Translations under genes and position numbers: made by a program
In this document: positions 1-50,938 of the stretch, piece after piece
Layout of the letters: the number at the start of each line of letters is the position of its first letter
Numbering within the stretch: position 1 is the stretch's first letter
The notes under the pieces: generated by a model
The model's database searches: none
What the model saw: the letters and a program-made list of their open reading frames with translations, nothing else
Told to the model about the DNA's origin: nothing
NCBI GenBank assembly: GCA_045543375.1
Contig: JAZQMI010000032.1
Location: forward strand, 1 to 50,938
DNA from: Eubacteriales bacterium
GTDB taxonomy: Bacteria > Bacillota > Clostridia > Oscillospirales > CAG-272
DNA length: 50,938 nt
Direction: 5' to 3'

Positions 1-276
1 CTGTTCGGCGCCGGTGCGGACGACGCCAACATGCCCACCGTTGAGATCGCCGCTGCCGATTGCGCGGACGGCGTGATCGACATTCTGACCGTGCTCGTCA
101 AGGCCGAGCTTGTTCCCTCCCGCTCCGAGGCGCGCCGCGCCGTTGAGCAGGGTGGCGTCACGGTCGGCGATACCAAGGTGACCGACATCAAAACGACCTA
201 CCCCGTGACCGATTTTGCCGACGGCATCATCGTCCGCCGCGGCAAAAAGGCGTTCAAAAAGGTCGTCATTCGCTAA
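1..276 (+). CDS. tyrS: tyrosyl-tRNA synthetase, C-terminal end (5' truncated by window edge)
   Basis: Frame 1 is open from base 1. The tail ...VLVKAELVPSRSEARRAVEQGGVTVGDTKV...IVRRGKKAFKKV resembles the S4-like RNA-binding C-terminal domain of bacterial TyrS. Stop at 274-276. Confidence 0.7.
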   Translation: MFGAGADDANMPTVEIAAADCADGVIDILTVLVKAELVPSRSEARRAVEQGGVTVGDTKVTDIKTTYPVTDFADGIIVRRGKKAFKKVVIR

Positions 277-380
277 GATCTGACGTAAAAATCGCGGCAT
301 TTCCCGTTTGTTCACAGTTTGTTCTTCGGTTTTGTGACAATTGCACAAATTGAATGGGTAAATTTTGGGCAAACTCCCAC

Positions 381-409
381 TTCCATTTGCGCGGATTTTC
401 TGGTACAAT
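381..409 (+). promoter_or_regulatory. candidate sigma-A promoter for the ABC ATPase gene
   Basis: TTCCAT (381-386), 17-nt spacer, TACAAT (404-409), with an extended -10 TG at 401-402. AGGAGG RBS at 461-466. Confidence 0.35.
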
Positions 410-478
410 ATATAGGTAATATTGTGGACACGTCACGCGCATGCAACGTCATAAATACTCAGGAGGTTTTAAGTCAAT

Positions 479-1630
479 ATGGCAAGCATTTCTCTTCGTC
501 ACATTTATAAGAAGTATCCCGGTGGTGTTACCGCCGTTTCCGACTTCAACCTTGAGGTCAAGGACAAGGAGTTCCTCGTTCTGGTCGGCCCCTCCGGTTG
601 TGGTAAGTCCACCACGCTGCGTATGATCGCAGGTCTGGAGGAGATCTCCGAGGGTGAGCTGTTCATCGGCGACCGCCTGGTCAACGACGTCGCTCCCAAG
701 GACAGAAAGATCGCAATGGTCTTCCAGAACTACGCTCTGTATCCTCACATGACCGTGTTTGAGAACATGGCGTTCGGCCTGAAGCTCAACAAGACTCCCA
801 AGGAAGAGATCAAGCGCCGCGTTGAGGACGCTGCTCGCGTGCTTGACATTACCCACCTGCTCGACCGTAAGCCCAAGGCTCTGTCGGGTGGTCAGAAGCA
901 GCGTGTTGCTCTGGGTCGCGCCATCGTCCGTAACCCCGCAGTCTTCCTGCTTGACGAGCCGCTTTCCAACCTGGACGCAAAGCTTCGTGCTGCCATGAGA
1001 ACCGAGCTGACCAAGCTGCACCAGAGAGTTCAGACCACGTTCGTATACGTTACGCACGACCAGGTCGAGGCAATGACCATGGCAACCCGTATCGTCGTTA
1101 TGAAGGACGGTTTGATCCAGCAGGTCGACACGCCTCAGAACCTGTACGATCTGCCTTGCAACAAGTTCGTTGCGGGCTTCATCGGTACGCCTCAGATGAA
1201 CTTCATCGACGGCAGACTCAAGAAGGTCGGCGAGGACGTTTACTTCGAGTTTGACCGCATCACCACGCAGGGCACCAAGATGAACGCCGAGCCCGTTTCC
1301 GTCAAGCTGCCCGCTGAGAAGGCCAACAACCCCGCCCTCAAGGATTACATTGACAAGGAAGTCATCGCAGGCATCCGTCCCGAGTGCATCCACGACGACC
1401 CCGCCAACATCTCCATGTTTGCTGACGCCGTCGTTGATACCGACGTTGACGTGACCGAGCTGATGGGCTCCGAGATCTATCTGTACCTCAAGATCGGTGA
1501 GGAGGCTAAGCTGACCGCTCGCGTTTCCGCTCGCTCCACCTCGCGTGCCGGCGACAAGATCCAGGTCGCATTCGATACCGCTCGTATCCACCTGTTCGAC
1601 AAGGACACAGAGCGCTGCATCGTTCACTGA
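479..1630 (+). CDS. msmX: sugar ABC transporter ATP-binding protein, MsmX/MalK/UgpC type (orphan multitask ATPase)
   Basis: Walker [11 protein letters not shown]-loop [14 protein letters not shown], signature LSGGQKQR, Walker [12 protein letters not shown], and a C-terminal MalK-like regulatory domain. No permease gene is adjacent. Confidence 0.9.
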
Positions 1631-1641
1631 TTCGATCCTTC

Positions 1642-1676
1642 GATGGCTGTCTCGTTTTGAGACAGCCATCTTTTTA
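1642..1676 (+). terminator. rho-independent terminator of msmX
   Basis: GATGGCTGTCTC / GAGACAGCCATC 12-bp stem, 5-nt loop, then a T-run at 1671-1675. Confidence 0.85.
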
Positions 1677-1684
1677 TTCAAACA

Positions 1685-1722
1685 AAAAAGGAACGCCGCA
1701 AGTCACGTCGGCGTTCCTTTTT
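1685..1722. terminator. bidirectional terminator hairpin (serves minus-strand gene 1737-2318)
   Basis: AAAAAGGAACGCCG ... CGGCGTTCCTTTTT, with an A-run and a T-run flanking a GC-rich stem. Confidence 0.75.
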
Positions 1723-1736
1723 ATACAGTCTTGGTA

Positions 1737-2318
1737 TTATTGAGGCATATCGAAGTCCTGTGCCTCGCTCTCGGGCGAGACGGTATCCACCTCGGGCGGC
1801 ATATCTCTGAGCTTGAAATGGGCATGAATTCCCAGCGCCAGATAGACGATGACCCAGATGTGGAACAGCACGTCCATGAGCGTGTCGATCGCAATGCCCT
1901 GCAGCAAGAACATGAGAAGTGTGTCCAGCACGAACAGCACGAGCGCGGCGATCAGCCAGCCTACTCTGCCACGGCTCGACAGCACGTAGCACAGCACGTA
2001 CAGCACCAGCATCAGAGCGGCAAACACAAGTGCGGCGACGAACAGCCCGTTGCCGAAAAACTCTATGCCCTCCCAGGTTTCATCATAAAACTCGGCAGGA
2101 AATTTACCGCACAGGATCATGGCAAACAGCGTAACGTAATACGGTACAAATACCGAAAACAGGAAGTAGGTCTCGCCGTTTGCGACCACCAACAGCACGA
2201 GGTTGATGAGCGTGAACACGACCGCGAGCAGCAGATTGGCGCGCGCCGAATTGTAGCGACCTACCATTGCCATGCGCGGCGACAGCGGTGCAGTTTGTTG
2301 CTTATTAAATAATCCCAT
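1737..2318 (-). CDS. hypothetical integral membrane protein (about 5 TM segments)
   Basis: 193-aa ORF with several long hydrophobic stretches, an acidic C-terminal tail, and RBS AAGGAGAA upstream of the ATG at 2318. I do not recognise a family. Confidence 0.6.
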   Translation of the reverse strand: MGLFNKQQTAPLSPRMAMVGRYNSARANLLLAVVFTLINLVLLVVANGETYFLFSVFVPYYVTLFAMILCGKFPAEFYDETWEGIEFFGNGLFVAALVFAALMLVLYVLCYVLSSRGRVGWLIAALVLFVLDTLLMFLLQGIAIDTLMDVLFHIWVIVYLALGIHAHFKLRDMPPEVDTVSPESEAQDFDMPQ

Positions 2319-2452
2319 AACCGGTTCTCCTTTGAATTGATTTATATAACATTGTCATATTGCGGACGACCGTCGTGGCACGCCGCATCGTGTATCTGCG
2401 TTACGGGTGCGACCCATACCGCCCTCAAGCGTCAGCGCTTCGTCGTTGAGTA

Positions 2453-3730
2453 TCAAATATGTCCGATATCGGCGATCTCTCCGCCGCCGTTTTCGGGGAC
2501 GAGCGCGTCGTCGAAATGGATCATGACGTTTTGCGAGGCGAGCTTTGCCTGCAGCGTCGGCACGTCGATCTCATCAATTCCCTTTCCCGTATCAATGGCC
2601 TGGCAAGCGGCAAGTCCTGCCGCCTGACCCGTGACGATGGCAGGCGGAATGACGCGCAGCACGTCCCACGCATACCCCTCGGCGGCTGCGCTGCGCCCTG
2701 CGGTGATCAAATTATCATATCCCGAGCAGATGAGCGTTCTGTACGGCACCTCCATCAGATAATCGCGGCGGTCAAAGTCACAGATGGCCGAGATGGAATC
2801 GTCAAAGTGACGGTAGAAATCGTTTTCCGTGAGTGCGTAGTCGCCCTTGATGCAGCGCGTGGTGCGGTACTGGCACATACCCGGCATGGTCACAACCTCG
2901 CGCGTAAAGCGGTCGGTCTTTTTGAGGTTGTTGAGCAGCTCCTTATGGTTGGTGATCAGATAGCGGTTAACGTCCTTGGCATCCGTGCCCGTATAGTAGG
3001 GCATGCCCTCGGGGTGCCCCCCACCGTACAGGTTGGCACCACCGCCCGACGCACCGCCGATGGCGTTGTTGATCTTGCCCGACTCGACCGCCTTCTTGCA
3101 CGAATCCAGCGTGACCGTCTTGACGAAAAAACTGTGGTAATTCTTGCCCTGCACGCAAGGCACACCCGCGCGGTACAGAATATCGGCATCGCCCGTCACG
3201 TCAATGACGATATCCGCCTCATAGTAGCCCGTGCCCGACTTGTTTTCGACGATCAGTCCCTTGCAATGCTTGCCCTCCATCACGGGGCGGGTGACGACGG
3301 TGTCGAACATGAGCTCGACGCCCTCGTCCGAGAGCAGCTCGGTCAGCGTCAGCGCGAAGATATCAGGGGAATAGCGGTTAAGATAGCGGGGATAGTTGCC
3401 GTTTTCCACGGCAGGTCCCTGATACGTACCGCCCTGCTCCCACCCCTTGGGAATGGTATCCCAGCTGTATTTGGTCGACAGGCGGAAAAACTCCTCGGCC
3501 ATGCCGAAAATGATCTGCTTACCGCGACCGTTGCACATGGGGACGAACAGATTGATCAGTCCCAGCGTGCCAAGACCGCCCAGCTTTTGCGATTTTTCGA
3601 TGAGCAGCACACTCTTGCCCTCACGCGAGGCGGCAAGTGCCGCCGCTGCACCGGCCAGACCGCCACCTGCAACGATAACGTCGTATTTACCGAGATGTTC
3701 ACACTCCAGCTGCAAGGTAATATTTGCCAT
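2453..3730 (-). CDS. FAD-dependent oxidoreductase (FAD_oxidored / GidA-like fold family)
   Basis: N-terminal dinucleotide-binding motif YDVIVAGGGLAGAAAALAASREGKSVLLIEK. RBS GGAGGA lies 4 nt upstream of the ATG at 3730. No signal peptide. Confidence 0.75.
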   Translation of the reverse strand: MANITLQLECEHLGKYDVIVAGGGLAGAAAALAASREGKSVLLIEKSQKLGGLGTLGLINLFVPMCNGRGKQIIFGMAEEFFRLSTKYSWDTIPKGWEQGGTYQGPAVENGNYPRYLNRYSPDIFALTLTELLSDEGVELMFDTVVTRPVMEGKHCKGLIVENKSGTGYYEADIVIDVTGDADILYRAGVPCVQGKNYHSFFVKTVTLDSCKKAVESGKINNAIGGASGGGANLYGGGHPEGMPYYTGTDAKDVNRYLITNHKELLNNLKKTDRFTREVVTMPGMCQYRTTRCIKGDYALTENDFYRHFDDSISAICDFDRRDYLMEVPYRTLICSGYDNLITAGRSAAAEGYAWDVLRVIPPAIVTGQAAGLAACQAIDTGKGIDEIDVPTLQAKLASQNVMIHFDDALVPENGGGEIADIGHI

Positions 3731-3747
3731 AATGTCCTCCGATAGAG

Positions 3748-3777
3748 AAAGGGCGAGGCGACATCGCCTCGCCCTTT
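3748..3777 (-). terminator. hairpin between the cupin and FAD-oxidoreductase genes (terminator or attenuator)
   Basis: AAAGGGCGAGGCG acat CGCCTCGCCCTTT, a perfect 13-bp stem. On the minus strand it is followed by TTTCTCT and then the RBS of the downstream gene. Confidence 0.6.
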
Positions 3778-3822
3778 GATGGGTTCAGTATATCACAACT
3801 TTCTCCTGATGTCAAGGGGAAA

Positions 3823-4605
3823 TCAGCTCTTTTTACCGTCCGCGCTGAACGAATTCCACTTGCCCGTGGGCTTGTGGCTTGCCTCAAGGCGGGCCAGACC
3901 CAGCTCGTTGTCCGGCATGAAGTCGATCCACATGTAGTGCATGTGACGGTCACCCGTGACCTCAACGCCGTGGTTGGAGCCCAGAGGGATGTAAAGAATG
4001 GTGTCGCCCTTCATGGGAATCTTGTCGTCGTCGATGATGACCTCCATGTCGTTCTCGGGGAAGCTGAAGAAGAACTGGTCGAGCATGGGATGGCTGTGGG
4101 GCTTGACCAGATCGTAACCAAACGACTCGACCGAGCCCAGCGAGAAGCGAGGAATGATCTTGTGGGGGATCATCATACGGCTGATGGTCTTCTCGCTCTT
4201 GTTGGGGTCGATGTACTGGATGGAGTTGCGGTACAGCACGTAGTGCGGGAAGGTCGTGCCGTACTCCTTGAGCATACCCTCATCCTCGGGGAAAATATCC
4301 CACTGGATCTCAAGTATCTGGGTATCGGTCAGAGCCTTAACGACAAGCTCCTGATCGGCACCGGGCACATAGGTCACTCTCTCGTTGAAGCGAATGGTTT
4401 CGCCGTTGCAGACGAAATCAGCCTCACCGCCGATGAGAATGAGAATGTGATAGTAGCCCGTGTTGGCGGCGAAAACGGTTTCGCTGCCGGCAACGATGGT
4501 ATGGTGGTAGGGACGCGAGCCGGGGATGACGCCGTGGCACAGCGGCAGCACGCGGTTTTCCTTTTGGGTCATGTCAATGACTTCCATGTGAAGATCGTAG
4601 TTCAT
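3823..4605 (-). CDS. cupin-fold protein, KduI/IolB-like sugar isomerase candidate
   Basis: I trimmed the tracked ORF (3823-4872) to the ATG at 4605, which is preceded by GAAAGGAA. The removed upstream part runs through palindromic repeat DNA. Cupin metal motif PHSHPMLDQ ... IPLGSNHGV. The layout resembles IolB/KduI (PHKHD ... PAGYHP) from memory. Confidence 0.6.
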   Translation of the reverse strand: MNYDLHMEVIDMTQKENRVLPLCHGVIPGSRPYHHTIVAGSETVFAANTGYYHILILIGGEADFVCNGETIRFNERVTYVPGADQELVVKALTDTQILEIQWDIFPEDEGMLKEYGTTFPHYVLYRNSIQYIDPNKSEKTISRMMIPHKIIPRFSLGSVESFGYDLVKPHSHPMLDQFFFSFPENDMEVIIDDDKIPMKGDTILYIPLGSNHGVEVTGDRHMHYMWIDFMPDNELGLARLEASHKPTGKWNSFSADGKKS

Positions 4606-4651
4606 GATGATATTCCTTTCTGCGGGACATTGCCCGTTCTTTGTGCTTTTT

Positions 4652-4982
4652 AGGGGAAACCCCACTTGTGGTTTCCCCTCTTTTTCGCTCCGCGAAAAAT
4701 TCACCCTTTCGGGCGCCTTGGAAGCATAGGGGATTTCGCCCTCTGCGGAGGGCGACGAGGGCTTCGCGCCCTCGACCGCGCCACCTTTTGAAAAAGGTGG
4801 ACGAAAACTCTTTATAACACACTGGCCATGTGTCTGAACTTCGACACCAGACTTTTGGGGCAGGGGCCCCAATTCACCCTTTGATGTTGTTGGGATAAAG
4901 GATGGGAGCTATCGAGCCAATTTTCCTTTTTTCCAAAAAGTTTTTGGGGGTCGTAGGGGACTTTTTTCAAAAAGTCCCCTAC
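4652..4982. repeat. array of eight back-to-back short GC-rich palindromic hairpins (REP/insulator-like)
   Basis: Stems at 4652-4679, 4681-4699, 4736-4755, 4756-4774, 4781-4800, 4855-4872, 4933-4947 and 4953-4982. The 12-mer AATTCACCCTTT occurs twice (4699 and 4871). Confidence 0.8.
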
Positions 4983-5000
4983 ATCCGTTTCCCTCGTTCC

Positions 5001-7211
5001 TCACTGATCCTCTTCCAATCGCGAGCCGTTGACCGACATAACGCGGTCGACGACGAGCTGACGGAAGGTGGGCGAGAGCATAGCGAAGAAGGCGGTAAAG
5101 CCCGTAACACGCACGACGAGGTCGGGATACTTCATGGGATCCTTGTGAGCCTCGAGTATCTTTTTGCCGTCGATGATATTGATGTTGAGCAGTGTGTTAC
5201 CCGTCGACATGATGGTCTTGATCATAGCGGCCATTTTGTCAACGCCCTCCTCGTCACCGACAATGCCGGGATCGAGCTCAAGCTGGACGGGCGCGCAGTT
5301 GCCGTAGCCGGGCTGGATCGCACCGATCGAGTTGCACATGGCGGTCACCGCACCGTCGCGGCGGAAGCCGCCGTTGGGGTTGGCACCGTGGTTGATGGGC
5401 TCGAACGCCTTGCGTCCATTGGGGGTCGCGCCGACCGTCTTACCAAGACCGATGGTATTCGACCAGGAGAAGAAGCCGGGAATGAAGTTGATTCCCTTAT
5501 ACTGATTGCAAAGATCGCGCACGAGCTTAGTGTACAGCTCGTTGACCTTTTGCGCCCATGCGTCACCCAACGTGCAGCCGCCACCGTAACGGGGGCTGTG
5601 CAGCAGCATCTGACGCACGTACTCGCCGCCCTCGAAGTTGCGGTCAAGCAGCTCGGTCAGCTTTTCGTAGGTCAGCTTACCCTCGCGGTCGATACGGCTC
5701 TCGCAGGCGGCAAAGCTGTCTGCCACCACGGCAAGGCCACTGCCATCCACGCACATGTTGTAGTAATTCGCGCCGCCGTCGGTGATGTTCAGACCCTTCT
5801 CGATCAGTCCGTGCTGGAACAGATTGAGAATGAGCTCGGGCTGGCTCTTGCTCTGATATTTCAGATGGTGCATGATGCCTGCGCCCGTTGCGTCAACGGC
5901 GACCTTGAGATGCTTCTGATAATAGCTCCACAGCTCGTCGATCGAGGGCTGCTCGCTATGTGCCATCATGTCGCGATAAGCAACGTCAAACACCTTGAGC
6001 AGATTGATCTTGACCGTGTCGTTCATGGTATATTCCATACCGGGAATGCACATCCAGTGGCAGCCTGCCGCCACGCGGCGACGCGCAAGATCCTGCGAAT
6101 AACCGCACTTCATAAATCCCGCAACGAGAGCGCTGTCAGACGAATAACGAGGCCAGCCCTGCTTGTTTTTGAACAGATAGGCAACCGACTTGCGGAAGAA
6201 GTCCTCGTTCATGTTATCGTGCACGCGCACGGTCAGGTTGCATGCGATATTGATCTTATCCGCAGCCTCAAGGCACAGATAAGAGATGTGCGAGATCATA
6301 TCCTCGCCGTTCTCGTCGGGACCGCCAAGCTGGAAGTAGCGGCTGTCCTGAAGGAACAGACAAGCAAGGTAGAAGACGGCCTCGTCGTCGGTCAGCTTAC
6401 CGGCAGCCACGTCGCGCTCGTAGTAGGGGCGCAGCATCTCATCAAGCTGTCCGCCCGCGCTTCCGCGGTTGTAGGTACGGGACAGCATGCTGAACCAGCA
6501 CATCCACTGTACCGCCTGACGGAAGGTCTCGGGCTTGCCCGAAACGATGGCACGGTTGCACTCTGCCATATCGACAAGATTCTGCTTGAGAACGGGGTGC
6601 GTTTCCTTTTCGGCAAGCGCCTCGATCTCGTCGGTCATGCGGCCGAGGAAGGCGATGATGGCCTTGACCACGGCGATCTCGGCGCGATAAAAGTCGGCGT
6701 GAGATTCGTCGTGCAGCTTTTCTTGCTCCTCAAGCTTTTGGAGGATTCCGCCCCAGCCCAGATCGAAACCGATCTGAAGATCGGGCGTGAAGTGATGACA
6801 GTTGTCGATACCCGAAATAATGTTGTAGCGATCGAAAATTTCTTGCAGATCGGGGTACGCATAATCGGGGTTCCACTTTTTCTTGGGTGGACGCAATCTC
6901 TCAAGGAACAGAAATCCCTTGCCAACGAATGCGTCGAGCGCGTCGATGTACAGCGGATGCTCCGAGAGCAATCGGCAATAGTTGCTCGACCAAGCGTCGT
7001 AGCCGTAGATAGAGCCGTTCTTGTGGCTGGGTTGCAGCTTGAATTTGAACTCGTCCTGAACGATCAGACCGTAGTCGTCCTCGTCTGCGCCGCCCAGCTT
7101 TGCCTTTTCAGCCGTCTGGTCGACCTTGCGCTGACGCAGAAGGGCAATTCTCTTGTCATAAGACAACTCTTCATCGGGAGAATAGCAGTTGATAAATTTG
7201 ATGGCACTCAT
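5001..7211 (-). CDS. glycyl radical enzyme (PFL-like superfamily), atypical, substrate unknown
   Basis: C-terminal glycyl radical motif VVRVTGFTAFF (Gly704, codon 5100-5102). Motif GATPNGRKAFEP matches the family ATPDGR motif. Cys loop AAGCHWMCIPG (Cys384). At 736 aa it is shorter than most GREs. It lies 2 nt downstream of its activase. Confidence 0.9.
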   Translation of the reverse strand: MSAIKFINCYSPDEELSYDKRIALLRQRKVDQTAEKAKLGGADEDDYGLIVQDEFKFKLQPSHKNGSIYGYDAWSSNYCRLLSEHPLYIDALDAFVGKGFLFLERLRPPKKKWNPDYAYPDLQEIFDRYNIISGIDNCHHFTPDLQIGFDLGWGGILQKLEEQEKLHDESHADFYRAEIAVVKAIIAFLGRMTDEIEALAEKETHPVLKQNLVDMAECNRAIVSGKPETFRQAVQWMCWFSMLSRTYNRGSAGGQLDEMLRPYYERDVAAGKLTDDEAVFYLACLFLQDSRYFQLGGPDENGEDMISHISYLCLEAADKINIACNLTVRVHDNMNEDFFRKSVAYLFKNKQGWPRYSSDSALVAGFMKCGYSQDLARRRVAAGCHWMCIPGMEYTMNDTVKINLLKVFDVAYRDMMAHSEQPSIDELWSYYQKHLKVAVDATGAGIMHHLKYQSKSQPELILNLFQHGLIEKGLNITDGGANYYNMCVDGSGLAVVADSFAACESRIDREGKLTYEKLTELLDRNFEGGEYVRQMLLHSPRYGGGCTLGDAWAQKVNELYTKLVRDLCNQYKGINFIPGFFSWSNTIGLGKTVGATPNGRKAFEPINHGANPNGGFRRDGAVTAMCNSIGAIQPGYGNCAPVQLELDPGIVGDEEGVDKMAAMIKTIMSTGNTLLNINIIDGKKILEAHKDPMKYPDLVVRVTGFTAFFAMLSPTFRQLVVDRVMSVNGSRLEEDQ

Positions 7212-7213
7212 CT

Positions 7214-8146
7214 TTATCCCACCTTTCCCACAATGCCTGCGCGCTCAATAAGAGCGAGCAGCTCGTCAAGGCGTGCCTTGTTCAAGGGTCTTGCGTCTGC
7301 GTGCGCGTTGGCTGCCGACAGCGACTCATACTTGGCACCGCCCAGCGTGTTGAAGTTGAGCAGCTCGTAGCGAACGAGATGCTTCATATTCTTAATATAG
7401 TCGGCGATTGCCGAAATGTTCTCATCCGTATCGGTCACACCGGGAATGAGCGGCGTGCGCACGATAAAGGGGACGCCCAGCTCGTCGAGCTTTTTGGCAT
7501 TTTCGAGCACCTTTTGGTTGCTCACGCCCGTATACGTCTTGTGCGCTTCGTCGTCCATCAGCTTGATATCGAACATAACGAGATCGCATTTTTGAAGTAC
7601 GCTCTCGATGCGGTCAAAATCAAAGCAAAGGTTGGTTTCAATGGCAGCGTGGATACCTTCGGCGTGCGCAGCGTCGATTAACTGCTCGACGAAAGGCGAC
7701 TGGCAAAGGCACTCGCCACCCGACACGGTCATGCCGCCGTTCGAATTGTCGTAGTAGGGCTTATCCTGCACGACCTCGGCCATGATCTCCTTGGCCGACA
7801 TTCTCTTGCCGCAAAGCTGCAGTGCCTCGGCGTAGCAGGCTGCGGCACATTTGCCGCAGCCAACGCATACGTCGCGATCGATGCTATGTACGCCGTTTGC
7901 GATGCTGTGTGCACCCTGCGGGCACACCTCAACGCACTTTCCGCAGCCGATGCAGCGGATGGGGTAAAACATGATCTCGGGCATGTGCTTGAGCGTTTCG
8001 GGGTTATGACACCACGAGCAATGCATCTGGCAGCCCTTCAAAAACACAGTGGTACGAATACCGGGGCCGTCCTGCAGCGAAAAACGCTGAATTTCGGTCA
8101 CGATGCCCTTGATCGCACCCGTGAGCTTGTTATCGTTGTCCATCAT
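7214..8146 (-). CDS. glycyl-radical enzyme activating protein (radical SAM)
   Basis: Radical SAM cluster GCQMHCSWCHNPE plus two ferredoxin-type motifs, CIGCGKCVEVCP and CVGCGKCAAAC. The 310-aa length is typical of non-PFL GRE activases. Confidence 0.9.
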   Translation of the reverse strand: MMDNDNKLTGAIKGIVTEIQRFSLQDGPGIRTTVFLKGCQMHCSWCHNPETLKHMPEIMFYPIRCIGCGKCVEVCPQGAHSIANGVHSIDRDVCVGCGKCAAACYAEALQLCGKRMSAKEIMAEVVQDKPYYDNSNGGMTVSGGECLCQSPFVEQLIDAAHAEGIHAAIETNLCFDFDRIESVLQKCDLVMFDIKLMDDEAHKTYTGVSNQKVLENAKKLDELGVPFIVRTPLIPGVTDTDENISAIADYIKNMKHLVRYELLNFNTLGGAKYESLSAANAHADARPLNKARLDELLALIERAGIVGKVG

Positions 8147-8147
8147 T

Positions 8148-10034
8148 TTATCTTTCCTCGAGCTCTACCCACTCGCCGCTCTCGGCGCTCTTGTACATCA
8201 TATCCAGTACGTAGCGCGAACGGCTACCTGCCTCGGGACCGACGACCAGTGCGTCGCCCGTGCGCAGGCAGTAAGCAAAGTTATCTGCACCCTGGTTCCA
8301 TTCTCTTTGTACGGGGTACGGAGATTCCTCCGTCCACTTGCCGTCCTCGCGCGACCAATAAATGTGCTCGCCCTCGGGACCGCCCGAGGTCAGAAGGTAT
8401 GCACCCTTGTCGCCGTACACCTCAAGACGGGTGTACCAGGTGTTGACGGGGTAAGAGGTGGTCGACGAGAAGCGGGCAACAAAGCCGTTCTCATACTGCC
8501 ACTCGGTGATACCGTAGTCGTCGACCTCGATGTCGTGCGTCTGGGTGTAGGTCGAGCAGCGAACCTTCTTAGGCATGCCGAAGCAGGTCAGCAGACGGTC
8601 GATCTCGTGGATACCCTGATTGCTCAGTGCTCCGCCGCCGTCCATAGCCCAGGTGCCTCTCCAGCCGCCGTTCTCCTTGAAGTAGGAGGCGGGACGCTTG
8701 ATGTTCAAAATCATATTGGCGCTCTTGAGCTTACCGAAGTAACCGCCCTCGACAGCCTTCTGCAGCTCCTTGAGCGGGCCGCGGAAATGCAGGTCGAAGT
8801 CGCAGCCGAGCAGCAGTCCCTTTTCCTTGGCAAAGGCAATGAGCTCGTCGCAACGCTGATAGTTGACGTCCATGGGCTTGGTCAGAAGGACGTTCTTGCC
8901 GGCCTCCAGGCACTGCTTTGCCACGCGGCAGTGATCGCCCGTGGGAACGACGACGTACATGACCTCAACGGCGGGGTCGTTCAAAAAGGTGTTGATGTCG
9001 GTGCTATAGGGAACCTTGAACTGCTCGCCGATCTCCTTGGCGCGCGCCTCGTTGATGTCGCAAACGCCATACAGCTTGATACCGTTGGTGTTGGTGATCT
9101 GTGCGCAGCGGTTCTTACCCATACCAAGGCCGACGACGACCATGTTGACGGGGTTATCGTTGTAGGGACGGTCGAACATCTGGACGGGCGAGAGCGCCGA
9201 CTTCATATCGCCGGGGGCGCTGGCGGGCCAGACGCGCTTGATGTAATCGTAGCACTTCTTGGTTGCCTGCTCACCGTTCAGGCCTACGCCTGCGGGAACG
9301 TGCGTTTCGATCGACACAGGCATATCCTTGCCCGTGACGAGCGCGCCGCGAAGCACTCTCTCCCACGGAACCTTCTTGCCCTCGACCTCAGCAAGCACAC
9401 CGCGCGACTTGACGTGCAGCATGTTGGCATATTTCAGGCACTTGGTGAAGTAGTCCACGCAGTCGCCCTTGGCCTCGGGCAGAATCTCAAACATATTGGA
9501 AACGTCCCAAGCCATACCCCAGCCGGGCACGTTGAGCTGCTCCAGTACGGTGATGACCTCGTCGGGCGTCTGACCGCAGTTTTCAATGCCGAGGATCAGA
9601 CCGGCCTCCTGCGCACGCTTAGCAAAGGGATAGAACATTTCCAGCACCTGAGCCTGTGCGTCGGGGCGCATGGCCAGCTCGCCGCACTTGGGATCGTACT
9701 GGTCGTGCTGCCAGAAGTTGAACGAACGGACCAGACGGCAATCCAGCACGTCGGCCGCGCGGATGATACCCTCAAGCTTTGCCATTTCCTTGGCAACGCC
9801 GTCAGGGCCGGGCAGGTGAACCTTGCACAGCGAAGACTGGATAACACCCGTCTTCAGACCAAGGCTGTCGAGCTGTGCACGAAGAGCCTTGAGTTCGTCC
9901 ATGGTCAGATTTTCAATGGGCTTACCGAACACTCTGGAACGGAAGTCCACGTACTTCATCCCCCAAGAAGCAATGGTAGGCAGGATCTCGGTAACTTCTC
10001 TTTGAAGCTCGTCAGTAAACACGGATACGTACAT
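8148..10034 (-). CDS. fusion protein: xylose-isomerase-like TIM barrel (aa 1-270) + Gfo/Idh/MocA NAD(P) oxidoreductase (aa 296-628)
   Basis: The N-terminal half has the sugar-phosphate isomerase/epimerase pattern (..LGIENCG.., ..SIETHVP..). The C-terminal half begins with Rossmann VNMVVVGLGMGKNR and has ..EAGKNVLLTKPM.. typical of Gfo/Idh/MocA. RBS AAGGAGAA. Its stop is 1 nt from the activase start. Confidence 0.8.
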   Translation of the reverse strand: MYVSVFTDELQREVTEILPTIASWGMKYVDFRSRVFGKPIENLTMDELKALRAQLDSLGLKTGVIQSSLCKVHLPGPDGVAKEMAKLEGIIRAADVLDCRLVRSFNFWQHDQYDPKCGELAMRPDAQAQVLEMFYPFAKRAQEAGLILGIENCGQTPDEVITVLEQLNVPGWGMAWDVSNMFEILPEAKGDCVDYFTKCLKYANMLHVKSRGVLAEVEGKKVPWERVLRGALVTGKDMPVSIETHVPAGVGLNGEQATKKCYDYIKRVWPASAPGDMKSALSPVQMFDRPYNDNPVNMVVVGLGMGKNRCAQITNTNGIKLYGVCDINEARAKEIGEQFKVPYSTDINTFLNDPAVEVMYVVVPTGDHCRVAKQCLEAGKNVLLTKPMDVNYQRCDELIAFAKEKGLLLGCDFDLHFRGPLKELQKAVEGGYFGKLKSANMILNIKRPASYFKENGGWRGTWAMDGGGALSNQGIHEIDRLLTCFGMPKKVRCSTYTQTHDIEVDDYGITEWQYENGFVARFSSTTSYPVNTWYTRLEVYGDKGAYLLTSGGPEGEHIYWSREDGKWTEESPYPVQREWNQGADNFAYCLRTGDALVVGPEAGSRSRYVLDMMYKSAESGEWVELEER

Positions 10035-10160
10035 GATGTTTTCTCCTTTTCATTTTTTCATTTTTCATCGACTTATGTTTACATATTTCCATACACAATT
10101 ATTATATTGTTAAATGCGTTACAAATATATGACTTTTTTCTATAAAAATGAAACATTTTT

Positions 10161-10193
10161 ATGTTTTTGGGATGTTTTTGGGATGTTTTTGAT
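10161..10193. repeat. three tandem 11-bp units ATGTTTTTGGG (third copy degenerate), helically phased T-tracts
   Basis: ATGTTTTTGGG ATGTTTTTGGG ATGTTTTTGAT read directly, located in the divergent control region between the GRE operon and the SBP gene. Confidence 0.8.
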
Positions 10194-10291
10194 GAAGATA
10201 GAACGTTATATATGAAAAGCAACCGCGTTTCCCAATCAAATACGTGGTATTTTTCTATCATTTGTTTTAGAAATATCACAAAATAATCATA

Positions 10292-10320
10292 TTGACTTTT
10301 GAGAATATTTGTATTATAAT
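10292..10320 (+). promoter_or_regulatory. sigma-A promoter of the solute-binding protein gene
   Basis: TTGACT (10292-10297), 17-nt spacer, TATAAT (10315-10320). Confidence 0.7.
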
Positions 10321-10330
10321 GTATGGTGAA

Positions 10331-10355
10331 GAATGATTTCGTGAAAAAATCATTC
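10331..10355 (+). promoter_or_regulatory. 9-bp inverted repeat at the transcript start (operator or 5'-UTR hairpin)
   Basis: GAATGATTT - 7 nt - AAATCATTC, starting about 10 nt after the -10 box. No T-run follows, so it is not a terminator. Confidence 0.45.
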
Positions 10356-10381
10356 AAAAAGAGATAATGGAGGATAGTAGC

Positions 10382-11905
10382 ATGAAAAGATTGCTCACCC
10401 TGTTGCTGGCAGTGATGATGATCGCATCCGTATTTGCTTTCGTCGGCTGTGGCAACGACACACCCAACCCCGACCAGCCCGGTCAGCCCGACCAGCCCGG
10501 CACCACCGATCCTGCCACGCCCGGTAGCTCGGATCAGCCTGTCGGCGACGGTATTGACTACATCACGCAGGTCGAAGTAGAAAACTTCAACAATGCATGG
10601 ATCACCATCCTTTGCCGTGAGGACAAGGAGTACGAGATGTACACCGAAGAGGATGCCGCCGCTCTGGTCGATCAGGCCGTTTACGCTCGTAACAACCGCG
10701 TAGCTGACCTGTTCAAGGTTCAGATCGAAACGCATCCCGTTGCAGGTACCTGGGAGCAGCAGCAGACCTACATTCAGGCTCTGGCTCAGTCGGTTTCTGC
10801 CGGTGACGACGCTTATCAGATCGCCGCTACGCACACGGCTTACAACTCCAACTTGACCATTCAGGAGCAGTACTACGATCTGCGCACGCTGGGCAACGCC
10901 ATCAACCTGGACGCCGCTTGGTGGTCGCAGTCGTTCAATGAGAACTGCACCGTTTACGACAAGCTGTTCTTCACCACCGGTGACCTTGCCCTGACCATGT
11001 GGGAGGGTATGTACGCCGTATACTTCAACAGAAAGCTTGCTACCGACTACGGTGTCGGCGATCTGTATCAGATGGTCCGCGACAAGGAGTGGACGATCGA
11101 GACGCTGACCGAGCTCACCGCAGGTCTGTATCAGGACAACGGTGATGACACCATGGGTCCCGAGGATACCTACGGTCTGCTGATCAACCGTCACGCAATG
11201 CGCGTATTCCTGACCACCTGCCAGCTTCCCATCTGCCAGCGTACGACGGACGGCGGCTACAAGCTGACCCTCATGGACGAGGAGCACATTGATAAGACCA
11301 CGACCGTATACGATAATCTTTACGATCTGATCTATGAGAACGATGGTACTTACGATTCCCAACTGCAGGACGGCGACTACACCGAGATGAACGAGATCTT
11401 CACCGCAGGCCGCTCGCTGTTCATGATGGGTGAGCTTCGCGTCACGCCCTCTCTCCGCGCCGCTGATATGGAGTTCGGTATCCTTCCCTTCCCCAAGTAC
11501 GACGAGGAGCAGGAAGAGTACTACGCTCACACCTACGACGGTCTGTCTTCCTTCGCTATCCCGCTGTCCGCTAAGGATCCCGCCATGTGCGCTAAGATCC
11601 TGGACGCTATGGGTGCAGAAAACAAGACTTCCGTTATCCCCGCTTACAACGAGATCGTGCTTGACGGTCGTGTAGCTCAGGACGGCGATTCCCGCGAGAT
11701 GCTGGGTATCATCCGTGACAACCTGTACTTCGACTTTGGTTTCGTTTACTCCAACACCATGGGTACTTCGGGCGTTTCCGGTCCCTTCGCTCTGTACGGT
11801 GACGCACTGCGCAGAGGAAGCGAGTCCTTCATCTCCGAGTGGGATCAGTATGCAACTGCACTGGCTACCAACTTGGAGGACGTGCTGGCCAAGTTTGACC
11901 AGTAA
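10382..11905 (+). CDS. extracellular solute-binding lipoprotein (family 1 sugar ABC SBP, about 500-aa LplA/YtcQ-like class), orphan
   Basis: Start set at the ATG at 10382, 8 nt after GGAGG. Signal peptide with lipobox MKRLLTLLLAVMMIASVFAFVGC, then a Pro/Asp/Gln-rich linker. Size and composition fit large sugar SBPs. No permease genes are nearby. Confidence 0.75.
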   Translation: MKRLLTLLLAVMMIASVFAFVGCGNDTPNPDQPGQPDQPGTTDPATPGSSDQPVGDGIDYITQVEVENFNNAWITILCREDKEYEMYTEEDAAALVDQAVYARNNRVADLFKVQIETHPVAGTWEQQQTYIQALAQSVSAGDDAYQIAATHTAYNSNLTIQEQYYDLRTLGNAINLDAAWWSQSFNENCTVYDKLFFTTGDLALTMWEGMYAVYFNRKLATDYGVGDLYQMVRDKEWTIETLTELTAGLYQDNGDDTMGPEDTYGLLINRHAMRVFLTTCQLPICQRTTDGGYKLTLMDEEHIDKTTTVYDNLYDLIYENDGTYDSQLQDGDYTEMNEIFTAGRSLFMMGELRVTPSLRAADMEFGILPFPKYDEEQEEYYAHTYDGLSSFAIPLSAKDPAMCAKILDAMGAENKTSVIPAYNEIVLDGRVAQDGDSREMLGIIRDNLYFDFGFVYSNTMGTSGVSGPFALYGDALRRGSESFISEWDQYATALATNLEDVLAKFDQ

Positions 11906-11920
11906 TTCCCGAACATATTG

Positions 11921-11952
11921 CGAGGGTGCACTGCGGTGCACCCTCGTTTTTT
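11921..11952 (+). terminator. rho-independent terminator
   Basis: CGAGGGTGCAC tgcg GTGCACCCTCG followed by TTTTTT. Confidence 0.85.
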
Positions 11953-12127
11953 GTTGCATTGATTCCCTTCGTTTTACGGCAGCTTGAATTTGCACTATTT
12001 TTTCTTGATTTTTTTGTTTAAAATCGGATTTTTTTATACTTTGCTATCGCCGTTTATCGTACCATGGGCGTTTGACACTATTTTTTAAATTATTTCATTT
12101 GAAATTAAAGTTTTTGATACTATATTA

Positions 12128-12156
12128 TTGACATTTATCGCAATATATGGTATAAT
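12128..12156 (+). promoter_or_regulatory. consensus sigma-A promoter of the AraC-family gene
   Basis: TTGACA (12128-12133), 17-nt spacer ending in TGG, TATAAT (12151-12156). Confidence 0.7.
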
Positions 12157-12230
12157 ATATAAAATTCAATCTATTTCTTTACATATATCCAATAAAAATA
12201 GTGTTTTCTTAAGATTTCAGTTTTCGTAAA

Positions 12231-13133
12231 ATGGAGGGGACGACGCTTATGGAAGATTTTTACCTGGAACGGAGATTGCGTATCTTCACGGATAGCGATC
12301 CCATCACGTTCGCATACAAAACGTCTTACGACGTTCCGTCGATTCACAATCTGCATATTCACCACAACTACGAGTTGTATTTTTATATTGAGGGTGACGC
12401 CGATTACATCGTCAACAATGCTTATTATAAGCTGCACCGTGGCGACGTTATGATCATCAGCCCCAATGAAACACATATGCTGGTACTCAAAAAGCCGTGT
12501 CAGTACACTCGCTTTTATATGGTATTCCCGCCTAACGTGTTCATCAACCACATCATCAACCCACTCCAGACGCTGCTGCGCCGCACGACGGGTGGCTCTG
12601 CCAAGCTGACACTGACTCCCGATATGTGGGATCGCGTATACGGCATGATGCAGGACATTCTTCGCGTTTGCCGCGACGACCCCGATGATTCGGGCGAGCT
12701 TCTGCACACCAAGATCTACGCCATGCTGCTGCAACTGTTGTGCTCGTTGAGCGAAAAAACCACTTCGGTGCAGTCGGTCGGCGACCAGTTCGGTGCGGCA
12801 CATCTGCCCGGCCCCATGCGCGAGGCCATGGCTTACATTGAAACGCACCTGACGCAAAACATCACGGTGCGCGAGATTGCCGAGGCCATTCATATCTCTC
12901 CGCCTTATCTGTCCTCGATCTTCCGCAAGCACATGGGCGTGCCGCTGGTCACCTATCTGCAAACGCGCAAGATCGTGCTCGCCAAGCAAATGCTGGAGGA
13001 GGGGCGGTCGGTCACCTACGCCTGCTATGAGAGCGGATTTTCGGATTGCTCGTATTTCATTCGCATCTTCAAGCGTCATCTCGGCATGACGCCGCTGCAA
13101 TACCGCAATTCCTTCCGCAACTCGGAAAAATAA
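12231..13133 (+). CDS. AraC family transcriptional regulator (N-terminal cupin sensor + C-terminal double HTH)
   Basis: N-terminus has an AraC-type cupin (HIHHNYELYFYIEGDADY...HRGDVMIISPNETH). C-terminus has the HTH_18 pattern (IAEAIHISPPYLSSIFRKHMG ... ACYESGFSDCSYFIRIFKRHLGMTPLQYR). The start could instead be the ATG at 12249. Confidence 0.9.
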   Translation: MEGTTLMEDFYLERRLRIFTDSDPITFAYKTSYDVPSIHNLHIHHNYELYFYIEGDADYIVNNAYYKLHRGDVMIISPNETHMLVLKKPCQYTRFYMVFPPNVFINHIINPLQTLLRRTTGGSAKLTLTPDMWDRVYGMMQDILRVCRDDPDDSGELLHTKIYAMLLQLLCSLSEKTTSVQSVGDQFGAAHLPGPMREAMAYIETHLTQNITVREIAEAIHISPPYLSSIFRKHMGVPLVTYLQTRKIVLAKQMLEEGRSVTYACYESGFSDCSYFIRIFKRHLGMTPLQYRNSFRNSEK

Positions 13134-13135
13134 TC

Positions 13136-13172
13136 AAAAAGCATCACGGACTTTGCGTCCGTGATGCTTTTT
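13136..13172. terminator. bidirectional terminator between convergent genes
   Basis: AAAAAGCATCACGGAC tttgc GTCCGTGATGCTTTTT, a 16-bp stem that includes an A-run and a T-run. Confidence 0.85.
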
Positions 13173-13173
13173 C

Positions 13174-16170
13174 TTATTCCTTGGCAAACGCCTCGTTGAG
13201 CATGCGTGCAATGTTCCGCATGCGCTCGGCGTCGACTTTGACCGCTTGGCGGTCGTAGGTAACAAGACCGTTGACCTCGTCCTCGACGTCGCTGAGCTGT
13301 GTCAGCACAAGCGCGCAGAGATTGGTATTGCGCAATGCGGGCACAATCTGTTCGCCGTACAGGTGCTCCAGAGCCGTGATCAGCTCGTCTGTGCTGTGAT
13401 AGGTCGCATAGCCGTAGCTTGCATCAAGATTGAAAATATGACCGTCCACGCCAAGACAATAGCCGCCAAATTCGGACAGCACGATCGGGAGCGTTTGATT
13501 TGATCTGAGGCGAACGGGCTTGAAATAAACGTGCTCACTTTGAACGTCGCTGCGTCGGGGTCTGAACCAGCCCGATGCGCTGTCCCAGATGCGCGTCGGA
13601 TCAAGCAGCTTCATTTCATCGTAGATGCGCGCGGTATCGTACTGTCCCCAGCCCTCGTTAAAAATGGTGTAGTAACAGACGCAGGGACTGTTGTACAGCA
13701 GATTAACCGTTTCCTTGGCCGCACCTTCAAAGGCGGCGCGGCGGCGCGGACTTGCGTGATGTGCAATGCCACGTTTGAAGGCAACGGTCGGCAGCGCGGT
13801 GTCGATCAGAAACGAATAGTTGCCGCTGTTGACCATGTCCTGGAACACGGACATGCCCAAGAGATCGCAATAGTAATAGAACAACGCAGGCTCGATCTTG
13901 ATGTGCTTGCGCAGCATGTTAAAGCCCAGCGACTTGGCCGTTTGAATATCAAAGCGGTAACCCTCGGGATCAGCGGGCAGATAGATGCCGTCGCTGAAAT
14001 AGCCCTGATCGAGCAGGCCGTGGAACAGATAGGGCTTACCGTTGAGCGCGGTCACGGGACCGTTATTTGTATCAACGACCGTGACGGTGCGCAAGGCGAA
14101 ATAGGACTCGACTCTGTCCTCACCGCACACGAGCGTGAAGCGGTAGAGATAGGGGTGCTCGGGCGACCAGAGGTGTACCTCGTCGGGTGCGAGCGTGAAC
14201 ACGTCACCCTCGTAGCAGTATTCACGATCCCCTGCCTCGGTATGCAGCACGATCGTCTTTTGCGCCGTGCCTCCCGTCGTTTCCACCGTCACGCACTCAG
14301 TCGACGGCGTCAAACGCAAAGAGCGGATATGCTCGGCGGGCAACGCTTCCATCCAGACCGTTTGCCAGATGCCGCTGGTGGGCGTGTACCACATGCCGCC
14401 GCGACGCTCGCGCTGCTTGCCGTAGGGCAGTTCCCGATCAAGCGCGTCCTGCACGCGGACGGTCAGCGTGTTTTCTCCCTCGCGCCACGCGCTTGTCACG
14501 TCAATCGAAAAAGGATGATAGCCACCCTCGTGCTCACCGACGGGCGTGCCGTTCAAGCATACCCGGGCAATCTGATCGACCGCGCCAAAGTGCAGCATCA
14601 GCCGCTTGCCCTCACCAAAAAATCCGTCGGGCAACGTGACCGTGCGCTCGTAAACAAGAATATCTTGTTTTTCAAAGCGGCACTCAATGCCCGAGGCGCG
14701 GGATTCGGGCGGAAACGGCACGAGAATATCACCCACACACTCGGTCTGCCCCTCACGCTCAAGAGCGAGTGACCAGCGACCGTTCAGGCACAGGTAGGAA
14801 TTGCGCTTCATTTGCGGACGGGGATATTCCTGCCACGGAATGTCGCCCATGTTCTGTTCAAATGGCGTGCCGAGCGACACCGTACGGGGCATTTTTTTGT
14901 GTCCGATCCACCACACGAGCAGCACGACGGGCACGGCGGCAAGCAATGCTGCCACGAAGATATTTTGATTGGGTACGAACGAGGTCGTTCCGTCGCCGTT
15001 GACCACAACGTCAGCGTTGCGCAGCACCGTCTTACCGATCCACGGACCGATGACACCGGGCAGCAGCACCTGCGAGCAAATGCGTACGCCTTGCAGCATA
15101 CCCGAACGCCCAGCGGGGGTCAGATCGCGAATGAGGGCACCGAACACGGCCATGCCGCAAAGGTAGCCGCACATCATGAGCAGCGAGCCAACGAACACAA
15201 GTACCGTTCCACGGAACAGCATGAGCAGCACGTAACCGACCATCAAAGACGCCAGTGCCGGCATGACCGCGCCCGAAAATCCGCGCTTGTCGTACACGTG
15301 CCCCCAGAAAAAGGTAGCGACCGACGCAAGCACGATGGCGGGTGCCATGATGAGCACGTAATCCTTCATGCCCAGCGACACCTCGTAATAAAGAATGAGG
15401 TAAGGCATGAAGATCTGAATGGAAATATTAAATACGACAAAGGTGATCAAGGCGCGGTAGAGCGTGGGGTTTTTGCGCACCGTCGAGGGGCGGAAGCCGT
15501 AAACGATGCCCTGCCAATAGGGCACGTCACTTTTTCTGATGGGCGGCTCTTTGATCAAAAACAGCCCTGCGATGCCAACGACAAGCGTCAGCGCGCCGAT
15601 GATGGCAAAGATATACGACCAGCTTTGGCTTTCGTCCAGATTGAACGCCATAAAGCCACCAAACACACAGAGAATGGCGACCAGCGGCATCATGGCGTTG
15701 ATACCCTCGGCCGCGCCGCGGTTGCCCTCATCGGTCATGTCGGTCAGCCAGGCGTTGAAGGCGGCGTCATTGGCGGTCGAGCCGAAGAAGGTCATGACGC
15801 AGTCCATGATGATGACCAAGGAAACGCCCACGGCAGCCGCCGACACGGTCATGGGAACGAGCGGCTCGATGACGTCAAGTCGGATAAACACAAAGCTGAA
15901 AATCGAGATGCCCCAGAGGATATAACCGCCGCACATGAACAGCTTGCGCTTGCCCACGCGGTCGGACAGCGCGCCCATGAGCACCGTCGTCAGCGTGGCT
16001 GCCACGGCGCTGGCGGCAACCATGGCGGAAATATCCGATGGAGTTGCGTTGAACATCTTATAGATAAAGACGTTGAAATACATGTTTTCCACGACCCAGG
16101 CGATCTGACCCATCAACGAAAAGACGGTCAGTGCGCACAAAAATCGCGGCGATAGCTTGCTTTTGCTCAT
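13174..16170 (-). CDS. fusion protein: GPH/MFS-type glycoside transporter (aa 1-425, about 12 TM) + glycoside hydrolase family 2 (aa 440-998)
   Basis: One uninterrupted 998-aa ORF. The N-terminal half is hydrophobic and MFS-like (..GALSDRVGKRKLF..). The C-terminal half has a GH2 sugar-binding region (LHFGAVDQIARVCLNGTPVGEHEGGYHPFSIDVT), acid/base IFNEGWG and a nucleophile-like LSEFGG. RBS AAAAGGAGAAG. Confidence 0.8.
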   Translation of the reverse strand: MSKSKLSPRFLCALTVFSLMGQIAWVVENMYFNVFIYKMFNATPSDISAMVAASAVAATLTTVLMGALSDRVGKRKLFMCGGYILWGISIFSFVFIRLDVIEPLVPMTVSAAAVGVSLVIIMDCVMTFFGSTANDAAFNAWLTDMTDEGNRGAAEGINAMMPLVAILCVFGGFMAFNLDESQSWSYIFAIIGALTLVVGIAGLFLIKEPPIRKSDVPYWQGIVYGFRPSTVRKNPTLYRALITFVVFNISIQIFMPYLILYYEVSLGMKDYVLIMAPAIVLASVATFFWGHVYDKRGFSGAVMPALASLMVGYVLLMLFRGTVLVFVGSLLMMCGYLCGMAVFGALIRDLTPAGRSGMLQGVRICSQVLLPGVIGPWIGKTVLRNADVVVNGDGTTSFVPNQNIFVAALLAAVPVVLLVWWIGHKKMPRTVSLGTPFEQNMGDIPWQEYPRPQMKRNSYLCLNGRWSLALEREGQTECVGDILVPFPPESRASGIECRFEKQDILVYERTVTLPDGFFGEGKRLMLHFGAVDQIARVCLNGTPVGEHEGGYHPFSIDVTSAWREGENTLTVRVQDALDRELPYGKQRERRGGMWYTPTSGIWQTVWMEALPAEHIRSLRLTPSTECVTVETTGGTAQKTIVLHTEAGDREYCYEGDVFTLAPDEVHLWSPEHPYLYRFTLVCGEDRVESYFALRTVTVVDTNNGPVTALNGKPYLFHGLLDQGYFSDGIYLPADPEGYRFDIQTAKSLGFNMLRKHIKIEPALFYYYCDLLGMSVFQDMVNSGNYSFLIDTALPTVAFKRGIAHHASPRRRAAFEGAAKETVNLLYNSPCVCYYTIFNEGWGQYDTARIYDEMKLLDPTRIWDSASGWFRPRRSDVQSEHVYFKPVRLRSNQTLPIVLSEFGGYCLGVDGHIFNLDASYGYATYHSTDELITALEHLYGEQIVPALRNTNLCALVLTQLSDVEDEVNGLVTYDRQAVKVDAERMRNIARMLNEAFAKE

Positions 16171-16188
16171 TTTCTTCTCCTTTTATGC

Positions 16189-16220
16189 AAAAGCCCTGCC
16201 AAAGAGCGGCACGGGCTTTT
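16189..16220 (-). terminator. terminator after the nucleotidyltransferase gene
   Basis: On the minus strand: AAAAGCCCGTGCC gctcttt GGCAGGGCTTTTGCAT. One bulged base in the stem. Confidence 0.6.
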
Positions 16221-16231
16221 GTTATCATTGA

Positions 16232-17425
16232 TTATTCGCCTTGCGCGTTGAAATTCTGGGGTAATCCAAGCTGATCGAACAGCTCCGATACGTGTCCTAC
16301 CTGCTCACCCGACATTTGCGCATTGAGCGCGAGCTCGTGCACGCCGCCACGCAATTTTCCGCGCCGAATGCCACGGGCAAGGCGGCGCATCTGATAGAAA
16401 AAGGTCAGATATCTATGTCCCTTGAGCGCGGGATAGGTATGAACGAGCTGCTCGTACGGCATAAAAATACGGGATAATGCATAACCAAGCTTGCCCTTGC
16501 CCTTGGCATGCTGGATGGCAACAAAGTTCACTTTATCGCCGTAGGTGCCACCCTGCAAGACGAAGTTAGCCATGTCACGTCCAAGCGCGTCGAGCGCGCC
16601 GTCCGAAAACCAGGCAAGGCACACCTTGCGCGCCGTGTTGGCAAAGATTGAAAGCCCGGTGCTTGTCAGCAACTCTTGCAAAGCGGCTCGGTCGAGCTGC
16701 TCGTTTTGTTCAAGCAGCCAAAGATCCATAAAGGTGCGTATGCCGCAGCCGCCGCCGGCAAAATGCTTGGCCATGTGGGCGACGTGATAGAAATAGAACA
16801 TCTCGTCCGTCATGGCGCGACGGTAGCAACAGCCCTCGATCTCGCGGGTATACGACCAGACCTCGCGCAGCAGAGCCGATGCAGGACCGATGCGATCATC
16901 CTCGATCAGGTCGTGGTGCAGCTCAATGTGCACGCCCGAAGGCGAATACAGCGAAATGTCATGGTCGGTTTCATACGACTGCTTGACGTATCCGAGCTGC
17001 TCCGTCAACAATGCTTCGGCATGTGGAATGTCTTGCTTGTGGACGAGCAGATCGATATCGCTGCTCGTGCGCATCCAAGGCTCGGGATACAGCGCACGAA
17101 GCACCGCCCCTTTGAGCGGCAAATGGATAATGCCCCCCTGCTCGAGCACGCGACAACTTTCCGCAAGCTCGATGCGCTGGTGCTCATAACGGAACACCGA
17201 AAGCATTTGCGCCTTTTGCAACTTGGCTCCCGCCTCGCTCGCCGTATTCAGCGCACCCGCACGATACAGCGCGTAGGATACGATATGTGCCACGTCGTGA
17301 TGATAGGCGGCAGCATACAGTTGCCCCATTTGCTGCTCGTCTTGCGGCACGCACGCGCACACCTCGCCACGCAATGCCGCGCGACAAAGGGCGATCATTA
17401 TATTGGCAACGGATGTTGGTTGCAT
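16232..17425 (-). CDS. uncharacterised nucleotidyltransferase family protein (NTP_transf_5-like)
   Basis: Motif HLPLKGAVLRALYPEPWMRTSSDIDLLV matches my memory of the uncharacterised nucleotidyltransferase family. I chose the ATG at 17425 (RBS GAAAGGAAGGAAA) over the tracked GTG at 17428. Confidence 0.55.
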   Translation of the reverse strand: MQPTSVANIMIALCRAALRGEVCACVPQDEQQMGQLYAAAYHHDVAHIVSYALYRAGALNTASEAGAKLQKAQMLSVFRYEHQRIELAESCRVLEQGGIIHLPLKGAVLRALYPEPWMRTSSDIDLLVHKQDIPHAEALLTEQLGYVKQSYETDHDISLYSPSGVHIELHHDLIEDDRIGPASALLREVWSYTREIEGCCYRRAMTDEMFYFYHVAHMAKHFAGGGCGIRTFMDLWLLEQNEQLDRAALQELLTSTGLSIFANTARKVCLAWFSDGALDALGRDMANFVLQGGTYGDKVNFVAIQHAKGKGKLGYALSRIFMPYEQLVHTYPALKGHRYLTFFYQMRRLARGIRRGKLRGGVHELALNAQMSGEQVGHVSELFDQLGLPQNFNAQGE

Positions 17426-17443
17426 CACATTTCCTTCCTTTCT

Positions 17444-18214
17444 TTATTCTCCGAGTGGATGGAAAAATATTCGCTTACGTCCGCCATCGTCATACAGCAC
17501 GACGGGCTGCATACCAAAGACGCGGACGGGGATATCGGTATCAAGCAGTTCGTTCGGCGTACCGACAAAGCCGATCGTTCCATCGCAAACGACGATCAAT
17601 CGGTCGGCGTATTGCATGGCACACGAGAGGGAATGTGTCGCGGCAAGTACCGCTTTTTTCCTGTCGCGGCACAAGCCCTTCAGCAGCCCGAAAAAGTGGT
17701 GTTCATGATCGGCGTCCATAAAGGCGGTCACCTCGTCAAGCAGCATGAGCGGTGTATTTTGCGACAGCATCATGCCCAGATACGCCCGACGCGCCTCACC
17801 GCCCGACAGACAATCAAGATATGCGTCTGCCAGATCGGTCAATTCGGCGTCGTGCAAAGCGGCTGCGATCGCACGCGTGCAGTCGGGTGTTGACGTGCCG
17901 TTCAAGGATTGATACGGGCTGAGCCCCATCGCAACAAGCTCTCTTACCTTGATGTGCGGCAGCGCGGGCTGCTGCTGCATGAGTGCTACGCGGCGGGCAC
18001 GCTCGCGTGGGGAAAGGGAGAGTAAGTCCTGCCCGTCAAGGCGCACGCTTCCGCGGCAAGGCAAAAGCCCGCAGACAGTATGAAGCAGCGTGGACTTTCC
18101 ACTGCCGTTGCGCCCGATCACGGCAACGAATTCGCCTCTTTCAAGGCCAAAAGAAACGTCATGAAGAACTTCTTTTCGCTCATATCCGAGCGAGAAAATC
18201 TGACATTGCAGCAC
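17444..18214 (-). CDS. ABC transporter ATP-binding protein, iron-chelate/cobalamin (FecE/BtuD) type
   Basis: Walker A GRNGSGKSTLL, signature LSGGEARR, Walker B LMLLDEVTAFMD. GTG start at 18214, 6 nt after AGGAGG. Confidence 0.85.
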   Translation of the reverse strand: MLQCQIFSLGYERKEVLHDVSFGLERGEFVAVIGRNGSGKSTLLHTVCGLLPCRGSVRLDGQDLLSLSPRERARRVALMQQQPALPHIKVRELVAMGLSPYQSLNGTSTPDCTRAIAAALHDAELTDLADAYLDCLSGGEARRAYLGMMLSQNTPLMLLDEVTAFMDADHEHHFFGLLKGLCRDRKKAVLAATHSLSCAMQYADRLIVVCDGTIGFVGTPNELLDTDIPVRVFGMQPVVLYDDGGRKRIFFHPLGE

Positions 18215-18225
18215 GTGGCACCTCC

Positions 18226-19236
18226 TTACAGCATTCTGCCCCGACGGAGCAGCAGCACAAGAAAGAAGGGGGCACCGACAAGTGCCATAACGATACCGAC
18301 GGGAATTTCGGTGGGAGATGCGACCACGCGACCAACAAGGTCACCAAGCACGCAGACGTTCGCACCAAGCAAGGCGGTGCACAGCGTTTGCCACCTCGTC
18401 CCCGTGCGACAGAAACGGCGCGACACGTGCGGCACGATCAGTCCCACAAAACCAAGCAACCCCGCCACGCTGACCGCGCAGGCAGCCAGCGCCGAGGCAA
18501 GCAAGACACAGCCCAGGCGCAGCGCGCGAACGCGAACGCCAAGCGACGCCGCTCCCGTTTCTCCAAGGCACAAAAGATCAATGCGGTTTCCAAGCAAAAA
18601 GCAGGCAGCCGCACACAGCGTAATAGCGGCGGCGGGCACGGCGAGCACGGCGAGCGTAACGCCGCCAAAGCCGCCGATCGAAAAAGCGTGATAGGACGAG
18701 AGCAGGTCTGCGTCCGCATAAGTAAAGCAAGAGATACCGGCGCCCAACAGCGCGGTCATGGCCACGCCCGCCAGCACGATGGCACTTTTGCCACCACCGG
18801 CTCGATGGGCAAGAGCAAGAATGACAAGTGCGGTCAAAAAGGCACCGACAAAAGCAAACAGCGGCGTCAGGGCATCGGCGGCGGGGACAAAAAACAGCAT
18901 GAGCACGATGGCAAGCCCGGCCCCTGCATTGACACCGATGATATTCGGCGCGGCAAGCGCATTATCGGTCACCGCTTGCAGCAACAGTCCCGACAACCCA
19001 AGTCCCGTACCGACGACCACGCCGGCCAACACACGCGGCAGGCGGACGGCGTACAGCACGACGCGCTGTATCTCATAGCCCTCGCGCCCAAAAAGCCCGC
19101 CCAAAAAGGCGTCCGTGCTCATATGCGCGCTGCCAAAACGCAGCCCAAGCCACATGGACAGTGCAAGCACCGCCGCAAGCAGTCCTATGCGCCACCACGC
19201 GCCATGCGGGGCGCGTCTTCCCAGTTTCTTACTCAT
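18226..19236 (-). CDS. FecCD/BtuC-family ABC permease
   Basis: Family pattern LRLPRVLAGVVVGTGLGLSGLLLQAVTDNALAAPNIIGVNAGAG. About 9-10 TM segments. Overlaps the upstream SBP gene by 8 nt. Confidence 0.9.
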   Translation of the reverse strand: MSKKLGRRAPHGAWWRIGLLAAVLALSMWLGLRFGSAHMSTDAFLGGLFGREGYEIQRVVLYAVRLPRVLAGVVVGTGLGLSGLLLQAVTDNALAAPNIIGVNAGAGLAIVLMLFFVPAADALTPLFAFVGAFLTALVILALAHRAGGGKSAIVLAGVAMTALLGAGISCFTYADADLLSSYHAFSIGGFGGVTLAVLAVPAAAITLCAAACFLLGNRIDLLCLGETGAASLGVRVRALRLGCVLLASALAACAVSVAGLLGFVGLIVPHVSRRFCRTGTRWQTLCTALLGANVCVLGDLVGRVVASPTEIPVGIVMALVGAPFFLVLLLRRGRML

Positions 19237-20149
19237 CTAACAACTCCGAAAGCACCGAATACGCCTCGTACCAACGAGCGTTCGGCTTATATTGAAACAA
19301 CTCTTTATCCAGATATCGGACACGACCGTTTTGTACGGCGTCAAGCGTCTGCCAGGTGCTCTTGCGCAGCATGGCGTCCATATTGGCGCGCGCTGCGTCC
19401 TCGTCGCCCATGGTCGTGATCAGGATCAGATCGGGATTGGCGGCCATAATGACCTCCATGGCAAGACCGTCCACAAGAACGGGGGCCTCGTCGGCCAAAT
19501 TGCGTGCGCCAAGCTCACACAGCATGGCAGCAGCAAAATGCTGCTCGGACGTTTTGGCCTTGGTCGAGCGAGCGGACGAGCCGGCACGCAAAAACAGCAC
19601 CGTCTTTCCCTCGCCCCCACGCGATGCGGCGAGCAAGGCGTCGATGTTGGTCTTTTGCGCTTCGCCGTACTGCTCGTAGGCGGCGGTATTTCCCGTGACG
19701 TCAGTCATCACGCGTAACACGCGCAGATAATCGTCAAAGCATTCCAGACGAAACAGTGCCACCGGCGTGCCTGCTCCGCGCAACAGTGCCGCGCATTCCA
19801 CGTGGGCGGCAATATCCGCCGAGCCTATGACAAAATCAGGCTGATAGGAGAGCAGCAGCTCGGTATTGACCGTTTTGCCTGCCCCCGCATCCACAAGCAG
19901 CACGCCGTCGGGCACGATCCCCCGCTCGACCGCCTCGCCCACCGTAACAGCAACCTCGCCACCGGCGAGCTGCCAGATATCGGCAAACGAAGAAAAGAGA
20001 ACCGCCACACGGCGCGGCTGTTCCTCCAACGACACACGCTGACCGCTATCGTCGGTAAAGCTCACGTAGGCGTCGTCAGAGGACGGCGTAGGTGCCGCGC
20101 AGCCGACCAGCAGCAGCGCGACAAACAGCGCAAGCAAACGTTTCTTCAT
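19229..20149 (-). CDS. periplasmic-binding-protein-family lipoprotein (BtuF/FhuD-like substrate binding protein)
   Basis: Lipobox MKKRLLALFVALLLVGC. Motifs PRRVAVLFSSFADIW..., PDFVIGS and PDLILITTM are typical of class III SBPs. Confidence 0.8.
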   Translation of the reverse strand: MKKRLLALFVALLLVGCAAPTPSSDDAYVSFTDDSGQRVSLEEQPRRVAVLFSSFADIWQLAGGEVAVTVGEAVERGIVPDGVLLVDAGAGKTVNTELLLSYQPDFVIGSADIAAHVECAALLRGAGTPVALFRLECFDDYLRVLRVMTDVTGNTAAYEQYGEAQKTNIDALLAASRGGEGKTVLFLRAGSSARSTKAKTSEQHFAAAMLCELGARNLADEAPVLVDGLAMEVIMAANPDLILITTMGDEDAARANMDAMLRKSTWQTLDAVQNGRVRYLDKELFQYKPNARWYEAYSVLSELLDE

Positions 20150-20152
20150 GGA

Positions 20153-21073
20153 TCAATCAGCAAGGATTTCGGCCTTGCGTTCAAGCAGCTCGTCCGACAG
20201 AATGAGGCGTTCGGCCTCATCAAAACCGACGCGGGCGACCGTATCGGCCAGTCGCTCGCCTGCTACGCCGTAGGCGCGGAAGAACAAAATGGTCTTTTCC
20301 ACCGTCAAAAGCAGTTGCTCGCGGTCGGTCAGGATAACCGAGAGAGGTTGACCGCGTCCCACCTTTTTACCCCAGCGACCGCCGATGTACACGCGATAGC
20401 CCTCGCGCTCGGTTTTCATGGCTTTGAAAGGACATGCGGCGATGCAACGGCCGCAGCTGTTACACACCGTCGTGTCAATGACGGGCTTACCGTCTGACAG
20501 CTTGACCGCCTTCATGGGGCATTTTGCCTCGACCTGACAAATCTTGCACGCGCGGCAGATGCTCTCGTCAAGCACAGGCACACGCTGACCGACGATGCCC
20601 ACGTCATTAAGATCGGGCTTGACACAGTTGTTCGGGCAACCGCCGACCGCAATCTTGAATTTGTGCGGCAGCTTGACGCTATGGTACCCTTGGTAAAAAC
20701 GCTCGTGAATGGCGAGCGAGATGTCAAACGTGTCGATCAGACCGTACTGGCAGGTCGTACCTTTACAGGACACGACGGGACGCACGCGCGGACCCGTGCC
20801 GCCCGTGCTCATGCCATGCTCGGCAAGATAGGCGATGAGCGGGTCAATATTGTCATACGGGATCTTTTGAATTTCGACCGTCATACGCGTCGTCATGGCA
20901 AGCTCGCCGTTGCCAAATCGCTCGGCGGCGTCGGCCATGATGCGAAACTGCTCGGCCGTGACCTTACCGTTTTTTGTGATTACGCGGGCATTGAAGCAAT
21001 CCTCGGTCGTTTTATCGCGCAAAAAGCCCAAGCCTTTGACACGCGTGATCTCCTGTGCGGAAGGAATACTCAT
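20153..21073 (-). CDS. nitrite/sulfite-reductase-like Fe-S protein with inserted 2x[4Fe-4S] ferredoxin domain (small Dsr/Asr-like)
   Basis: NiR/SiR ferredoxin-like half-domain, Cys clusters SCKGTTCQ ... GGCPNNC (siroheme-coupled cluster pattern), plus CRACKICQVEAKCP and CNSCGRCIAACP. Confidence 0.65.
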   Translation of the reverse strand: MSIPSAQEITRVKGLGFLRDKTTEDCFNARVITKNGKVTAEQFRIMADAAERFGNGELAMTTRMTVEIQKIPYDNIDPLIAYLAEHGMSTGGTGPRVRPVVSCKGTTCQYGLIDTFDISLAIHERFYQGYHSVKLPHKFKIAVGGCPNNCVKPDLNDVGIVGQRVPVLDESICRACKICQVEAKCPMKAVKLSDGKPVIDTTVCNSCGRCIAACPFKAMKTEREGYRVYIGGRWGKKVGRGQPLSVILTDREQLLLTVEKTILFFRAYGVAGERLADTVARVGFDEAERLILSDELLERKAEILAD

Positions 21074-21093
21074 GATGCAATGTCCTTTCTGTT

Positions 21094-22221
21094 TTAAAGT
21101 TCGACACGGTCGATGATCTCGCCCGTATTTTGGTTGAAGGTCACGGTGATATTCTCACCGTAAAGTGTGACGGCAGCGCCGATAAAGGCGGCTGTGGGGC
21201 GTTCACTATTCGCAAACAGCGGCTTGGCACCGATGACGGCGGGGCAAGCAAGACCCAGATGGTCGTAGTCGTCGTTCGGGCGCATAATACCCACAAAATG
21301 CTTATGTCCGTGCAGTTGCAGCGTGGGCTTGATATGCTCGCGCATCAGCTTGGCCCACTCGGCGTACAGCTCCTGCTCGATATCAAAGGGCGGCGGATCG
21401 ATGTGTGTGAAGGGTGCGTGGCTGATGACGAGGCGATGCTCGACGCCCTCGGCCGCATATTCGGTCGCAGCGTGGGCAATGACCGAATGAATATAGTCGG
21501 TTTCTCTCAAGCGAAAATCGTGAAAACAGTTCATTCCGCCGTAGGCATCGTGCTCATCGGGCTTATCCTCACCGCAATCCAGCACCAGTCCCCAGACACG
21601 CCCCAGACGGAAGGTGTAATAGGTCTTGCCGTTTTGCGTGGGAATATAGTCGGGCATATCCTCGGCGTGAACACCGCGCGAATCGTGGTTGCCGCGCGCG
21701 CATACGACGGGGCACTCCCCTGCCGTCACGCCCGAGGCGATCTTGCAGATGGCGTAGAAGTTTTCGATCAGACCGCTGTGGTCGGGAATGTCACCGTTGA
21801 GCACCAGAAGATGCAGCTCGTCGCCAAAATAGCGTCCTGCCGCTACGGGCTCGTCAACCATATTGTGCGCGTCGGCAATGTGATAGACATTGATCTTGCC
21901 CTCGCTCGGCAGCGGACGGAAGGGGATCGTCAGCGACGCCTCGCTCTCGCTGGTCGGGAAATAAGGCTTGCGCTCGATGACGTTGTTCCACGCCACGCAA
22001 TATTCGCCCGCATGATCGAGTACGCACATGGGGACTTCAACAACGTGCATCTGTTTGCCCGAGCGCATCACGCCGCAGGCGTCGTCGTAAAAGGTGCGAT
22101 CTCCCACGCGCACGCGCACGGTAGCTTCTCTTTTCATCAAAATGAATATCTGGTAATGTTCACCGACGGCAAACACCGTGGGGAAACATCTCATATCTTG
22201 GGGCAGTTGTGTGTTTTTCAT
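21094..22221 (-). CDS. calcineurin-like metallophosphoesterase
   Basis: Trimmed to the ATG at 22221, preceded by GGAGGAAAA. All five MPE motifs are present: IADAH, NGDIPDH, RGNHD, ISHAP, HGHKH. Confidence 0.8.
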   Translation of the reverse strand: MKNTQLPQDMRCFPTVFAVGEHYQIFILMKREATVRVRVGDRTFYDDACGVMRSGKQMHVVEVPMCVLDHAGEYCVAWNNVIERKPYFPTSESEASLTIPFRPLPSEGKINVYHIADAHNMVDEPVAAGRYFGDELHLLVLNGDIPDHSGLIENFYAICKIASGVTAGECPVVCARGNHDSRGVHAEDMPDYIPTQNGKTYYTFRLGRVWGLVLDCGEDKPDEHDAYGGMNCFHDFRLRETDYIHSVIAHAATEYAAEGVEHRLVISHAPFTHIDPPPFDIEQELYAEWAKLMREHIKPTLQLHGHKHFVGIMRPNDDYDHLGLACPAVIGAKPLFANSERPTAAFIGAAVTLYGENITVTFNQNTGEIIDRVEL

Positions 22222-22251
22222 CGGTTTTCCTCCGTCCATTTCGTTGTATTC

Positions 22252-22280
22252 ATTATAACATATGCCCCGCATCTTGTCAA
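22252..22280 (-). promoter_or_regulatory. consensus sigma-A promoter of the metallophosphoesterase/Fe-S/ABC uptake operon
   Basis: Minus strand reads TTGACA (22280-22275), 17-nt spacer, TATAAT (22257-22252). The leader is only about 25 nt, which leaves no room for a riboswitch. Confidence 0.7.
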
Positions 22281-22282
22281 CG

Positions 22283-22308
22283 AAAAAAGCCCCGTTCGGG
22301 GCTTTTTT
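22283..22308. terminator. bidirectional terminator after the YwaF-like gene
   Basis: AAAAAA GCCCC gttc GGGGC TTTTTT. It overlaps the stop codon at 22308-22310. Confidence 0.75.
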
Positions 22309-23051
22309 CAAATGTCGGTTTTTACCTTCCCGTGCACGTGACGGTACAGCTCAAGCGGCAGATACAGCAGCGCGATCACGACAATGGCAATGACGGGAAA
22401 TCCGACCAGATGCGAACCGCACAGCTCCTGGGCAAGCTTCAGTGGCGCGATGTTGTCATGCTTCATCAAAAACATGTAGTTGGTACCCAGCCACACGTTG
22501 ATGCCGTACACGGGCACGGCAAGCGCGACGAGAAGCAACAGACACTTCCACACCTCGCGCAACTTGGGGCGAATGTCACCGCCAACGGTCAGTACCAAAG
22601 GATAGAGTGCCAGCAGAATGTGCACCGTGAAGCTGTGCAGGTGACTGAAATTCAGCACGGGCAGCTTGGTCCAGGTGGGCAGCAGCAACGCGGCGATGGC
22701 AGAGGGGAGCCCGACCGTATAAAGAAAATGATCGAGCGTTTTGGACGGTCTTACGGCATGAATGGCGATCAGCACGATGTTGATGCTACAAAGGTGAAGC
22801 GGCAGGTAGTTGACGTTATAGCGATCGCCGATCACAAGGCAGACGACCTTGAACAGCTCGTCCGCGACGATGAGTGCCGCCATAATATAACGGAAGCGAC
22901 GGCGACCGATCTCGCCAAGGCGGCGATACAGCAGACAAAGTACGACTGCCAAAGCGGCAAACAGCCCGAGCCAGCAAAGGTGCGTCGTGTCAAAATGAGA
23001 AAAGCCCAGCCCTTTGGGAATGTCACCCGTGATATGCCAAAAATACTCCAT
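22308..23051 (-). CDS. YwaF/TIGR02206-like integral membrane protein
   Basis: 247 aa, about 7 TM segments, with the hallmark NYLPLHLCS motif as I recall for this family. Lies 15 nt downstream of the repressor gene. Confidence 0.55.
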   Translation of the reverse strand: MEYFWHITGDIPKGLGFSHFDTTHLCWLGLFAALAVVLCLLYRRLGEIGRRRFRYIMAALIVADELFKVVCLVIGDRYNVNYLPLHLCSINIVLIAIHAVRPSKTLDHFLYTVGLPSAIAALLLPTWTKLPVLNFSHLHSFTVHILLALYPLVLTVGGDIRPKLREVWKCLLLLVALAVPVYGINVWLGTNYMFLMKHDNIAPLKLAQELCGSHLVGFPVIAIVVIALLYLPLELYRHVHGKVKTDI

Positions 23052-23066
23052 TGTCCTGTCCTCTCA

Positions 23067-23666
23067 TCAAATGTCAAATTTGGCGCGCAGCTCGACCACG
23101 CGTCCAAAGATGCGAAGCGGTGTTTTTTTGAGTTGATCGCACGAAAAATGCATGGGCGCGTAGTCGGGATTGAACGAGGTCAGCGTCACGCCCTGCGCAT
23201 CTTGCGTGAATTTTTTGCAAGTGGCACGCACCTCGCCGTCTTCCTCCAGCAGAACTACGACGATATCGCCGTTCTCGGCCGTCGGCTGCACGCGGACAAT
23301 GACCACGTCGCCTTCCATCATACGGGGCTGCATGCTGTCACCGTGAATGCGCAGCGCTGCAAAATCACCCGTACGCGCCAGTGCGGTGGGGATCTCCTCG
23401 TAATCCTCGATATCGGTCAGCGCCTCGATGGGCTGTCCTGCCGCTACGTCACCGCGCACGGAAATGCGCACGCTCGCACGCGGCGAGAACAGCGCTTCGG
23501 GCTCAAGCGAGAAATACGCCGCGATCTTGTCAAGCGACCTCTTACTCGGCAGTGTGCCCTGTTTCCATTTGGTCACCGATCCCGCCGCAATGTTCAGCTC
23601 ACGCACCACCTCAGACGGCGTCATACCCGCCGCACGGCACAGTGCGCAGAAATTATCCCAAAACAT
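23067..23666 (-). CDS. XRE-HTH + S24 peptidase repressor (phage CI / LexA-like, autocleavable)
   Basis: Trimmed to the ATG at 23666 (RBS AGGAGAG). HTH is MTPSEVVRELNIAAGSVTKWKQG. Contains the VAAGQP cleavage-site-like motif, the catalytic GDSMQP Ser motif and a downstream Lys (TCKKF). Confidence 0.85.
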   Translation of the reverse strand: MFWDNFCALCRAAGMTPSEVVRELNIAAGSVTKWKQGTLPSKRSLDKIAAYFSLEPEALFSPRASVRISVRGDVAAGQPIEALTDIEDYEEIPTALARTGDFAALRIHGDSMQPRMMEGDVVIVRVQPTAENGDIVVVLLEEDGEVRATCKKFTQDAQGVTLTSFNPDYAPMHFSCDQLKKTPLRIFGRVVELRAKFDI

Positions 23667-23732
23667 AAAAGCTCTCTCCTTTTTCCACAAACTGGTCAAA
23701 AAAGTTGTTAAGGTACATTGGTGATAGCTCCG

Positions 23733-23755
23733 AAATTTCACCGTTGGTGAAATTT
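23733..23755. promoter_or_regulatory. perfect 10-3-10 palindromic operator
   Basis: AAATTTCACC GTT GGTGAAATTT, immediately upstream of the -35 box of the rightward promoter. Confidence 0.7.
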
Positions 23756-23759
23756 TATC

Positions 23760-23788
23760 TTGACATTTCACCAAAAGTGAATTATAAT
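23760..23788 (+). promoter_or_regulatory. consensus sigma-A promoter with a second operator in its spacer
   Basis: TTGACA (23760-23765), 17-nt spacer, TATAAT (23783-23788). The spacer contains TTTCAC CAAAA GTGAA, which shares the TTCAC/GTGAA arms with the upstream palindrome. Confidence 0.75.
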
Positions 23789-23903
23789 ATAAGAGCAACG
23801 CGCCAAAGAGCAATCATGTTTCGTGAATGCTCCGTCACAATATCGACAATATTTTATCACATTTCGGGGCATTCGTCAACCGTTTTTGAAAAAGGAGGAC
23901 AAC

Positions 23904-25568
23904 ATGCCACAAATTCACATTTCGGTGCGCGATAAGATCGCGCGCGCCGCACGGCGCACGCCGTGCATCGTATGCGGCAACGCCGACTACGAGGTCGTAT
24001 TTGACCTCGACAGCGAATGGGCTGTGCACGACCAAAAGATCGCACGCTTCATCTGGGGCGGTGCTTACTACGACGTGCCCTTCATGGGCAACATCTGTCC
24101 CGTGCCGACCGTGATCCACGCAAGTGAGGTCGAAGTGGGCGTGTACGCCGGAGATCTGCGCACGACCACACCTGCCACCATCGCCTGCCGCCGTTCGATC
24201 CGCGGTGAGCAATCCCTGCCCCTTCATGACGAGGCACTCGCAGAATACGAGCACCGCGCCGTCGAAGCGGCTGCCGTAGCGCAAAGTGCCGCGAGCGAGG
24301 CCGCAAAGACGGTCGGAAACTTGCAAGATGCGGTAAACGAGGCTAAAGCAGCCGCCGCGCAGGCAAGTGAAACCGGCGCACAGATCATGGACGCGACCGC
24401 ACAGGCCAATGCTGCCGCAGACAAGGCACAAAAAGCAGTAAGCTCCCTTCAGAACGCAGTCGAAGCCACCGTGCAGGCAAAAACCGAAGCACAGCAGGCC
24501 AAGACATTGGCAAACCAAGCCGCGCGTCTTGCCCAGCAAAGCGCCGAGAGCATCAACACCGACACAGAGAGTGCCCGGGCACACGCCGCACAAATGGTAG
24601 AGCATGCGGCTGCCACACGCACGCGCTACGCCTTTACCGTCGGGCAGCCGGACGAGTTGGAATTCATGACGCCCGAGTCGTGCGGTATTTACAACGACGT
24701 CGAAAAGCTGCGCTACAACGACAAGACGCTGTTCACCATCTACCGTTACCCTTTGACGGACAGCGCGCGCATCACAAGCGCACTCTGGCACGCACATCTG
24801 GCACAGCAGACGTTGCTTCAGGTGTCATCCGACGGCAAAACGTGGATCACGCTGCTCGACAACAGCTATCAGCAGATCGGTACGCAATACCATTACGAGC
24901 TGTGCGACGTGCTGGATCTGAGTGATGCCGACGCCCTTTACGTCAAGATCACCGATTCTGCTCCCAACGACGGATACGGCGGTGCCATTCTTGCGGATAT
25001 TCCCGTCACGCTGGATGTCACGCACGGTGCACTCGCCCCCTTCGCGTTGCCGCCGGTCAACAAGGAGGACGAGGGCTCCTACCTGCGCGTGATCGGCGGC
25101 CGCTGGGGCGTGGCAGACGCGACGGCACTCACCTCACGCGTGCGCACCTACTCGTTTAAGGTAAGCGAGCTCACCGAGAAAAAATATCTGCACGCCGATT
25201 CGACCGGCATTCTCAACGAGAGCTGCCGTTTCAACGATCGGACCGCCTTCACCCTTTACCATTATCACGTTGCCAATGCGGCGCTGGTGCGTCGCATCAC
25301 CTGGACGGCCACCGTAGGCCAACAGCTTCTTATCGAGTGCTCAACGGACAGAGAGAATTGGCGCACGCTGATCAACGTCGGCGCAAGCACTCTTGATTTT
25401 GAGCGCAAAACGTTCGATCTGACCGACAAGGTCGATCTGCTCGCCTTTGACGACGTTTATATCCGCATTTCGGATTCCGATCCGACCGACGGCTTTGGCG
25501 GCGCGCTTCGTGCACACACGGCAGTCAGTTTGCACGTGGAGCGCTGCGAGCCGCCCATTGGTATGTGA
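23904..25568 (+). CDS. phage tail-fibre / receptor-binding-like protein (N-terminal phage-type domain, Ala/Gln coiled coil, two tandem C-terminal beta-domain repeats)
   Basis: Trimmed to the ATG at 23904, 5 nt after AAAGGAGG. The N-terminus MPQIHISVRDKIA..CGNADYEVVFDLDSEW..VYAGDLRTTTPA resembles conserved prophage tail proteins of Clostridia, from memory. No signal peptide. Confidence 0.5.
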   Translation: MPQIHISVRDKIARAARRTPCIVCGNADYEVVFDLDSEWAVHDQKIARFIWGGAYYDVPFMGNICPVPTVIHASEVEVGVYAGDLRTTTPATIACRRSIRGEQSLPLHDEALAEYEHRAVEAAAVAQSAASEAAKTVGNLQDAVNEAKAAAAQASETGAQIMDATAQANAAADKAQKAVSSLQNAVEATVQAKTEAQQAKTLANQAARLAQQSAESINTDTESARAHAAQMVEHAAATRTRYAFTVGQPDELEFMTPESCGIYNDVEKLRYNDKTLFTIYRYPLTDSARITSALWHAHLAQQTLLQVSSDGKTWITLLDNSYQQIGTQYHYELCDVLDLSDADALYVKITDSAPNDGYGGAILADIPVTLDVTHGALAPFALPPVNKEDEGSYLRVIGGRWGVADATALTSRVRTYSFKVSELTEKKYLHADSTGILNESCRFNDRTAFTLYHYHVANAALVRRITWTATVGQQLLIECSTDRENWRTLINVGASTLDFERKTFDLTDKVDLLAFDDVYIRISDSDPTDGFGGALRAHTAVSLHVERCEPPIGM

Positions 25569-25580
25569 GGGGGTGAATGC

Positions 25581-25808
25581 ATGGACTACATCAAACGCAA
25601 ACTGACCTCACGCAAGCTGTGGATGTCCTTGGCGGGCTTTATTTCCTCGCTGATCGTCGCCTTTGACGGTTCGGCCGAGGTGGCGGAAACGGTCACAGGC
25701 TGCATCATGGCGGGCGCGACCGTCATCGCTTACGTGCTGGGCGAGGGGTTGATCGACCGTTCCGTCACGGTACCGGAGCAGACCGAGGAGGAGCAGAGCC
25801 AAATTTAA
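25581..25808 (+). CDS. putative holin (75 aa, 2 TM, acidic C-terminal tail)
   Basis: MDYIKRKLTSRKLWMSLAGFISSLIVAF...ATVIAYVLGEG, then ...EQTEEEQSQI. It starts 12 nt after the tail-fibre-like gene. The size, TM layout and charged tail are typical of holins. Confidence 0.5.
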   Translation: MDYIKRKLTSRKLWMSLAGFISSLIVAFDGSAEVAETVTGCIMAGATVIAYVLGEGLIDRSVTVPEQTEEEQSQI

Positions 25809-25873
25809 TTTTTATATTGAATATCGCAACAAACTGTGATATACTATATAAAAATATCTCTTGGAGGTTATGT

Positions 25874-26497
25874 ATGAGCGTTACTTCACAAGCATTCGAC
25901 CCCGCAGCGCTGTTTCGCATCGGATACGGGCTGTACGTTGTGACCTCAAACGACGGTCAAAAGGACAACGGGCTGATCGTCAATGCCGTCACGCAGGTGA
26001 CCAACACGCCCAACCGCATTGCCGTGACCATCAACAAAAGCTGCTATTCGCACGATACCATCAAGCGTACGGGCAAAATGAACGTCAACTGTCTGTCCGT
26101 TGAGGCACCCTTTGCCGTGTTTGAGGCGTTCGGCTTCCGATCGGGTCGCGACACAAACAAATTCGAAGGCTGCGCGCCGAAGCGATCGGCCAACGGTCTG
26201 GTCGTTTTGCCGCGCTATATCAACGCATACATTTCGCTCGACGTCGAGCAGTACGTTGATCTTGACACGCACGGCATGTTTATCTGCACGGTAAGCGAGG
26301 CAGCCGTGGTATCCGATCTGGAAACCATGACCTACACCTATTATCAGGATCACGTCAAACCTCGCCCCGAGCCTCAAAAGAAAAAGGGCTACGTATGCAA
26401 GATCTGCGGCTACGTTTACGAGGGCGACGAGCTGCCCGAGGATTTCGTTTGTCCTTGGTGCAAGCACGGCGCGGACGATTTTGAACCGCTCAAATAA
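25874..26497 (+). CDS. flavin reductase domain fused to rubredoxin (high-molecular-weight rubredoxin, Hrb-like)
   Basis: Start ATG at 25874 after GGAGG. Flavin-reductase-like N-terminus (GLYVVTSNDGQKDNGLIVNAVTQVT). C-terminal rubredoxin CKICGYVYEG...CPWCKHG. Confidence 0.8.
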   Translation: MSVTSQAFDPAALFRIGYGLYVVTSNDGQKDNGLIVNAVTQVTNTPNRIAVTINKSCYSHDTIKRTGKMNVNCLSVEAPFAVFEAFGFRSGRDTNKFEGCAPKRSANGLVVLPRYINAYISLDVEQYVDLDTHGMFICTVSEAAVVSDLETMTYTYYQDHVKPRPEPQKKKGYVCKICGYVYEGDELPEDFVCPWCKHGADDFEPLK

Positions 26498-26511
26498 CCG
26501 AATATAAAAGG

Positions 26512-26550
26512 CAACGGCTGCGAGAGCTTCGCAGCCGTTGCTGTTTTTTA
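26512..26550. terminator. bidirectional terminator between convergent genes
   Basis: GCAACGGCTGCGA gagct TCGCAGCCGTTGC followed by TGTTTTTT, with an A-run upstream. Confidence 0.85.
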
Positions 26551-26949
26551 TTTTTCGGTAAAAAATTCCACGTCCTCGCCGACGGGGCCAATGCAAAAGC
26601 CCAGACGGACGGGGTACGGGTGCTCGGGCGTGCCCAGCATCATGTCCTTGGGCTCGATGGTGATCCGGTAGCCTGCCGCGCGCACCGCCTCGATGCACGT
26701 GTCCACATCCTCGACGGCAAATGCCAGATGGCGCAGGGCGCCTGCGCCGAGCTCGTCGGGCGCGTTGGCAAACAGCTCGAGCTTGCCTGCACCCGTATCG
26801 ACCATAACGACGGGAGCGTCCTCGGTGCCCCAACGGCGCACGATGGGCATGCCCAGAATATCGTGATAGAAAGCGAGCAGCTTTTCAAATTTTTCAAGTC
26901 CCTTTGCCTTCAGGGCAATGTGATGGACGCCTGTGATCTTCGGTTTCAT
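26548..26949 (-). CDS. VOC / glyoxalase-family protein
   Basis: 133 aa. GVHHIALKA ... LRHLAFAVEDVD ... follows the glyoxalase/bleomycin-resistance/dioxygenase fold pattern. Confidence 0.75.
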   Translation of the reverse strand: MKPKITGVHHIALKAKGLEKFEKLLAFYHDILGMPIVRRWGTEDAPVVMVDTGAGKLELFANAPDELGAGALRHLAFAVEDVDTCIEAVRAAGYRITIEPKDMMLGTPEHPYPVRLGFCIGPVGEDVEFFTEK

Positions 26950-26970
26950 ACTTTTTTATTTCCTTTCATT

Positions 26971-28314
26971 TTATCTATTGGAGAGATCTTGAGCAAACAG
27001 CCACTCGATCACCTCGCGGTCCGATGCGACCGTGTTCCAGATGCCGTGCTCTGCCCCTTCAAGCTCCGTATACTCAAACACCGTGCTGCCCGCCGCCTTG
27101 AGGGCCGCTGCCATCTCGCGCGTACCGCGCACGGGAACAGCCGAGTCGGCCGAGCCGTGGAAGGTCTTAATGGGCACATTGACAAGCCTTTCGGCCATGG
27201 CAGGGTCAGCGCCGCCGCAAATAGGAATACCGGCGGCAAAGAAATCAGGATAGCGCATGAGCAGATCCCACGTGCCAAAACCGCCCATGGAAAGTCCCAT
27301 CACGTAATGGCGATCCTCGTCAAGCGAAAACTCCAGATAAAGCTCGTCTAATATCTCCATGACAGTAGCAAGCTCATCCGAAATTTTAACGCGTTCGGTG
27401 CTATAGCTACCGTTCGCCCAAGGGGTATCGACCCACTGGTTGCCCGCAGGGCACTGCGGACATACGATGATGGCGTCGGTCACGGGTGTGTTTTTCATAT
27501 TGAACAGTTGCGAGAGCATATGCCCCATTTGCGAGGTGTTATTGTCTCCACGCTCGCCGGCACCGTGCAGCACCAGCAGCACAGGATATTCCTTGTCGGG
27601 ATCATAATCAAAGGGCACGTACAGTCGGTAGACGATGCGCTTGCCCGTCGTACCCGTGTACTCGCGCGCCTCAAAATAGTTGAGCAGATTGGTGGCGTTG
27701 TAGCCTTCCACCGGCTTGATGTAATCCAGATACGATTTGTTTTTTAGATACGAGGTGTGATAGATAAAGTCGCGATCCGAGCCGCGCAGGAGAGAACCGT
27801 CCTTTTTCAGGCGGGAAAGCTCGCGCTGCGCTACGACGTCGAACATATAGCGGTACAGTCCGCTGGCCGTGGCGAGCAGCACCCAGTCGTCCTCGACGAC
27901 GCACATACCGAAATCGTTGGAGTTATCAAGGCGCTCGGCAACGGCTGCCGCGCTCGCACGCACGTGACCGACGACGATCTCCTTGCCGTAATCGTCCTCT
28001 GCCTCACTGGCACCGACAGCCTCAAGCGTCACGCCGTGCTTGGTGGTGAGAAGCTCCAGAAAATCCGCGACGCATTTGGTGATCATCGCGTCGCTGTCGT
28101 CGTAGACGAGCGTATACTCACTTTGAAAGTCCTGGAACAACTGCAACGTGATGACTTCGGACTTGTCAGGCTCGTCGGGCACCTGTGGGTCGGTGCTTTG
28201 CTCGGGCGCGGTGCCTTGCTGATCGGGCTCAACGTCTTGGTCGGGCGCAGGAGCAGGCGTACACGAAACGAGCATCAAAATTGCAAGAAGCAATGCTAAC
28301 GTTTTGATTTTCAT
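26971..28314 (-). CDS. secreted lipoprotein with C-terminal alpha/beta-hydrolase esterase domain
   Basis: Lipobox MKIKTLALLLAILMLVSC. Esterase motifs VLLVLHGAGERGD, nucleophile elbow GLSMGG, and HGSADSAVPV. Confidence 0.75.
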   Translation of the reverse strand: MKIKTLALLLAILMLVSCTPAPAPDQDVEPDQQGTAPEQSTDPQVPDEPDKSEVITLQLFQDFQSEYTLVYDDSDAMITKCVADFLELLTTKHGVTLEAVGASEAEDDYGKEIVVGHVRASAAAVAERLDNSNDFGMCVVEDDWVLLATASGLYRYMFDVVAQRELSRLKKDGSLLRGSDRDFIYHTSYLKNKSYLDYIKPVEGYNATNLLNYFEAREYTGTTGKRIVYRLYVPFDYDPDKEYPVLLVLHGAGERGDNNTSQMGHMLSQLFNMKNTPVTDAIIVCPQCPAGNQWVDTPWANGSYSTERVKISDELATVMEILDELYLEFSLDEDRHYVMGLSMGGFGTWDLLMRYPDFFAAGIPICGGADPAMAERLVNVPIKTFHGSADSAVPVRGTREMAAALKAAGSTVFEYTELEGAEHGIWNTVASDREVIEWLFAQDLSNR

Positions 28315-28496
28315 GGCTTTGTCCCTCCGTTTTCTTGTTCATTTTACCATACTCTCCCCTGTATTGTCAAGCCGAAAGTCACGTTTTGTCGAACGGTTTT
28401 TCTCGTCGCGTGACGTAATTCGACACGCTGTGCCAAGCGTTGCACAACGGCGCTGTTATAATGGAATTACCAATCGCCGAAAGGAAGTGAAAAAAC

Positions 28497-30191
28497 ATGA
28501 GTATACCAATTTCCCGCCGTCCAAAGCGCGTGTGCGCGCTGCTGATACTTACGCTGCTGCTCGCGGCTCTTCTGACGCTGACCGTGAGTGCCGACACCTA
28601 CGTCGGGCGTTACGACGGGCGCGTGGCGTGGTCGTTCAATTCGGGTACGGGTGAGCTGCGCGTATATGATGACTGCGGTGCACAAACGCCGCTTTGGTCG
28701 GGCTTTGCCGATCAGATCAGCAGCGTGTATATTGCGCCCGGTGTGACGCAACTGCCTCGCGATGCATTTCGCGGTTGCCGCCATGTGCGCGAGATCATTG
28801 TGCCCGACACGGTCACGAGCATAGGCGCTTTCGCTTTTGCAGACTGCGCTGCGCTGTCCACGTTGGTACTGCCCGGCGGATTGCGCTACGTGGGGGAGTA
28901 TCTGGTCAGCGGATGCCCGCTGCTTTCTTACGTGACCTATCGTGGCAGCTCGGAGCAATGGGATCAGCTATGCGTGCAGGCCTCCACGCTTGATGGCAAC
29001 GAATGGCTGTGTGGCACGACACCCGTTTACACACGCAGGACACATCTTGTCACGGTGCGCTACGTCAGCGCCGAAACGGGGGACGAGCTCTCGCCTGCCG
29101 TTGAAAAAACGGTGACCGAGGGTAGTAGCTGCACCATTCCCTCGCCCGCAGTCGAGCGTCACTCGCCGGGTGAGAGCGCGGTCGTTTTGCGCGACGTCCG
29201 CGCCAATCAATCGGTCACGGTGCTCTATTACCGCACGCATTGCGAGGTCACCGTGCGCTACGTGGACGAGCACGGCATCGCCATTTTGCCGGACGGGCGC
29301 ATGACCGTGGCGCAAGGCTCGTCGCTTTTGCTGCAAGCGCCCGAAATTGAGGGCTACGTGCTGCCCGCCGAGGCCGAGGTGGTACTGACGGGCATCATGC
29401 AAAACGACACCGTTCACACCTTCCGCTACACCAAGCGCATGCTCACGGTACGCGTGCGCTGTGTTGACGAGCAGGGGCAAGAGCTGATCGAGCCGCTCAC
29501 CGTCGACGTTGCTTATCGGGGTGACTATGACATTCCCCTGCCCCTCATTGATGGCTACACCGTGGGTATGTCGCACGTGCGCGGTACGGCTCTTTTACAA
29601 AGCACCGAGCAGACGGTGACCTATTCGCCCGTCTATCATACCGTCACGCTGCATTACGTAGACGGCGAGGGCAGTTCGCTCAGTGACCCCGACGTACTGC
29701 GCGTGCGCCACGGACAAGCTCTGGCGCACACGGTCAAGACCATCGTCGGCTACGAGGCGCAAAGCGGACAGTTGTCAGTCGCGGCGGTCAAAGAGCAGCA
29801 GACGTTCAACGTCGTTTACCGCCCCGCGCACTATCTTCTGACGGTGGAGCACCGGACGACGGACGGCGTGCTGCTGACACAAACGAGTGAAATGGTCGCA
29901 TACAAGCAAAGCTATCGCTGCACACCGCTGCCGCTTGTCGGATACGAGGCGATCGACGGGCAAAGCGAGCAGATGAGCGGCATCATGGGGGCTTCGCCCT
30001 TGACGCTGACCGTTTATTACCGTGTGCTTCCTTCCGGTACGGGTACTGACACAGACACCGTCGTGCCGTGGGACGGGGTATCTCCCATCACGCTGCTCTG
30101 GGTCGCGGTTGGCGTGGGAGGAGCAATCATGATCGTTTTGTGCGCATGGTTGGTGCACGATATCAAAAAGCGGCGGGGAACCGCCAAATAA
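28497..30191 (+). CDS. cell-surface protein: signal peptide, BspA-type leucine-rich repeats, five MucBP-like repeats, C-terminal TM anchor
   Basis: LRR_5-like IIVPDTVTSIGAFAFADCAALSTLVLPGGLRYVG. Five repeats of about 65 aa (VTVRYVDEHG..., nt 29043-30026). C-terminal ITLLWVAVGVGGAIMIVLCAWLV followed by KKRR. Confidence 0.7.
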   Translation: MSIPISRRPKRVCALLILTLLLAALLTLTVSADTYVGRYDGRVAWSFNSGTGELRVYDDCGAQTPLWSGFADQISSVYIAPGVTQLPRDAFRGCRHVREIIVPDTVTSIGAFAFADCAALSTLVLPGGLRYVGEYLVSGCPLLSYVTYRGSSEQWDQLCVQASTLDGNEWLCGTTPVYTRRTHLVTVRYVSAETGDELSPAVEKTVTEGSSCTIPSPAVERHSPGESAVVLRDVRANQSVTVLYYRTHCEVTVRYVDEHGIAILPDGRMTVAQGSSLLLQAPEIEGYVLPAEAEVVLTGIMQNDTVHTFRYTKRMLTVRVRCVDEQGQELIEPLTVDVAYRGDYDIPLPLIDGYTVGMSHVRGTALLQSTEQTVTYSPVYHTVTLHYVDGEGSSLSDPDVLRVRHGQALAHTVKTIVGYEAQSGQLSVAAVKEQQTFNVVYRPAHYLLTVEHRTTDGVLLTQTSEMVAYKQSYRCTPLPLVGYEAIDGQSEQMSGIMGASPLTLTVYYRVLPSGTGTDTDTVVPWDGVSPITLLWVAVGVGGAIMIVLCAWLVHDIKKRRGTAK

Positions 30192-30199
30192 ACAAAAGG

Positions 30200-30226
30200 G
30201 CCTTGCGATATCCGCAAGGCTTTTTT
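30200..30226 (+). terminator. rho-independent terminator
   Basis: GCCTTGCG atatc CGCAAGGC followed by TTTTTT. Confidence 0.8.
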
Positions 30227-30339
30227 CGTCGATTTTGCCATATACACTTGTCAAAAGTGACGAAAATGCGCGCGAGGGCTGTTCAATCGGCGCATTTTGC
30301 TGTATAATAAAGGTAGTAATGTGCAAAAGGAGCACCGAT

Positions 30340-31467
30340 ATGGTTTTAATGAACGACAAAAAGCTTGGTTTTGGTCTGATGCGCCTGCCGCTCAGAGATC
30401 CCGAGGACAAAAAGAGTGTAGACGTCGAGCTGTGCTGCCGCATGGTCGATGAATTTATGGCGCGCGGTTTTACTTATTTTGACACCGCTTGGATGTACTG
30501 CCAATTCGAGAGCGAAAACGCCATTCGCAAGGCTCTCATTGAGCGTTACCCCCGCGAGAGCTACACGCTGGCCGACAAGCTGCACTCGGCATATCTGACA
30601 TGCGCCGAGGATCGCGACCGCATCTTCAACGAGCAAAAGGCCAAGACGGGCGTGGATTATTTTGATTATTACCTTATTCACGACATTGAGGTGCCTCACT
30701 ACGAGGTCTATCAGAAATATGACTGCTTCAACTGGCTGCGCGACAAAAAGGCCAAGGGTGAAGTAAAACAGATGGGCTTTTCCTTCCATGACAGCGCCGA
30801 ATTTTTGGACAAGGTGCTGACCGAGCAGCCCGATATGGATTTCGTTCAGCTCCAGATCAACTATCTTGACTGGGAGAGCGAGAGTATACAGTCGCGCAAG
30901 TGCTACGAGGTCGCGCGCCGTCACGGCGTGGACATCATCGTCATGGAGCCTGTCAAGGGTGGCAAGCTGGCCAATGTTCCGCCCGCTGTGCAGGGGCTGT
31001 TCCGCTCTTACAACAAGGAGGCATCCATTCCTTCGTGGGCCGTTCGCTTTGCGGCAGGTCTTGAGGGTGTCAAAATGGTGCTCTCGGGCATGAGCAACAT
31101 GGAGCAGTTGCTTGACAACACAAGCTACATGGCCGATTTCAAGCCGCTCTCGGACGAGGAGCTGGCACTTGTTCATCAGGCAGCCGCACTGATCAATGCC
31201 GACGCGCAGGGTGCCATCGCCTGCACGGGCTGTGCTTACTGTGTGGACGGTTGTCCGCAGGGCATTGCCATTCCGCAGTATTTCTCTCTGTACAACGGTG
31301 AGCGTCACATCAACGCTCAACCGCACAAGAGCGACAAGTTTGAGGAGTTGACCGCCAAATTCGGCAAGCCCGACGACTGCATCGAGTGCGGCGCGTGTGA
31401 GGGCCATTGCCCGCAGCACCTGCCCATCATCGAGCATTTGAAGACGGTAGGCAAGTATTTCGGATAA
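30340..31467 (+). CDS. aldo/keto reductase fused to a C-terminal 2x[4Fe-4S] ferredoxin domain
   Basis: Start ATG at 30340 after AAAGGAG. AKR N-terminus LGFGLMRLP...GFTYFDTAWMY. C-terminal CTGCAYCVDGCP and CIECGACEGHCP. Confidence 0.8.
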   Translation: MVLMNDKKLGFGLMRLPLRDPEDKKSVDVELCCRMVDEFMARGFTYFDTAWMYCQFESENAIRKALIERYPRESYTLADKLHSAYLTCAEDRDRIFNEQKAKTGVDYFDYYLIHDIEVPHYEVYQKYDCFNWLRDKKAKGEVKQMGFSFHDSAEFLDKVLTEQPDMDFVQLQINYLDWESESIQSRKCYEVARRHGVDIIVMEPVKGGKLANVPPAVQGLFRSYNKEASIPSWAVRFAAGLEGVKMVLSGMSNMEQLLDNTSYMADFKPLSDEELALVHQAAALINADAQGAIACTGCAYCVDGCPQGIAIPQYFSLYNGERHINAQPHKSDKFEELTAKFGKPDDCIECGACEGHCPQHLPIIEHLKTVGKYFG

Positions 31468-31471
31468 AACA

Positions 31472-31501
31472 GAGGGGACTTTTTCAAAGTCCCCTTTTTT
31501 T
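31472..31501 (+). terminator. rho-independent terminator
   Basis: GGGGACTTT ttc AAAGTCCCC followed by TTTTTTT. It has the same core as the hairpin at 4953-4982. Confidence 0.85.
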
Positions 31502-31594
31502 GGGCGGCTGTTAAAATAAATTTTTCTCTTTTGGGGAACATTTTGGAAACATTTGCGTCTATATGAGTGAAACCACTTGATAAGGAGGTCAATC

Positions 31595-32317
31595 ATGAAA
31601 AAATTTTATTTGATGTTGCTTGCGCTCATTCTTGCACTTACCTGTTGTACCCTGCTCGTTGCCTGCACGGACGACGACTGTAACGGCGACGGCTGCGACG
31701 GCAGCACCGACGAGCCCGAGGGCGAAAAGGTAGGGCTTGACGATCTGTTTGACTGGAACCTCGTGCCCGCGCCCGAAAAGCCGGTCATTTATCTGTATCC
31801 CGAAGTGCAGACCGACGTAACTCTCACGCTCGATCTTGACGGCGCGCTGACCTCAACTTATCCGACCTACGGGGACGGTTGGCACGTCACGGCAAATCCC
31901 GACGGTACGCTGACCGATGCGGACGGTCGCGAATATTATTGCCTGTTTTGGGAGGGCGTGCAAAACGCCGAATACGATCTCTCGCGCGGCTTCTCGGTCG
32001 CGGGCAAGGATACGCAAGCCTTTCTGGAGGACGCCCTTGCACGGCTTGGTCTGACCGACCGTGAGGCCAACGAATTCATCATCTACTGGCTGCCTCGCAT
32101 GGAAAACAACGCCTATAATCTCATCACCTTCCAGACCGACCGCTACACCGACGGCGCGGTGTTGAACGTCACACCCGCACCCGACACGGTGATCCGTGTG
32201 TTCATGGCGTGGGCTGCACTCGATGCGTCCATCGAGATCGAGCCGCAGGATCTGACCGCACCCGAGCGCAACGGCTTTACCGTCGTGGAATGGGGCGGCG
32301 CGGAACTGACAAAATAA
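31595..32317 (+). CDS. hypothetical lipoprotein
   Basis: Start ATG at 31595, 6 nt after AAGGAGG. Lipobox LLALILALTCCTLLVAC followed by an Asp/Cys/Gly-rich linker. I do not recognise a family. Confidence 0.55.
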   Translation: MKKFYLMLLALILALTCCTLLVACTDDDCNGDGCDGSTDEPEGEKVGLDDLFDWNLVPAPEKPVIYLYPEVQTDVTLTLDLDGALTSTYPTYGDGWHVTANPDGTLTDADGREYYCLFWEGVQNAEYDLSRGFSVAGKDTQAFLEDALARLGLTDREANEFIIYWLPRMENNAYNLITFQTDRYTDGAVLNVTPAPDTVIRVFMAWAALDASIEIEPQDLTAPERNGFTVVEWGGAELTK

Positions 32318-32325
32318 AAAGCTTG

Positions 32326-32370
32326 GGGAAAACCTTTTTTGAACCGCTTGCGGTTCGGTTTTCCCGTTTT
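32326..32370. terminator. nested bidirectional terminator
   Basis: Outer stem GGGAAAACC/GGTTTTCCC encloses inner stem GAACCG cttg CGGTTC. Flanked by T-runs. Confidence 0.75.
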
Positions 32371-32373
32371 CTT

Positions 32374-33675
32374 TTATTCAATTCTCTCCAGGATCAGCGG
32401 TGCCTGGGCGAGCTGCTCGTCGGAAATGGTGGTCGCGTCGAGCAACCGTTGCTCGGCGGCGGCAAACAAGCCCTCGTTTGCAGCGTACAGCGTAGCGATA
32501 GGATCGCCCGCCCTGACGCGGTCGCCCGTTTTGGCGATCAGATGGATACCGGCGGCAAAGTCGATCTTGTCCTCCATGGTATTGCGGCCAGCGCCCAGCA
32601 CGAGCGCAGCAGTACCGTAGCCCTCGGTGTCCACGTGTGCGATATAGCCGTCACGCGGTGCGCGAACGGTATACTCGCACGCCGCTCTTTCAAAGCGTTC
32701 AGGATGCTCGATGAGCGTGGCGTCACCGCCCTGAGCGGCGACCATGGCGACCAGTGTACGCAATGCCGCGCCACTCGCAATGCTCTCCCTGACCATGCGC
32801 TCGCACTCGTCCATGCTACCCTTCTCTGCCAGATACAGCATGTTCGTTGCTAAGGCAACGCATAGCTCGGTCAGGTCTTCGGGGCCGTGACCGCGCAGCG
32901 TTTCGATGGCCTCGATCACCTCAAGTGTGTTACCGATGGCGTGCCCCAAGGGGCGATCCATATCGGTGATGAGTGCGAGCATTTTTTTGCCTGCACGCTT
33001 ACCGATCTCGACCATCAAGGTGGCCAGCGCGCGGCTGTCATCCAACGTTTTCATAAACGCGCCGCTGCCCGTCTTGACGTCGAGCACGATGCAATCGTCG
33101 TCGGCTGCCAGCTTTTTACCCATGATGCTGGACGCGATCAGCGGAATGCTGTCGACCGTGGCGGTCACGTCGCGCAGCGCGTACAGCTTTTTATCTGCCG
33201 GAGCAAGCTCTGCGCTCTGTCCGACGATGGCAATGCCCACCTCGTTGACGATGCGCTCAAATTCCTCGGTGGCAAGCTGGGTGCGAAAGCCGGGAATGGC
33301 CTCGAGCTTGTCGATGGTGCCACCCGTATGTCCCAGACCTCTGCCGCTCATTTTAGCGACCTTGACGCCAAGAGAGGCCACGATGGGCGCGACGACCAGA
33401 CTGGTCTTATCACCCACGCCGCCCGTCGAATGCTTATCCACGCGAATACCGTGAATGCGCGAGAAATCCAGACGGTCGCCGCTATCTCTCACAGCCAGCG
33501 TCAGCGCAGTCGTTTCCCGCGCGTCCATGCCGCGGAAATAGACGGCCATGCAAAAGGCTGCCGCCTGATAATCGGCGATCTCGCCGCGCACGTAACCCTC
33601 GACAAAGGCGCGGATCTCGTCGTCCGTCAAGAGCTCGCCGTCACGCTTTTTCTTAATGATATCGTATGCCCTCAT
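32374..33675 (-). CDS. pdp: pyrimidine-nucleoside (thymidine) phosphorylase
   Basis: IIKKKRDGELLTDDEI..., VDKHSTGGVGDKTSL and SGRGLGHTGGTIDKLE are hallmark motifs. 433 aa. Confidence 0.92.
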   Translation of the reverse strand: MRAYDIIKKKRDGELLTDDEIRAFVEGYVRGEIADYQAAAFCMAVYFRGMDARETTALTLAVRDSGDRLDFSRIHGIRVDKHSTGGVGDKTSLVVAPIVASLGVKVAKMSGRGLGHTGGTIDKLEAIPGFRTQLATEEFERIVNEVGIAIVGQSAELAPADKKLYALRDVTATVDSIPLIASSIMGKKLAADDDCIVLDVKTGSGAFMKTLDDSRALATLMVEIGKRAGKKMLALITDMDRPLGHAIGNTLEVIEAIETLRGHGPEDLTELCVALATNMLYLAEKGSMDECERMVRESIASGAALRTLVAMVAAQGGDATLIEHPERFERAACEYTVRAPRDGYIAHVDTEGYGTAALVLGAGRNTMEDKIDFAAGIHLIAKTGDRVRAGDPIATLYAANEGLFAAAEQRLLDATTISDEQLAQAPLILERIE

Positions 33676-34061
33676 AAATTTCCCTCCGTAAAGGCCATGG
33701 GGAGCAGCTCATCCAGACGGTGCGCGCCGTCAAGGAGAATGACCTTGAAATCGGGCGGGCAAAACTCGGCCAGTGCCTGTCGGCAAATACCGCAGGGCGT
33801 ACAGGTGCTCGGCGCCTCGCCCCGACGTCCGCCTGCCACGGCAATGGCGGCAAACTCACGCTCACCACTCGCGACTGCTGAAAACAGCGCCGTGCGCTCG
33901 GCGCAGTTGGTCGCGCCAAACGAAGCGTTTTCGATATTAACACCAAGGTAGACCTTACCCTCCCTCGTCAGCAATGCCGCACCGACGGCGTAGCCCGAAT
34001 AGGGCGCGTAGGCGCGCTCACGCACCTCGGTGGCAAGCGCAAACAATTCCTGATCCGTCAT
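33672..34061 (-). CDS. cdd: cytidine deaminase
   Basis: Zinc motifs NCAERTALF and PCGICRQ. I place the start at the ATG at 34061 (MTDQELF..., 8 nt after AAGGAGG), which matches the usual Cdd N-terminus, rather than the tracked start at 34079. Confidence 0.9.
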   Translation of the reverse strand: MTDQELFALATEVRERAYAPYSGYAVGAALLTREGKVYLGVNIENASFGATNCAERTALFSAVASGEREFAAIAVAGGRRGEAPSTCTPCGICRQALAEFCPPDFKVILLDGAHRLDELLPMAFTEGNL

Positions 34062-34075
34062 ATTTTTGTCCTCCT

Positions 34076-35242
34076 TCATGCACGGACGTCAGCCCAAAAG
34101 CTCTCGCCCTTGGTCGTGCCGCGATCGACACCAAGTGCGTCCAGCACGGTAGCGGCGATGTCGGCAAAGCTCTCTCTCGTGCCAAGATCGACGCCCGCCT
34201 TGACGCCCTTACCAAAGAGCAGCATGGGCGTGTACTCACGCGAGTGATCGGTCGAGGGGGTGGCGGGGTCGCAGCCGTGATCGGCCGTAATGAGCAGCAT
34301 ATCCTGCTCACCGAGCAGCGGCAGCAGCTCGCCGAGCTGCTTGTCAAAGCGAGCCAGTGCGGCGGCGTAGCCGTCCACGTCGTTGCGGTGACCGTAGGTC
34401 ATATCGAAATCGACCAGATTGGTAAAGCAAAGTCCTTCAAAATCACGCCCCGCAAGCTCGATGGTGATCTCCATGCCGTGCTCGTTGTTCTGGGTGCGGT
34501 TGCCCTCGCACACGCCCTGCCCTGCGAAAATATCCTCGATCTTGCCGACCGAAATGACCGTTTTGCCGCTCGCCTTGATGCGATCCAGCATGGTTTCGGA
34601 GGGCGGCAGCAGCGAATAGTCGTGTCTGCGCGGCGTGCGGGTGTATGGGTAGTCGCCCGTAAACGGACGGGCGATCACGCGACCGACGTGATGAGGCGGC
34701 GTAAGCAGTGCGCGCGCGATCTCGCAGTATTCATACAATTTCTCGATCGGGACGACGTCCTCATGCGCGGCGATCTGAAAGACGCTGTCGGCCGAGGTAT
34801 AGACGATAAGCGCGCCCGTTTCGACGTGCTCACGGCCATAGTCACGAATGACGTCGGTGCCCGAATAGGGCTTGTTGCAAATGACGCGACGCCCTGTCGC
34901 CTTCTCAAAGGCGGCGATCAGCTCGTTGGGAAAGCCCTCGGGGTAGGTGGGCAGCGGCTCAGGCGAGATGACGCCCGCGATCTCCCAATGCCCGATGGTC
35001 GTGTCCTTGCCCATCGACGCCTCACGCATACGGGCGTAGCTTGCCCAAGGGGTGATCGACGCGTCCGCGCCCCCCACGCCTTCAATATGAAAGAGGCCAA
35101 GCTTTTCCAGGTTGGGACAGTAAAATTCCTTGGAGGTGCGGATCGAGCCAAGCGTATTGCTGCCCTCGTCAAAAAAGGCTGCGGCGTCGGGAGCTTCGCC
35201 GATACCGACGCTATCCAGTACGATCAAAAATACACGTTTCAT
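34076..35242 (-). CDS. deoB: phosphopentomutase
   Basis: KRVFLIVLDSVGIGEAPDA..., ...ITADHGCDP... The ATG at 35242 is preferred over the tracked GTG at 35248. Confidence 0.92.
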   Translation of the reverse strand: MKRVFLIVLDSVGIGEAPDAAAFFDEGSNTLGSIRTSKEFYCPNLEKLGLFHIEGVGGADASITPWASYARMREASMGKDTTIGHWEIAGVISPEPLPTYPEGFPNELIAAFEKATGRRVICNKPYSGTDVIRDYGREHVETGALIVYTSADSVFQIAAHEDVVPIEKLYEYCEIARALLTPPHHVGRVIARPFTGDYPYTRTPRRHDYSLLPPSETMLDRIKASGKTVISVGKIEDIFAGQGVCEGNRTQNNEHGMEITIELAGRDFEGLCFTNLVDFDMTYGHRNDVDGYAAALARFDKQLGELLPLLGEQDMLLITADHGCDPATPSTDHSREYTPMLLFGKGVKAGVDLGTRESFADIAATVLDALGVDRGTTKGESFWADVRA

Positions 35243-35252
35243 ACGCACGCCC

Positions 35253-35960
35253 TCACGCGATGGTCAGCGCGACGTCGATCATATCCAGCAGCGCATTCTG
35301 ACGCTGCTCGACCGTCATTTTTGCGCCATTGCCGACAAAGCAATCGCTGACGGTGCACATGCAAAGGGCGCGTTTGCCGGCGCGAGCGGCGTTGCAATAC
35401 AGCGCGGCCGACTCCATCTCGACACCCAGAACACCCATTTTCGCCCAATCCATGTCACTGTGCGCGTCATCGTAGAACATATCGGCGCTGAACACGTTGC
35501 CCACGCGATAGGTCAGCTCTCTTTGCTCGCAGACCTCGGCGGCGCGGCGCAAAAGATCAAAGTCCGCAATGGGGGCAAAGGTGCCGGGCAGGCGGTACTG
35601 AATGGCGTAGTTGCCGTTGGTGCAAGCACCTTGTGCTAAAATGATCGAGCCGAGCGGCAGCTCCTCAAAGAACGAGCCACACGTACCGACGCGAATGATG
35701 CTTTGCACGTCAAAGGCGTTGTAAAGCTCATAGGAATAGATGCCGATGGCGGGCTGACCCATGCCCGATGCCATAACGGACACTCGTTTACCCTTGTAGT
35801 AGCCCGTATATCCCTGCACGCCGCGCACGTCGTTGACAAGTTTGGCGTTCTCAAGAAAGTTCTCGGCGATCATGCGCGATCTCTTGGGGTCACCGGGCAT
35901 GAGCACGGTTTCGGCGAAGTCGCCGAGGTTGGCTGCGATGTGTAAGGTTGGTGCATTCAT
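35253..35960 (-). CDS. deoD: purine nucleoside phosphorylase, DeoD type
   Basis: Trimmed to the ATG at 35960 (RBS AAGGAGAA). Near-colinear with the E. coli DeoD pattern (GDFAETVLMPGDPKR..., GVEMESAALY, CTVSD). Confidence 0.92.
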   Translation of the reverse strand: MNAPTLHIAANLGDFAETVLMPGDPKRSRMIAENFLENAKLVNDVRGVQGYTGYYKGKRVSVMASGMGQPAIGIYSYELYNAFDVQSIIRVGTCGSFFEELPLGSIILAQGACTNGNYAIQYRLPGTFAPIADFDLLRRAAEVCEQRELTYRVGNVFSADMFYDDAHSDMDWAKMGVLGVEMESAALYCNAARAGKRALCMCTVSDCFVGNGAKMTVEQRQNALLDMIDVALTIA

Positions 35961-35976
35961 GATTGTTTTCTCCTTA

Positions 35977-36648
35977 TCAGTATTTGGCGTCGCCGGCGCT
36001 TCCCTCTTTGACGATGCGCACGACGCGGCTGGTACCGAGGCGATCGGCACCCAGCGCGATCATATCCTCCGCGTCCTTGATGCTGGCGATACCACCAGCC
36101 GCCTTGACCTTAACGGTGGGGGCGACGTTGGCTCGCATGAGAGCGACGTCCTCACGCGTTGCGCCGCCGGTGGAAAAGCCGGTCGAGGTTTTGATATAGT
36201 CGGCACCCGCGCGACTGACGATGTGGCACATGCGTACCTTTTCGTCCTCGGTCAGCAAGCAGGTTTCGATGATGACCTTCAAAATTTTATCACCGCACAC
36301 GGCCTTGATGGCGCGGATCTCGTTTTCGATCTCGGCGTCGCGGCCGTCCTTGAGGTAGCCTACGGGAATGACCATGTCGATCTCGTCGGCGCCGCATGCA
36401 AGTGCGTCAGCCGTTTCGGCACACTTAACGGCGGTGGTATTATATCCGTTGGGGAAGCCAATGACGGTACAGATGGCAAGCTTGTCACCCACGTATTCTT
36501 TGGCCTGACCCACGTAAACGGGAGGGATACAGACCGATGCGGTGCCGTATTTGATACCGTCATCGCACAGCGCACGGACATCCTCCCATGTAGCGGTAAC
36601 GGCAAGCTGTGTGTGGTCGCAACGCGACAGAATGTCTTTGATTTCCAT
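35977..36648 (-). CDS. deoC: deoxyribose-phosphate aldolase
   Basis: DHTQL.., VCIPP.., the Schiff-base Lys context ILKVIIETCLL and DYIKTSTGF. 223 aa. Confidence 0.92.
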   Translation of the reverse strand: MEIKDILSRCDHTQLAVTATWEDVRALCDDGIKYGTASVCIPPVYVGQAKEYVGDKLAICTVIGFPNGYNTTAVKCAETADALACGADEIDMVIPVGYLKDGRDAEIENEIRAIKAVCGDKILKVIIETCLLTEDEKVRMCHIVSRAGADYIKTSTGFSTGGATREDVALMRANVAPTVKVKAAGGIASIKDAEDMIALGADRLGTSRVVRIVKEGSAGDAKY

Positions 36649-36663
36649 ACATATTTCCTTTCT

Positions 36664-38754
36664 TTATTGCTTCATCGCCTCGTCGGCGTTCTCGGTCATC
36701 TCAAGTGTCAGTATGCCGCCTGCCATCATGCGGCGTGCGCTCAGGCGGAGTGTGTCGAGCGGCTGACCGTCAAGCGCAGCGTGCTTGACGTAAATGCCCT
36801 TGCCCTCGCGCTTGATGGTGAAGGTGTTGCCCGACGCGAGCGTCATGGTCGTCCGATCAAAGCAGGGCGTGCCGATGAGCATGAGATCCTGACCCGACAC
36901 GGGGAAGATACCCATGGCGTTCCACATATAGCAGGCCGAGAGTCCGCCCGAATCGCAGTTGCCGGGCACGCCGCCCTCGCCCGTGGTGAACATATATTTG
37001 GTGCCCGCCGTGACGACCTCGCAAAGGCGATCGTGGCGGCCCGCATAGGCGTAGGCATAAGGCGTTTCCATGTCGGTCTCGTTGTTAAAGCCCTCAAAGC
37101 GCGTTTTGGTGGACTCGATATCGGTGTAACCGAAGAAGCGGTCGAGCAGCTTTTCAAATTTCTCGCGTCCACCAAATTCCTCGATGCGCGCATCCATCTC
37201 GCGCAAGGGGCGGAAGGCATAGTTCCAATGGTTACCCTCGTAATAGGTATAGCCCTCCTTGAGCACGCCCGTTTCCTTGTCAAAAGCGGTACGCCAATTG
37301 CCCGCGTAGGGGCGAAGCGCGGACGATATGTCGGAAAGACCAAGCTCATCCGCGATGTCGGACACATTGCCGCAGCACTCAGCAAGGTCGAGCGTGTGCG
37401 TCGTTCGCTCGCACGCGCCCGTCTCGAAGAAGTGCTTGTACTGGTCGCCCTTGGTTTCGTCGGCCAGGGCGCGGAACGCCCACTTGTAGTCTACTCCCTG
37501 CACATCGCGATAGTAGGCATCGCAGAACAAATAGCTTGCCAGAAGCCGTGCCTGACAAGATTCGACATCCATGCGCTTGGAAAGCCCGTACGCGTTGGGC
37601 ATTAGCCCGACGTTGTTGCTCAAGAGGGCGTAGGTACGAACCAACTTTTTGCTGATCTCGGGGTACAGTGAGAACAAGAGAGGCACTTGCGTTTTATAGA
37701 TATCCCACAGCGTGGTGAAATCGAGCAAAAAGTCCTCGTCCTCGTAGTAAAAGCTCTCTCCCGACCAGTCCGAGGGCTTTGCCAGCGTGTGATAGAAGTT
37801 GGAGTAGAAAATTTCCTTGTTGCGATCGTCCGTGTCAATATCAATGACCGACAGCTTGTCTTCCCACGCCTCGCTCGCCTTGGCGGCAACCGTATCGAAA
37901 TCCGCGCCGCGCGCTGCGATATTATCCGAGAGCGCCTTATCGGTCGAGCGAGCCGAGATGGTCAGGCAAAGCTCGCCTTTGTCGCCGTCGAGCTCGAATA
38001 CGCAGCCGAACTTTCTCTGTCCTTCGCCGTTCGTTTTGAGCTCGGTCGCATCGATCGTTTGGTAATTTTCCCACAGTTTCACGCTGCCCCCCGTGCAGTG
38101 CGCGCAGAAATGGACGGGTAACCCTTGCAGCACGACGGTGGCCGTGACGGTATGCTCGTCGATGACGCTCAGCGTCGCATCGCCCGCGTCAAAACGAATG
38201 GGTGCGCCGCCCTGCCCTTCGTACAAGCCGTCGTTGGAAAAGTCGATCATGACCTTGTTATCTGTGGCGGTCGGCATGGTATAGCGGTGATAAATGGCGG
38301 TCGTCGAGGTCGTTCCCTCGTACTTGACGCCCGATTGCTTGGCCGTAGCAGTATAATAGCCGGGGCGGCCGCTCTCGTCCGCGAGATCGTGCATCTCGGG
38401 CTTGCGAAGCTCGCCCGAAAACGCCGTGGTCAGCGCGTAGTTGTAAAAGTAGCCGATAAAGCCCGTTCCGCTGTGATGCAGGTGCGACAGGCCGAATATC
38501 TTCTTTCCGTCGTACAGCTCTCTCACGGGCTCACCGCAGTTCACACGATTATTACCGTGACCTGTCGAATAGCCGCCCGAATAGGAGCAGACCGACAGCT
38601 TACCGAAAGGTAGCTGCGCACCGGGATGCGTATTACCGCTCAGTCCCTTAAAGAAAAACCATGCCTTGGCAATGCCCTCAAGTGGCTCGGTCTTAACCGT
38701 ACCGTTGCCTTGAAAAACATTAACGATGTCCGTTTTTTTGATAGATGTAGCCAT
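36664..38754 (-). CDS. glycoside hydrolase family 92-like protein (alpha-mannosidase family), cytoplasmic
   Basis: Trimmed to the ATG at 38754 (RBS GGAGAGGAG). GH92-type motifs GNTHPGAQLPFG near the N-terminus and ETPYAYAYAG...GNCDSGGLSACYMWNAMGIFPV near the C-terminus. No signal peptide. Confidence 0.7.
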   Translation of the reverse strand: MATSIKKTDIVNVFQGNGTVKTEPLEGIAKAWFFFKGLSGNTHPGAQLPFGKLSVCSYSGGYSTGHGNNRVNCGEPVRELYDGKKIFGLSHLHHSGTGFIGYFYNYALTTAFSGELRKPEMHDLADESGRPGYYTATAKQSGVKYEGTTSTTAIYHRYTMPTATDNKVMIDFSNDGLYEGQGGAPIRFDAGDATLSVIDEHTVTATVVLQGLPVHFCAHCTGGSVKLWENYQTIDATELKTNGEGQRKFGCVFELDGDKGELCLTISARSTDKALSDNIAARGADFDTVAAKASEAWEDKLSVIDIDTDDRNKEIFYSNFYHTLAKPSDWSGESFYYEDEDFLLDFTTLWDIYKTQVPLLFSLYPEISKKLVRTYALLSNNVGLMPNAYGLSKRMDVESCQARLLASYLFCDAYYRDVQGVDYKWAFRALADETKGDQYKHFFETGACERTTHTLDLAECCGNVSDIADELGLSDISSALRPYAGNWRTAFDKETGVLKEGYTYYEGNHWNYAFRPLREMDARIEEFGGREKFEKLLDRFFGYTDIESTKTRFEGFNNETDMETPYAYAYAGRHDRLCEVVTAGTKYMFTTGEGGVPGNCDSGGLSACYMWNAMGIFPVSGQDLMLIGTPCFDRTTMTLASGNTFTIKREGKGIYVKHAALDGQPLDTLRLSARRMMAGGILTLEMTENADEAMKQ

Positions 38755-38948
38755 TGTTATCTCCTCTCCTCGCATTCGTGCGAGCTGCGACAATCAAATG
38801 TCCCTGTGTATTGCGTATGTGTTGTCTGCGAAACGCGCATCGTTCCGCATATATATTATATATAATTTTTCCATAAAAGTAAAGGAAATTTCTTCACTTT
38901 TTTCTGTAATTATTTTGTCTGCTTTATAATGATTTTGATTGAAATATC

Positions 38949-38979
38949 AAAGGGAGCCCCGATAGCGTGGGCTCCCTTT
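38949..38979 (-). terminator. terminator of trxB
   Basis: AAAGGGAGCCC cgatagcgt GGGCTCCCTTT. The minus strand continues into a T-rich run. Confidence 0.75.
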
Positions 38980-38986
38980 TCAGTAT

Positions 38987-39910
38987 TCAGCTCAGCGTTG
39001 CCAGATACTGCTCGGCCATATGTGCCGCCACAGCACCGTCGGCGGCGGCCGTGACGATCTGACGCACCGTTTTGGTGCGCACGTCACCGGCGGCGAACAC
39101 GCCCGGCACGCTGGTGCACGTGCTCTCGTCCGCGACGATGTAGCCCTGCTCGTCCAGCGCGAGCTGACCTTGCAGGAATGCCGTTTCGGGCGAGCGGCCG
39201 ATGCTGATAAACAGTCCGTCGAGAGCGATCTCGCGCGTCGAGCCATCGTTGACGTCGCGCACGAGGACGCCCTGCAATCTCTGCTCAAACAACAGCTCGT
39301 CAACGCGGCTGTTCCAGACAAATTCCACGTTTTCGGCCTGCATGAGCGGCTCGTGGTAGATCTTGGTCGCACGCAGCGTGTCACGGCGGTGGATAAGATA
39401 CACCTTGGCACAAATTTTGGACAGCAGCAGCGCGTCTGCTGCGGCGCTGTTGCCGCCGCCGACCACTGCAACCGTCTTGCCACGGAACAGCATACCGTCG
39501 CATGCGGCGCAATAGCCCACGCCGCGACCGACAAGCGCACTCTCATGCTCGACGCCCAGATGCTTATGATCCGCGCCCGTGGCAATGATGACCGTTTTAG
39601 CCAAGAATTCGCCCTCGTCGGTCACAATGCGCTTGGGCGTTGCCGCAAGATCAAGCGAGAGCACCTCGGTGCGCTTGGTCTGCGCGCCGAATCGCTCCGC
39701 TCCCTCTTGCATTTTGAAGCCGAGCGTGAAGCCGTCGACGCCCTCGGAGAAGCCGGGGTAGTTGTCGATCTGCTGTGTTTGGGTCATCTGACCGCCTGCC
39801 GAAAACTTTTCCAGCACCAGCGTGTCAAGTCCTGCGCGGGTAGCGTAAAGTGCAGCCGTATATCCCGCCGGTCCGCCGCCAATGATGACGGTATCAAAGA
39901 TCTGATCCAT
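38987..39910 (-). CDS. trxB: thioredoxin-disulfide reductase
   Basis: FAD motif VIIGGGPAGYTAALYA, redox-active CAACDG, NADPH motif VVGGGNSAAADA. 307 aa. Confidence 0.9.
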   Translation of the reverse strand: MDQIFDTVIIGGGPAGYTAALYATRAGLDTLVLEKFSAGGQMTQTQQIDNYPGFSEGVDGFTLGFKMQEGAERFGAQTKRTEVLSLDLAATPKRIVTDEGEFLAKTVIIATGADHKHLGVEHESALVGRGVGYCAACDGMLFRGKTVAVVGGGNSAAADALLLSKICAKVYLIHRRDTLRATKIYHEPLMQAENVEFVWNSRVDELLFEQRLQGVLVRDVNDGSTREIALDGLFISIGRSPETAFLQGQLALDEQGYIVADESTCTSVPGVFAAGDVRTKTVRQIVTAAADGAVAAHMAEQYLATLS

Positions 39911-39927
39911 TGTCGTTTTGCCTTTGT

Positions 39928-40236
39928 TTACTGCAGCATGGCAAGGATCTGTGCCTTGGGCTTGGCACCCGTCGACTGCTCTGCGATCTTGCCGTCCTTG
40001 ATCACGATGAGCGTGGGAATGCTCATGACGCCGAATTTCTGCGCCAGCTCGGGCTCGGCGTCTACGTCGACCTTAACGATCTTGAATTCGGGATGCTCCG
40101 CTGCAATCTCGTCAACGATGGGCGAAACCATGCGGCAAGGGCCGCACCACGTAGCGAAGAAATCGACCAGAACGGTCTTATCGCTCTGCATGACCTCTTG
40201 CTCAAAATTATCCTTGGTTACGTTCAAAACAGACAT
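39928..40236 (-). CDS. trxA: thioredoxin
   Basis: Trimmed to the ATG at 40236 (RBS AAAGGAGA). WCGPC active site. 102 aa. Confidence 0.92.
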   Translation of the reverse strand: MSVLNVTKDNFEQEVMQSDKTVLVDFFATWCGPCRMVSPIVDEIAAEHPEFKIVKVDVDAEPELAQKFGVMSIPTLIVIKDGKIAEQSTGAKPKAQILAMLQ

Positions 40237-40256
40237 GTCTATCTCCTTTCGATCAA

Positions 40257-40415
40257 TTATTCTTCGGCAGAAAACTGATCCTTGCCGACGCCGCAAAGCG
40301 GGCACTCAAAATCCTCGGGCAGATCCTCCCACTTGGTGCCGGGCTCGATGCCATGCTCGGGATCACCCACTGCCTCATCATATTCATAACCGCAAACGTC
40401 ACATACGTATTTCAT
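40257..40415 (-). CDS. rub: rubredoxin (52 aa; absent from the supplied ORF track)
   Basis: My own translation of the minus strand gives [52 protein letters not shown]. Two CxxCG knuckles. RBS AAAAGGAGAAA. Confidence 0.9.
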
Positions 40416-40482
40416 GTTCTTTTTCTCCTTTTATATTATTTTTTATTAGTATTGCCAACATTGAGTGCTGTTGACACCACGT

Positions 40483-41631
40483 TCAGATTAAATTTTTCGC
40501 GAGCTCGCGTAACTGCTCACGATTTTGCTCGGTCATGGCCGAGCGGATGCTGACGGGCTCCGAAACGAAGGTCAAGCCCTTGCTGCCCTCCAGCAATGCA
40601 GTCATTTTCTTGGCCGCCATGGGCGCCCAGCTACCGTTTTCGATCAGCGCGATGCGGCGGTTCTGATAGCCGCGCTCGGTCAGCTCATGAATAAATTCAC
40701 GCATGAACGGGAACATATCGCTGTTATAGGTGGTCGTAGCAAGCACGAGCGTGCCGTAGCGGAAGGCGTCCTCGACAGCTTCGGCCATATCACAGCGCGC
40801 AAGATCGTTGACCGTTACCTTGGGACAGCCGCACGCACGCAGCTCGTCGGCCAGCAGCTCGACGGCGCGGCGGGTGTTACCGTAGACCGAGGTATAGGCA
40901 ATGACCACGCCCTCACTCTCGACGCCGTAGCTCGTCCAGGTGTTGTACAGTCCCAGATAGTAGCCGAGGTTATCGGACAGCACGGGACCGTGCAGCGGGC
41001 AGATCGCGTCGATTTCAAGCGTTGCGGCCTTTTGCAGCAGCTTTTGCGCCTGCGCGCCGTATTTGCCGACGATACCGAAATAGTATCTTCTCGCCTCGCA
41101 TGCCCAGTCCTCCTCGATGTCAAGAGCGCCGAATTTGCCAAACGCGTCGGCCGAAAACAGCACCTTGTCGCATGCGTCGTAGGTCACCATGACCTCAGGC
41201 CAGTGCACCATGGGTGCGGCGAGGAAGGTCAGCGTGTGCTTGCCAAGCGAGAGCGTGTCGCCCTCCTTGATGACCACGCGGCGGTCAGCATAATCGTCGC
41301 CGAAAAATTGCTTCATCATGACGAACGCCTTATCCGACGATACGACGGTCGCGGCAGGATAGGCCTGCATAAAGGTGGTGATATTGGAGGAATGGTCGGG
41401 CTCCATGTGCTGCACGACGAGATAATCGGGCGTGCGGTCACCAAGCACGGCGGCAATATTGCGCAGCCACTCGTCGCCAAAGCGGGCATCCACCGTGTCC
41501 ATGACGGCGATCTTATCGTCTGTAATCACGTACGAATTATATGCCATTCCGTTCGGGACTTCGTACTGTCCTTCGAACAGATCGATGTCATGATCGTTGA
41601 CACCGACGTATTTGATATCCTTACTTAACAT
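40483..41631 (-). CDS. flavodiiron protein (FprA-type O2/NO reductase)
   Basis: Trimmed to the ATG at 41631. Metallo-beta-lactamase-like diiron motif VVQHMEPDHSS plus a C-terminal flavodoxin domain (VIAYTSVYGNT). Confidence 0.88.
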   Translation of the reverse strand: MLSKDIKYVGVNDHDIDLFEGQYEVPNGMAYNSYVITDDKIAVMDTVDARFGDEWLRNIAAVLGDRTPDYLVVQHMEPDHSSNITTFMQAYPAATVVSSDKAFVMMKQFFGDDYADRRVVIKEGDTLSLGKHTLTFLAAPMVHWPEVMVTYDACDKVLFSADAFGKFGALDIEEDWACEARRYYFGIVGKYGAQAQKLLQKAATLEIDAICPLHGPVLSDNLGYYLGLYNTWTSYGVESEGVVIAYTSVYGNTRRAVELLADELRACGCPKVTVNDLARCDMAEAVEDAFRYGTLVLATTTYNSDMFPFMREFIHELTERGYQNRRIALIENGSWAPMAAKKMTALLEGSKGLTFVSEPVSIRSAMTEQNREQLRELAKNLI

Positions 41632-41676
41632 TAACTCTCCTATCAGCACGCGTAGCGTGCGTCCTCTTTTTTTCTC

Positions 41677-41705
41677 ATTATACCACATTCCAAATGAAAT
41701 TTCAA
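41677..41705 (-). promoter_or_regulatory. sigma-A promoter of the flavodiiron gene
   Basis: Minus strand reads TTGAAA (41705-41700), 17-nt spacer ending in TGG, TATAAT (41682-41677). Confidence 0.65.
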
Positions 41706-41728
41706 CCGTATATTTTTTGAAAATTGAT

Positions 41729-41760
41729 AAAAAAGGGCTGCCACACCGTAGTGTGACAGC
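41729..41760 (-). terminator. terminator of the surface protein gene
   Basis: Minus strand reads GCTGTCACAC tacgg TGTGGCAGC CCTTTTTTATC. One mismatch in the stem. Confidence 0.7.
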
Positions 41761-41804
41761 TCTTTTTACGACACTGCCAACACTTGGTCAGCGATCGTCA
41801 GAAT

Positions 41805-43601
41805 TTACGCCTTTTTCTTTTTCAGAACCAGCAAAACGACCACGCCTGCGATCACGACCACTGCCACAACGGCGATGATCACGATGATCGTGCCGTTGCC
41901 GTCGTCCGTCTTACCGGGGTTGGTAGGCTCAGAGGGCGTCGTAGGCTCGGAGGGCTGATCGGGCTCGGTAGGCTGATTGGGCTCATCGTCCACGGGAGGA
42001 TTCTCCATGAAGTTAGCGATAGCAGCCTCGGCAGCCTCAAGCTTGGCAAGCAGCTCGGCGTTGACGAACATCTTTGCGGCATCGCTCAGACCCTCGTAAG
42101 CCTTTCTTGCAGCCTGAACCTTCGGGTTCATCGAGATGTAGTTATCTGCCGTGATCTCGTTCAGCTTTTCAATTCTGGTGTCGACCTTGGCGGCGTCTGC
42201 CATTGCCTCTGCGTTCAGGATCGCCTGATCGGCGGACAGACGGAAGCTGTCGATGGTAACGCCCAGCGCTCTTTCGAGCTCGACGGCGCCGAACGACAGA
42301 CCAAGGTAGTCGATCTTGGAAATATCAAAATCAGCGGACTGCTTGATGGGCAGAATGATGGTATTCCACTCGCCGACCTTGATGTCCTCGCCCTGATTGA
42401 GGGCCTTGATATCGGCAAACGACCAGCTCATGCAAGCCTTGCCGTTCGAGCCAAGCTCAAGGGCGCTGTCGGTGATATCGAAGATGGACAGATCGGTCAC
42501 GTTCATCTGGAATCTCAGCGTATCCCAGCCTGTACCGTCCACAGCGTCAAACGTCCACTTGTTCTCGTTGGCTACGCCCGAGTTGATGACCAGGAACAGG
42601 CTGGCGTTACCGGCGATCTTGTCCTCGGTTTCAAGCTGGAAGTTGGTGCCTGCGGGAACGTCGTTACAGCCAAACAGGGCGATAGAGTCGGCGTCCTTGC
42701 GAGCCTCCTCCTGGTTAGCTCTGTCAGCATACAGCGCTGCTGCATCCTCTCTGTTCTCTACGAAGTAAAGGGGACGAGCGTAGTTGATGTCACGTGTATG
42801 GTAACCCTTATCGGAGGGATTGACGAAGGTCAGGCACTTCTGAATAGATGCCCCTGCATCGTCCTCGTTGTAATCACCGAAATCAATGCAGATATCAAGA
42901 CCCATGCTGTCGCCCGCCTCGGGAATGAAGGACAGGAACTTGGTAAAGGGCAGCTCGACCTCGTAAATGACGTGTGCACCCTCACGAGTGACCTTAGCAT
43001 TCAGATCGGTCTGATCGTTCTCGGCGTTGCCGTCGGCACTCTTGACCGAGTTGGGCAGCGGAGCGTACACATCATTACCATTCTTGTTCTGACCAAAGTT
43101 TCTCTGAATGGTTTCGTGCCTTTCATTGATGGCCAGACCCAAGTCGATATTATCGCCCGAATTGAAATCGTAAAGGCCAAACTGAACGCAGAATGCTCTC
43201 CACATGTACTGTGCGGTCAACGCAGGAACATCGGGATATTCCCAACCGAGAATATTGGTGTCAATGCACAGATACAGAGCGCTGTCCGTCCAGACGGCAT
43301 AACCGTACGCATAGTTTTCCGTAACCTCGATCAGGGCAAGGACGTCCTCACCGCCCGATTTATCACCCGTAAAGAACCAGTTAGCGTTGCTGTTAATATC
43401 GCCGGGATCATCGGTGCCGTCAGCTACGAACGAGAAAATAGGCGTGCCGTAAGCCTCGTCAACAGCACCATCGACGGTGATCGAGCCTGCCTCGACCTTT
43501 TCAACACCGTAGTAGTTGGGGCTGGTCAGCGTTGCCGAAGCAGAAACAGCCAACACGACGGCCAGTGCTGCGATGAGCAGCACCATCATCAGTTTTTTCA
43601 T
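41805..43601 (-). CDS. cell-surface protein: signal peptide, large beta-rich ectodomain (carbohydrate-binding-like), Pro-rich stalk, C-terminal TM anchor
   Basis: MKKLMMVLLIAALAVVLAVSASA signal peptide. The C-terminus has the stalk PPVDDEPNQPTEPDQPSEPTTPSEPTNPG, then IIVIIAVVAVVVIAGVVVLLVL and KKKKA. RBS GAGGAGG. Confidence 0.6.
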   Translation of the reverse strand: MKKLMMVLLIAALAVVLAVSASATLTSPNYYGVEKVEAGSITVDGAVDEAYGTPIFSFVADGTDDPGDINSNANWFFTGDKSGGEDVLALIEVTENYAYGYAVWTDSALYLCIDTNILGWEYPDVPALTAQYMWRAFCVQFGLYDFNSGDNIDLGLAINERHETIQRNFGQNKNGNDVYAPLPNSVKSADGNAENDQTDLNAKVTREGAHVIYEVELPFTKFLSFIPEAGDSMGLDICIDFGDYNEDDAGASIQKCLTFVNPSDKGYHTRDINYARPLYFVENREDAAALYADRANQEEARKDADSIALFGCNDVPAGTNFQLETEDKIAGNASLFLVINSGVANENKWTFDAVDGTGWDTLRFQMNVTDLSIFDITDSALELGSNGKACMSWSFADIKALNQGEDIKVGEWNTIILPIKQSADFDISKIDYLGLSFGAVELERALGVTIDSFRLSADQAILNAEAMADAAKVDTRIEKLNEITADNYISMNPKVQAARKAYEGLSDAAKMFVNAELLAKLEAAEAAIANFMENPPVDDEPNQPTEPDQPSEPTTPSEPTNPGKTDDGNGTIIVIIAVVAVVVIAGVVVLLVLKKKKA

Positions 43602-43868
43602 TGTTTTTCCTCCTCAATGAACGAAAAATAGATTTGGCAAGTTACACCGCCTCGGGACAACCGTGGAGCGTCTTGCCGCATAGGATACCCAGTATCACTA
43701 TGACTATTCTATCACATTTTTATTATTTTTGCAAGGATTTATTTACACTTTTTAAGATAAAGTACTCATAATCATAGGCTTGAACAAATTTTCAAAAGCA
43801 TCTTTGTGCACTTTCTACAAGCAAGGAACGCAAGGCGACAGAGCCACCGCACCGCGCATGCAAGAGAA

Positions 43869-43896
43869 ATGCCCCTTGCTATGCAGCAAGGGGCAT
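43869..43896 (-). terminator. terminator after the DUF3899 gene
   Basis: ATGCCCCTTGC tatgca GCAAGGGGCAT. The minus strand continues with TTCTCTTG. Confidence 0.6.
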
Positions 43897-43902
43897 CAAT
43901 CA

Positions 43903-44328
43903 TCAAAGCGGTCCGTTATAGAACTTGACGTACCATACGACCGTAAAGAGGATACCGACGAGTAAAAAGATCAATCCTGTGAAAAGGATGCAATGGTCGC
44001 CGGACTTTTTTATCTCGCTGAGCTTGCGCTCGCGGTACTTGGCATAGACCTCATGGCGCTTTCTGCCCATCGGCACGAACGTCAGCACGACGTTACGGAG
44101 CAAGAAGGTGATCCCAATCAGAGCACCCTCACCGCTGATGAACATCATACCCGCAAACAGCGTCAGCATAAGTCCCGAAACGGTAAATCCGTCTGCTAAA
44201 ACCTGAATGTTTACCGCAAGGCTGTGACCGAAAAAGTCCTTGATCCAGAACACAATCAATGCGATCAGGGATGCAATACCAAAACAAACGATATATTTTA
44301 TCAGCAACGCCTTGTTTTCTTGTTTCAC
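43903..44328 (-). CDS. DUF3899-like small membrane protein
   Basis: 141 aa, 4 TM segments, with a basic loop RKRHEVYAKYRERKLSEIKK between TM pairs, as in DUF3899 proteins from memory. GTG start. Confidence 0.5.
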   Translation of the reverse strand: MKQENKALLIKYIVCFGIASLIALIVFWIKDFFGHSLAVNIQVLADGFTVSGLMLTLFAGMMFISGEGALIGITFLLRNVVLTFVPMGRKRHEVYAKYRERKLSEIKKSGDHCILFTGLIFLLVGILFTVVWYVKFYNGPL

Positions 44329-44351
44329 TTTGGTTTTAACCTTCCGTTTCG

Positions 44352-45545
44352 TTATTTGATCATCTGCTTGTACTTGACCTCTTCCGCGTCGTTACAGTAG
44401 ACGAAGTGACCGGGCGCGATCTCACGGAAGGAGGGCTTGTCGGTCGAATAATCGTGCTCTGCGAGCGGATTGTAGTGAATTCTACTACGCTGCTTTTCGT
44501 ACACGGGGTCGGGCAGCGGAATAGCCGACAGAAGCGATCTCGTGTAGGGATGCAGAGGATTCTTGAACAGCTCATCCGAGTCGGCCAGCTCAACCATCTT
44601 ACCAAAGTACATAACGCCGATTCTATCCGAGAAATACTTGACGACGGACAAATCGTGCGCGATGAACATGATAGTAAGACCCATGCTCTCGCGGAGGTCG
44701 TTAAGCAGATTGATGACCTGCGCCTGAATGGACACGTCGAGTGCCGAGATGGGCTCGTCGGCAATGATCATTTCAGGCTGCATGACGACGGCTCTTGCGA
44801 TACCGATACGCTGACGCTGACCGCCCGAGAACTCGTGCGGATAGCGGTCTGCGTGTTCGCGGACAAGGCCGACCGTTTCAAGGATCTCGTAAACCTTTTC
44901 GTTGATATAATCCTTATCGGTAATACCGTTGATGACCAGGCCCTCGGCGATGATCTCGCGAACCGTCATACGGGGGTCAAGCGACGCGATGGGATCCTGG
45001 AAGATCATCTGGATCCGGGTGATCAGCTTGCTCTTCTTGGCTGCGCGGGCTCTCATGTGGAATTCCTTTTTGAGTGCCCTGAGCTTTTCATCGTCGCCCT
45101 CGGCATCCGCCAATTTCTGTGCATATTCCGTCTTAAGCGCTTCAAGCTGAGAAGCGGCGTACTGCTTATCAACCGCACGGTTGTCGGACTTGGCGTCGTG
45201 GATCAATACTCTGTTCTTGGCAATGATCTCATCGCACTCCTGCTTGGTGATCTTGCCTTCTTTGAGATCCTTTTTGGCCTGCTTGATAGCATCCTTATAG
45301 GAACGGACGCCGGCACCAATTCTCTGACCCTTAAAGTATACGTTACCCGAGGTAATGTTATACAGCTTGATGATCGAGCGACCGGTCGTCGTCTTACCGC
45401 AGCCGGACTCGCCGACCAGACCAAAGGCCTCGCCGCGCTTGACCTCAAAGCTGACGTCATCAACGGCCTTCATATCCTTGCGACCCAAACGGAAGTACTG
45501 GCAAAGATGCTCCACTTTCAACAATACTTCATTATTGTTCTCCAT
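44352..45545 (-). CDS. oppF: oligopeptide/dipeptide ABC ATP-binding protein, OppF-like, with an insertion of about 95 aa
   Basis: Walker A GESGCGKTT, IQMIFQDP, LSGGQRQR-like FSGGQRQR, Walker B IIADEPISALD, and a C-terminal oligopeptide-type extension. A Lys/Glu/Ala-rich insert lies between the Walker A region and the Q-loop (nt about 45030-45308). Confidence 0.85.
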   Translation of the reverse strand: MENNNEVLLKVEHLCQYFRLGRKDMKAVDDVSFEVKRGEAFGLVGESGCGKTTTGRSIIKLYNITSGNVYFKGQRIGAGVRSYKDAIKQAKKDLKEGKITKQECDEIIAKNRVLIHDAKSDNRAVDKQYAASQLEALKTEYAQKLADAEGDDEKLRALKKEFHMRARAAKKSKLITRIQMIFQDPIASLDPRMTVREIIAEGLVINGITDKDYINEKVYEILETVGLVREHADRYPHEFSGGQRQRIGIARAVVMQPEMIIADEPISALDVSIQAQVINLLNDLRESMGLTIMFIAHDLSVVKYFSDRIGVMYFGKMVELADSDELFKNPLHPYTRSLLSAIPLPDPVYEKQRSRIHYNPLAEHDYSTDKPSFREIAPGHFVYCNDAEEVKYKQMIK

Positions 45546-47715
45546 GGTTTTCTCCCCTTTCCTTCATTCGTTTGATACGCTCGGTAATGATCTTGGGAAT
45601 CTCCACCTTGGGAGCGTTCGGGTGAAGCAGCCAGGTTGCCGCATAGTGCGTGGGCGACACCTCGTACATGGGCGGCTGCATCTCATAGTCGATCTCCATG
45701 GCGTACTTATTTCTCTCGGCAAACGCGTCACCAACAGGAGGATAGATCATGTTGGGAGGCGTACCGGGAATGGCATCCAACTTTTCATTGGTATCAAGGT
45801 CAGGCATCGAGGAAAGCAGTGCCCAGGTGTAGGGATGCTGCGGGTTGTAGAACACCTCGTTTGCCGTACCGTACTCTACGATCTTACCGGCATACATGAC
45901 CGCAATTCTGTCTGCCATGTTCGCAACGACGCCAAGGTCGTGCGTGATGAAGATGATGGACAGATTACGCTCGCGCTTGAGCTTGTTGATCAGCTCAAGG
46001 ATCTGCGCCTGAATGGTCACGTCGAGTGCCGTCGTAGGCTCGTCACAGATCAGAATGTCGGGGTTGGCCGACAGCGCAATGGCGATAACGATACGCTGAC
46101 GCATACCGCCCGAAAATTCGAACGGATACTGTCTGTAACGCATTCTCGCCTCGGGGATACCAACCTCTTCCATGAGCTTGATGGCCTTTTCCTTGGCAAT
46201 ACGCTTGGTCAGCGTATAAACGACCTGCGAAGCCTTTTCCTTGAGGAAATCGATGATCTCAAGGCAACGCTTATCCAGATCAACGCTATCTGCGTTCTCA
46301 ATGTCGGACTCGAACTTGCCAAGGACGCGCGTAAGAACCGAAACAATGGTTTCAATCTGCACCTCGGGCTCGATCACCGACTTGGGCACGACCGTCCACT
46401 CTACCGTCTTGCCTCTGGCAAGCAGAGCCTCTCTCTTGGCCGTCTGACGGGCAAAGCGAGCCTCTTCCTTGGGATTGTTCTTGATATAGAAGAAGTACTT
46501 TTCCACTTCTCTTTCAAGAGCTCCGCCAAAGGTATAAGCAACGTTATCCTTGATAACGGCAAGCGGATCGATTGCCGCACGAACACTCTTGTTCAGGCTC
46601 TTGCAAAGAGCGCCTGCCTCGTTTTCAGCGAAGTTACCTGCTCTGAACCATGCGATGGCATTCCGCAGAGCTTCGATCGCCTTGATTTTGTTTTCCAGCG
46701 TTTTGCGGAACGAATACTCGATCGCAATCTTTTCCATTGCGATGAAGGACGCCATAAAGTCCTCATCCAGGAATTTGACCGCCATCTCGTTTGCTTCCTC
46801 GGGCGACATTCCACTCAGATCGGCCGTGGGATTCTTGTACACATAGTAACCGATGCGGAAGAAGTTGTACGGCGTGCGGGCAAGCATATCCTGCGCCGTT
46901 TCTTGAATAGCCTCCAGTACCGCGATCACTTGCGCGGGCACTTCTCCCTTGCGAGCTACACTCTTGGCGTCCTTCAAAGCATCGGCGTGTGCCTTCAAGG
47001 CATCTGCGTAGCCGTTGGTAAAATACTTATCGTCGATATCATTGAGCTTGTGTGCCACCAGCTTGATGGTTGCGGCAGCATCGACCTTTTGCTTCTTTTC
47101 CACAAGGAACAAGAAGTCCTTAATGATCGCGATCATTTCTTCAGCAGCAGCGCGAGCGTCGTTGTAGCTGTTCTCCAGCTTGATTGCCCGAATGTTGAAG
47201 CTATCAAACGTCTTGATATAGCGATCAACATCCGCCGCCGTTGCAGTTGCGTTTGCCTGTTCAGCAAGCGCCTTCTTCATCGTTTCGGACAAGGTCAGCA
47301 GCGTTTTGTTGAAGGTCGTGCGACCCTCCTTGCGGTTTGCCTTGTTCTTGAGCAGCATAGCCTCGGTGATCTGTCTGCCGATACGCATGATGGGGTTAAG
47401 CGAGGAAAGCGGACCCTGGAAGATCATGGCGATCTTGTCACCGCGAAGCTTATGCATCTCCTCCTCGGGAATACGGACAAGGTCCTGACCGTCGTACAAA
47501 ATCTCGCCGCCCTCGTAAATGGCGTTGACGGCCGAAATACCCATGATGGCCTTAGAGGTGACCGACTTACCCGAACCCGACTCACCGACGATAGCCAGCG
47601 TTTCGCCCTTGTAAAGGTCAAAGGAGATATCACGAACGGCCTGCACCTTACCGGCGTCGGTACGGAAGGAGACCTTCAGATTATTAACGGATAATTTAAT
47701 TTCTTTATTACTCAT
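45532..47715 (-). CDS. oppD: oligopeptide/dipeptide ABC ATP-binding protein, OppD-like, with an insertion of about 375 aa
   Basis: Walker A GESGSGKS, Q-loop IAMIFQGP, then about 375 aa of helical-looking sequence before ...KLMEEVGIPEARMRYRQYPFEFSGGMRQR, Walker B LICDEPTTALD and H-loop ITHDL. 727 aa in total. Confidence 0.85.
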   Translation of the reverse strand: MSNKEIKLSVNNLKVSFRTDAGKVQAVRDISFDLYKGETLAIVGESGSGKSVTSKAIMGISAVNAIYEGGEILYDGQDLVRIPEEEMHKLRGDKIAMIFQGPLSSLNPIMRIGRQITEAMLLKNKANRKEGRTTFNKTLLTLSETMKKALAEQANATATAADVDRYIKTFDSFNIRAIKLENSYNDARAAAEEMIAIIKDFLFLVEKKQKVDAAATIKLVAHKLNDIDDKYFTNGYADALKAHADALKDAKSVARKGEVPAQVIAVLEAIQETAQDMLARTPYNFFRIGYYVYKNPTADLSGMSPEEANEMAVKFLDEDFMASFIAMEKIAIEYSFRKTLENKIKAIEALRNAIAWFRAGNFAENEAGALCKSLNKSVRAAIDPLAVIKDNVAYTFGGALEREVEKYFFYIKNNPKEEARFARQTAKREALLARGKTVEWTVVPKSVIEPEVQIETIVSVLTRVLGKFESDIENADSVDLDKRCLEIIDFLKEKASQVVYTLTKRIAKEKAIKLMEEVGIPEARMRYRQYPFEFSGGMRQRIVIAIALSANPDILICDEPTTALDVTIQAQILELINKLKRERNLSIIFITHDLGVVANMADRIAVMYAGKIVEYGTANEVFYNPQHPYTWALLSSMPDLDTNEKLDAIPGTPPNMIYPPVGDAFAERNKYAMEIDYEMQPPMYEVSPTHYAATWLLHPNAPKVEIPKIITERIKRMKERGENHGEQ

Positions 47716-47717
47716 AC

Positions 47718-49304
47718 TTAATCCTCCGCACCTCTGAGCGACGGGTTGAACGCATCGCGCAATCCGTTACCGAACAAGTTGAAGCTGAGCATCAGAAGAA
47801 CCAGGAACAGACACGGGAACAGTGCCACGTAGCCGGCGTTTGCCATGATGGACTTCTGTCCTGCGGCGATCAGCGTACCGACGCTGGTCGTGTTACCCGC
47901 CTCCAGGTTGATGATACCCAGATAAGACAAGCTGGTCTCCGAATAGATCATCGCGGGAATGACCAGAGCAACGCTGGTAACAATGGTACCAAGACCGTTG
48001 GGGAAGATGTGCTTGAACATGATTCTCGTGTCGCTTGCACCCAGCGTTCTTGCAGCCAGGACGTACTCCTGGTTCTTGAAACGGTAGAACTGCATACGCG
48101 TTGTGTGCGCCATACCGATCCAACCCGTTGCAAAGAATGCAATGAATAGGACGAGCGCCTGGCTGGACGTACCCATATGATACTTGAGCAGCGTAATAAC
48201 GATCATGGTGGGAACGGAGCCGAGAATCTCGGCAATTCTCTCCATGGTCAGGTCAATCTTACCGCCGAAGTAACCCGAGATCGAACCCCAGATCACACCA
48301 ACGATAAAGTTGGCAGCGGCGACGATGGTCGCGAAGATAAACGAGAATCTTGCGCCGTAGGCAAGGCAGGCAAAAATGTCCTTACCCGTCGAGGTCGTAC
48401 CGAACCAGAAGGTGGGCTCAGTGATGCCGTCCTTCTTGACCTGCGTGTGCTCGTAGATATAGTACTCGTAGTACTCAACTCTGACCTCGATACCGCCGTC
48501 GACCTTACGGCCGTAAGCGTAGTAGTACTGCTTGCCGTTCTCCTCGATGCCGTCCTCGCCCTCAATGCGCAGCGAGTTGTACTCCGCCATCAGGCCCGAG
48601 GCAAGACCGGCCTCGTACTTCCAGTAGTTGGGAATGACGTTGCCGTTTTCGTCCAGCTTGGGCGTGATGACAGCCGCCTTGGGGTTTTCCATCTTGTAGT
48701 AGATATTGGCGTCGTACTTGTTCTTCTCCATCGTGGGTCTGTCAGCAAGCTTGACGATGGGGTAAAGCACCTGTCTGCCCGTTTCGAGCTGATATTGCTG
48801 AATAGCATCAAACTTTTCCTGCGAGATGATCTTGTACTTACCAAAGCCTACGCCGTAGTAAGTATCATAGCGGTAGGAATAGTTGGAGCCATCCTCACTG
48901 ACGGTGTACTCGCCGTCGCGAATGACGTCCCTGCCCGTTTCCTGCACAAGAGCCAGATCCTTCAGATATCCCACTCTGTTGGTATCCTTCTGCTTACCGC
49001 CGTCCCAGAAATTCAGACCGCTGTTGGCAAACAGATTGGACTTGGGCGTCACGTGCGCGTAGGTCTGATCGTAGTATACCGGCGCGAAGGGCGTGAAGAA
49101 AGGTGCAATGATCGCAAAAAGGATCAAAAACAGCACCACGATACCGCCCACGACGGCACCCTTGTTTTTGCAGAAGCGACGGAAGGCACCCTGGAAATAG
49201 CTGACAGGCTTGGTGTCAAACTTTTTGTCGTGCGCCAGATCGTTTCTGGTCGCAAATTGAAACTTCTCAACGGGGATGTTATCATATTTATTTACGTTCG
49301 TCAT
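47718..49304 (-). CDS. oppC: OppC-like ABC permease with an extracytoplasmic loop of about 230 aa after TM1
   Basis: TM1 VVGGIVVLFLILFAIIAPFF, then a long hydrophilic Tyr/Glu/Lys-rich segment (aa 72-300), then the conserved GTTSTGKDIF and the BPD_transp_1 core (..ARTLGASDTRIMFKHIFPN..). Confidence 0.85.
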   Translation of the reverse strand: MTNVNKYDNIPVEKFQFATRNDLAHDKKFDTKPVSYFQGAFRRFCKNKGAVVGGIVVLFLILFAIIAPFFTPFAPVYYDQTYAHVTPKSNLFANSGLNFWDGGKQKDTNRVGYLKDLALVQETGRDVIRDGEYTVSEDGSNYSYRYDTYYGVGFGKYKIISQEKFDAIQQYQLETGRQVLYPIVKLADRPTMEKNKYDANIYYKMENPKAAVITPKLDENGNVIPNYWKYEAGLASGLMAEYNSLRIEGEDGIEENGKQYYYAYGRKVDGGIEVRVEYYEYYIYEHTQVKKDGITEPTFWFGTTSTGKDIFACLAYGARFSFIFATIVAAANFIVGVIWGSISGYFGGKIDLTMERIAEILGSVPTMIVITLLKYHMGTSSQALVLFIAFFATGWIGMAHTTRMQFYRFKNQEYVLAARTLGASDTRIMFKHIFPNGLGTIVTSVALVIPAMIYSETSLSYLGIINLEAGNTTSVGTLIAAGQKSIMANAGYVALFPCLFLVLLMLSFNLFGNGLRDAFNPSLRGAED

Positions 49305-49306
49305 GA

Positions 49307-50314
49307 TTACTTCGCCCCCATTCTGATTCTCGGATCAATGAAACCGTAGCTGATGTCGATGACGATGGCTGCCGTCAGGCTGACCAGCGTGTAGAAGCCG
49401 GAGAGCAGCATGAAAAAGTCGTAGTCCTGGAAGGTGATCGAGTTCAGGTACAGACCGCCCACGCCGTTGATCGCAAACATTCTCTCGATGATGAGCGAAC
49501 CCGAAAGAACCGAAATGAACTCACTCAGGATCGAGGGGAAGATAACGACCATGGAGTTACGCATGGCGTGGCGATAGATGGCCTGACGCTTGGTCAGACC
49601 CTTGGTTCTTGCCAGCAGCATGAACTCACCCGTCAGCACCTCGGAAAGCTCGGCACGCGTGTAACGCGCGTATCCCGCGATCGAGCCCAGACACAGCGCA
49701 AACACGGCGGGAATCATCGAGTGGAAGACCTCCCAGGTGAAATAATCGTTGCTCGTTGACATGGTCAGCGGGAACCAGCCAAGCTTAAAGCAGAACACGT
49801 ACTGCAGCATGAGTGCCAGCACGATGGAGGGCACCGAGATCAACAGCATGATAAAGACGTTGATGACCTGGTCCTGCCACTTGTTCTTTTTCAGTGCAGC
49901 CAGAATACCCAGACCAAGTCCGATCGGAACGCCGATCAGGGTCGAGTAGATATTGATAAGAATGGTGGGCGGCAGGTGATCGGTGAACACCTTCCACAAA
50001 TTCATATTCAGATATTCGCCGTAGGTGGTGCCGATACCGAAGTCGCCCTGCGTCACGATCCTCTTGATATAGTTTCCGTACTGGAGCAGGATCGGAACTC
50101 TGTCGTAGGACCAGACACCGTTCTCACCCTCTTTGATGTTGGTGATCCAGCCTCGTCCCTCCAACGTTCTCATGACGATCTCGGGATCCTGACCCGGAAG
50201 CGCATTGGTGGGAATGGGCAGCAGCTTGATCAGCACGAAGCACATCGTAAAAATGATGAAGAACGTGAGCAGCATGAGCCCCAAACGCTTGGTCACATAT
50301 TTAAACATATACAT
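49307..50314 (-). CDS. oppB: OppB-like ABC permease
   Basis: The N-terminus MFKYVTKRLGLMLLTFFIIFTMCFVLIKLLP is typical of OppB/DppB. Contains ..LLARTKGLTKRQAIYRHAMRNS.. (EAA loop). Confidence 0.9.
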   Translation of the reverse strand: MYMFKYVTKRLGLMLLTFFIIFTMCFVLIKLLPIPTNALPGQDPEIVMRTLEGRGWITNIKEGENGVWSYDRVPILLQYGNYIKRIVTQGDFGIGTTYGEYLNMNLWKVFTDHLPPTILINIYSTLIGVPIGLGLGILAALKKNKWQDQVINVFIMLLISVPSIVLALMLQYVFCFKLGWFPLTMSTSNDYFTWEVFHSMIPAVFALCLGSIAGYARYTRAELSEVLTGEFMLLARTKGLTKRQAIYRHAMRNSMVVIFPSILSEFISVLSGSLIIERMFAINGVGGLYLNSITFQDYDFFMLLSGFYTLVSLTAAIVIDISYGFIDPRIRMGAK

Positions 50315-50376
50315 AGGCTTTACTCCTCTGTTATTGTTATTTTCAACGTTAAGTAAGATCCAAAATAACGGTCCAC

Positions 50377-50432
50377 TTCAGCGCAGCCTGAATAGGCTCA
50401 AGCGTATCAGCCTATTCAGGCTAAGCGCTGAA
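50377..50432. repeat. large imperfect inverted repeat (22-bp arms, 2-nt bulge, 10-nt loop) in the oppA-oppB spacer
   Basis: TTCAGCGCAGCCTGAATAGGCT caagcgtatc AGCCTATTCAGGCTAAGCGCTGAA. Confidence 0.8.
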
Positions 50433-50511
50433 ACTCGCAGCAAATTGCGCACTCTGCGTCGTGCGCGGATAAAACAGCTTGGCTTTCGGGGTCTTAAAAA
50501 ATGCAAATTCA

Positions 50512-50543
50512 GCGTTGGGCGGAAGAAATCTTCCGCCCAACGC
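50512..50543 (-). terminator. hairpin downstream of oppA (intra-operon attenuator/terminator candidate)
   Basis: GCGTTGGGCGGAAG aaat CTTCCGCCCAACGC, a 14-bp perfect stem. The T-run on the minus strand is weak and displaced. Confidence 0.55.
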
Positions 50544-50584
50544 CTTATTTAGCGATTAGAAAATCTCAGCTAATTGCTTTGAAA

Positions 50585-50938
50585 TTACTCGGACTTCTTG
50601 TACTCGGTGGACAGGTCGTTGCCGTTGGCCTTGACAAACTCAGCCCACTCAGCGTCGGTGTAGTTGACAACCATGTAACGCATACCGCCGAAGCCCATGA
50701 AGGTGTTCTCAACATCGGAGAAGTAAGCAAACTTAGCACCAAGGAAGGATCCGCCGCCGTCAGCGATCAGAGCAACGGAGCGGCTCTCCTTAATGGCGAT
50801 CTCCTCAAGAGCAGCCAGAATGGTCAGTCTTGCATCGGTGGGTGCGTAGCCTGCGCTCCAGTTGTAGGTCTTGGCCTGACCCTCGGTCTCAGCAAGACCG
50901 TTCAGGCAGTAGAACCAGTTCTGAACGCTCATGGTGAT
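50585..50938 (-). CDS. oppA: oligopeptide-type substrate-binding protein, C-terminal part (5' end beyond the window)
   Basis: The ORF is open to the window edge and sits at the head of the oppBCDF genes. The soluble C-terminal sequence ...GMRYMVVNYTDAEWAEFVKANGNDLSTEYKKSE fits an SBP tail. The family call rests mainly on context. Confidence 0.55.
   Translation of the reverse strand: MTMSVQNWFYCLNGLAETEGQAKTYNWSAGYAPTDARLTILAALEEIAIKESRSVALIADGGGSFLGAKFAYFSDVENTFMGFGGMRYMVVNYTDAEWAEFVKANGNDLSTEYKKSE

Follow-up and report, generated by a model that had tools for sequence, protein, structure and literature searches.

The window, a stretch of 50,938 nucleotides from an Eubacteriales bacterium, carries on its minus strand five co-directional genes whose coordinates and domains, as given in an earlier note on this DNA, were borne out by the ORF positions and by Pfam and NCBIfam. 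In order these are a TIM-barrel::Gfo/Idh/MocA fusion (628 aa, 8148-10034, AP_endonuc_2 and GFO_IDH_MocA domains), a radical-SAM activase of a glycyl radical enzyme (GRE) (310 aa, 7214-8146, TIGR02494, Radical_SAM and Fer4), the GRE itself (736 aa, 5001-7211, PFL-like and Gly_radical domains), which belongs to what we here call the 'CxW' clade, a bicupin (260 aa, 3823-4605, weak Cupin_2 matches) and an FAD-dependent oxidoreductase (425 aa, 2453-3730, FAD_oxidored PF12831). Successive genes are separated by 1, 2, 395 and 92 nt, and antisense ORFs showed no family match. On the plus strand, a divergently transcribed gene (10367-11905) encodes a lipoprotein of 512 aa with a signal peptide and a lipobox Cys. 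This protein, which had been described as a sugar-type solute-binding protein, had no Pfam or NCBIfam matches and resembled a maltodextrin-binding protein only faintly (E = 0.0015); it is possibly a family-1 solute-binding protein. No permease genes adjoin it. The two other described flanks were confirmed by Pfam, namely a regulator of the AraC family (12231-13133, plus strand; HTH_18, HTH_AraC, AraC_binding), which has a cupin sensor domain at its N-terminus, and a 998-aa ORF (13174-16170, minus strand; MFS_1, Glyco_hydro_2_N/_N2/_2) in which an MFS transporter (residues 32-376) is joined to a GH2 glycosidase. The best match of this ORF, a weak one, was to the NCBIfam beta-glucuronidase model PRK10150 (75 bits, cut-off 544), and a related locus (L007) is likewise flanked by a GH2 homologue.

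Both the GRE and its activase are intact. The activase scored 342.3 bits against TIGR02494 (cut-off 174) and carries a ferredoxin-like two-cluster insert, and the GRE matched the PFL-like and Gly_radical Pfam models at 326.9 and 54.1 bits, respectively. Its glycyl motif RVTGF, containing Gly704, is complete and the catalytic Cys384 is kept in the loop AAG-C-H-W-MCIPG. In alignments to 2f3o, PflD and CutC, C384 coincides with the catalytic Cys, and W386 occupies the position of the substrate-binding Glu in the CXE motif, the place of which is taken by G-C-[H/S]-W. C384 and W386 are invariant among 79 orthologues and 22 distant relatives down to 26% identity. Asp398 aligns with a conserved Asp of PflD and 2f3o, and the invariant His140 is a candidate equivalent of glycerol-dehydratase His164, as extrapolated from alignment end-points. 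Altogether 195 of the 736 positions were invariant over 79 species. According to a June 2026 GRE review, CXE is kept by all eliminases and isomerases, including YbiW, PflD and HplG, and a class like the present one does not appear there. Known eliminases and isomerases thus have a C-x-E loop, whereas the enzyme described here has G-C-x-W. As the Glu of CXE is missing, the base needed by known C-O-cleaving GREs is gone and the chemistry may differ. Curated NCBIfam equivalog models for GREs gave 73-217 bits against cut-offs of 994-1150, and the closest solved structures in the PDB, the orphan A. fulgidus PFL2 and PflD, matched at 181-187 bits. A search of 1.84 billion representatives placed the protein in a separate clade with full-length relatives at 38-53% identity. 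The expectation that this GRE would not cluster tightly with any characterised one therefore stood, and on its sequence we regard the clade as previously uncharacterised.

The neighbourhood was compared among 81 related loci, 42 of which, from different species and each flanked on either side by 6 kb or more, are referred to as full loci. The core of activase, GRE and bicupin recurred in 77 of the 81, with the activase directly upstream of the GRE (median gap 12 nt) and the bicupin downstream of it. All full loci encoded the activase and the bicupin, 38 a Gfo protein, 33 a TIM barrel (15 of them as a TIM::Gfo fusion) and only 10 the flavoprotein, and an AraC gene adjoined the cluster in 32. 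Spacing was operon-like; the median gaps were 12, 21 and -1 nt. The hosts belong to Clostridia, Spirochaetota, Kiritimatiellae, Lentisphaeria and Verrucomicrobia, and were found in herbivore gut and digesters. The synteny is not accidental. Homologous GREs of about 80 species occur together with the cupin and with Gfo and TIM genes, including the same fusion, which goes against the refuting case named in the earlier note, an accidental adjacency; the flavoprotein is linked only loosely.

The bicupin is an obligate neighbour of this GRE clade and is inherited together with it. Its ORF reaches back to a TTG at 4872; the start that fits all homologues, however, is the ATG at 4605, which has a GAAAGGA ribosome-binding site. 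In its C-terminal barrel, alignments showed conservation of a metal-type motif (H170-x-H172 ... D176/Q177 ... H212). The family is small with about 474 proteins, and the PDB held no sequence match. An AF2 model (pLDDT 92.5) had generic bicupins as its best fold matches; an IolB-like structure came only 15th at 11% identity and PF04962 was not matched, and the earlier label of a KduI/IolB-like cupin had to be dropped. Other loci encode an additional PMI-like cupin (manA model, 99 bits, cut-off 116), found in 41 of the 42 full loci, with the window as the sole exception, and in 58 of 64 loci with enough downstream sequence. It escaped the earlier note because the window lacks the gene. The flavoprotein matched PF12831 at 199 bits, and its AF2 model (pLDDT 83) resembled geranylgeranyl reductase, the fumarate reductase/SDH flavoprotein and sarcosine oxidase with a TM of only about 0.4. 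Between the bicupin stop and the flavoprotein start (3748-3815, minus strand) lie a sigma70-like promoter match (TTGACA-17-TATACT with TG) and, after it, a 14-bp perfect hairpin, both consensus matches only. This promoter-like site, the low frequency among full loci and the occurrence of homologues (58-67% identity) outside GRE clusters loosen the link, and the flavoprotein is possibly a separately transcribed accessory member.

The hairpin array reported between GRE and bicupin (4606-5000, minus strand) was recovered as four inverted repeats of 9-14 bp, with a predicted RNA fold of -157.9 kcal/mol (z = -6.5 against shuffles) and a 14-bp perfect stem as its first element 3' of the GRE stop codon. 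None of the other loci among the 81 has a GRE-to-cupin gap as long as these 395 nt (median 21 nt). The spacer was not conserved in L007, which is 95% identical, had no Rfam match and was not repeated elsewhere in the window.

Within the fusion, the TIM half (residues 21-264) matched AP_endonuc_2 at 52.6 bits and, among profiles, nothing stronger than weak matches to D-tagatose 3-epimerases, while separate TIM proteins of other loci resembled TM0416, the 5-keto-L-gluconate epimerase IolO, ketose 3-epimerases and YcjR. The Gfo half (residues 297-625) matched GFO_IDH_MocA, _C and _C3 at 78-85 bits. It is similar to glucuronide and UDP-GlcNAcA 3-dehydrogenases, and its nearest PDB structures were WlbA-type sugar 3-dehydrogenases (3q2i, 3q2k) and the P2B11 glucuronide-3-dehydrogenase (8tdi, 77 bits). 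Every Gfo protein scanned with NCBIfam matched the IolG model, which was the top match for most including the fusion of the window, but always well below cut-off. Cyclitols may thus still be substrates. Genes adjoining other clusters point to a hexuronate-type sugar acid: TRAP transporters in 10 loci, UxuA in seven, a UxuB-type SDR in six and UxaC in two, as well as a KDG/IolC-like PfkB kinase in L052. These TRAP, UxuAB and UxaC markers occur in a minority of loci and none is found in the window. In locus L029, UxuA (510 bits, cut-off 191) and a D-mannonate oxidoreductase (438 bits, cut-off 281) are encoded between activase and GRE, and the structures nearest to one TRAP binding protein had been solved with glucuronate and galacturonate. 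LplABC-type ABC transporters were present in seven loci, and SGNH and other esterases inside some operons. CUT1 ABC systems, esterases, rhamnosidases and GH94 in some loci suggest that lineages may vary in their substrates or in where these come from. GREs of the sister clade also occur with sugar transporters, Gfo and PF12831 genes, one of them (53% identity) beside a CUT2 monosaccharide/inositol-type ABC system and a ROK protein. Some sister loci consist of transporter, activase and GRE and nothing more, which suggests that the imported compound itself may be the substrate of the GRE, in contrast to the earlier proposal that oxidation or isomerisation comes before the radical step.

Our tentative reading, to which we give somewhat less than an even chance, is that the operon serves to degrade a six-carbon carbohydrate, with a hexuronate-type sugar acid or its glycoside as the likeliest candidate, and is built on an uncharacterised GRE clade and radical C-O cleavage, the latter being inferred by analogy. 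The activase would install the radical on Gly704, and a thiyl radical at Cys384 would then abstract hydrogen at one of the sugar's carbinol carbons. The substrate radical would expel the adjacent oxygen substituent (water, a ring or ether oxygen, or methanol), and return of the hydrogen would give a deoxy-keto sugar (acid). The bicupin, elsewhere together with the PMI-like isomerase, might move the carbonyl in the fashion of IolB/KduI, and the TIM::Gfo module might oxidise, epimerise or reduce keto intermediates. Carbon would end as fructuronate/mannonate or as a KDG-type keto-deoxy acid destined for kinase and aldolase. The flavoprotein could add an optional redox step and the AraC regulator probably controls the operon.

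An anaerobic variant of inositol or methyl-inositol (e.g. pinitol) catabolism appears unlikely. Here Gfo would be IolG, the TIM protein IolE, IolI or IolO, the cupins IolB and PfkB IolC, with the GRE taking over from the IolE/IolD steps through radical dehydration, elimination of methanol or opening of the carbocycle. The IolG matches, the similarity of separate TIM proteins to IolO, TM0416 and, more weakly, IolI, the match of the L052 kinase to the IolC N-domain model, the IolB-like structure among the bicupin fold matches and the CUT2 system of the sister locus are consistent with this, and inositols and pinitol are plentiful in herbivore diets. However, no Gfo or TIM protein reached an Iol equivalog cut-off, IolD, IolJ and IolA were not noticed, and TRAP transporters typically need a carboxylate on their substrate. 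Together with the bona fide UxuA/UxuB embedded in the L029 operon and UxaC elsewhere, the neighbours make a sugar acid more likely than a neutral cyclitol or C-glycoside. In another reading the GRE would be a ring-opening isomerase in the manner of YbiW/PflD, cleaving the ring C-O bond of an anhydro-sugar or glycal-type compound such as 1,5-anhydro-hexitols/uronates, or of an enone from oxidative cleavage of O-/C-glycosides by Gfo and TIM, with the resulting deoxy-ketose processed by the two cupin isomerases. We consider this rather improbable. PflD is one of the two closest solved GREs, the cleavage of 3-keto-glycosides and C-glycosides makes use of Gfo and TIM pairs, and there were weak matches to DgpA, the BT_2158/2159 families, YcjR and the TIM proteins 8tcd/8tcs, which we presume to belong to such a pathway; glycosidases (GH2, GH78/106, GH94) and esterases also lie near some loci. 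Yet the CXE retained by YbiW, PflD and HplG is absent from this clade, the conserved core is devoid of phosphotransferase or sugar-phosphate logic, and loci that have TRAP transporters but lack a glycosidase speak for a monomeric free acid.

The hexuronate context (TRAP, UxaC, UxuAB), the LplABC-type transporters, the esterases and the herbivore gut and digester hosts would also suit de-etherification, in which the methyl ether of 4-O-methyl-D-glucuronate from glucuronoxylan is removed by radical 1,2-elimination of methanol and the 4-deoxy-keto-uronate is converted to KDG by the KduI-like bicupin and a reductase. KduI acts on 4-deoxy-uronates, and a bicupin following the GRE parallels it. The basis of this scheme is its chemical plausibility, and it has a small chance of being correct, since no GH67/GH115 alpha-glucuronidase was seen adjoining the clusters, polar beta-elimination at uronate C4/C5 needs no radical, and UxuA/UxuB would be superfluous for a 4-deoxy product. 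Public annotations that name GRE homologues 'formate acetyltransferase' would agree with an accidental or degenerate locus, an ordinary PFL or glycerol-dehydratase paralogue merely beside sugar genes. This is scarcely credible and is contradicted by the PFL model score (73 bits, cut-off 994), the lack of a Cys-Cys pair, the synteny kept in full loci across phyla and the many invariant GRE residues.

We therefore return to the sugar-acid operon. No paper was found that describes this GRE clade or links a GRE to this gene set, and with a divergent GRE and preserved synteny the earlier suggestion of an undescribed anaerobic pathway persists, its likely substrate shifted from cyclitols and C-glycosides towards sugar acids. 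The cluster, in which an oxygen-sensitive radical enzyme is accompanied by sugar-modifying enzymes, is carried by many anaerobic gut bacteria and points to an unknown breakdown route for a sugar of plant or host origin, probably a sugar acid.

From the ORF list and the Pfam and NCBIfam domains we confirmed the five minus-strand genes described in the earlier note. They encode a 628-aa fusion of a xylose-isomerase-like TIM barrel with a Gfo/Idh/MocA oxidoreductase (TIM::Gfo; 8148-10034; AP_endonuc_2 at residues 21-264 and a complete Gfo/Idh/MocA protein at 297-625), a glycyl radical enzyme (GRE) activase (7214-8146; TIGR02494, 342 bits, cut-off 174), the 736-aa GRE (5001-7211; PFL-like domain PF02901 with 326.9 bits and Gly_radical domain PF01228 with 54.1 bits, both above cut-off), a cupin, here termed the bicupin (3823-4605; weak Cupin_2 and AraC_binding matches below cut-off), and a flavoprotein with a Pfam match to PF12831 (2453-3730). 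The gaps between these genes are 1, 2, 395 and 92 nt. Family matches were found in the minus-strand frames only, and overlapping plus-strand ORFs were without any. The mechanically called cupin ORF begins at a TTG (4872); the ATG at 4605, which is preceded by GAAAGGA, agrees with where all homologues begin.

Judged from its sequence, the GRE belongs to the GRE superfamily on every criterion that could be tested, yet to no CHARACTERISED class. Its glycyl radical motif (R701-V-T-G704-F705) fits RVxG[FWY] and is invariant in 79 orthologues, and C384 falls on the catalytic cysteine in residue-level alignments to 2f3o, PflD and CutC. The Cys loop reads GCHWM in the window GRE versus GCVEI, GCVEL and GCVEP in these alignments. 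A GRE review gives a CXE motif as a requirement for GRE eliminases and isomerases. Our GRE has G-C384-H-W386 at this place, with Trp in the Glu column, and we refer to proteins with this exchange as the CxW clade. Among 79 full-length orthologues from different species G383, C384, W386, M387, P390, G391, E393, Y394, H140 and RVTGF are invariant, position 385 holds either His (72 sequences) or Ser (7 sequences), and the invariant positions of the GRE number 195. C384 and W386 were still invariant in a 22-sequence alignment reaching down to 26% identity, where the position after the Cys is H, N, F, Q or P. Asp398 (Cys+14) pairs with an Asp of PflD and 2f3o by alignment, and His140 would correspond to His164 of glycerol dehydratase by extrapolation from an alignment end-point (query 142 = chain 166). 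His164 is described in the same review as the acid protonating the leaving hydroxyl.

The proposed distinctness from characterised GREs held up, as every curated equivalog stayed below its cut-off, the best PDB match reached 187 bits and the CXE Glu is a Trp. Scores were 73 bits for the PFL model TIGR01255 (cut-off 994), 217 for the PFL model PRK09983 (1109), 215 for HpsG (1000), 207 for HypD (1100), 195 for CutC (1050) and 111-115 for the HPAD and IAD decarboxylase models (1100-1150), to which the GRE thus showed no equivalog likeness; CutC, HypD, HpsG and HpfG together spanned 185-215 bits against cut-offs of 1000-1100. Sequence matches to the X-succinate synthases BSS and MASS were weak (66-75 bits), and among the genes on the cluster maps no conserved small ORF resembling their accessory subunits caught attention. 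Among solved structures the PDB search placed an orphan PFL2 of Archaeoglobus first (187 bits), followed by PflD (181 bits). An ordinary PFL was rejected because the adjacent Cys-Cys pair of PFL/TdcE is absent, a lone Cys being followed by His, and because of the TIGR01255 score of 73 against 994. The cognate radical-SAM activase lies 2 nt upstream of the GRE in the window and adjoins it in 77 of 81 loci.

Among 1.84 billion representative proteins we found full-length relatives of the GRE at 38-53% identity (515-877 bits) and a second shell at 30-34% identity (270-360 bits); these representatives are unannotated, and characterised GREs were placed via the PDB search, at no more than 187 bits. 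At the protein level, more than 120 clusters (90% identity level) had 74-95% identity to the window GRE, all annotated at most as "formate acetyltransferase", and when each species was represented by a single genome, 80 loci at 59-95% identity were found. The clade occurs in about 80 species of five phyla. Hosts are Oscillospiraceae, Christensenellales, Lachnospiraceae and other Clostridia, Sphaerochaeta and other Spirochaetales, Kiritimatiellae, Lentisphaeria and Victivallales, and Verrucomicrobia. Most loci stem from metagenome-assembled genomes (MAGs) recovered from the guts of ruminants, other animals and humans or from anaerobic digesters, and one cultured isolate, Chakrabartyella piscis BP5G, is among the carriers. 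The nearest relative (L007) is a yak-caecum MAG with a 95% identical GRE and the same gene order. Sister-clade GREs, too, have sugar-related surroundings: one at 53% identity is accompanied by a ROK protein and an ABC system of the CUT2 monosaccharide type, and one at 45% identity by a pair of Gfo genes, a PF12831 flavoprotein, ABC permeases and a regulator of the LacI family. Next to the sister GRE P0127 only a PFK-family gene was seen, and P0130 and P0133 lie on contigs too short to show a neighbourhood. Another sister-clade protein (P0132, 1052 aa) is a natural activase::GRE fusion, with the activase in the N-terminal ~300 aa, followed by a CxW-type GRE (Cys loop GCNWF).

For neighbourhood counts, ORFs were called in all loci, clustered, and searched with the window proteins and with locus-derived profiles; the full-locus set consisted of the 42 loci that extend 6 kb or more to either side. 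Conservation of the five-gene neighbourhood across genomes was borne out for most of its members, with the activase and the 260-aa bicupin in all 42 full loci, Gfo/Idh/MocA in 38 and a TIM barrel in 33, the latter occurring 15 times as TIM::Gfo fusion and 19 times as a separate 265-aa protein. The flavoprotein, counted in the earlier note as one of the five, was no steady member (10/42). An AraC regulator was present in 32/42. A further gene encoding a ~350-aa PMI-like cupin was found in 41/42 full loci, and in 58 of the 64 loci with enough downstream sequence; the window is among the six without it. Median gaps were 12 nt from activase to GRE, 21 nt from GRE to bicupin and -1 nt from bicupin to the PMI-like gene. 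The absence of known GRE partners was likewise confirmed: the conserved neighbourhood is without microcompartment (BMC) shell, aldehyde dehydrogenase, P5C reductase or sulfite reductase genes. BMC domains were found neither in the scanned window proteins nor in the fetched neighbourhoods of related loci, and formate-channel domains were lacking among the scanned window proteins.

Some loci carried additional genes. Locus L029 encoded a genuine uxuA and a D-mannonate oxidoreductase inside the activase-GRE interval (8084-9981), and the short contig L017 carried homologues of both. An SGNH/GDSL esterase gene lies between activase and GRE in L001-L003 (e.g. 8913-10004 in L001), and in L004 the genes just upstream of the activase (5690-9029) encode an esterase of the beta-lactamase family together with an AEC transporter and a nitroreductase. 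Esterases of the beta-lactamase family occur in the operons of L004 and L019-24. These esterases within or near the operons hint that the natural substrate may be esterified. Four loci (L051, L052, L055 and L063) encoded, within the operon, a MATE efflux protein between the PMI-like and flavoprotein genes, which would be unusual if the pathway only served sugar breakdown.

With about 474 proteins, the family of the bicupin is small. The bicupin had been described as a KduI/IolB-like cupin, which we rejected: it had no match to the Pfam KduI/IolB family (PF04962) or in NCBIfam and nothing usable in the PDB sequence profile search, and the IolB-like structure 2qjv ranked only 15th by fold (TM 0.63, 11% identity). 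Its AF2 model (pLDDT 92.5) shows two barrels of a generic bicupin, with best fold matches (TM ~0.7) to DUF861/YlbA-type proteins, quercetinases, ureidoglycine aminohydrolase and BacB. The C-terminal barrel contains, according to alignments, an invariant H170-x-H172...D176/Q177...H212, a predicted motif typical of metal-dependent cupins. In the TIM::Gfo fusion both Gfo/Idh/MocA domains, the N-terminal Rossmann and the C-terminal alpha/beta domain, are present (PF01408 82 bits, PF02894 78 bits, PF22725 84.5 bits). This half was closest to WlbA-type sugar 3-dehydrogenases and a glucuronide 3-dehydrogenase (8tdi), with weaker matches to DgpA, 1,5-anhydrofructose reductase and inositol dehydrogenases, and the fusion scored 74.8 bits with the IolG equivalog TIGR04380 (cut-off 355). 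The TIM half matched AP_endonuc_2 with 52.6 bits (cut-off 31.1) and showed otherwise weak ketose-epimerase matches only. The separate TIM protein of other loci is of another subfamily than the fused one (hhalign probability 86%). It resembles TM0416, D-tagatose and D-psicose 3-epimerases and the 3-keto-D-glucoside 4-epimerase YcjR, and in NCBIfam it matched psicose 3-epimerase and the 5-keto-L-gluconate epimerase IolO, all below cut-off. The PMI-like protein scored 99 bits with class I manA (cut-off 116).

The flavoprotein is part of a large family with homologues of 58-67% identity outside GRE clusters, and its model (pLDDT 83) resembled geranylgeranyl reductase, fumarate reductase/SDH and sarcosine oxidase with TM ~0.4, a general two-domain flavoprotein fold. 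In the 92-nt gap upstream of its gene we found, on the minus strand (3748-3815), a near-consensus sigma70-like TTGACA-17-TATACT with extended TG and a 14-bp perfect hairpin. Promoter match and hairpin suggest that the gene may be a separate transcription unit. With homologues also outside GRE clusters, we treated the flavoprotein as accessory. The hairpin array of 395 bp reported after the GRE was found as such: the spacer 4606-5000 holds several perfect or near-perfect hairpins formed by inverted repeats (RNA fold z = -6.5 against shuffled sequence), and it is the longest GRE-to-bicupin gap among 81 loci. There was no second copy within the window, no match to Rfam in the window, and L007 has not kept this sequence and carries different hairpins of its own. 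Since the spacer is unrepeated in the window and unconserved in relatives, we rejected it as a conserved riboregulator of the operon. It may be a transcript-processing or attenuation element that uncouples the GRE from downstream expression.

Both an AraC regulator and a transporter::GH2 fusion flank the locus, as previously proposed and now confirmed by Pfam. The latter is a single 998-aa ORF on the minus strand (13174-16170) with MFS at residues 32-376 and GH2 at about 500-900, an unusual architecture for a transporter and a hydrolase, and could be either a genuine fusion or an assembly/frameshift artefact; L007 has GH2 at the same position. The weak top match of the window GH2 was a beta-glucuronidase, and within the window this GH2 is the sole pointer to a substrate. 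Between this gene and the convergent AraC gene lies a 16-bp perfect palindrome with A and T runs on either side (13136-13172), which looks like a bidirectional terminator. The AraC gene is next to a plus-strand gene for a 512-aa lipoprotein (10367-11905), for which a sugar-type solute-binding protein had been suggested. Of the suggested sugar-binding identity, a faint likeness to maltodextrin-binding protein was left. It had no Pfam or NCBIfam match, no informative PDB match and no adjoining permease genes, and may be an orphan binding protein or sensor. The remaining window genes are unrelated (iron or cobalamin-type ABC transport, NIR_SIR, GH92, pyrimidine nucleoside phosphorylase and a thioredoxin-reductase-like protein). 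Among them, at 17444-21073 on the minus strand, an ABC ATPase, a FecCD permease and Peripla_BP_2 are followed by a small nitrite/sulfite-reductase-type (NIR_SIR) protein with a ferredoxin insert; this group lies ~10 kb from the GRE and was not counted as linked to it.

YbiW and PflD are "anhydroglycolysis" isomerases acting on 1,5-anhydroglucitol-6-P and 1,5-anhydromannitol-6-P. Like the window GRE, each of them is PFL-like and has its own activase, and their carbohydrate substrate matches the one predicted for the window GRE in kind. In the alignment with PflD, Asp398 and both the Cys and the Gly loop find their counterparts. They differ by low similarity, by the CXE Glu instead of Trp, by their sugar-phosphate context and by their aldolase partners, whereas the window GRE is accompanied by bicupin, Gfo and TIM proteins, and in other loci by the PMI-like cupin. 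Glycerol/propanediol dehydratases, CutC, HypD, IslA and HpsG/HpfG share the fold and the activase type, and the invariant Asp398 and, by extrapolation, His140 would take the places of the substrate-binding Asp and His of dehydratases; unlike glycerol/propanediol dehydratases and other 1,2-eliminases, however, the window GRE has no CXE and an N-terminus shorter by ~50-100 residues.

The partner genes recall three further systems. Inositol catabolism (Bacillus IolG/E/B/C, Thermotoga IolO/TM0416) uses the same families of Gfo, TIM barrel, cupin isomerase and PfkB kinase, but the GRE operon reaches no Iol equivalog, has no ThDP enzyme IolD, includes a GRE, and its bicupin lacks the KduI/IolB Pfam. 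With the hexuronate pathways (UxaC-UxuB-UxuA and KduI-KduD) it shares genuine UxuA, UxuB and UxaC and uronate-like TRAP binding proteins near the GRE core in several species, and the order of bicupin and then reductases parallels KduI/KduD. YcjS/YcjR, BT2156-2160, DgpA/DgpBC and P2B11 combine a Gfo-type sugar 3-dehydrogenase with a TIM epimerase/lyase as does the GRE operon, although its Gfo and TIM matches to these oxidative glycoside-cleavage systems were all below family cut-offs, and we know of none of them with a GRE, an activase or a bicupin. The gene set thus resembles a hybrid of inositol and hexuronate toolkits, oxidative glycoside cleavage and a GRE. To our knowledge, no hexuronate route involves a radical enzyme, and GREs are likewise not known from inositol catabolism or oxidative glycoside cleavage.

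Regarding the substrate, we favour, by analogy with genes found near the GRE, a hexuronate-type sugar acid, the carbon of which would end as fructuronate/mannonate or as a keto-deoxy acid. UxuA was found in 7 loci, a UxuB-type SDR in 6 and UxaC in 2, and the L029 enzymes scored 510 bits as mannonate dehydratase (cut-off 191) and 438 bits as D-mannonate oxidoreductase (cut-off 281). None of these genes occurs in the window or in most loci. A TRAP transporter adjoins the cluster in 10 loci and LplABC-type ABC systems were found in 7. One type of TRAP binding protein showed its top likeness to 4x8r and 4n8y, which a published analysis lists as glucuronate- and galacturonate-bound. A PfkB kinase in L052 resembles KDG kinase or IolC, and rhamnosidase and GH94 genes flank some loci. 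A cyclitol route was kept alive because IolG was matched by every Gfo protein scanned, always below cut-off, and was the best-matching model of most of them, and because the separate TIM protein is IolO-like. Quinate or shikimate, to which TRAP transporters, esterases, the MATE exporter and an AsbF-type TIM would point, was set aside because genuine UxuA and UxuB are embedded in the L029 operon.

In the mechanism that we propose, the activase would generate a radical on Gly704, and the resulting Cys384 thiyl radical would take a hydrogen from a hydroxyl-bearing carbon. The substrate radical would then expel an oxygen substituent from the adjacent position, where His140 may assist as an acid, and return of the hydrogen would give a deoxy-keto product. 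The bicupin and the PMI-like isomerase might move the carbonyl, and the Gfo and TIM proteins might oxidise, epimerise or reduce the keto intermediates. Invariant Glu393 and Asp398 of the same loop are candidates to stand in for the CXE base. Since the CXE Glu is absent, a different type of reaction is also possible. We consider it a tentative reading, less likely than not, that CxW GREs form a new functional class with radical chemistry novel to GREs on free sugars or sugar acids, such as dehydrating or de-etherifying an unactivated ring position or opening a carbocycle or pyranose ring without a Glu base; that the family-specific bicupin is an obligate partner, which either takes care of a reactive product or binds to the GRE in a complex; and that gut anaerobes thereby possess a widespread, overlooked fermentation route for plant or host sugar acids or cyclitols.

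We regard the finding as a new GRE clade with a proposed new pathway. In the searchable literature to September 2026 we found no description of the CxW GRE clade. GREs carry out difficult anaerobic reactions in gut microbiomes such as conversion of choline to TMA, hydroxyproline dehydration, sulfonate cleavage and anhydro-sugar glycolysis, and, as far as we know, each newly assigned GRE clade has exposed a new nutrient route. The CxW clade stands out by its abundance, wide distribution and strong conservation, by the change from CXE to CxW and by its fixed partner protein, the bicupin. With Chakrabartyella piscis BP5G as a carrier in culture, the substrate of the clade can be put to a direct test. 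Assignment of the substrate would add a class of GREs and explain a conserved operon of poorly cultured fibre-degrading Clostridia, and might uncover how a recalcitrant sugar acid, methylated sugar or cyclitol is handled anaerobically.

Follow-up and report, generated by a model that had tools for sequence, protein, structure and literature searches.

The locus described here raises the question of what a glycyl radical enzyme (GRE) does when its Cys loop carries a tryptophan at the position of a glutamate. All characterised GRE eliminases and isomerases keep a C-x-E motif, the glutamate of which hydrogen-bonds with or deprotonates a hydroxyl group of the substrate (PMC13450708). The window, by which we mean the whole analysed stretch of 50,938 nucleotides, encodes an intact, oxygen-sensitive GRE in which this motif is not found, the residue two positions after the cysteine being Trp386. 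An earlier note, made from the DNA letters of the window, had read the loop as GCHWMC and proposed that it marks a mechanistically distinct subfamily.

Identification of the enzyme and its catalytic residues

The GRE gene is a single open reading frame of 736 amino acids plus stop (Table 1). The reverse complement of its loop region, GGC TGC CAC TGG ATG TGC, translates as G383-C384-H385-W386-M387-C388, in agreement with the earlier reading. Pfam finds both PF02901 (PFL-like, E = 3.9e-97) and PF01228 (Gly_radical, E = 2.6e-14) in the protein, and Foldseek recovers the GRE fold, with a TM score of 0.72 to 1r8w and about 0.7 to many GRE structures, the best identity to a solved structure being at most 22%. 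In the AF2 model, pLDDT falls below 50 in the invariant loops 135-140, 246-253, 393-397 and 609-639. The RVxG[FYW] glycine motif is present near the C-terminus as RVTGF, intact around Gly704 as had been claimed. From its fold domains, glycine motif, catalytic cysteine and activase, the protein is assigned by sequence to the GRE superfamily (PFL-like division).

Table 1. Features of the GRE gene and its neighbourhood in the window
Feature	Position	Strand	Basis
FAD-dependent oxidoreductase PF12831, accessory operon member	2453..3730	-	Pfam
Bicupin, 260 aa, start MNYDLH, with H170-x-H172 and H212	3823..4605	-	synteny, AF2, Foldseek
GRE gene, C-x-W clade member	5001..7211	-	Pfam, Foldseek, homologues
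Glycyl radical motif R701-V-T-G704-F705	5097..5111 (Gly704 5100-5102)	-	translation, conservation
W583, at the strand position of CutC Ile700, HypD Thr645 and IslA Val680	5463..5465	-	alignment to CutC
E459, clade-invariant acid, candidate relocated general base	5835..5837	-	column comparison
Remaining Cys-loop hairpin I389-D398, including P390-G391-x-E393-Y394 and D398	6018..6047	-	conservation, alignment
Hexapeptide G383-C384-H385-W386-M387-C388	6048..6065	-	translation and alignments
W386, in place of the CXE glutamate	6054-6056	-	alignment to solved GREs
C384, putative thiyl site	6060-6062	-	alignment to solved GREs
W153, Trp particular to the clade	6753..6755	-	column comparison
H140, equivalent of glycerol dehydratase His164 and HypD His160	6792..6794	-	profile alignment
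GRE activating enzyme, radical SAM, 310 aa	7214..8146	-	TIGR02494, Pfam Radical_SAM and Fer4
Activase cluster motif CQMHCSWC	8009-8032	-	motif located; fits CX3CX2C
Fusion of xylose-isomerase-like TIM barrel and Gfo/Idh/MocA oxidoreductase, 628 aa	8148..10034	-	Pfam
AraC-family regulator upstream of the operon, with a 638-aa ORF between	12231..13133	+	gene annotation

We aligned the window GRE to six solved GREs by phmmer and by profile. The stretch GC(H)W aligns without gaps to GC(V)E of PflD, 2f3o, CutC, HplG, glycerol dehydratase and S. dysgalactiae PflD, which places C384 opposite the catalytic cysteine of all six and W386 opposite the glutamate. C384 is also the sole cysteine invariant over both the C-x-W and the C-x-E representatives (see below). 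These alignments confirm C384 as the predicted thiyl-site cysteine and tryptophan as the occupant of the CXE-glutamate position, both as the earlier note had proposed.

The motifs AAGCHWMC and RVTGF are both kept in all 120 of the closest database homologues (74-95% identity), so that the loop is neither a chance occurrence nor a sequencing feature. Across these 121 sequences 354 of the 736 positions are invariant, the Cys, the Gly and the loop included. The nearest relative, at 95% identity, comes from a Clostridia MAG from yak caecum. Database names of the homologues are generic, either "formate acetyltransferase" or hypothetical.

Comparison with characterised glycyl radical enzymes

None of the curated family models that we tried accepts the window GRE. 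It scores 272 bits with TIGR01774 (PFL2/glycerol dehydratase family; cut-off 678), 185-217 bits with the CutC, HypD, HpsG, HpfG and PflD models (cut-offs 1000-1109), and 73 bits with the PFL model TIGR01255 (cut-off 994), the loop having C384-H385 and no adjacent Cys-Cys. For the GRE decarboxylases (HPAD, IAD, PAD, AAD) the scores are very low, with 115 bits for NF033718 and 112 for NF033715 against cut-offs of at least 1100, and the neighbouring genes are for sugar enzymes. Similarity to the X-succinate synthases TutD and MasD is weak (66-75 bits), and genes for small subunits were not noticed among the conserved neighbours, where small ORFs were covered unsystematically. GCHWMC is absent from every characterised GRE class in a 2026 review (PMC13450708), and a literature search for a characterised GRE with this Cys loop or operon returned nothing relevant. 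For the C-x-W clade itself we found neither a solved structure nor a curated family model nor a paper, and we regard its GRE as an uncharacterised variant within a known kind of enzyme, the chemistry of which is inferred.

The glycerol dehydratase of C. butyricum (1r8w) shares the fold, the Cys loop and the Gly loop with the window GRE. In profile alignment His164 and Asp447 of this B12-independent enzyme lie opposite H140 and D398, and the position of Tyr640 is occupied by F581. Its Glu435, however, corresponds to Trp386 and its His281 to Gly250, and identity is only about 20%. The GRE 1,2-eliminases (PD, HypD, CutC, IslA, HpsG) have an activase of the same two-ferredoxin type as that in the window. 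The window GRE is about 50 residues shorter than glycerol dehydratase and the 1,2-eliminases, and its genomic context is one of sugar dehydrogenase, epimerase and cupins, whereas aldehyde-processing and microcompartment genes are absent.

PflD gives the best solved-structure profile match (222 bits), and the PG-x-x-Y hairpin that follows the cysteine is alike in the two (GCVELSIPGRTY in the window GRE, GCHWMCIPGMEY in PflD/YbiW). Structures of PflD/YbiW (8yjo, 8id0, 8id7) concern the ring opening of 1,5-anhydromannitol-6-P and 1,5-anhydroglucitol-6-P. To our knowledge, PflD and YbiW are the only characterised sugar-acting GREs. Both keep the CXE motif, and its glutamate deprotonates the C2 hydroxyl (PMC13450708). 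They act on phosphorylated substrates and have PTS and aldolase genes alongside, whereas the window operon is without a conserved kinase, PTS or aldolase and its GRE has Trp for Glu. Precedents for a GRE without the +2 glutamate are PAD (Cys482-x-Gln484) and PFL (Cys418-Cys419) (PMC13450708). These have Gln or an adjacent Cys rather than Trp, fall in other clades and occur in an aromatic-acid or pyruvate context rather than a sugar context.

Extent and conserved positions of the C-x-W clade

Tryptophan occupies the +2 position in all 25 full-length clade representatives, down to about 27% identity, as against glutamate in 63 of 63 C-x-E representatives. In a neighbor-joining tree the C-x-W representatives form an exclusive clade, which has no non-W members and branches separately from all C-x-E representatives. 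By sequence comparison, C-x-W is thus the signature of a deep and exclusive clade, in which Trp replaces the C-x-E glutamate throughout. Members come from Clostridia, Spirochaetales, Kiritimatiellae and Verrucomicrobia, and the synteny is kept. The clade is represented in at least 93 genomes at species level, which derive from the guts of ruminants and of Hadza and Nepalese people. Members can be recognised by the pattern G-C-x-W...P-G-x-E-Y together with E459 and RVTG; T703 of the glycyl motif is typical of the clade.

Conservation of the hexapeptide holds only in part. C384 and W386 are clade-wide, but position 385 is N, H, F or Q, and position 388 is Cys in only 6 of 25 representatives, being A, S, V, N or G in the remainder. 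Since both vary in the sister subfamilies, H385 and C388 are traits only of the nearest family (at least 70% identity), and GCHWMC as a whole is not supported as a mechanistic unit. A metal or cluster site made up of C138, H139, H140, H385 and C388 was rejected as a clade feature, only H140 being conserved past the nearest family. The short length of 736 residues, which had been taken as a sign of distinctness, was also dropped: the protein is shorter than the characterised enzymes, but uncharacterised C-x-E representatives span 649-943 residues, many of them having 700-760.

Several positions change along with W386, namely W153, R245, E459, W583 and N611. Glutamate is found at position 459 in 25 of 25 C-x-W representatives, compared with about 8% of the C-x-E representatives. 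Position 153 is Trp in 22 of 25 (L or F in C-x-E representatives) and position 583 is Trp in 18 of 25 (V, F, Y or M). E393 is present in 23 and D398 in 24 of the 25, and His is kept at position 140 on both sides (21/25 C-x-W; 41/42 aligned C-x-E representatives).

The earlier idea of a distinct subfamily is therefore borne out by loop and tree. As for the word "mechanistically", the clade may differ in mechanism from known GREs, but it keeps H140 and D398.

Gene neighbourhood

For synteny we compared 60 loci, each 12 kb or longer, taken from species-level genomes other than that of the window. The conserved operon comprises genes for a Gfo/Idh/MocA dehydrogenase, an epimerase-like TIM-barrel protein, the activase, the GRE, the 260-residue bicupin and usually a ManA-like cupin. 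The activase adjoins the GRE in 59 of the 60 loci; in the window its stop codon lies 3 nt upstream of the GRE start, and it scores 342 bits with TIGR02494 (cut-off 174). The most tightly linked partner is the bicupin, which is present in 58 loci and directly 3' of the GRE in nearly all of them. Its AF2 model (pLDDT 91.6) has only generic bicupins as Foldseek matches, including BacB, an IolB-like protein and KduI.

A Gfo gene occurs in 52 of the 60 loci. The oxidoreductase half of the window fusion resembles glucuronide-3-dehydrogenase, DgpA and 1,5-anhydrofructose reductase, and the TIM barrel resembles D-psicose 3-epimerase and IolO; a fused-type TIM-barrel query matches 28 loci and a separate-type query 31. 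The cupin of the operon resembles ManA. The PF12831 FAD oxidoreductase is found in 19 loci and also adjoins a sister GRE of 45% identity (P0123). Around this and another sister GRE (P0121) the neighbours are sugar ABC transporters, ROK or LacI regulators, Gfo genes and the PF12831 protein. In many related loci, as in the window, an AraC gene precedes the operon, and such regulators suggest that the inducer is a small molecule.

The conserved set of sugar enzymes suggests that the substrate is a neutral sugar or glycoside. The Gfo, TIM-barrel and cupin proteins belong to generic families, which counts against the sugar reading. Across the loci we found no kinase, PTS, aldolase, transporter or glycosidase conserved with the operon. 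Glycoside hydrolase genes are lineage-specific (GH2 in the window and in locus L006; GH78 and GH94 in locus L003). The neighbouring 638- and 193-residue ORFs have no Pfam, NCBIfam or PDB match and were not found in the 80 related loci, and Rfam gave no RNA element in the window.

Proposed reaction and alternatives

The reading that we favour, at a probability of roughly 0.65, is that of a functional GRE performing radical C-O cleavage. The radical-SAM activase would install a radical on Gly704, which would be relayed to Cys384, and the resulting thiyl radical would abstract a hydrogen atom from the substrate. For this substrate an unphosphorylated sugar, glycoside or cyclitol derivative is likeliest, one that the presumably co-transcribed Gfo/Idh/MocA dehydrogenase, ketose-3-epimerase-like TIM barrel and metal-binding bicupin would make or consume. 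The carbohydrate ring may rest on an aromatic platform made up of W153, W386 and W583 (the last placed only via its alignment to CutC Ile700). Acid-base catalysis would fall to the retained eliminase residues H140 and D398, with E459 and E393, in place of the Cys-loop glutamate. Within a keto-sugar pathway, the enzyme would then either dehydrate its substrate or isomerise it by ring opening, and H385 and C388 would serve as specificity residues of the nearest family, outside the core mechanism. Because H140 and D398 are kept, the enzyme may still catalyse elimination or isomerisation, with its base at another position. A more far-reaching proposal, which we advance tentatively and consider doubtful, is that the clade is a new GRE class that acts on an unphosphorylated (keto-)sugar, glycoside or cyclitol through a radical reaction unknown from other GREs, for example the cleavage or rearrangement of a 3-keto-glycoside, with W153, W386 and W583 as an aromatic cage and E459 as a base outside the Cys loop.

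The loss of the glutamate could equally mean base-free chemistry. Here the clade would again be a new carbohydrate GRE class, and it might form or cleave C-C bonds, epimerise its substrate by abstraction and return of hydrogen, or decarboxylate it, as do the X-succinate synthases or phenylacetate decarboxylase (C-x-Q). The non-ionisable Trp in every one of the 25 representatives, the separation of the clade from all C-x-E representatives in the tree, and the fact that characterised GREs without the loop glutamate (PFL, PAD) are non-eliminases all speak for it. We nevertheless think it unlikely: the eliminase-type His140 and Asp398 are kept, the clade acids E393 and E459 could stand in for the base, BSS- or HPAD-like small subunits were not noticed among the conserved neighbours, and the sugar-dehydrogenase and isomerase neighbours fit elimination or isomerisation of a keto-sugar.

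A PFL-like mechanism, with C384 and C388 acting together through a radical relay or a covalent intermediate on the second cysteine, would have a parallel in the two loop cysteines of PFL and TdcE (PMC13450708), and both cysteines are present in the window protein and its 120 close homologues. The variability of the +4 cysteine across the clade makes it very unlikely, as do the i/i+4 spacing, where PFL has adjacent cysteines, and the low TIGR01255 score. We see only a very slight chance that the protein is a degenerate, non-catalytic paralogue, such as a radical-storage or regulatory protein that has shed its catalytic glutamate. Such an origin would suit the missing CXE glutamate and the scores, which fall short of the curated cut-off for every NCBIfam GRE model, but not the 354 invariant positions, the dedicated activase or the spread of the clade over four groups of bacteria with its synteny kept. 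Finally, the protein has 17 cysteines, and one other than C384 could in principle be the thiyl residue in a canonical context. We give this almost no weight, since in no solved GRE does the Cys loop align with a C-x-E or C-C context of the protein, and only C384 combines invariance in both groups with a match to the catalytic cysteine in six structures.

Significance

Gut-microbial GREs carry out reactions of relevance to the host, among them the formation of TMA, H2S, p-cresol and skatole and the use of hydroxyproline. The main obstacle of the field is the assignment of function to unannotated clades (PMC13450708). The C-x-W clade is an exception to the rule by which GREs that act on sugars or carry out eliminations require the glutamate of the Cys loop. 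Solving its reaction would reveal either how the base relocates within the GRE scaffold or a new radical reaction of carbohydrates, and the compact, conserved operon immediately suggests enzyme-coupled assays. If the clade does prove to be a new class, it would represent a widespread and unrecognised pathway of anaerobic carbohydrate metabolism in herbivore and high-fibre human guts.

Gene, motifs and fold

The window encodes an intact glycyl radical enzyme (GRE) together with its own radical-SAM activase. Re-reading positions 6048-6065 (reverse complement GGC TGC CAC TGG ATG TGC) gave the hexapeptide G383-C384-H385-W386-M387-C388 exactly as the earlier note had written it, in an open reading frame with PFL-like (E 3.9e-97) and glycine-radical (E 2.6e-14) Pfam domains. 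The glycyl motif RVTGF with Gly 704, also described there, is present as R701-V-T-G704-F705. The activase scored 342 bits against TIGR02494 (cut-off 174) and contains CQMHCSWC and two ferredoxin-like motifs.

Compared with each of the solved GREs, the AlphaFold model of the GRE (pLDDT 79.9) gave a TM-score near 0.7 with at most 22% identity, and no solved structure exceeded 22% identity in sequence or fold searches. Model confidence was below 50 at residues 135-140, 246-253, 393-397, 609-624 and 634-639 (window about 5295-6809). These loops are family-invariant (DNCHHF, TYNRGS, EYTMN, GANPNGGFRxDG and PGYGN) and probably belong to the active site or contact the Gly loop, with no template-like precedent.

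Features of the GRE operon and its surroundings
Feature	Position	Strand	Remarks
FAD oxidoreductase (PF12831)	2453-3730	-	after bicupin
Bicupin	3823-4605	-	260 aa; after GRE
Spacer	4606-5000		395 nt, non-coding; GRE stop to bicupin start
GRE	5001-7211	-	736 aa; contains G383-C388
GRE activase	7214-8146	-	directly upstream of GRE; stop codon 3 nt before GRE start
TIM-barrel/Gfo-Idh-MocA fusion	8148-10034	-	first in minus-strand order, before activase
638-aa ORF	10079-11995	-	between AraC regulator and fusion gene
MFS/GH2-like ORF	13174-16170	-	998 aa
FecCD/periplasmic-binding/ABC transporter set with 4Fe-4S protein	17444-21073	-	small nitrite/sulfite-reductase-like 4Fe-4S protein at 20153-21073, next to the transporter set

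The catalytic cysteine and the missing glutamate

With phmmer, 2f3o, E. coli PflD, CutC and HplG all aligned to the query without gaps, their x-G-C-V/I-E-x-x-x-P/x-G facing A-G-C-H-W-M-C-I-P-G. The family profile, aligned to PflD, glycerol dehydratase, CutC, 2f3o and S. dysgalactiae PflD, paired the Cys loops in the same way. C384, which the earlier note took to be the catalytic-loop cysteine, is therefore the thiyl site by homology, and the tryptophan noted at +2 (W386) does occupy the position of the CXE glutamate.

All characterised 1,2-eliminases (GD, PD, HpfG, HypD, HpyG, HpzG, CutC, IslA, IseG and HpsG) and isomerases (HplG, YbiW and PflD) keep this glutamate according to a 2026 superfamily review (PMC13450708). 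Glu also occurs at +2 in HPAD and IAD, with Gln in PAD, and a Cys-Cys loop is found only in PFL and TdcE (PMC13450708). In HypD, the Glu and a His are both essential (PMC7077986).

The profile alignment with B12-independent glycerol dehydratase (GDH) begins exactly at profile position 140 and GDH residue 164 (H-F-T-P-D in the query, H-V-S-V-D in GDH), making H140 the counterpart of GDH His 164 and, by extension, of HypD His 160. D398 lies opposite GDH Asp 447, S251 opposite Ser 282, G250 opposite His 281 and F581 opposite Tyr 640. W583 aligns to the strand position of CutC Ile 700 in both phmmer and profile alignments.

Distribution of the C-x-W motif

AAGCHWMC, and with it H385, W386 and C388, is conserved in each of the 120 database clusters nearest to the query (74-95% identity, 729-754 aa), as is RVTGF; 354 of the 736 positions are invariant among these homologues. 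When 1.84 billion 50%-identity representatives were searched exhaustively with HMMER, 4357 relatives emerged. Among the best 150, all full-length proteins above about 250 bits have G-C-x-W (x = H/N/F/Q/Y/P/G; C/S/A/N/G/V at +4) followed by P-G-x-E-Y, and the canonical G-C-V-E is confined to weaker matches.

A family-profile alignment shows W386 in all of the C-x-W representatives (25/25) and Glu in all of the C-x-E ones (63/63). The 25 form one clade in a neighbour-joining tree with no other protein inside; one outlier, P0181 (GCSWGL), falls outside it. Trp in place of the CXE glutamate is by these alignments a clade-defining trait. Several other residues are common in the clade and rare outside: W153 (22/25), R245 (20/25), E393 (23/25), D398 (24/25), W583 (18/25), N611 (21/25) and the Thr of RVTG. 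E459 occurs in 25/25 versus about 8% outside, and position 645, mostly Lys in C-x-E proteins, is E or D in 20/25. Since H385 and C388 are each kept in just 6/25, the signature is C-x-W plus these co-varying positions rather than GCHWMC as a whole. The length of 736 aa, which the earlier note called shorter than typical for PFL2-type GREs, is unremarkable because C-x-E representatives run from 649 to 943 aa.

Among distant GRE representatives (P0269, P0169, P0223 and P0230), one has RVATY, with Ala at the radical Gly position, and may represent an aminoacyl radical enzyme; GCWE loops combined with RV(W/G)G[FW] occur in several more.

The operon and its relatives

The window operon runs, on the minus strand, from the TIM-Gfo fusion through the activase, GRE and bicupin to the FAD oxidoreductase. 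Upstream of it, past the 638-aa ORF, the opposite strand encodes an AraC regulator. The 638-aa ORF matched nothing in Pfam, NCBIfam or the PDB, and none of 80 related GRE loci has a counterpart. The TIM barrel is similar to D-psicose 3-epimerase and to 5-keto-L-gluconate epimerase; for the Gfo half the similarity is to glucuronide-3-dehydrogenase, DgpA and 1,5-anhydrofructose reductase. The bicupin has a confident fold and an H-x-H...H metal motif; its likeness to BacB, an IolB-like protein and KduI is only generic. The GRE-bicupin spacer (213 nt in the closest relative) matches no Rfam family and contains several strong palindromes, of which GTAGGGGACTTTTT/AAAAAGTCCCCTAC, right after the GRE stop, looks like a terminator.

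Farther out, the 998-aa ORF runs without a stop codon from an MFS transporter domain (residues 32-376) into a stretch resembling a GH2 glycosidase (starting near residue 500), and is either an unusual transporter-glycosidase fusion or two genes joined by an assembly or frame artefact; in the 95%-identical relative, a GH2 gene sits at the edge of the contig. The 4Fe-4S gene, about 13 kb from the GRE, has no like gene in the annotated related loci examined.

Scanning one genome per species located this GRE in 93 genomes, all MAGs, from ruminant guts and Hadza and Nepalese human guts. Clostridia predominate (Oscillospiraceae, Christensenellaceae, Lachnospiraceae), and Spirochaetales/Sphaerochaeta, Kiritimatiellae and Verrucomicrobia are also represented. 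Counted over the 60 loci that span 12 kb or more, the neighbours are the activase (59/60), bicupin (58/60), a Gfo/Idh/MocA gene (52/60), a ManA-like cupin (51/60), the TIM barrel (28/60 with the fused-type query, 31/60 with the separate-type) and the FAD protein (19/60). The genes usually run AE-GRE-bicupin-ManA-like, AE being the activase; the ManA-like gene is absent from the window and from the 95%-identical relative. Its product scored 109 bits against the class I mannose-6-P isomerase model, below the cut-off of 116. Across the loci compared, the operon has no conserved transporter, kinase or aldolase alongside it.

Sister C-x-W GREs (53% and 45% identity) lie beside monosaccharide/oligosaccharide ABC transporters and ROK or LacI regulators, with two Gfo genes and the window's FAD family nearby. 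A 30%-identical subfamily adjoins an ABC transporter for sugars, a gene for a SIS protein and a pair of URO-D family genes; in one such locus (L010, 5397-11160; GCFWYC) URO-D family genes flank the GRE, a setting unlike the window operon. Another locus, among L011-L090, has the order GRE, AE, AraC, TIM, Gfo, AE, GRE, bicupin, ManA-like, FAD oxidoreductase; the two adjacent GRE-activase pairs suggest local duplication.

Substrate and chemistry

A neutral sugar, glycoside or cyclitol derivative is the probable substrate, as part of a dehydrogenase/epimerase/isomerase pathway, and its carbohydrate ring may be stacked upon by the three Trp residues specific to the clade. The chemistry that we consider most likely is a radical C-O cleavage that relies on a relocated base, either a dehydration or an isomerisation with ring opening; H140 and D398, both kept, would likely provide acid-base catalysis with E459 and E393. 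A new, base-independent reaction class is a serious rival, if a clearly less probable one: it would fit the loss of the CXE glutamate, and has the retained H140 and D398 to account for.

A PFL-like mechanism with two cysteines would give C388 a role, and is unlikely given its variability within the clade. That the protein is an inactive paralogue might be read from the missing glutamate; the 354 invariant positions, which take in the Cys, the Gly and the loop, the activase adjoining in 59/60 loci and the clade's wide taxonomic spread with conserved synteny make this unlikely. Another of the protein's 17 cysteines could carry the radical instead, and the agreement of the alignments on C384 makes that improbable.

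Significance of the C-x-W clade

Neither literature searches nor the 2026 review yielded a description of a C-x-W GRE or its operon. No NCBIfam model reaches its cut-off for the GRE (TIGR01774, 272 bits versus 678), and database homologues bear generic source names. Many GRE clades that lack annotation are already known, so the C-x-W clade is not a shock; it is a well-defined and attractive target for the GRE specialist.

What the first reader, a model, noticed from the sequence alone, without database searches (positions are those of the whole stretch)
13174..16170. Transporter and glycosidase fused in one 998-aa protein (MFS/GPH::GH2)
Seen in sequence: an uninterrupted ORF. The first 425 aa or so form about 12 hydrophobic spans of MFS/GPH type. 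The rest is a GH2 catalytic module (acid/base IFNEGWG, nucleophile-like LSEFGG), and the junction (about nt 14890, ..VWWIGHKKMPRTVSLGTPFEQN..) has no stop. Established knowledge: GPH symporters and their glycosidases are normally separate adjacent genes (gusB/gusA, melB/melA, lacS/lacZ). Inference: with an even TM count the hydrolase is tethered to the cytoplasmic face of its own transporter, so the glycoside would be hydrolysed as it enters. I could not find the N-x-K carboxylate-recognition motif of beta-glucuronidases in the expected region (..DEVNGLVTYDRQAVK..), so specificity is open. Its position next to the AraC/SBP/GRE block suggests it may deliver the glycone or aglycone to that pathway.
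Basis: partly seen in the sequence, partly recalled or inferred. Interest (0 to 1): 0.6.

Follow-up and report, generated by a model that had tools for sequence, protein, structure and literature searches.

The report
Sugar importer fused to furanosidase enzyme
One gene of an uncultured cattle-gut bacterium joins a membrane transporter to a sugar-cleaving enzyme that sits just inside the cell, so uptake and first cleavage of a sugar compound (probably a galactofuranoside) are likely done by a single protein.

Summary
On the minus strand, 13174..16170 is one uninterrupted 998-aa ORF with a strong RBS and its own terminator.

- **N-terminal part:** residues 1-423 form a canonical 12-helix MFS permease. 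It matches Pfam MFS_1, not the GPH family.
- **Topology:** it is N-in/C-in, so the GH2 module that starts about 4-10 residues after TM12 is cytoplasmic.
- **Not an artefact:**
  - All 119 other clusters listed in the homologue search, and 8 more distant ones, have the same architecture.
  - Independent contigs from two cattle-gut studies cross the junction without an indel.
- **Enzyme type:** the GH2 part is not a beta-glucuronidase. It belongs to GH2 'group III', the furanosidases. Its closest solved relatives are 7SF2 and the beta-D-galactofuranosidase ORF1110. All eight ORF1110 residues that contact the Galf mimic, including both catalytic Glu, are conserved.
- **Three gene arrangements:** in 301 genomes of the same order, the MFS and GH2 parts occur fused (about 12 genomes), as adjacent MFS->GH2 genes (20) or on different contigs (10).
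the proposed tie to the AraC/GRE block is not supported. The genes are convergent across a terminator, and this context is conserved in 0 of 47 other loci.
- **Precedent:** a 2018 paper describes an MFS::GH17 fusion in marine Flavobacteriia, so this is a new variant of a known kind.

This scan had already noted the same architecture in another genome.

The parts
13174..16170 (-). Whole gene: 998 codons plus a TAA stop; MFS::GH2 fusion protein (P0001)
   Evidence: open frame. (119 other clusters listed, 985-1003 aa, same Pfam architecture). (independent contigs cross the junction without gaps).
14902..16170 (-). MFS permease domain, residues 1-423, 12 TM helices, N-in/C-in. A short beta-hairpin (387-399) lies in the outside loop between TM11 and TM12.
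   Evidence: Pfam MFS_1 at 2.9e-30. AF2 helices 8-40, 44-72, 75-95, 111-145, 151-173, 181-205, 235-265, 271-318 (TM8+TM9), 322-350, 360-382, 403-422. K+R 23 inside against 4 outside. Foldseek gives a generic MFS fold.
14851..14901 (-). Junction, residues 424-440 (HKKMPRTVSLGTPFEQN). The true linker is only about 4-10 residues, because homology to stand-alone GH2 enzymes already starts at residue 428.
   Evidence: The alignment to 9j6n starts at query residue 428. In split relatives the GH2 protein begins with the same LxTPFE-like segment. No stop or indel appears in independent contigs.
13177..14850 (-). [quoted passage not shown] It belongs to GH2 group III, the furanosidase clade.
   Evidence: phmmer against PDB: 7sf2 at 7.6e-103, 9j6n/9j6m beta-D-galactofuranosidase at 3e-89, 7xyr at 7e-53, GUS at 1e-22 or weaker. 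Foldseek TM(target) 0.87, 0.86-0.87, 0.77 and about 0.7. Subfamily framework from PMC12243196.
13654..13656 (-). Codon of E839, the predicted acid/base in FNEGWG. It aligns with E464 of ORF1110.
   Evidence: alignment with the residue roles given in PMC11627007. Invariant in 30 of 30.
13471..13473 (-). Codon of E900, the predicted nucleophile in LSEFGG. It aligns with E530 of ORF1110.
   Evidence: alignment with PMC11627007. Invariant in 30 of 30.
16177..16182 (-). Shine-Dalgarno AAGGAG, 6 nt before the ATG at 16170
   Evidence: Read directly from the sequence.
13136..13172 (.). Bidirectional intrinsic terminator (16-bp stem, T-runs on both strands). It lies between the fusion gene's stop and the convergent AraC gene.
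16193..16207 (-). Small hairpin plus T-run between the upstream NTP_transf_5 gene (stop at 16232) and the fusion gene. Weak terminator-like site.
   Evidence: This is a consensus match only.

Best explanation
The gene encodes a self-contained uptake-and-cleavage module.

- **Transport step (inferred).** The N-terminal 12-TM MFS domain imports a small glycoside or oligosaccharide across the cytoplasmic membrane.
- **Tethering (shown by sequence and models).** The C-terminal GH2 domain follows the cytoplasmic end of TM12 after a linker of only about 4-10 residues.
- **Hydrolysis step.** The GH2 domain is a retaining exo-glycosidase of the furanosidase clade, GH2 group III. It removes the terminal furanose as the substrate arrives. 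The sugar is most likely beta-D-galactofuranose, possibly also alpha-L-arabinofuranose. The catalytic pair E839 (acid/base) and E900 (nucleophile) is shown by alignment; the activity itself is inferred.
- **Fate of the product (inferred).** Freed galactose then enters central metabolism.
- **Evolutionary setting.** The fusion is one state of a widespread MFS->GH2 two-gene cassette of gut Clostridia. That cassette also occurs as adjacent, often overlapping, genes and as unlinked genes.
For: **Architecture and topology**
- One ORF with its own RBS and terminator.
- Twelve TM helices.
- K+R count of 23 inside against 4 outside.
- GH2 homology starts at residue 428.

**The fusion is real and conserved**
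- All 119 other clusters listed have the same Pfam architecture.
- 8 of 8 more distant full-length representatives (33-58% identity, 989-1045 aa) carry MFS_1 plus GH2.
- Independent contigs cross the junction without gaps.

**The two parts are functionally linked**
- Among the 80 best loci in species-representative genomes: 40 fused, 10 adjacent or split, 27 MFS only, 3 unclear.
- 5 of 5 tested 'MFS-only' genomes carry an unfused GH2 orthologue elsewhere, at 51-54% identity.
- In 301 genomes of the same order I counted from the rows:
  - 9 complete fused genes, 2 fused genes cut by contig ends, and 1 with an internal TAA;
  - 20 adjacent pairs, always in the order MFS->GH2;
  - 10 genomes with the two parts on different contigs.
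- The MFS and GH2 trees show the same fused/split sister pairs: L031/L033, L078/L029+L043, P0121/L067.

**Enzyme type**
- Best solved relatives are 7SF2 and the Galf-specific ORF1110.
- PMC12243196 assigns ORF1110 (9J6M) to GH2_18 and describes group III as the furanose-active group.
- All eight ORF1110 residues that PMC11627007 reports in contact with D-iminogalactitol have identical counterparts: K212, Y228, H401, N463, E464, E530, Y551, E594 map to K585, Y595, H756, N838, E839, E900, Y921, E965.
- All eight are invariant in 30 of 30 fused homologues.
- They include K212, Y228 and E594, which bind O5/O6 and are said to discriminate Galf from Araf.

**Hints that the product is galactose**
- A relative of the same GH2 clade is fused to a galactokinase (P0150).
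- The window's genome holds a galactokinase-family gene cut by a contig start (TIGR00131, 132 bits, E 1.4e-38).
- No AraA N-domain was found in the window's genome.

**Membrane tethering of this clade recurs**
- P0246 is a 6-TM ABC permease fused to this GH2.
- P0135 and P0146 are unknown 8-10-TM domains fused to this GH2.

**Precedent for the mechanism**
- An MFS::GH17 fusion in Formosa (PMC6246565, passages seen).
Against: **The transporter's substrate is unknown**
- Nothing here shows what the MFS domain carries or in which direction.
- It matches only the general MFS_1 model. No specific NCBIfam model is reached and there is no PDB sequence relative.
- Its structural neighbours are a mixture of drug, sugar, anion and muropeptide carriers, all near E 1e-8.
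- MFS genes of the same subfamily (65-75% identical) sit beside unrelated genes in 27 of 80 loci.

**The sugar is not settled**
- Galf against Araf cannot be decided from sequence. PMC11627007 states that bifunctional GH2 enzymes exist.
- The model's active-site loops are of low confidence: 584-596 and 963-967 have pLDDT below 50.
- The TIM-barrel Pfam score of the window's own protein is below the cut-off (18.3 against 21).

**The pathway is incomplete**
- No conserved neighbouring catabolic genes.
- The galactokinase hit is partial and below its cut-off.
- The genome is only 81% complete.

**Expression and evolution**
- Expression is not shown. There are only two 151-nt contigs in one RNA library, which may hold DNA.
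- The trees are FastTree, rooted at the midpoint.
Confidence: 0.55

Rival explanations
1. Same import-plus-hydrolysis mechanism, but the physiological substrate is an alpha-L-arabinofuranoside (arabino-oligosaccharides from plant fibre) or another furanoside, not a galactofuranoside.
For: - GH2 group III holds both alpha-L-arabinofuranosidases and beta-D-galactofuranosidases (PMC12243196).
- Bifunctional GH2 enzymes exist (PMC11627007).
- The gene and its relatives come from herbivore-gut metagenomes, where arabinans abound (record titles; runs).
Against: - The three residues that bind O5/O6 of the Galf mimic (K212, Y228, E594 of ORF1110) are conserved and invariant.
- No AraA N-domain was found in the 81%-complete genome, while a partial galactokinase-family gene is present.
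- A sister GH2 is fused to a galactokinase.
Confidence: 0.2
2. Recycling rather than foraging. The permease re-imports fragments of the cell's own Galf-containing envelope glycans and the tethered GH2 trims them. This would resemble AmpG with NagZ in muropeptide recycling (comparison from my own knowledge).
For: - AmpG is among the structural neighbours of the MFS domain (9j9z).
- The gene has no conserved catabolic neighbours and looks like a housekeeping single-gene unit.
- The MFS part is unusually conserved, at 65-80% identity across families.
Against: - No UDP-galactopyranose mutase (PF03275) was found in the window's genome, so there is no sign that it makes Galf. The genome is only 81% complete.
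- AmpG is just one of many equally scored MFS neighbours.
Confidence: 0.1
3. The MFS domain serves mainly as a membrane anchor or as an exporter. The GH2 domain then acts on a cytoplasmic or membrane-associated substrate unrelated to uptake.
For: - The same GH2 clade is also fused to unrelated polytopic membrane domains (P0135, P0146) with no transporter signature.
- MFS_1 includes many exporters.
Against: - The MFS part keeps all 12 helices and the conserved loop motifs, and survives as an intact separate gene in split and unlinked forms.
- An ABC importer permease is fused to the same clade (P0246).
- The conserved order MFS->GH2 in 20 adjacent pairs is that of catabolic permease/hydrolase cassettes.
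Confidence: 0.07
4. It is a glucuronide or galactoside system of the GusB/GusA or LacY/LacZ type that happens to be fused.
For: NCBIfam's best (weak) match is to beta-glucuronidase PRK10150. GUS structures are found at E 1e-22 or weaker.
Against: - PRK10150 scores 75 bits against a cut-off of 544.
- The furanosidase relatives score 60-80 orders of magnitude better.
- PMC11627007 reports that the aromatic stacking residue of GUS and beta-galactosidases is absent in this clade.
Confidence: 0.03
5. Assembly or sequencing artefact that joins two genes.
For: - Split relatives exist, and one (L033) differs from its fused sister by a frameshift in the A-rich, lysine-coding linker.
- The window comes from a fragmented, metagenome-type assembly: 130 contigs, 81% complete.
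Against: - All 119 other clusters listed show the same fusion.
- 40 fused loci were found in other species' genomes.
- Two independent contigs from two studies cross the junction with 0 gaps.
Confidence: 0.01

Closest known systems
FORMB_24740 (FbGH17B) of Formosa sp. Hel1_33_131: N-terminal MFS fused to a GH17 exo-beta-1,3-glucosidase (Unfried et al. 2018, ISME J, PMC6246565; passages seen)
   Same: An N-terminal 12-TM MFS followed directly by a C-terminal glycoside hydrolase. It is conserved across a lineage and is interpreted as coupling transport with hydrolysis.
   Different: - Hydrolase family: GH17 glucosidase there, GH2 furanosidase clade here.
- Phylum and habitat: marine Flavobacteriia there, gut Clostridia here.
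- Gene setting: inside a laminarin PUL there; a stand-alone gene without conserved neighbours here.
- I did not compare the two MFS domains by sequence.
ORF1110 beta-D-galactofuranosidase of Streptomyces sp. JHA19 (PDB 9J6M/9J6N; GH2_18) and the uncharacterised BACCELL_01794 (PDB 7SF2)
   Same: - Three-domain GH2 fold, TM(target) 0.86-0.87.
- E 3e-89 and 7.6e-103.
- Both catalytic Glu and all six other ligand-contacting residues are identical.
   Different: - ORF1110 is secreted (signal peptide) and carries a C-terminal CBM42-like domain (PMC11627007).
- The window's module is cytoplasmic, has no CBM and is welded to a permease.
- Foldseek reports about 35% identity to these chains.
Permease-plus-glycosidase gene pairs (LacY/LacZ, GusB/GusA, MelB/MelA; named from my own knowledge), and the split MFS->GH2 pairs of this same family found here
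   Same: Same logic of import followed by cytoplasmic hydrolysis. Within this family, 20 of 301 genomes have the two parts as adjacent genes in the same order.
   Different: - Here the two are one polypeptide.
- The transporter is not of the LacY or GPH families.
- The hydrolase is not a GUS or LacZ-type enzyme.
Other fusions of the same GH2 clade seen in the protein library: ABC permease::GH2 (P0246), galactokinase::GH2 (P0150), unknown 8-10-TM domain::GH2 (P0135, P0146)
   Same: The same GH2 clade (39-50% identity to residues 406-994) joined at its N-terminus to a partner that acts before or after it in sugar uptake or use.
   Different: The partner domains differ. None of these fusions is characterised, and I did not examine their genomic context.

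Membership tests
Major facilitator superfamily (Pfam MFS_1, PF07690) | Profile score above the curated cut-off | tested here: met
   105.8 bits against 33.4, residues 32-376.
Major facilitator superfamily (Pfam MFS_1, PF07690) | Twelve TM helices in two six-helix bundles, with both termini cytoplasmic | tested here: met
   AF2 models. Foldseek matches to many MFS structures at TM 0.6-0.74. K+R 23 inside against 4 outside. Topology is predicted, not measured.
Glycoside-pentoside-hexuronide (GPH) symporters (Pfam MFS_2, PF13347) | Profile score above the curated cut-off | tested here: not met
   17.7 bits against 27, and only residues 7-135 match.
Glycoside hydrolase family 2 | GH2 domain profiles (jelly-roll, Ig-like, TIM barrel) | tested here: met
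   - N-domain 46.8 against 28.
- Ig-like domain 24.1 against 23.
- TIM barrel 18.3 against 21, below the cut-off in this protein but above it in 7 of 8 distant fused relatives.
- Full-length match to GH2 structures at E 7.6e-103.
Glycoside hydrolase family 2 | Two catalytic glutamates (acid/base in an N-E motif; nucleophile) | tested here: met
   N838-E839 and E900 align with N463-E464 and E530 of ORF1110. Invariant in 30 of 30.
GH2 group III furanosidases (GH2_18/GH2_19), beta-D-galactofuranosidase | Closest to characterised group III members rather than to groups I or II | tested here: met
   9j6n/9j6m at 3e-89 and 7xyr at 7e-53, against GUS at 1e-22 or weaker. Same order by fold. The CAZy subfamily HMMs themselves were not available.
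GH2 group III furanosidases (GH2_18/GH2_19), beta-D-galactofuranosidase | Residues that bind the Galf mimic in ORF1110 (K212, Y228, H401, N463, E464, E530, Y551, E594) | tested here: met
   Identical residues at K585, Y595, H756, N838, E839, E900, Y921, E965. I mapped them by hand from the alignment printed, using the numbering of PMC11627007. All are invariant in A1.
GH2 group III furanosidases (GH2_18/GH2_19), beta-D-galactofuranosidase | Hydrolysis of beta-D-galactofuranosides | not testable with these tools
   Needs an enzyme assay.
Beta-glucuronidase (GUS; NCBIfam NF007538 PRK10150) | Equivalog score above the cut-off | tested here: not met
   75 bits against 544.
Transporter-CAZyme fusion as described for FbGH17B (PMC6246565) | N-terminal 12-TM MFS and C-terminal glycoside hydrolase in one polypeptide | tested here: met
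   Description of FbGH17B.
Transporter-CAZyme fusion as described for FbGH17B (PMC6246565) | Hydrolase of family GH17 inside a laminarin PUL | tested here: not met
   The hydrolase is GH2. There are no PUL-like or otherwise conserved neighbours.

The most novel reading that the evidence does not exclude
The very short tether makes transport and hydrolysis one vectorial step. The glycoside leaving the permease's cytoplasmic gate would be cleaved at once, so product removal pulls uptake. This would be a hydrolytic analogue of group translocation. The natural series of fused, translationally coupled and unlinked versions in related gut Clostridia would then record selection acting on that coupling. 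The same principle would explain why this GH2 clade has also been welded to an ABC permease and to unknown polytopic membrane domains.
Probability: 0.2. Interest if true: 0.7.

Novelty: new variant of a known kind. Interest (0 to 1): 0.45.

Why it matters
- **Possible role.** If the reading is right, many uncultured gut Clostridia of ruminants and other animals carry a one-protein route for taking up and opening furanoside sugars. Galactofuranose occurs in fungal and bacterial glycans but is not made by mammals.
- **Annotation gap.** The one source name seen for this family is plain 'MFS transporter', so this capacity could go unrecognised where only that name is used.
- **Natural experiment.** The family offers fused, adjacent and unlinked versions of the same two parts. 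That is a ready test of what covalent coupling of a transporter to its enzyme buys the cell.
- **Wider pattern.** It extends the only described transporter-CAZyme fusion (MFS::GH17, marine Flavobacteriia) to another enzyme family, phylum and habitat.

Tried and rejected
- **Complex prediction**: the MFS domain (1-430) against the GH2 domain (441-998), cut apart. The verdict was 'no answer' (score 0.00), so it says nothing either way on docking.
- **Naming the transporter's subfamily or substrate.** All attempts gave only 'MFS':
  - NCBIfam: no model near its cut-off.
  - PDB sequence search with residues 1-430: nothing meaningful.
  - ESM Atlas: only generic 'MFS transporter' clusters.
  - Foldseek of the domain model: a mixed bag of MFS carriers.
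- **Conserved neighbours**: in 48 loci the commonest neighbour family is an ABC ATPase, in 7 loci. Nothing points to a pathway.
- **Neighbours of the unlinked GH2 orthologues**: unrelated genes.
- **Promoter scan**: no sigma-70-like site on the minus strand upstream of the gene. One site was found on the plus strand, against 2.7 expected by chance.
- **Expression**: one metatranscriptome run holds two 151-nt contigs (14321-14471 and 14553-14703) at depth 2. This is too little, and DNA carry-over cannot be excluded.
- **Genes not found in the window's genome**: UDP-galactopyranose mutase and the AraA N-domain. With 81% completeness this is not absence. PF10509 found no galactokinase signature, but the only galactokinase-like gene is cut at its 5' end by a contig start.
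- **Literature searches for an MFS::GH2 fusion**: these found only the MFS::GH17 case. Subscription journals are not in the library.
- **GH2 subfamily paper.** PMC12243196 states that it filtered out proteins with TM domains before its secretion-signal analysis. I did not open its supplements, which might list such fusions.


Full report
**Observation**

The ORF lies on the minus strand, 13174..16170, and gives 998 residues without a stop. An AAGGAG Shine-Dalgarno sits 6 nt before the ATG at 16170. A 16-bp-stem hairpin with T-runs on both strands (13136-13172) follows the TAA stop directly and is shared with the convergent AraC-family gene at 12231-13133. Upstream on the same strand lies an NTP_transf_5 gene (16232-17428), followed by a weak terminator-like hairpin. 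The gene therefore looks like its own transcription unit, although the consensus scan found no promoter for it.

**Anatomy: the transporter half**

Pfam places MFS_1 on residues 32-376 (E 2.9e-30). The GPH model MFS_2 stays below its cut-off, at 17.7 against 27 bits. Hydropathy and two AlphaFold2 models agree on twelve TM helices ending at about residue 423. The full-length model has pLDDT 83.9 and pTM 0.69. The MFS domain alone has pLDDT 89.9 and pTM 0.88. A small beta-hairpin sits in the TM11-TM12 loop.

With those boundaries, the loops predicted to be cytoplasmic hold 23 Lys+Arg and the outer loops hold 4. This gives the usual N-in/C-in MFS topology and puts everything after TM12 in the cytoplasm. 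Foldseek of the domain model finds many MFS carriers at similar scores, among them YajR, NorA, PfHT1, sialin, AmpG and DgoT (E about 1e-8, TM 0.6-0.74). The fold is confirmed but no substrate class follows from it. NCBIfam, a PDB sequence search and the ESM Atlas likewise gave only 'MFS'.

**Anatomy: the enzyme half**

- **Sequence.** Residues 443-989 match PDB 7SF2 (BACCELL_01794, uncharacterised) at E 7.6e-103. Residues 428-993 match the beta-D-galactofuranosidase ORF1110 (9J6N/9J6M) at about 3e-89. 7XYR follows at 7e-53. True beta-glucuronidases reach only 1e-22 or weaker.
- **Fold.** Foldseek gives the same ranking: TM(target) 0.87, 0.86-0.87, 0.77 and about 0.7.
- **Subfamily framework.** The 2025 GH2 subfamily paper places 9J6M in GH2_18 and 7XYR in GH2_19. 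Together these form 'group III', the only GH2 group active on furanoses (beta-D-Galf-ase and alpha-L-Araf-ase) (PMC12243196, passages).
- **Active site.** The ORF1110 structure paper names E530 as nucleophile and E464 as acid/base. It lists N463, H401, K212, Y228, Y551 and E594 as the residues hydrogen-bonded to D-iminogalactitol. K212, Y228 and E594 hold O5/O6, which the authors regard as the basis for preferring Galf over Araf (PMC11627007).
- **Mapping.** I mapped these residues through the alignment printed. The chain index plus 23 gives ORF1110 numbering, which I checked on the NEGWGQYD, RKHIK and GKQR motifs. The counterparts are E900, E839, N838, H756, K585, Y595, Y921 and E965. All are identical, and all are invariant in an alignment of 30 fused homologues.
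- **Caveats.** The mapping was done by hand from a tool alignment. Two of the loops concerned have pLDDT below 50 in the model.
- **Not a glucuronidase.** NCBIfam's beta-glucuronidase equivalog scores 75 bits against a cut-off of 544.

**The junction**

Homology to stand-alone GH2 enzymes begins at residue 428, four residues after TM12. In relatives where the GH2 is a separate protein, it starts with the same LxTPFE-like segment. The tether is thus very short, and the enzyme must sit against the cytoplasmic face of the permease. Cutting the two domains apart and asking a complex predictor whether they dock gave no verdict.

**Is the fusion real?**

- **Protein clusters.** In the 5.8-billion-cluster search, the 120 best clusters (the query and 119 others) are 985-1003 aa, 61-83% identical, and all carry MFS_1 plus GH2 Pfam domains. 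The only source name shown was 'MFS transporter [Clostridia bacterium]'.
- **Distant representatives.** In the 50%-identity representative library, eight further full-length fused representatives go down to 33% identity. All 8 have both domain sets.
- **Independent contigs.** Logan contigs from cattle-gut runs of two studies cover 13891-15960 and 13986-15193 with substitutions only and 0 gaps.

An artefact is excluded as far as contigs can show.

**Comparative genomics**

*Species-representative genomes.* A scan found 578 loci encoding relatives. The 80 best are all Clostridia metagenome-assembled genomes, by their record titles mostly from animal guts and faeces, labelled Eubacteriales, Oscillospiraceae, Acutalibacteraceae, Christensenellaceae or Faecousia. 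Reading the frames gave:

| State | Loci (of 80) |
|---|---|
| Fused (37 complete at 982-1037 aa, 3 running off the contig) | 40 |
| MFS gene followed directly by a separate GH2 gene | 10 |
| MFS gene with unrelated downstream genes | 27 |
| Unclear | 3 |

Among the ten split cases, seven are complete. Their gaps run from -29 to +19 nt and include an in-frame stop followed at once by ATG.

*Unlinked orthologues.* In 5 of 5 'MFS-only' genomes tested, an unfused GH2 orthologue (51-54% identity, 571-594 aa frames) lies on another contig.

*The same order.* In an even sample of 301 genomes (30 families), 142 have a match at E <= 1e-30. From the listed rows I count:

- 9 complete fused genes (including the window's), 2 fused genes cut by contig ends, and 1 spanning match with an internal TAA;
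- 20 genomes with adjacent MFS->GH2 genes;
- 10 genomes with the two parts on different contigs.

These are lower bounds, because only two candidates per genome were scored and 38 matches were not listed.

*Conservation and trees.* The MFS part is 65-80% identical to the window's whether fused, split or alone. The GH2 part is 47-69% identical. FastTree trees of each part place split and MFS-only forms repeatedly inside fused clades and show the same fused/split sister pairs. Fusion and fission therefore look recurrent and recent. The trees are quick and rooted at the midpoint, so direction is not established. Some frameshift-type splits in the A-rich linker could also be assembly errors.

*Other partners.* The same GH2 clade is also found fused to a 6-TM ABC permease (P0246), to a galactokinase (P0150) and to unknown 8-10-TM domains (P0135, P0146).

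**Context in the window**

The GRE, its activase, the AP_endonuc_2::GFO/IDH/MocA protein and the AraC gene do not recur next to the fusion gene in any of the 47 other loci compared. The commonest shared neighbour is an ABC ATPase, in 7 of 48 loci. The AraC gene is divergent from the minus-strand block at 5001-11995 and convergent with the fusion gene. The proposed delivery of a glycone or aglycone to the GRE pathway has no support.

**The window's genome**

It is a 1.8-Mb, 130-contig assembly estimated at 81% complete. It holds:

- one fused gene;
- one stand-alone GH2 paralogue, 38% identical over query residues 439-784;
- a galactokinase-family gene cut by a contig start.

No UDP-galactopyranose mutase and no AraA N-domain were found.

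**Mechanism proposed**

An MFS importer brings in a small furanoside, and the tethered cytoplasmic exo-furanosidase removes the terminal sugar, most likely beta-D-Galf.

- Shown: architecture, predicted topology, catalytic and ligand-binding residues, conservation, and genetic linkage of the two parts.
- Inferred: direction and substrate of transport, the sugar specificity, and any kinetic benefit of the tether.

**Comparison with the known**

Permease-hydrolase gene pairs are textbook. A transporter-CAZyme fusion has been described once in the library I could search: the MFS::GH17 protein FbGH17B of Formosa, 'common among marine Flavobacteriia' (PMC6246565, passages). Six searches found no description of an MFS::GH2 fusion. 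This scan had already noted the same architecture in another genome (finding e1-3374035) with the same reading, which I had reached before seeing it. That report said it found no literature precedent. The Formosa paper is one for the kind, though not for this enzyme family.

**Verdict**

This is a real, widespread and uncharacterised variant of a known kind. It is of moderate interest, mainly for the furanosidase assignment and for the natural series of fused, adjacent and unlinked forms.

Noticed in passing
It matches nothing in Pfam or NCBIfam (E <= 1e-3) or in PDB sequences (E <= 0.01). A 512-aa ORF is open on the opposite strand (10367-11905) and also has no hits.
   Followed up: partly
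window 5001-10034 (-): - A glycyl radical enzyme: PFL-like plus Gly_radical, best NCBIfam match PFL2-3 at 272 bits against a cut-off of 678, below every equivalog.
- Its radical-SAM activase.
- A 628-aa fusion of a xylose-isomerase-like TIM barrel with a GFO/IDH/MocA dehydrogenase.

Together these form an uncharacterised GRE locus, probably under the divergent AraC regulator.
   Followed up: no
proteins P0246, P0150, P0135, P0146 (one search hits): The same GH2 furanosidase clade is fused N-terminally to an ABC permease (BPD_transp_1, 6 TM), to a galactokinase, and to unknown polytopic domains with 8-10 hydrophobic spans and no Pfam match.
   Followed up: partly
L033:9212-9377 against L031; L029 and L043 junctions: - The linker is lysine-rich and encoded by A-runs.
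- One split relative (L033) differs from its fused sister by a frameshift there.
- Others (L029, L043) have an in-frame stop followed directly by ATG.

Slippage-prone sequence may drive fusion/fission, or cause assembly errors.
   Followed up: partly
G000:C104:4026-5102 (L082): The window's genome has a second, unfused GH2 of the same broad clade. It is 38% identical over query residues 439-784, in an open frame of 580 aa.
   Followed up: no
window 16232-17428 (-) and L050:6143-7366 (-): An NTP_transf_5 'uncharacterised nucleotidyltransferase' gene lies directly upstream of the fusion gene in the window. A homologue lies near the fusion gene in one other locus (L050).
   Followed up: no
L045:4272-7574 and L072:9536-12835: Two MFS-only relatives are followed by a gene of about 1100 aa with an alkaline-phosphatase domain and a C-terminal dockerin.
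   Followed up: no

Follow-up and report, generated by a model that had tools for sequence, protein, structure and literature searches.

A probably repressor-switched cassette of phage origin, encoding a tail-fibre-like protein and a holin-family protein, is conserved in related bacterial species

A cassette of three phage-derived genes, predicted to encode a self-cleaving repressor, a tail-fibre-like protein (termed the fibre herein) and a small holin-family protein, is located among cellular genes of a gut Clostridia bacterium; judging from sequence comparisons, purifying selection has kept it in three species. We see a slightly better than even chance that it is a domesticated, repressor-switched and probably DNA-damage-inducible operon that makes a glycan-binding fibre together with a holin for permeabilisation or lysis of the producing cell. 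The stretch of DNA analysed (contig JAZQMI010000032.1; 50,938 nucleotides [nt]), referred to here as the window, belongs to a metagenome-assembled genome (MAG) of 1.8 Mb that is 81% complete.

The repressor gene is divergent from a two-gene operon of the fibre and holin genes, and the holin gene starts 12 nt past the fibre stop codon (Table 1). An original prediction, made from the DNA letters alone, had described a divergent 554-aa open reading frame (ORF) without a signal peptide, followed 12 nt downstream by a 75-aa holin-like ORF with two transmembrane segments, the whole being flanked by cellular genes; coordinates and hydropathy agree for both ORFs, and Pfam matches identified the flanking genes as cellular on both sides. 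It had also reported that lysin, integrase and other phage genes were missing, and a Pfam scan found nothing phage-like among the 32 further ORFs of the 51-kb window, with no integrase, replication, packaging, head, tail or lysin gene among them. A tRNA scan detected no tRNA gene in the window, an Rfam scan of positions 22800 to 26200 returned nothing, and PADLOC matched the cassette to no known defence family. Direct repeats flanking the cassette, which had been proposed as a check, were not found. The GC3 of the fibre gene (0.69) is similar to that of the adjacent genes. By gene content, the locus is neither an intact nor an inducible prophage.

Table 1. Features of the cassette and its surroundings, in window coordinates
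Feature	Position	Strand	Remarks
Left flank			Cellular: TMEM164 family and metallophosphoesterase genes (Pfam)
Self-cleaving repressor gene (predicted), 199 aa	23067..23666	-	XRE-type HTH and Peptidase_S24
Operator O1 (predicted)	23733..23755	.	Perfect 10-3-10 palindrome, half-site TTTCACC; 100% complementary inverted repeat
Fibre-holin operon promoter (predicted)	23760..23788	+	Sigma-70, TTGACA-17-TATAAT, 12/12 consensus positions
Operator O2 (predicted)	23765..23782	.	Imperfect copy of the O1 palindrome
Likely repressor promoter	23851..23879	-	TTGACG-17-TAAAAT with TG, 10/12; putative function
Fibre gene, 554 aa	23904..25568	+	GGAGG precedes start
Fibre residues 1-100, BppU-like N-terminal beta-sandwich (predicted phage baseplate anchor domain)	23904..24203	+	Sequence family and predicted fold
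Fibre residues 109-236, long helical (coiled-coil-like) stalk (predicted)	24228..24611	+	Helices 109-168 and 175-236
Fibre residues 238-378 and 408-548, two tandem galactose-binding-domain-like beta-sandwiches (predicted)	24615..25547	+	Model pLDDT >90
Holin-family gene, 75 aa	25581..25808	+	Two hydrophobic segments
Right flank			Cellular: flavin reductase-rubredoxin and glyoxalase genes (Pfam)

Residues 72 to 191 of the repressor match Peptidase_S24 (PF00717; E 1.5e-26) and residues 9 to 60 match HTH_26 (PF13443; E 4e-6), and the protein also matches the phrog_4 transcriptional repressor family (E 1.8e-28). The S24 repressor with VAAG and GDSM motifs that had been predicted was thus confirmed by Pfam, and V74-A75-A76-G77, S111 (within GDSM) and K151 are unchanged in all six aligned relatives; by analogy to LexA, we take A76-G77 to be the cleavage site and S111 and K151 to form the Ser/Lys dyad. 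RecA is encoded in the assembly, and RecA-dependent cleavage of the repressor, with induction of the operon by DNA damage, is probable. Canonical LexA was considered and ruled out: the match to TIGR00498 (lexA) reached 79 bits (cut-off, 111) and involved the C-terminal part only, the N-terminal HTH is of the XRE type, and the operator pattern is confined to the locus. On sequence criteria, the protein is classed as a CI/HdiR-like, dedicated local regulator. Its orthologues in two related species (genomes G010 and G006) are 64 to 67% identical to it, and its nearest paralogue in G007 adjoins an integrase.

In the region between the divergent genes, predicted operator O1 is located just upstream of the −35 hexamer of the fibre-holin promoter, and O2 is located between the −35 and −10 hexamers. 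Both hexamers are invariant across the three species, and O1 and O2 are conserved in G010 and G006; promoter and operators have been kept, whereas the remaining spacer has diverged. Across the 1.8-Mb assembly, O1 and O2 are the only exact matches to the operator pattern, suggesting that the repressor is a regulator dedicated to the cassette. With one mismatch allowed, 10 further places matched, against 7 for a reversed-pattern control (both strands summed), and these matches were taken as chance. The likely repressor promoter is recognisable in G010 and G006 by a conserved CGTCAA patch and a TAcAAT-like −10 element. The two promoters point towards each other, which would give transcripts with an overlap of ∼50 nt and places O1 and O2 downstream of the predicted start of the repressor transcript.

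The N terminus of the fibre is not hydrophobic (maximum Kyte-Doolittle value of 0.43 in a 19-residue window across the first 60 residues), and a signal peptide is absent. Its predicted baseplate anchor domain (N-domain) belongs to a family of 3092 representative proteins at E ≤ 1e-3; the match was N-terminal in 146 of the 150 best matches and internal or repeated in the other four, and family members bear swapped C termini (SGNH esterase, pectate lyase, collagen). N-domain homologues follow tape-measure, Dit and Tal genes in the phage record MT835537 and in two phage-like contigs (L055 and L058); the fibre gene here follows the repressor gene, and the window holds no tail gene. Pfam, including BppU_N, gave no match in residues 1 to 130 at E ≤ 0.01, and the whole fibre had no match in PHROG. 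The model of the N-domain (pLDDT 88) was compared with 48,161 chains by using VIA, and the top four matches were siphophage baseplates (4v96, Z 9.1; 6v8i, 8.6; 9m8o, 8.0; and 3uh8, the N-domain of TP901-1 ORF48, Z 8.0, rmsd 2.7 Å over 94 aligned residues), with Z scores of 8.0 to 9.1 that are near the background of the tool, so that the BppU-like assignment rests jointly on sequence family and gene position. Foldseek likewise placed chains of 6v8i, 9m8o and 4v96 in its top six rows (E 4e-3 to 2e-2), with 3uh8 at rank 21; sequence identity to the solved baseplate chains is 6 to 10%.

Beyond the N-domain, the predicted stalk varies in length and sequence among orthologues, with a mean pairwise identity of 38% versus 60 to 67% for the other domains; conservation is highest in the N-domain (mean of 67% identity among 14 orthologues). 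A three-copy prediction of residues 1 to 240 scored 0.10 (mark, 0.42), which is evidence neither way. The structure of the C-terminal repeats, which the original prediction had proposed to examine, was predicted as two galactose-binding-like beta-sandwiches, each of ∼140 aa. Foldseek matched them at E 1e-7 to 1e-5 to neuropilin b1b2, malectin-like ANX1 and Vip3 C-terminal domains, and VIA at Z 8 to 10 to MAM, reelin, GH2 sugar-binding and CBM8 domains (single-domain rmsd of 2.4 to 3.2 Å over 107 to 127 residues). On these models, the two domains are putative glycan-binding heads. Paralogous domains are present in giant pectate-lyase-like proteins encoded in the same genome.

The 75-aa protein has a basic N terminus, hydrophobic segments at residues ∼13 to 28 and ∼38 to 58, and an acidic C terminus. 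It matches the phrog_297 holin family weakly (E 0.0018), its homologue in L058 more strongly (1e-5), and it has no match in Pfam or NCBIfam; a Pfam search at E ≤ 5, in which four homologues were included, gave chance-level rows only. In ESM-Atlas, its closest neighbours are viral clusters, one of them auto-named holin. In both phage-like contigs (L055 and L058), homologues 66 to 69% identical to the protein are encoded directly upstream of a phrog_894 endolysin gene. No lysin gene follows the holin gene in the window, G010 or G006, where the orthologues share 71 to 77% identity; all genomes compared are incomplete MAGs (73 to 81% complete), in which a helper prophage or an unlinked lysin may be missed. 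We infer that the protein is a holin-family, putatively membrane-permeabilising protein. The label of a tail-fibre-like protein and the phage origin of fibre and holin, both anticipated in the original prediction, draw support from family membership, from the fold and from gene position in phage contigs.

In the two other species that have the locus, the cassette is identical in gene content, again lacks a lysin gene and lies at the syntenic site; a full prophage at the site, which would point to a simple remnant, was not seen in either of them. G010 has all three genes, as does G006, whose copies are distributed between two short contigs; synteny on the left involves the metallophosphoesterase gene in G010 and the TMEM164 gene in G006, and the right flank is common to both. 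Contigs of conspecific strains from two other studies also join the cassette to its flanks. Among the three species, dN/dS was 0.17 to 0.26 for the repressor, 0.14 to 0.33 for the fibre and 0.18 to 0.32 for the holin, compared with 0.135 to 0.25 for flanking genes; dS was similar in cassette and flanks and, at 0.8 to 2.8, is near saturation, so that these ratios are rough.

Thirteen other fibre orthologues, all full length, are 46 to 64% identical to the fibre of the window. The 14 full-length orthologues and two shorter proteins (P0029 and P0032) form one clade within the phage N-domain tree (SH-aLRT 93, quick tree). The gene context was read for 2 of the 13 (G010 and G006); for five more, the presence of all three genes on one contig was deduced from equal contig sizes, one of these cases (16241) being doubtful, as its NCBI locus tags are far apart. 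A search of genome contigs with the single fibre protein found no related loci, and the same search with the fibre alignment A1 retrieved only the G010 and G006 contigs. With A1, viral contigs yielded none and metagenome contigs yielded 11 loci, all N-domain relatives and none a full-length orthologue. A family-wide search of 401 genomes (seven of them from the genus of the window, besides the window genome itself, and apparently excluding G006 and G010) gave no further orthologue and only partial matches, in G007 and G114.

According to our preferred interpretation, the cassette would be what is left, three genes in all, of a temperate siphophage; an ancestor shared by three or more species would have acquired it as a fixed part of its chromosome, and selection would have maintained it since then as a self-contained switch plus operon. 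A repressor dimer on O1 and O2 would hold down both the operon and its own gene; upon DNA damage, activated RecA would prompt self-cleavage of the repressor at Ala76-Gly77 and the operon would be switched on. Its product would be a fibre, trimeric by analogy with BppU, in which a helical stalk joins the baseplate-type N-domain to two glycan-binding heads, while the holin would build up and perforate the membrane. Because a dedicated endolysin is lacking, the fibre could leave only through death or permeabilisation of the producer cell, perhaps with the help of host autolysins. Once released, it might bind polysaccharides of sister cells or other bacteria, or plant or host glycans, and the candidate pay-offs are a released lectin or adhesin, the blocking of phage receptors and a matrix component. 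That the three genes are intact in related species indicates that the cell probably uses the cassette. Two points speak against domesticated release: a large fibre should not pass intact peptidoglycan without a lysin, and Pfam scans of the window ORFs found no peptidoglycan-remodelling partner at the locus; moreover, a free-lectin role leaves the conservation of the N-domain unexplained, which suggests a phage partner. The original prediction had offered a damage-inducible, holin-dependent release system as one of two readings; in its domesticated form this reading fits best, and for non-lytic, TcdE-like export of the fibre we found no specific support.

A phage partner is what the host would address if it kept the fibre to act on phage particles. 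Built into virions with a matching baseplate, the fibre would re-target (fibre donation) or spoil them, and the holin would set off early lysis as a defence resembling abortive infection, the trigger being DNA damage or a phage antirepressor. In favour of this, the N-domain is the most conserved part even though the locus has no baseplate gene close by, and conservation extends to repressor, operators and holin; moreover, thousands of phage proteins from this habitat begin with the N-domain, so that matching phages should be plentiful. However, the assembly, at its 81% completeness, contains no second N-domain protein and no match to any of 19 related phage proteins from three related phage contigs, and the PADLOC result connects the cassette with no known defence family; we regard this explanation as possible but unlikely. 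Somewhat less likely still appears a specific form of it, in which a host-owned module edits phage host range: the fibre would dock onto virions and re-target or cripple them, the holin would time the death of the producer, and the trigger would be the same DNA damage that induces the prophages of neighbours, or infection by a related phage. The strong selection on the N-domain would then reflect a fibre that still docks onto phage particles.

Prophage leftovers commonly include tail-fibre, holin and repressor genes, and the loss of lysin, integrase and all other phage genes and the lack of att repeats would fit a slowly decaying remnant without a cellular function, intact by chance or for want of time. 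We consider such a neutral wreck, the other reading of the original prediction, improbable, because the same three ORFs are open in three species that have diverged to dS of ∼1 to 2.8, with flank-like dN/dS values (0.14 to 0.33), promoter and operators have been conserved while other spacer sequence diverged, and all other fibre orthologues are full length. Selection could also come from the cassette itself, with the holin as toxin, the repressor as antidote, the fibre as passenger and loss of the repressor as the lethal event. A dedicated regulator with operators nowhere else in the assembly, controlling a potentially lethal membrane protein at a consensus promoter, agrees with such a selfish addiction pair, but the pair accounts for selection on the repressor alone; a cell that lost holin or fibre function should suffer no harm or even gain, yet the two genes have dN/dS values of 0.14 to 0.33, and we assign this idea only a small chance. 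An active mobile element or phage satellite moving between genomes is very improbable: the three genes are of phage type, and in G001 a related repressor gene stands beside a different N-domain gene, close to a recombinase fragment, but genes for integration, replication or packaging are missing from the window, as are tRNA genes and flanking repeats, the locus is fixed with syntenic flanks in three species, and dS of the cassette is similar to that of the flanks.

Signal-less proteins of tail-fibre type are known as surface adhesins from PblA and PblB of the Streptococcus mitis prophage SM1, which are described as reaching the cell wall only after holin and lysin have permeabilised the cell (PMC2920869). 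Those proteins belong to a complete inducible prophage and require the lysin, whereas the cassette comprises three genes, no lysin, and vertical inheritance across species. The fibre resembles BppU (ORF48 of TP901-1, and also baseplate proteins of 80alpha and NF5) in having a long helical stalk after its N-terminal beta-sandwich; homologues occupy the gene slot after Dit and Tal and BppU holds a separate receptor-binding protein, whereas the fibre gene is outside a phage and its product bears two putative glycan-binding domains of its own. A holin gene beside a large signal-less cargo, outside a prophage, is reported for TcdE with the clostridial toxins and for Serratia chitinase (PMC9527704, PMC6200909, PMC8878733), and the PaLoc is described as retaining an endolysin remnant (PMC6200909). 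The cassette shares this arrangement, but those loci use other holin families and regulators, and their cargo is a toxin or enzyme, not a phage structural protein.

In SOS-controlled bacteriocin operons with a lysis or release gene, such as those of the colicin type and C. perfringens BCN5 with UviB, a damage switch drives a large exported protein and then a small membrane protein, which frees the product at the expense of the producer. The cassette differs in its local CI-type repressor, in place of the LexA of the cell, and neither a killing domain nor an immunity gene was found at it. Prophage leftovers are reportedly under purifying selection ('Pervasive domestication of defective prophages by bacteria'), and what has been domesticated is in most cases a tailocin, a gene transfer agent or a single gene. 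A narrow literature search found no trio of repressor, fibre and holin with its own conserved switch in print. The unit apparently kept by selection would be a minimal circuit in which a phage switch is wired directly to a receptor-binding protein and a holin, and a lysin is missing. Should DNA damage induce this circuit, it would represent in Gram-positive bacteria, with different parts, the logic of cargo plus release gene seen in colicin operons. It would also be a convenient system in which to ask how a gut bacterium is served by a phage fibre that is free or owned by the host. The cassette also draws attention to two large families without a Pfam or NCBIfam match: the N-terminal anchor domain, with >3000 representative clusters, and the holin family, with 303 clusters.

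In at least three species, an apparently dedicated S24 repressor, operators lying over a strong promoter, and a fibre-holin operon are kept together under purifying selection (see the table). The three-gene cassette that the original prediction had described was confirmed, and its phage origin is established.

Features of the cassette and its control region
Feature	Position	Strand	Basis or remark
S24 repressor, 199 aa	23067-23666	minus	ORF and domain matches
O1, perfect 10-3-10 palindrome	23733-23755		abuts -35 of fibre promoter
Fibre promoter, perfect TTGACA-17-TATAAT	23760-23788	plus	consensus match in the 237-nt spacer
O2, imperfect copy of O1	23765-23782		between -35 and -10 of fibre promoter
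Putative repressor promoter	23879-23851	minus	conserved promoter-like site facing the fibre promoter
Fibre, 554 aa	23904-25568	plus	ORF; GGAGG upstream
Holin-family protein, 75 aa	starts 12 nt after fibre ORF	plus	ORF, hydropathy, weak phrog_297 match

In the repressor, an XRE-type HTH (PF13443, E 4e-6) precedes a Peptidase_S24 domain (PF00717, E 1.5e-26), and the protein matches phrog_4, "transcriptional repressor" (E 1.8e-28). Aligned with five relatives, it shows no variation in the VAAG stretch (A76-G77), at S111 within GDSM, or at K151. The predicted XRE-HTH/S24 repressor with both motifs was found where expected. It falls outside LexA proper (the lexA equivalog model gave 79 bits, below its cut-off of 111, and covered the C-terminal part alone). 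The window's own assembly (G000, 81% complete) encodes RecA, and no member of the LexA DNA-binding domain family was found in it. A further XRE-HTH and S24 protein of 198 aa, 32% identical to the window repressor, is encoded there (G000:C129:16225-16791; L065 1282-1878); 12 of 13 searched genomes of the genus have relatives of it at 31-35% identity (the case of G007 is unclear), and it may be the lineage's LexA substitute.

Both fibre-promoter hexamers and both operators are kept in two related species, G006 and G010, with the rest of the spacer diverged. The exact operator pattern occurs only as O1 and O2 in the 1.8-Mb assembly, and one-mismatch matches are few and chance-like, which suggests a repressor dedicated to the cassette locus. 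From the minus-strand promoter-like site, transcription of the repressor gene would run across the operators, in a face-to-face layout presumed from consensus matches. Transcripts from the facing fibre and likely repressor promoters (window 23795-23880) would overlap by ~50 nt, a layout akin to the face-to-face lytic and lysogenic promoters of some temperate phages.

The 554-aa protein is a fibre of the type that phages anchor in the baseplate. Its N-terminus is not hydrophobic, in line with the predicted lack of a signal peptide. No Pfam or PHROG family was found for it, the sole match being a sub-threshold F5/8 type C domain. In a library of proteins clustered at 50% identity, its N-terminal domain (N-domain, ~105 residues) matched 3092 representatives at E<=1e-3 and 2565 at 1e-10. 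The match was N-terminal in 146 of the best 150 of these 3092 (proteins of 141 to 1118 aa) and internal or repeated in the remaining 4, including one 2889-aa protein. Relatives from a word search resemble the fibre in the N-domain alone, their C-termini being of SGNH esterase, pectate-lyase, or collagen-like type; such exchanged C-termini fit the modular pattern of receptor-binding proteins. MT835537, the sole matching phage record, contains a homologue (36% identical), which directly follows tape-measure, Dit-like, and Tal-like genes; homologues follow the same genes in the long metagenome contigs L055 and L058. Tandem N-domain genes, a short N-domain-only gene and then a long fibre, were seen in phage-like contigs (L055 10001-10666 and 12266-13258, L052, L053), and in L055 a GtrB-like glycosyltransferase lies between fibre and holin.

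A model of residues 1-129 (58 sequences, pLDDT 88) was compared with 48,161 chains. Its top four matches were siphophage baseplates, those of TP901-1 (4v96, Z 9.1), 80alpha (6v8i, Z 8.6), and NF5 (9m8o, Z 8.0) and the isolated N-domain of TP901-1 ORF48/BppU (3uh8, Z 8.0, rmsd 2.7 A over 94 residues); these Z values lie near the tool's stated background and were relied on only jointly with family and gene-order evidence. The six best Foldseek rows were chains of 6v8i, 9m8o, and 4v96, at just E 4e-3 to 2e-2, and 3uh8 ranked 21. In the full-length model (mean pLDDT 75), a pair of long helices (109-236) separates the N-domain from two beta-sandwich heads (238-378 and 408-548, pLDDT above 90). The heads match galactose-binding-domain-like folds (neuropilin b1b2, malectin-like ANX1, Vip3 C-terminal, MAM, reelin, GH2 sugar-binding, and CBM8) with Foldseek E values of 1e-7 to 1e-5, VIA Z 8-10, and single-domain rmsd 2.4-3.2 A. 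The head domain is also repeated many times, at 33-37% identity, in giant proteins (1200-2770 aa) of this assembly and the genus, and both giant proteins scanned (1731 and 1732 aa) contain a pectate-lyase-like domain. Because the modelled heads resemble galactose-binding folds and recur in such host proteins, glycan binding is the likely role of the fibre. The giant genes occur in runs (G000:C49, L062 1773-17870; C88; C95), with products of 1731, 1732, and 1751 aa and one 2770-aa ORF, and by sequence matches they hold several copies of the unannotated ~140-aa beta-sandwich of the heads.

In the 75-aa protein, two hydrophobic segments lie between a basic N-terminus and an acidic tail, in agreement with the predicted two-TM holin-like gene and its 12-nt spacing. 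Pfam and NCBIfam profiles gave no family; phrog_297, "holin", was matched weakly (E 0.0018) and by the L058 copy at 1e-5. Homologues in L055 and L058 (66-69% identical) have a phrog_894 endolysin directly downstream and a serine integrase farther on. The closest ESM-Atlas clusters are viral, of 75-79 aa (scores 0.96-0.97), one auto-named "holin family protein"; a word-based search matched 303 clusters, none with a Pfam domain, and the few source-named ones are all "hypothetical protein". By family and position the protein is a probable phage holin, with hole formation putative.

Among 40 relatives, all three genes have orthologues in G010 (on one contig) and G006 (on two short contigs). The repressors are 64-67% identical, the fibres roughly 50-59%, and the holins 71-77%; the remaining genus matches are to C-domain paralogues or to S24 proteins that are less closely related. 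The repressor adjoins an orthologue of the window's metallophosphoesterase in G010 (66% identity) and of its TMEM164 gene in G006 (67%). Of 13 genus genomes searched, the metallophosphoesterase was found only in G000, G006, and G010, so these three form a subgroup. To the right of the holin lie a flavin reductase in G000 and, in G006 and G010, recognisably homologous membrane-anchored surface proteins on the opposite strand; none of the three has a lysin after the holin. Nei-Gojobori dN/dS, rough since dS is near saturation, was 0.17-0.26 for the repressor, 0.14-0.33 for the fibre or its parts, 0.18-0.32 for the holin, and 0.135 and 0.25 for flanking genes. Cassette dS is similar in size to that of the flanks (e.g., 1.0-1.1 for G000-G006), and fibre GC3 (0.69) is like that of neighbouring genes.

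A large protein collection yielded 13 further full-length fibre orthologues (46-64% identical), all of the same architecture. Mean pairwise identity among the orthologues is 60-67% in the N-domain and both heads and 38% in the stalk, which also varies in length. In a quick tree of 178 N-domains (built without P0030, P0031, P0054, and P0071, where the domain is internal or repeated), the 14 fibres and the shorter P0029 and P0032 form one clade (SH-aLRT 93) nested among phage proteins. Contigs sized 6877, 8856, 9088, 3868, and 3863 recur in the fibre, holin, and repressor orthologue lists, which suggests five more complete cassettes. In two other studies, bovine-gut metagenome contigs of the same species run from TMEM164 through repressor, fibre, and holin to flavin reductase (X2 record 9 matches 22555-26015, ungapped and with 93 differences; X1 record 4 matches 23178-26611), and no joint skipping the cassette was among those listed. 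L022 (G001:C49, 4225-7374) independently shows another repressor next to a fibre-type gene: its S24 repressor shares 48% identity with that of the window and is divergent from a gene whose 161-aa product consists of the N-domain only. A 626-aa pectate-lyase/beta-helix protein is encoded after this gene, and cellular genes lie at left. The L022 N-domain forms a long branch outside the fibre clade, and the 10-kb contig also has a recombinase fragment and another S24 repressor.

The cassette's neighbours are cellular by Pfam (TMEM164 family, metallophosphoesterase, flavin reductase-rubredoxin, glyoxalase), and the 32 further ORFs across the 51-kb window encode transporters and metabolic enzymes, as foreseen in the prediction of cellular flanks and no other phage genes. 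Flanking direct repeats, which the prediction had suggested looking for, were not found beside the cassette, nor were a tRNA in the window or an Rfam match around the cassette. No helper phage came to light. The N-domain was found once each in the incomplete MAGs G000, G010, and G006. Nineteen phage proteins from L023, L045 (in MT835537), L055, and L058 (terminase, portal, tape measures, tail proteins, lysins, integrases, and a holin) had no match at E<=1e-5 in the incomplete G000 MAG, and PADLOC matched the cassette to no known defence system. The labels of prophage, LexA system, and known defence system do not apply.

The original prediction had left a decayed phage module and a domesticated system side by side. 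Domestication is well supported; a neutral prophage remnant is disfavoured by the selection and footprint data, and the cassette shows conservation rather than recent decay. The fixed, syntenic site makes an active mobile element unlikely, and a repressor-holin addiction pair would leave the selection on holin and fibre unexplained. The main rival is that the fibre still meets phage particles, which would better explain the strong conservation of the baseplate-anchor domain.

For the domesticated cassette, we infer the following working. DNA damage would lead to RecA-stimulated self-cleavage of the repressor, and the fibre-holin operon would fire; the fibre would assemble, the holin would perforate the membrane, and the fibre would exit via the dying or permeabilised cell and then bind glycan. 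Such a scheme may be likened to colicin-like SOS-type operons, which pair a cargo with a release gene. The lysin's absence is the weak point of the release proposal; host autolysins set off by membrane collapse could stand in for it. PMC2920869 describes both holin and lysin as required for the tail-fibre-like PblA/PblB of S. mitis to reach the wall. The cassette also resembles the holin-linked export loci of TcdE and Serratia chitinase (PMC9527704, PMC6200909, PMC8878733). It combines a CI-type switch with a BppU-like fibre and a member of a holin family that lacks annotation. Non-lytic release is putative at most. A narrow literature search found nothing like the repressor-fibre-holin trio.

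Elsewhere, L023 (G031:C113, 3723-6343), from a different family of the same order, carries a small phage-derived block with an N-domain protein, a 192-aa ORF, a phrog_199 holin, and an endolysin in a compact run, divergent from a ClpP-like head-maturation protease gene. In the window, a 998-aa ORF (13174-16170, minus) has both a Major Facilitator Superfamily transporter (residues 32-376) and, at 503-607, a sugar-binding domain of glycosyl hydrolase family 2; it represents either an uncommon fusion or two genes taken for a single one. In a 628-aa ORF (8148-10034, minus), a xylose-isomerase-like TIM barrel (AP_endonuc_2) and a GFO/IDH/MocA oxidoreductase are fused, and genes for a glycyl-radical enzyme and the corresponding activase lie alongside.
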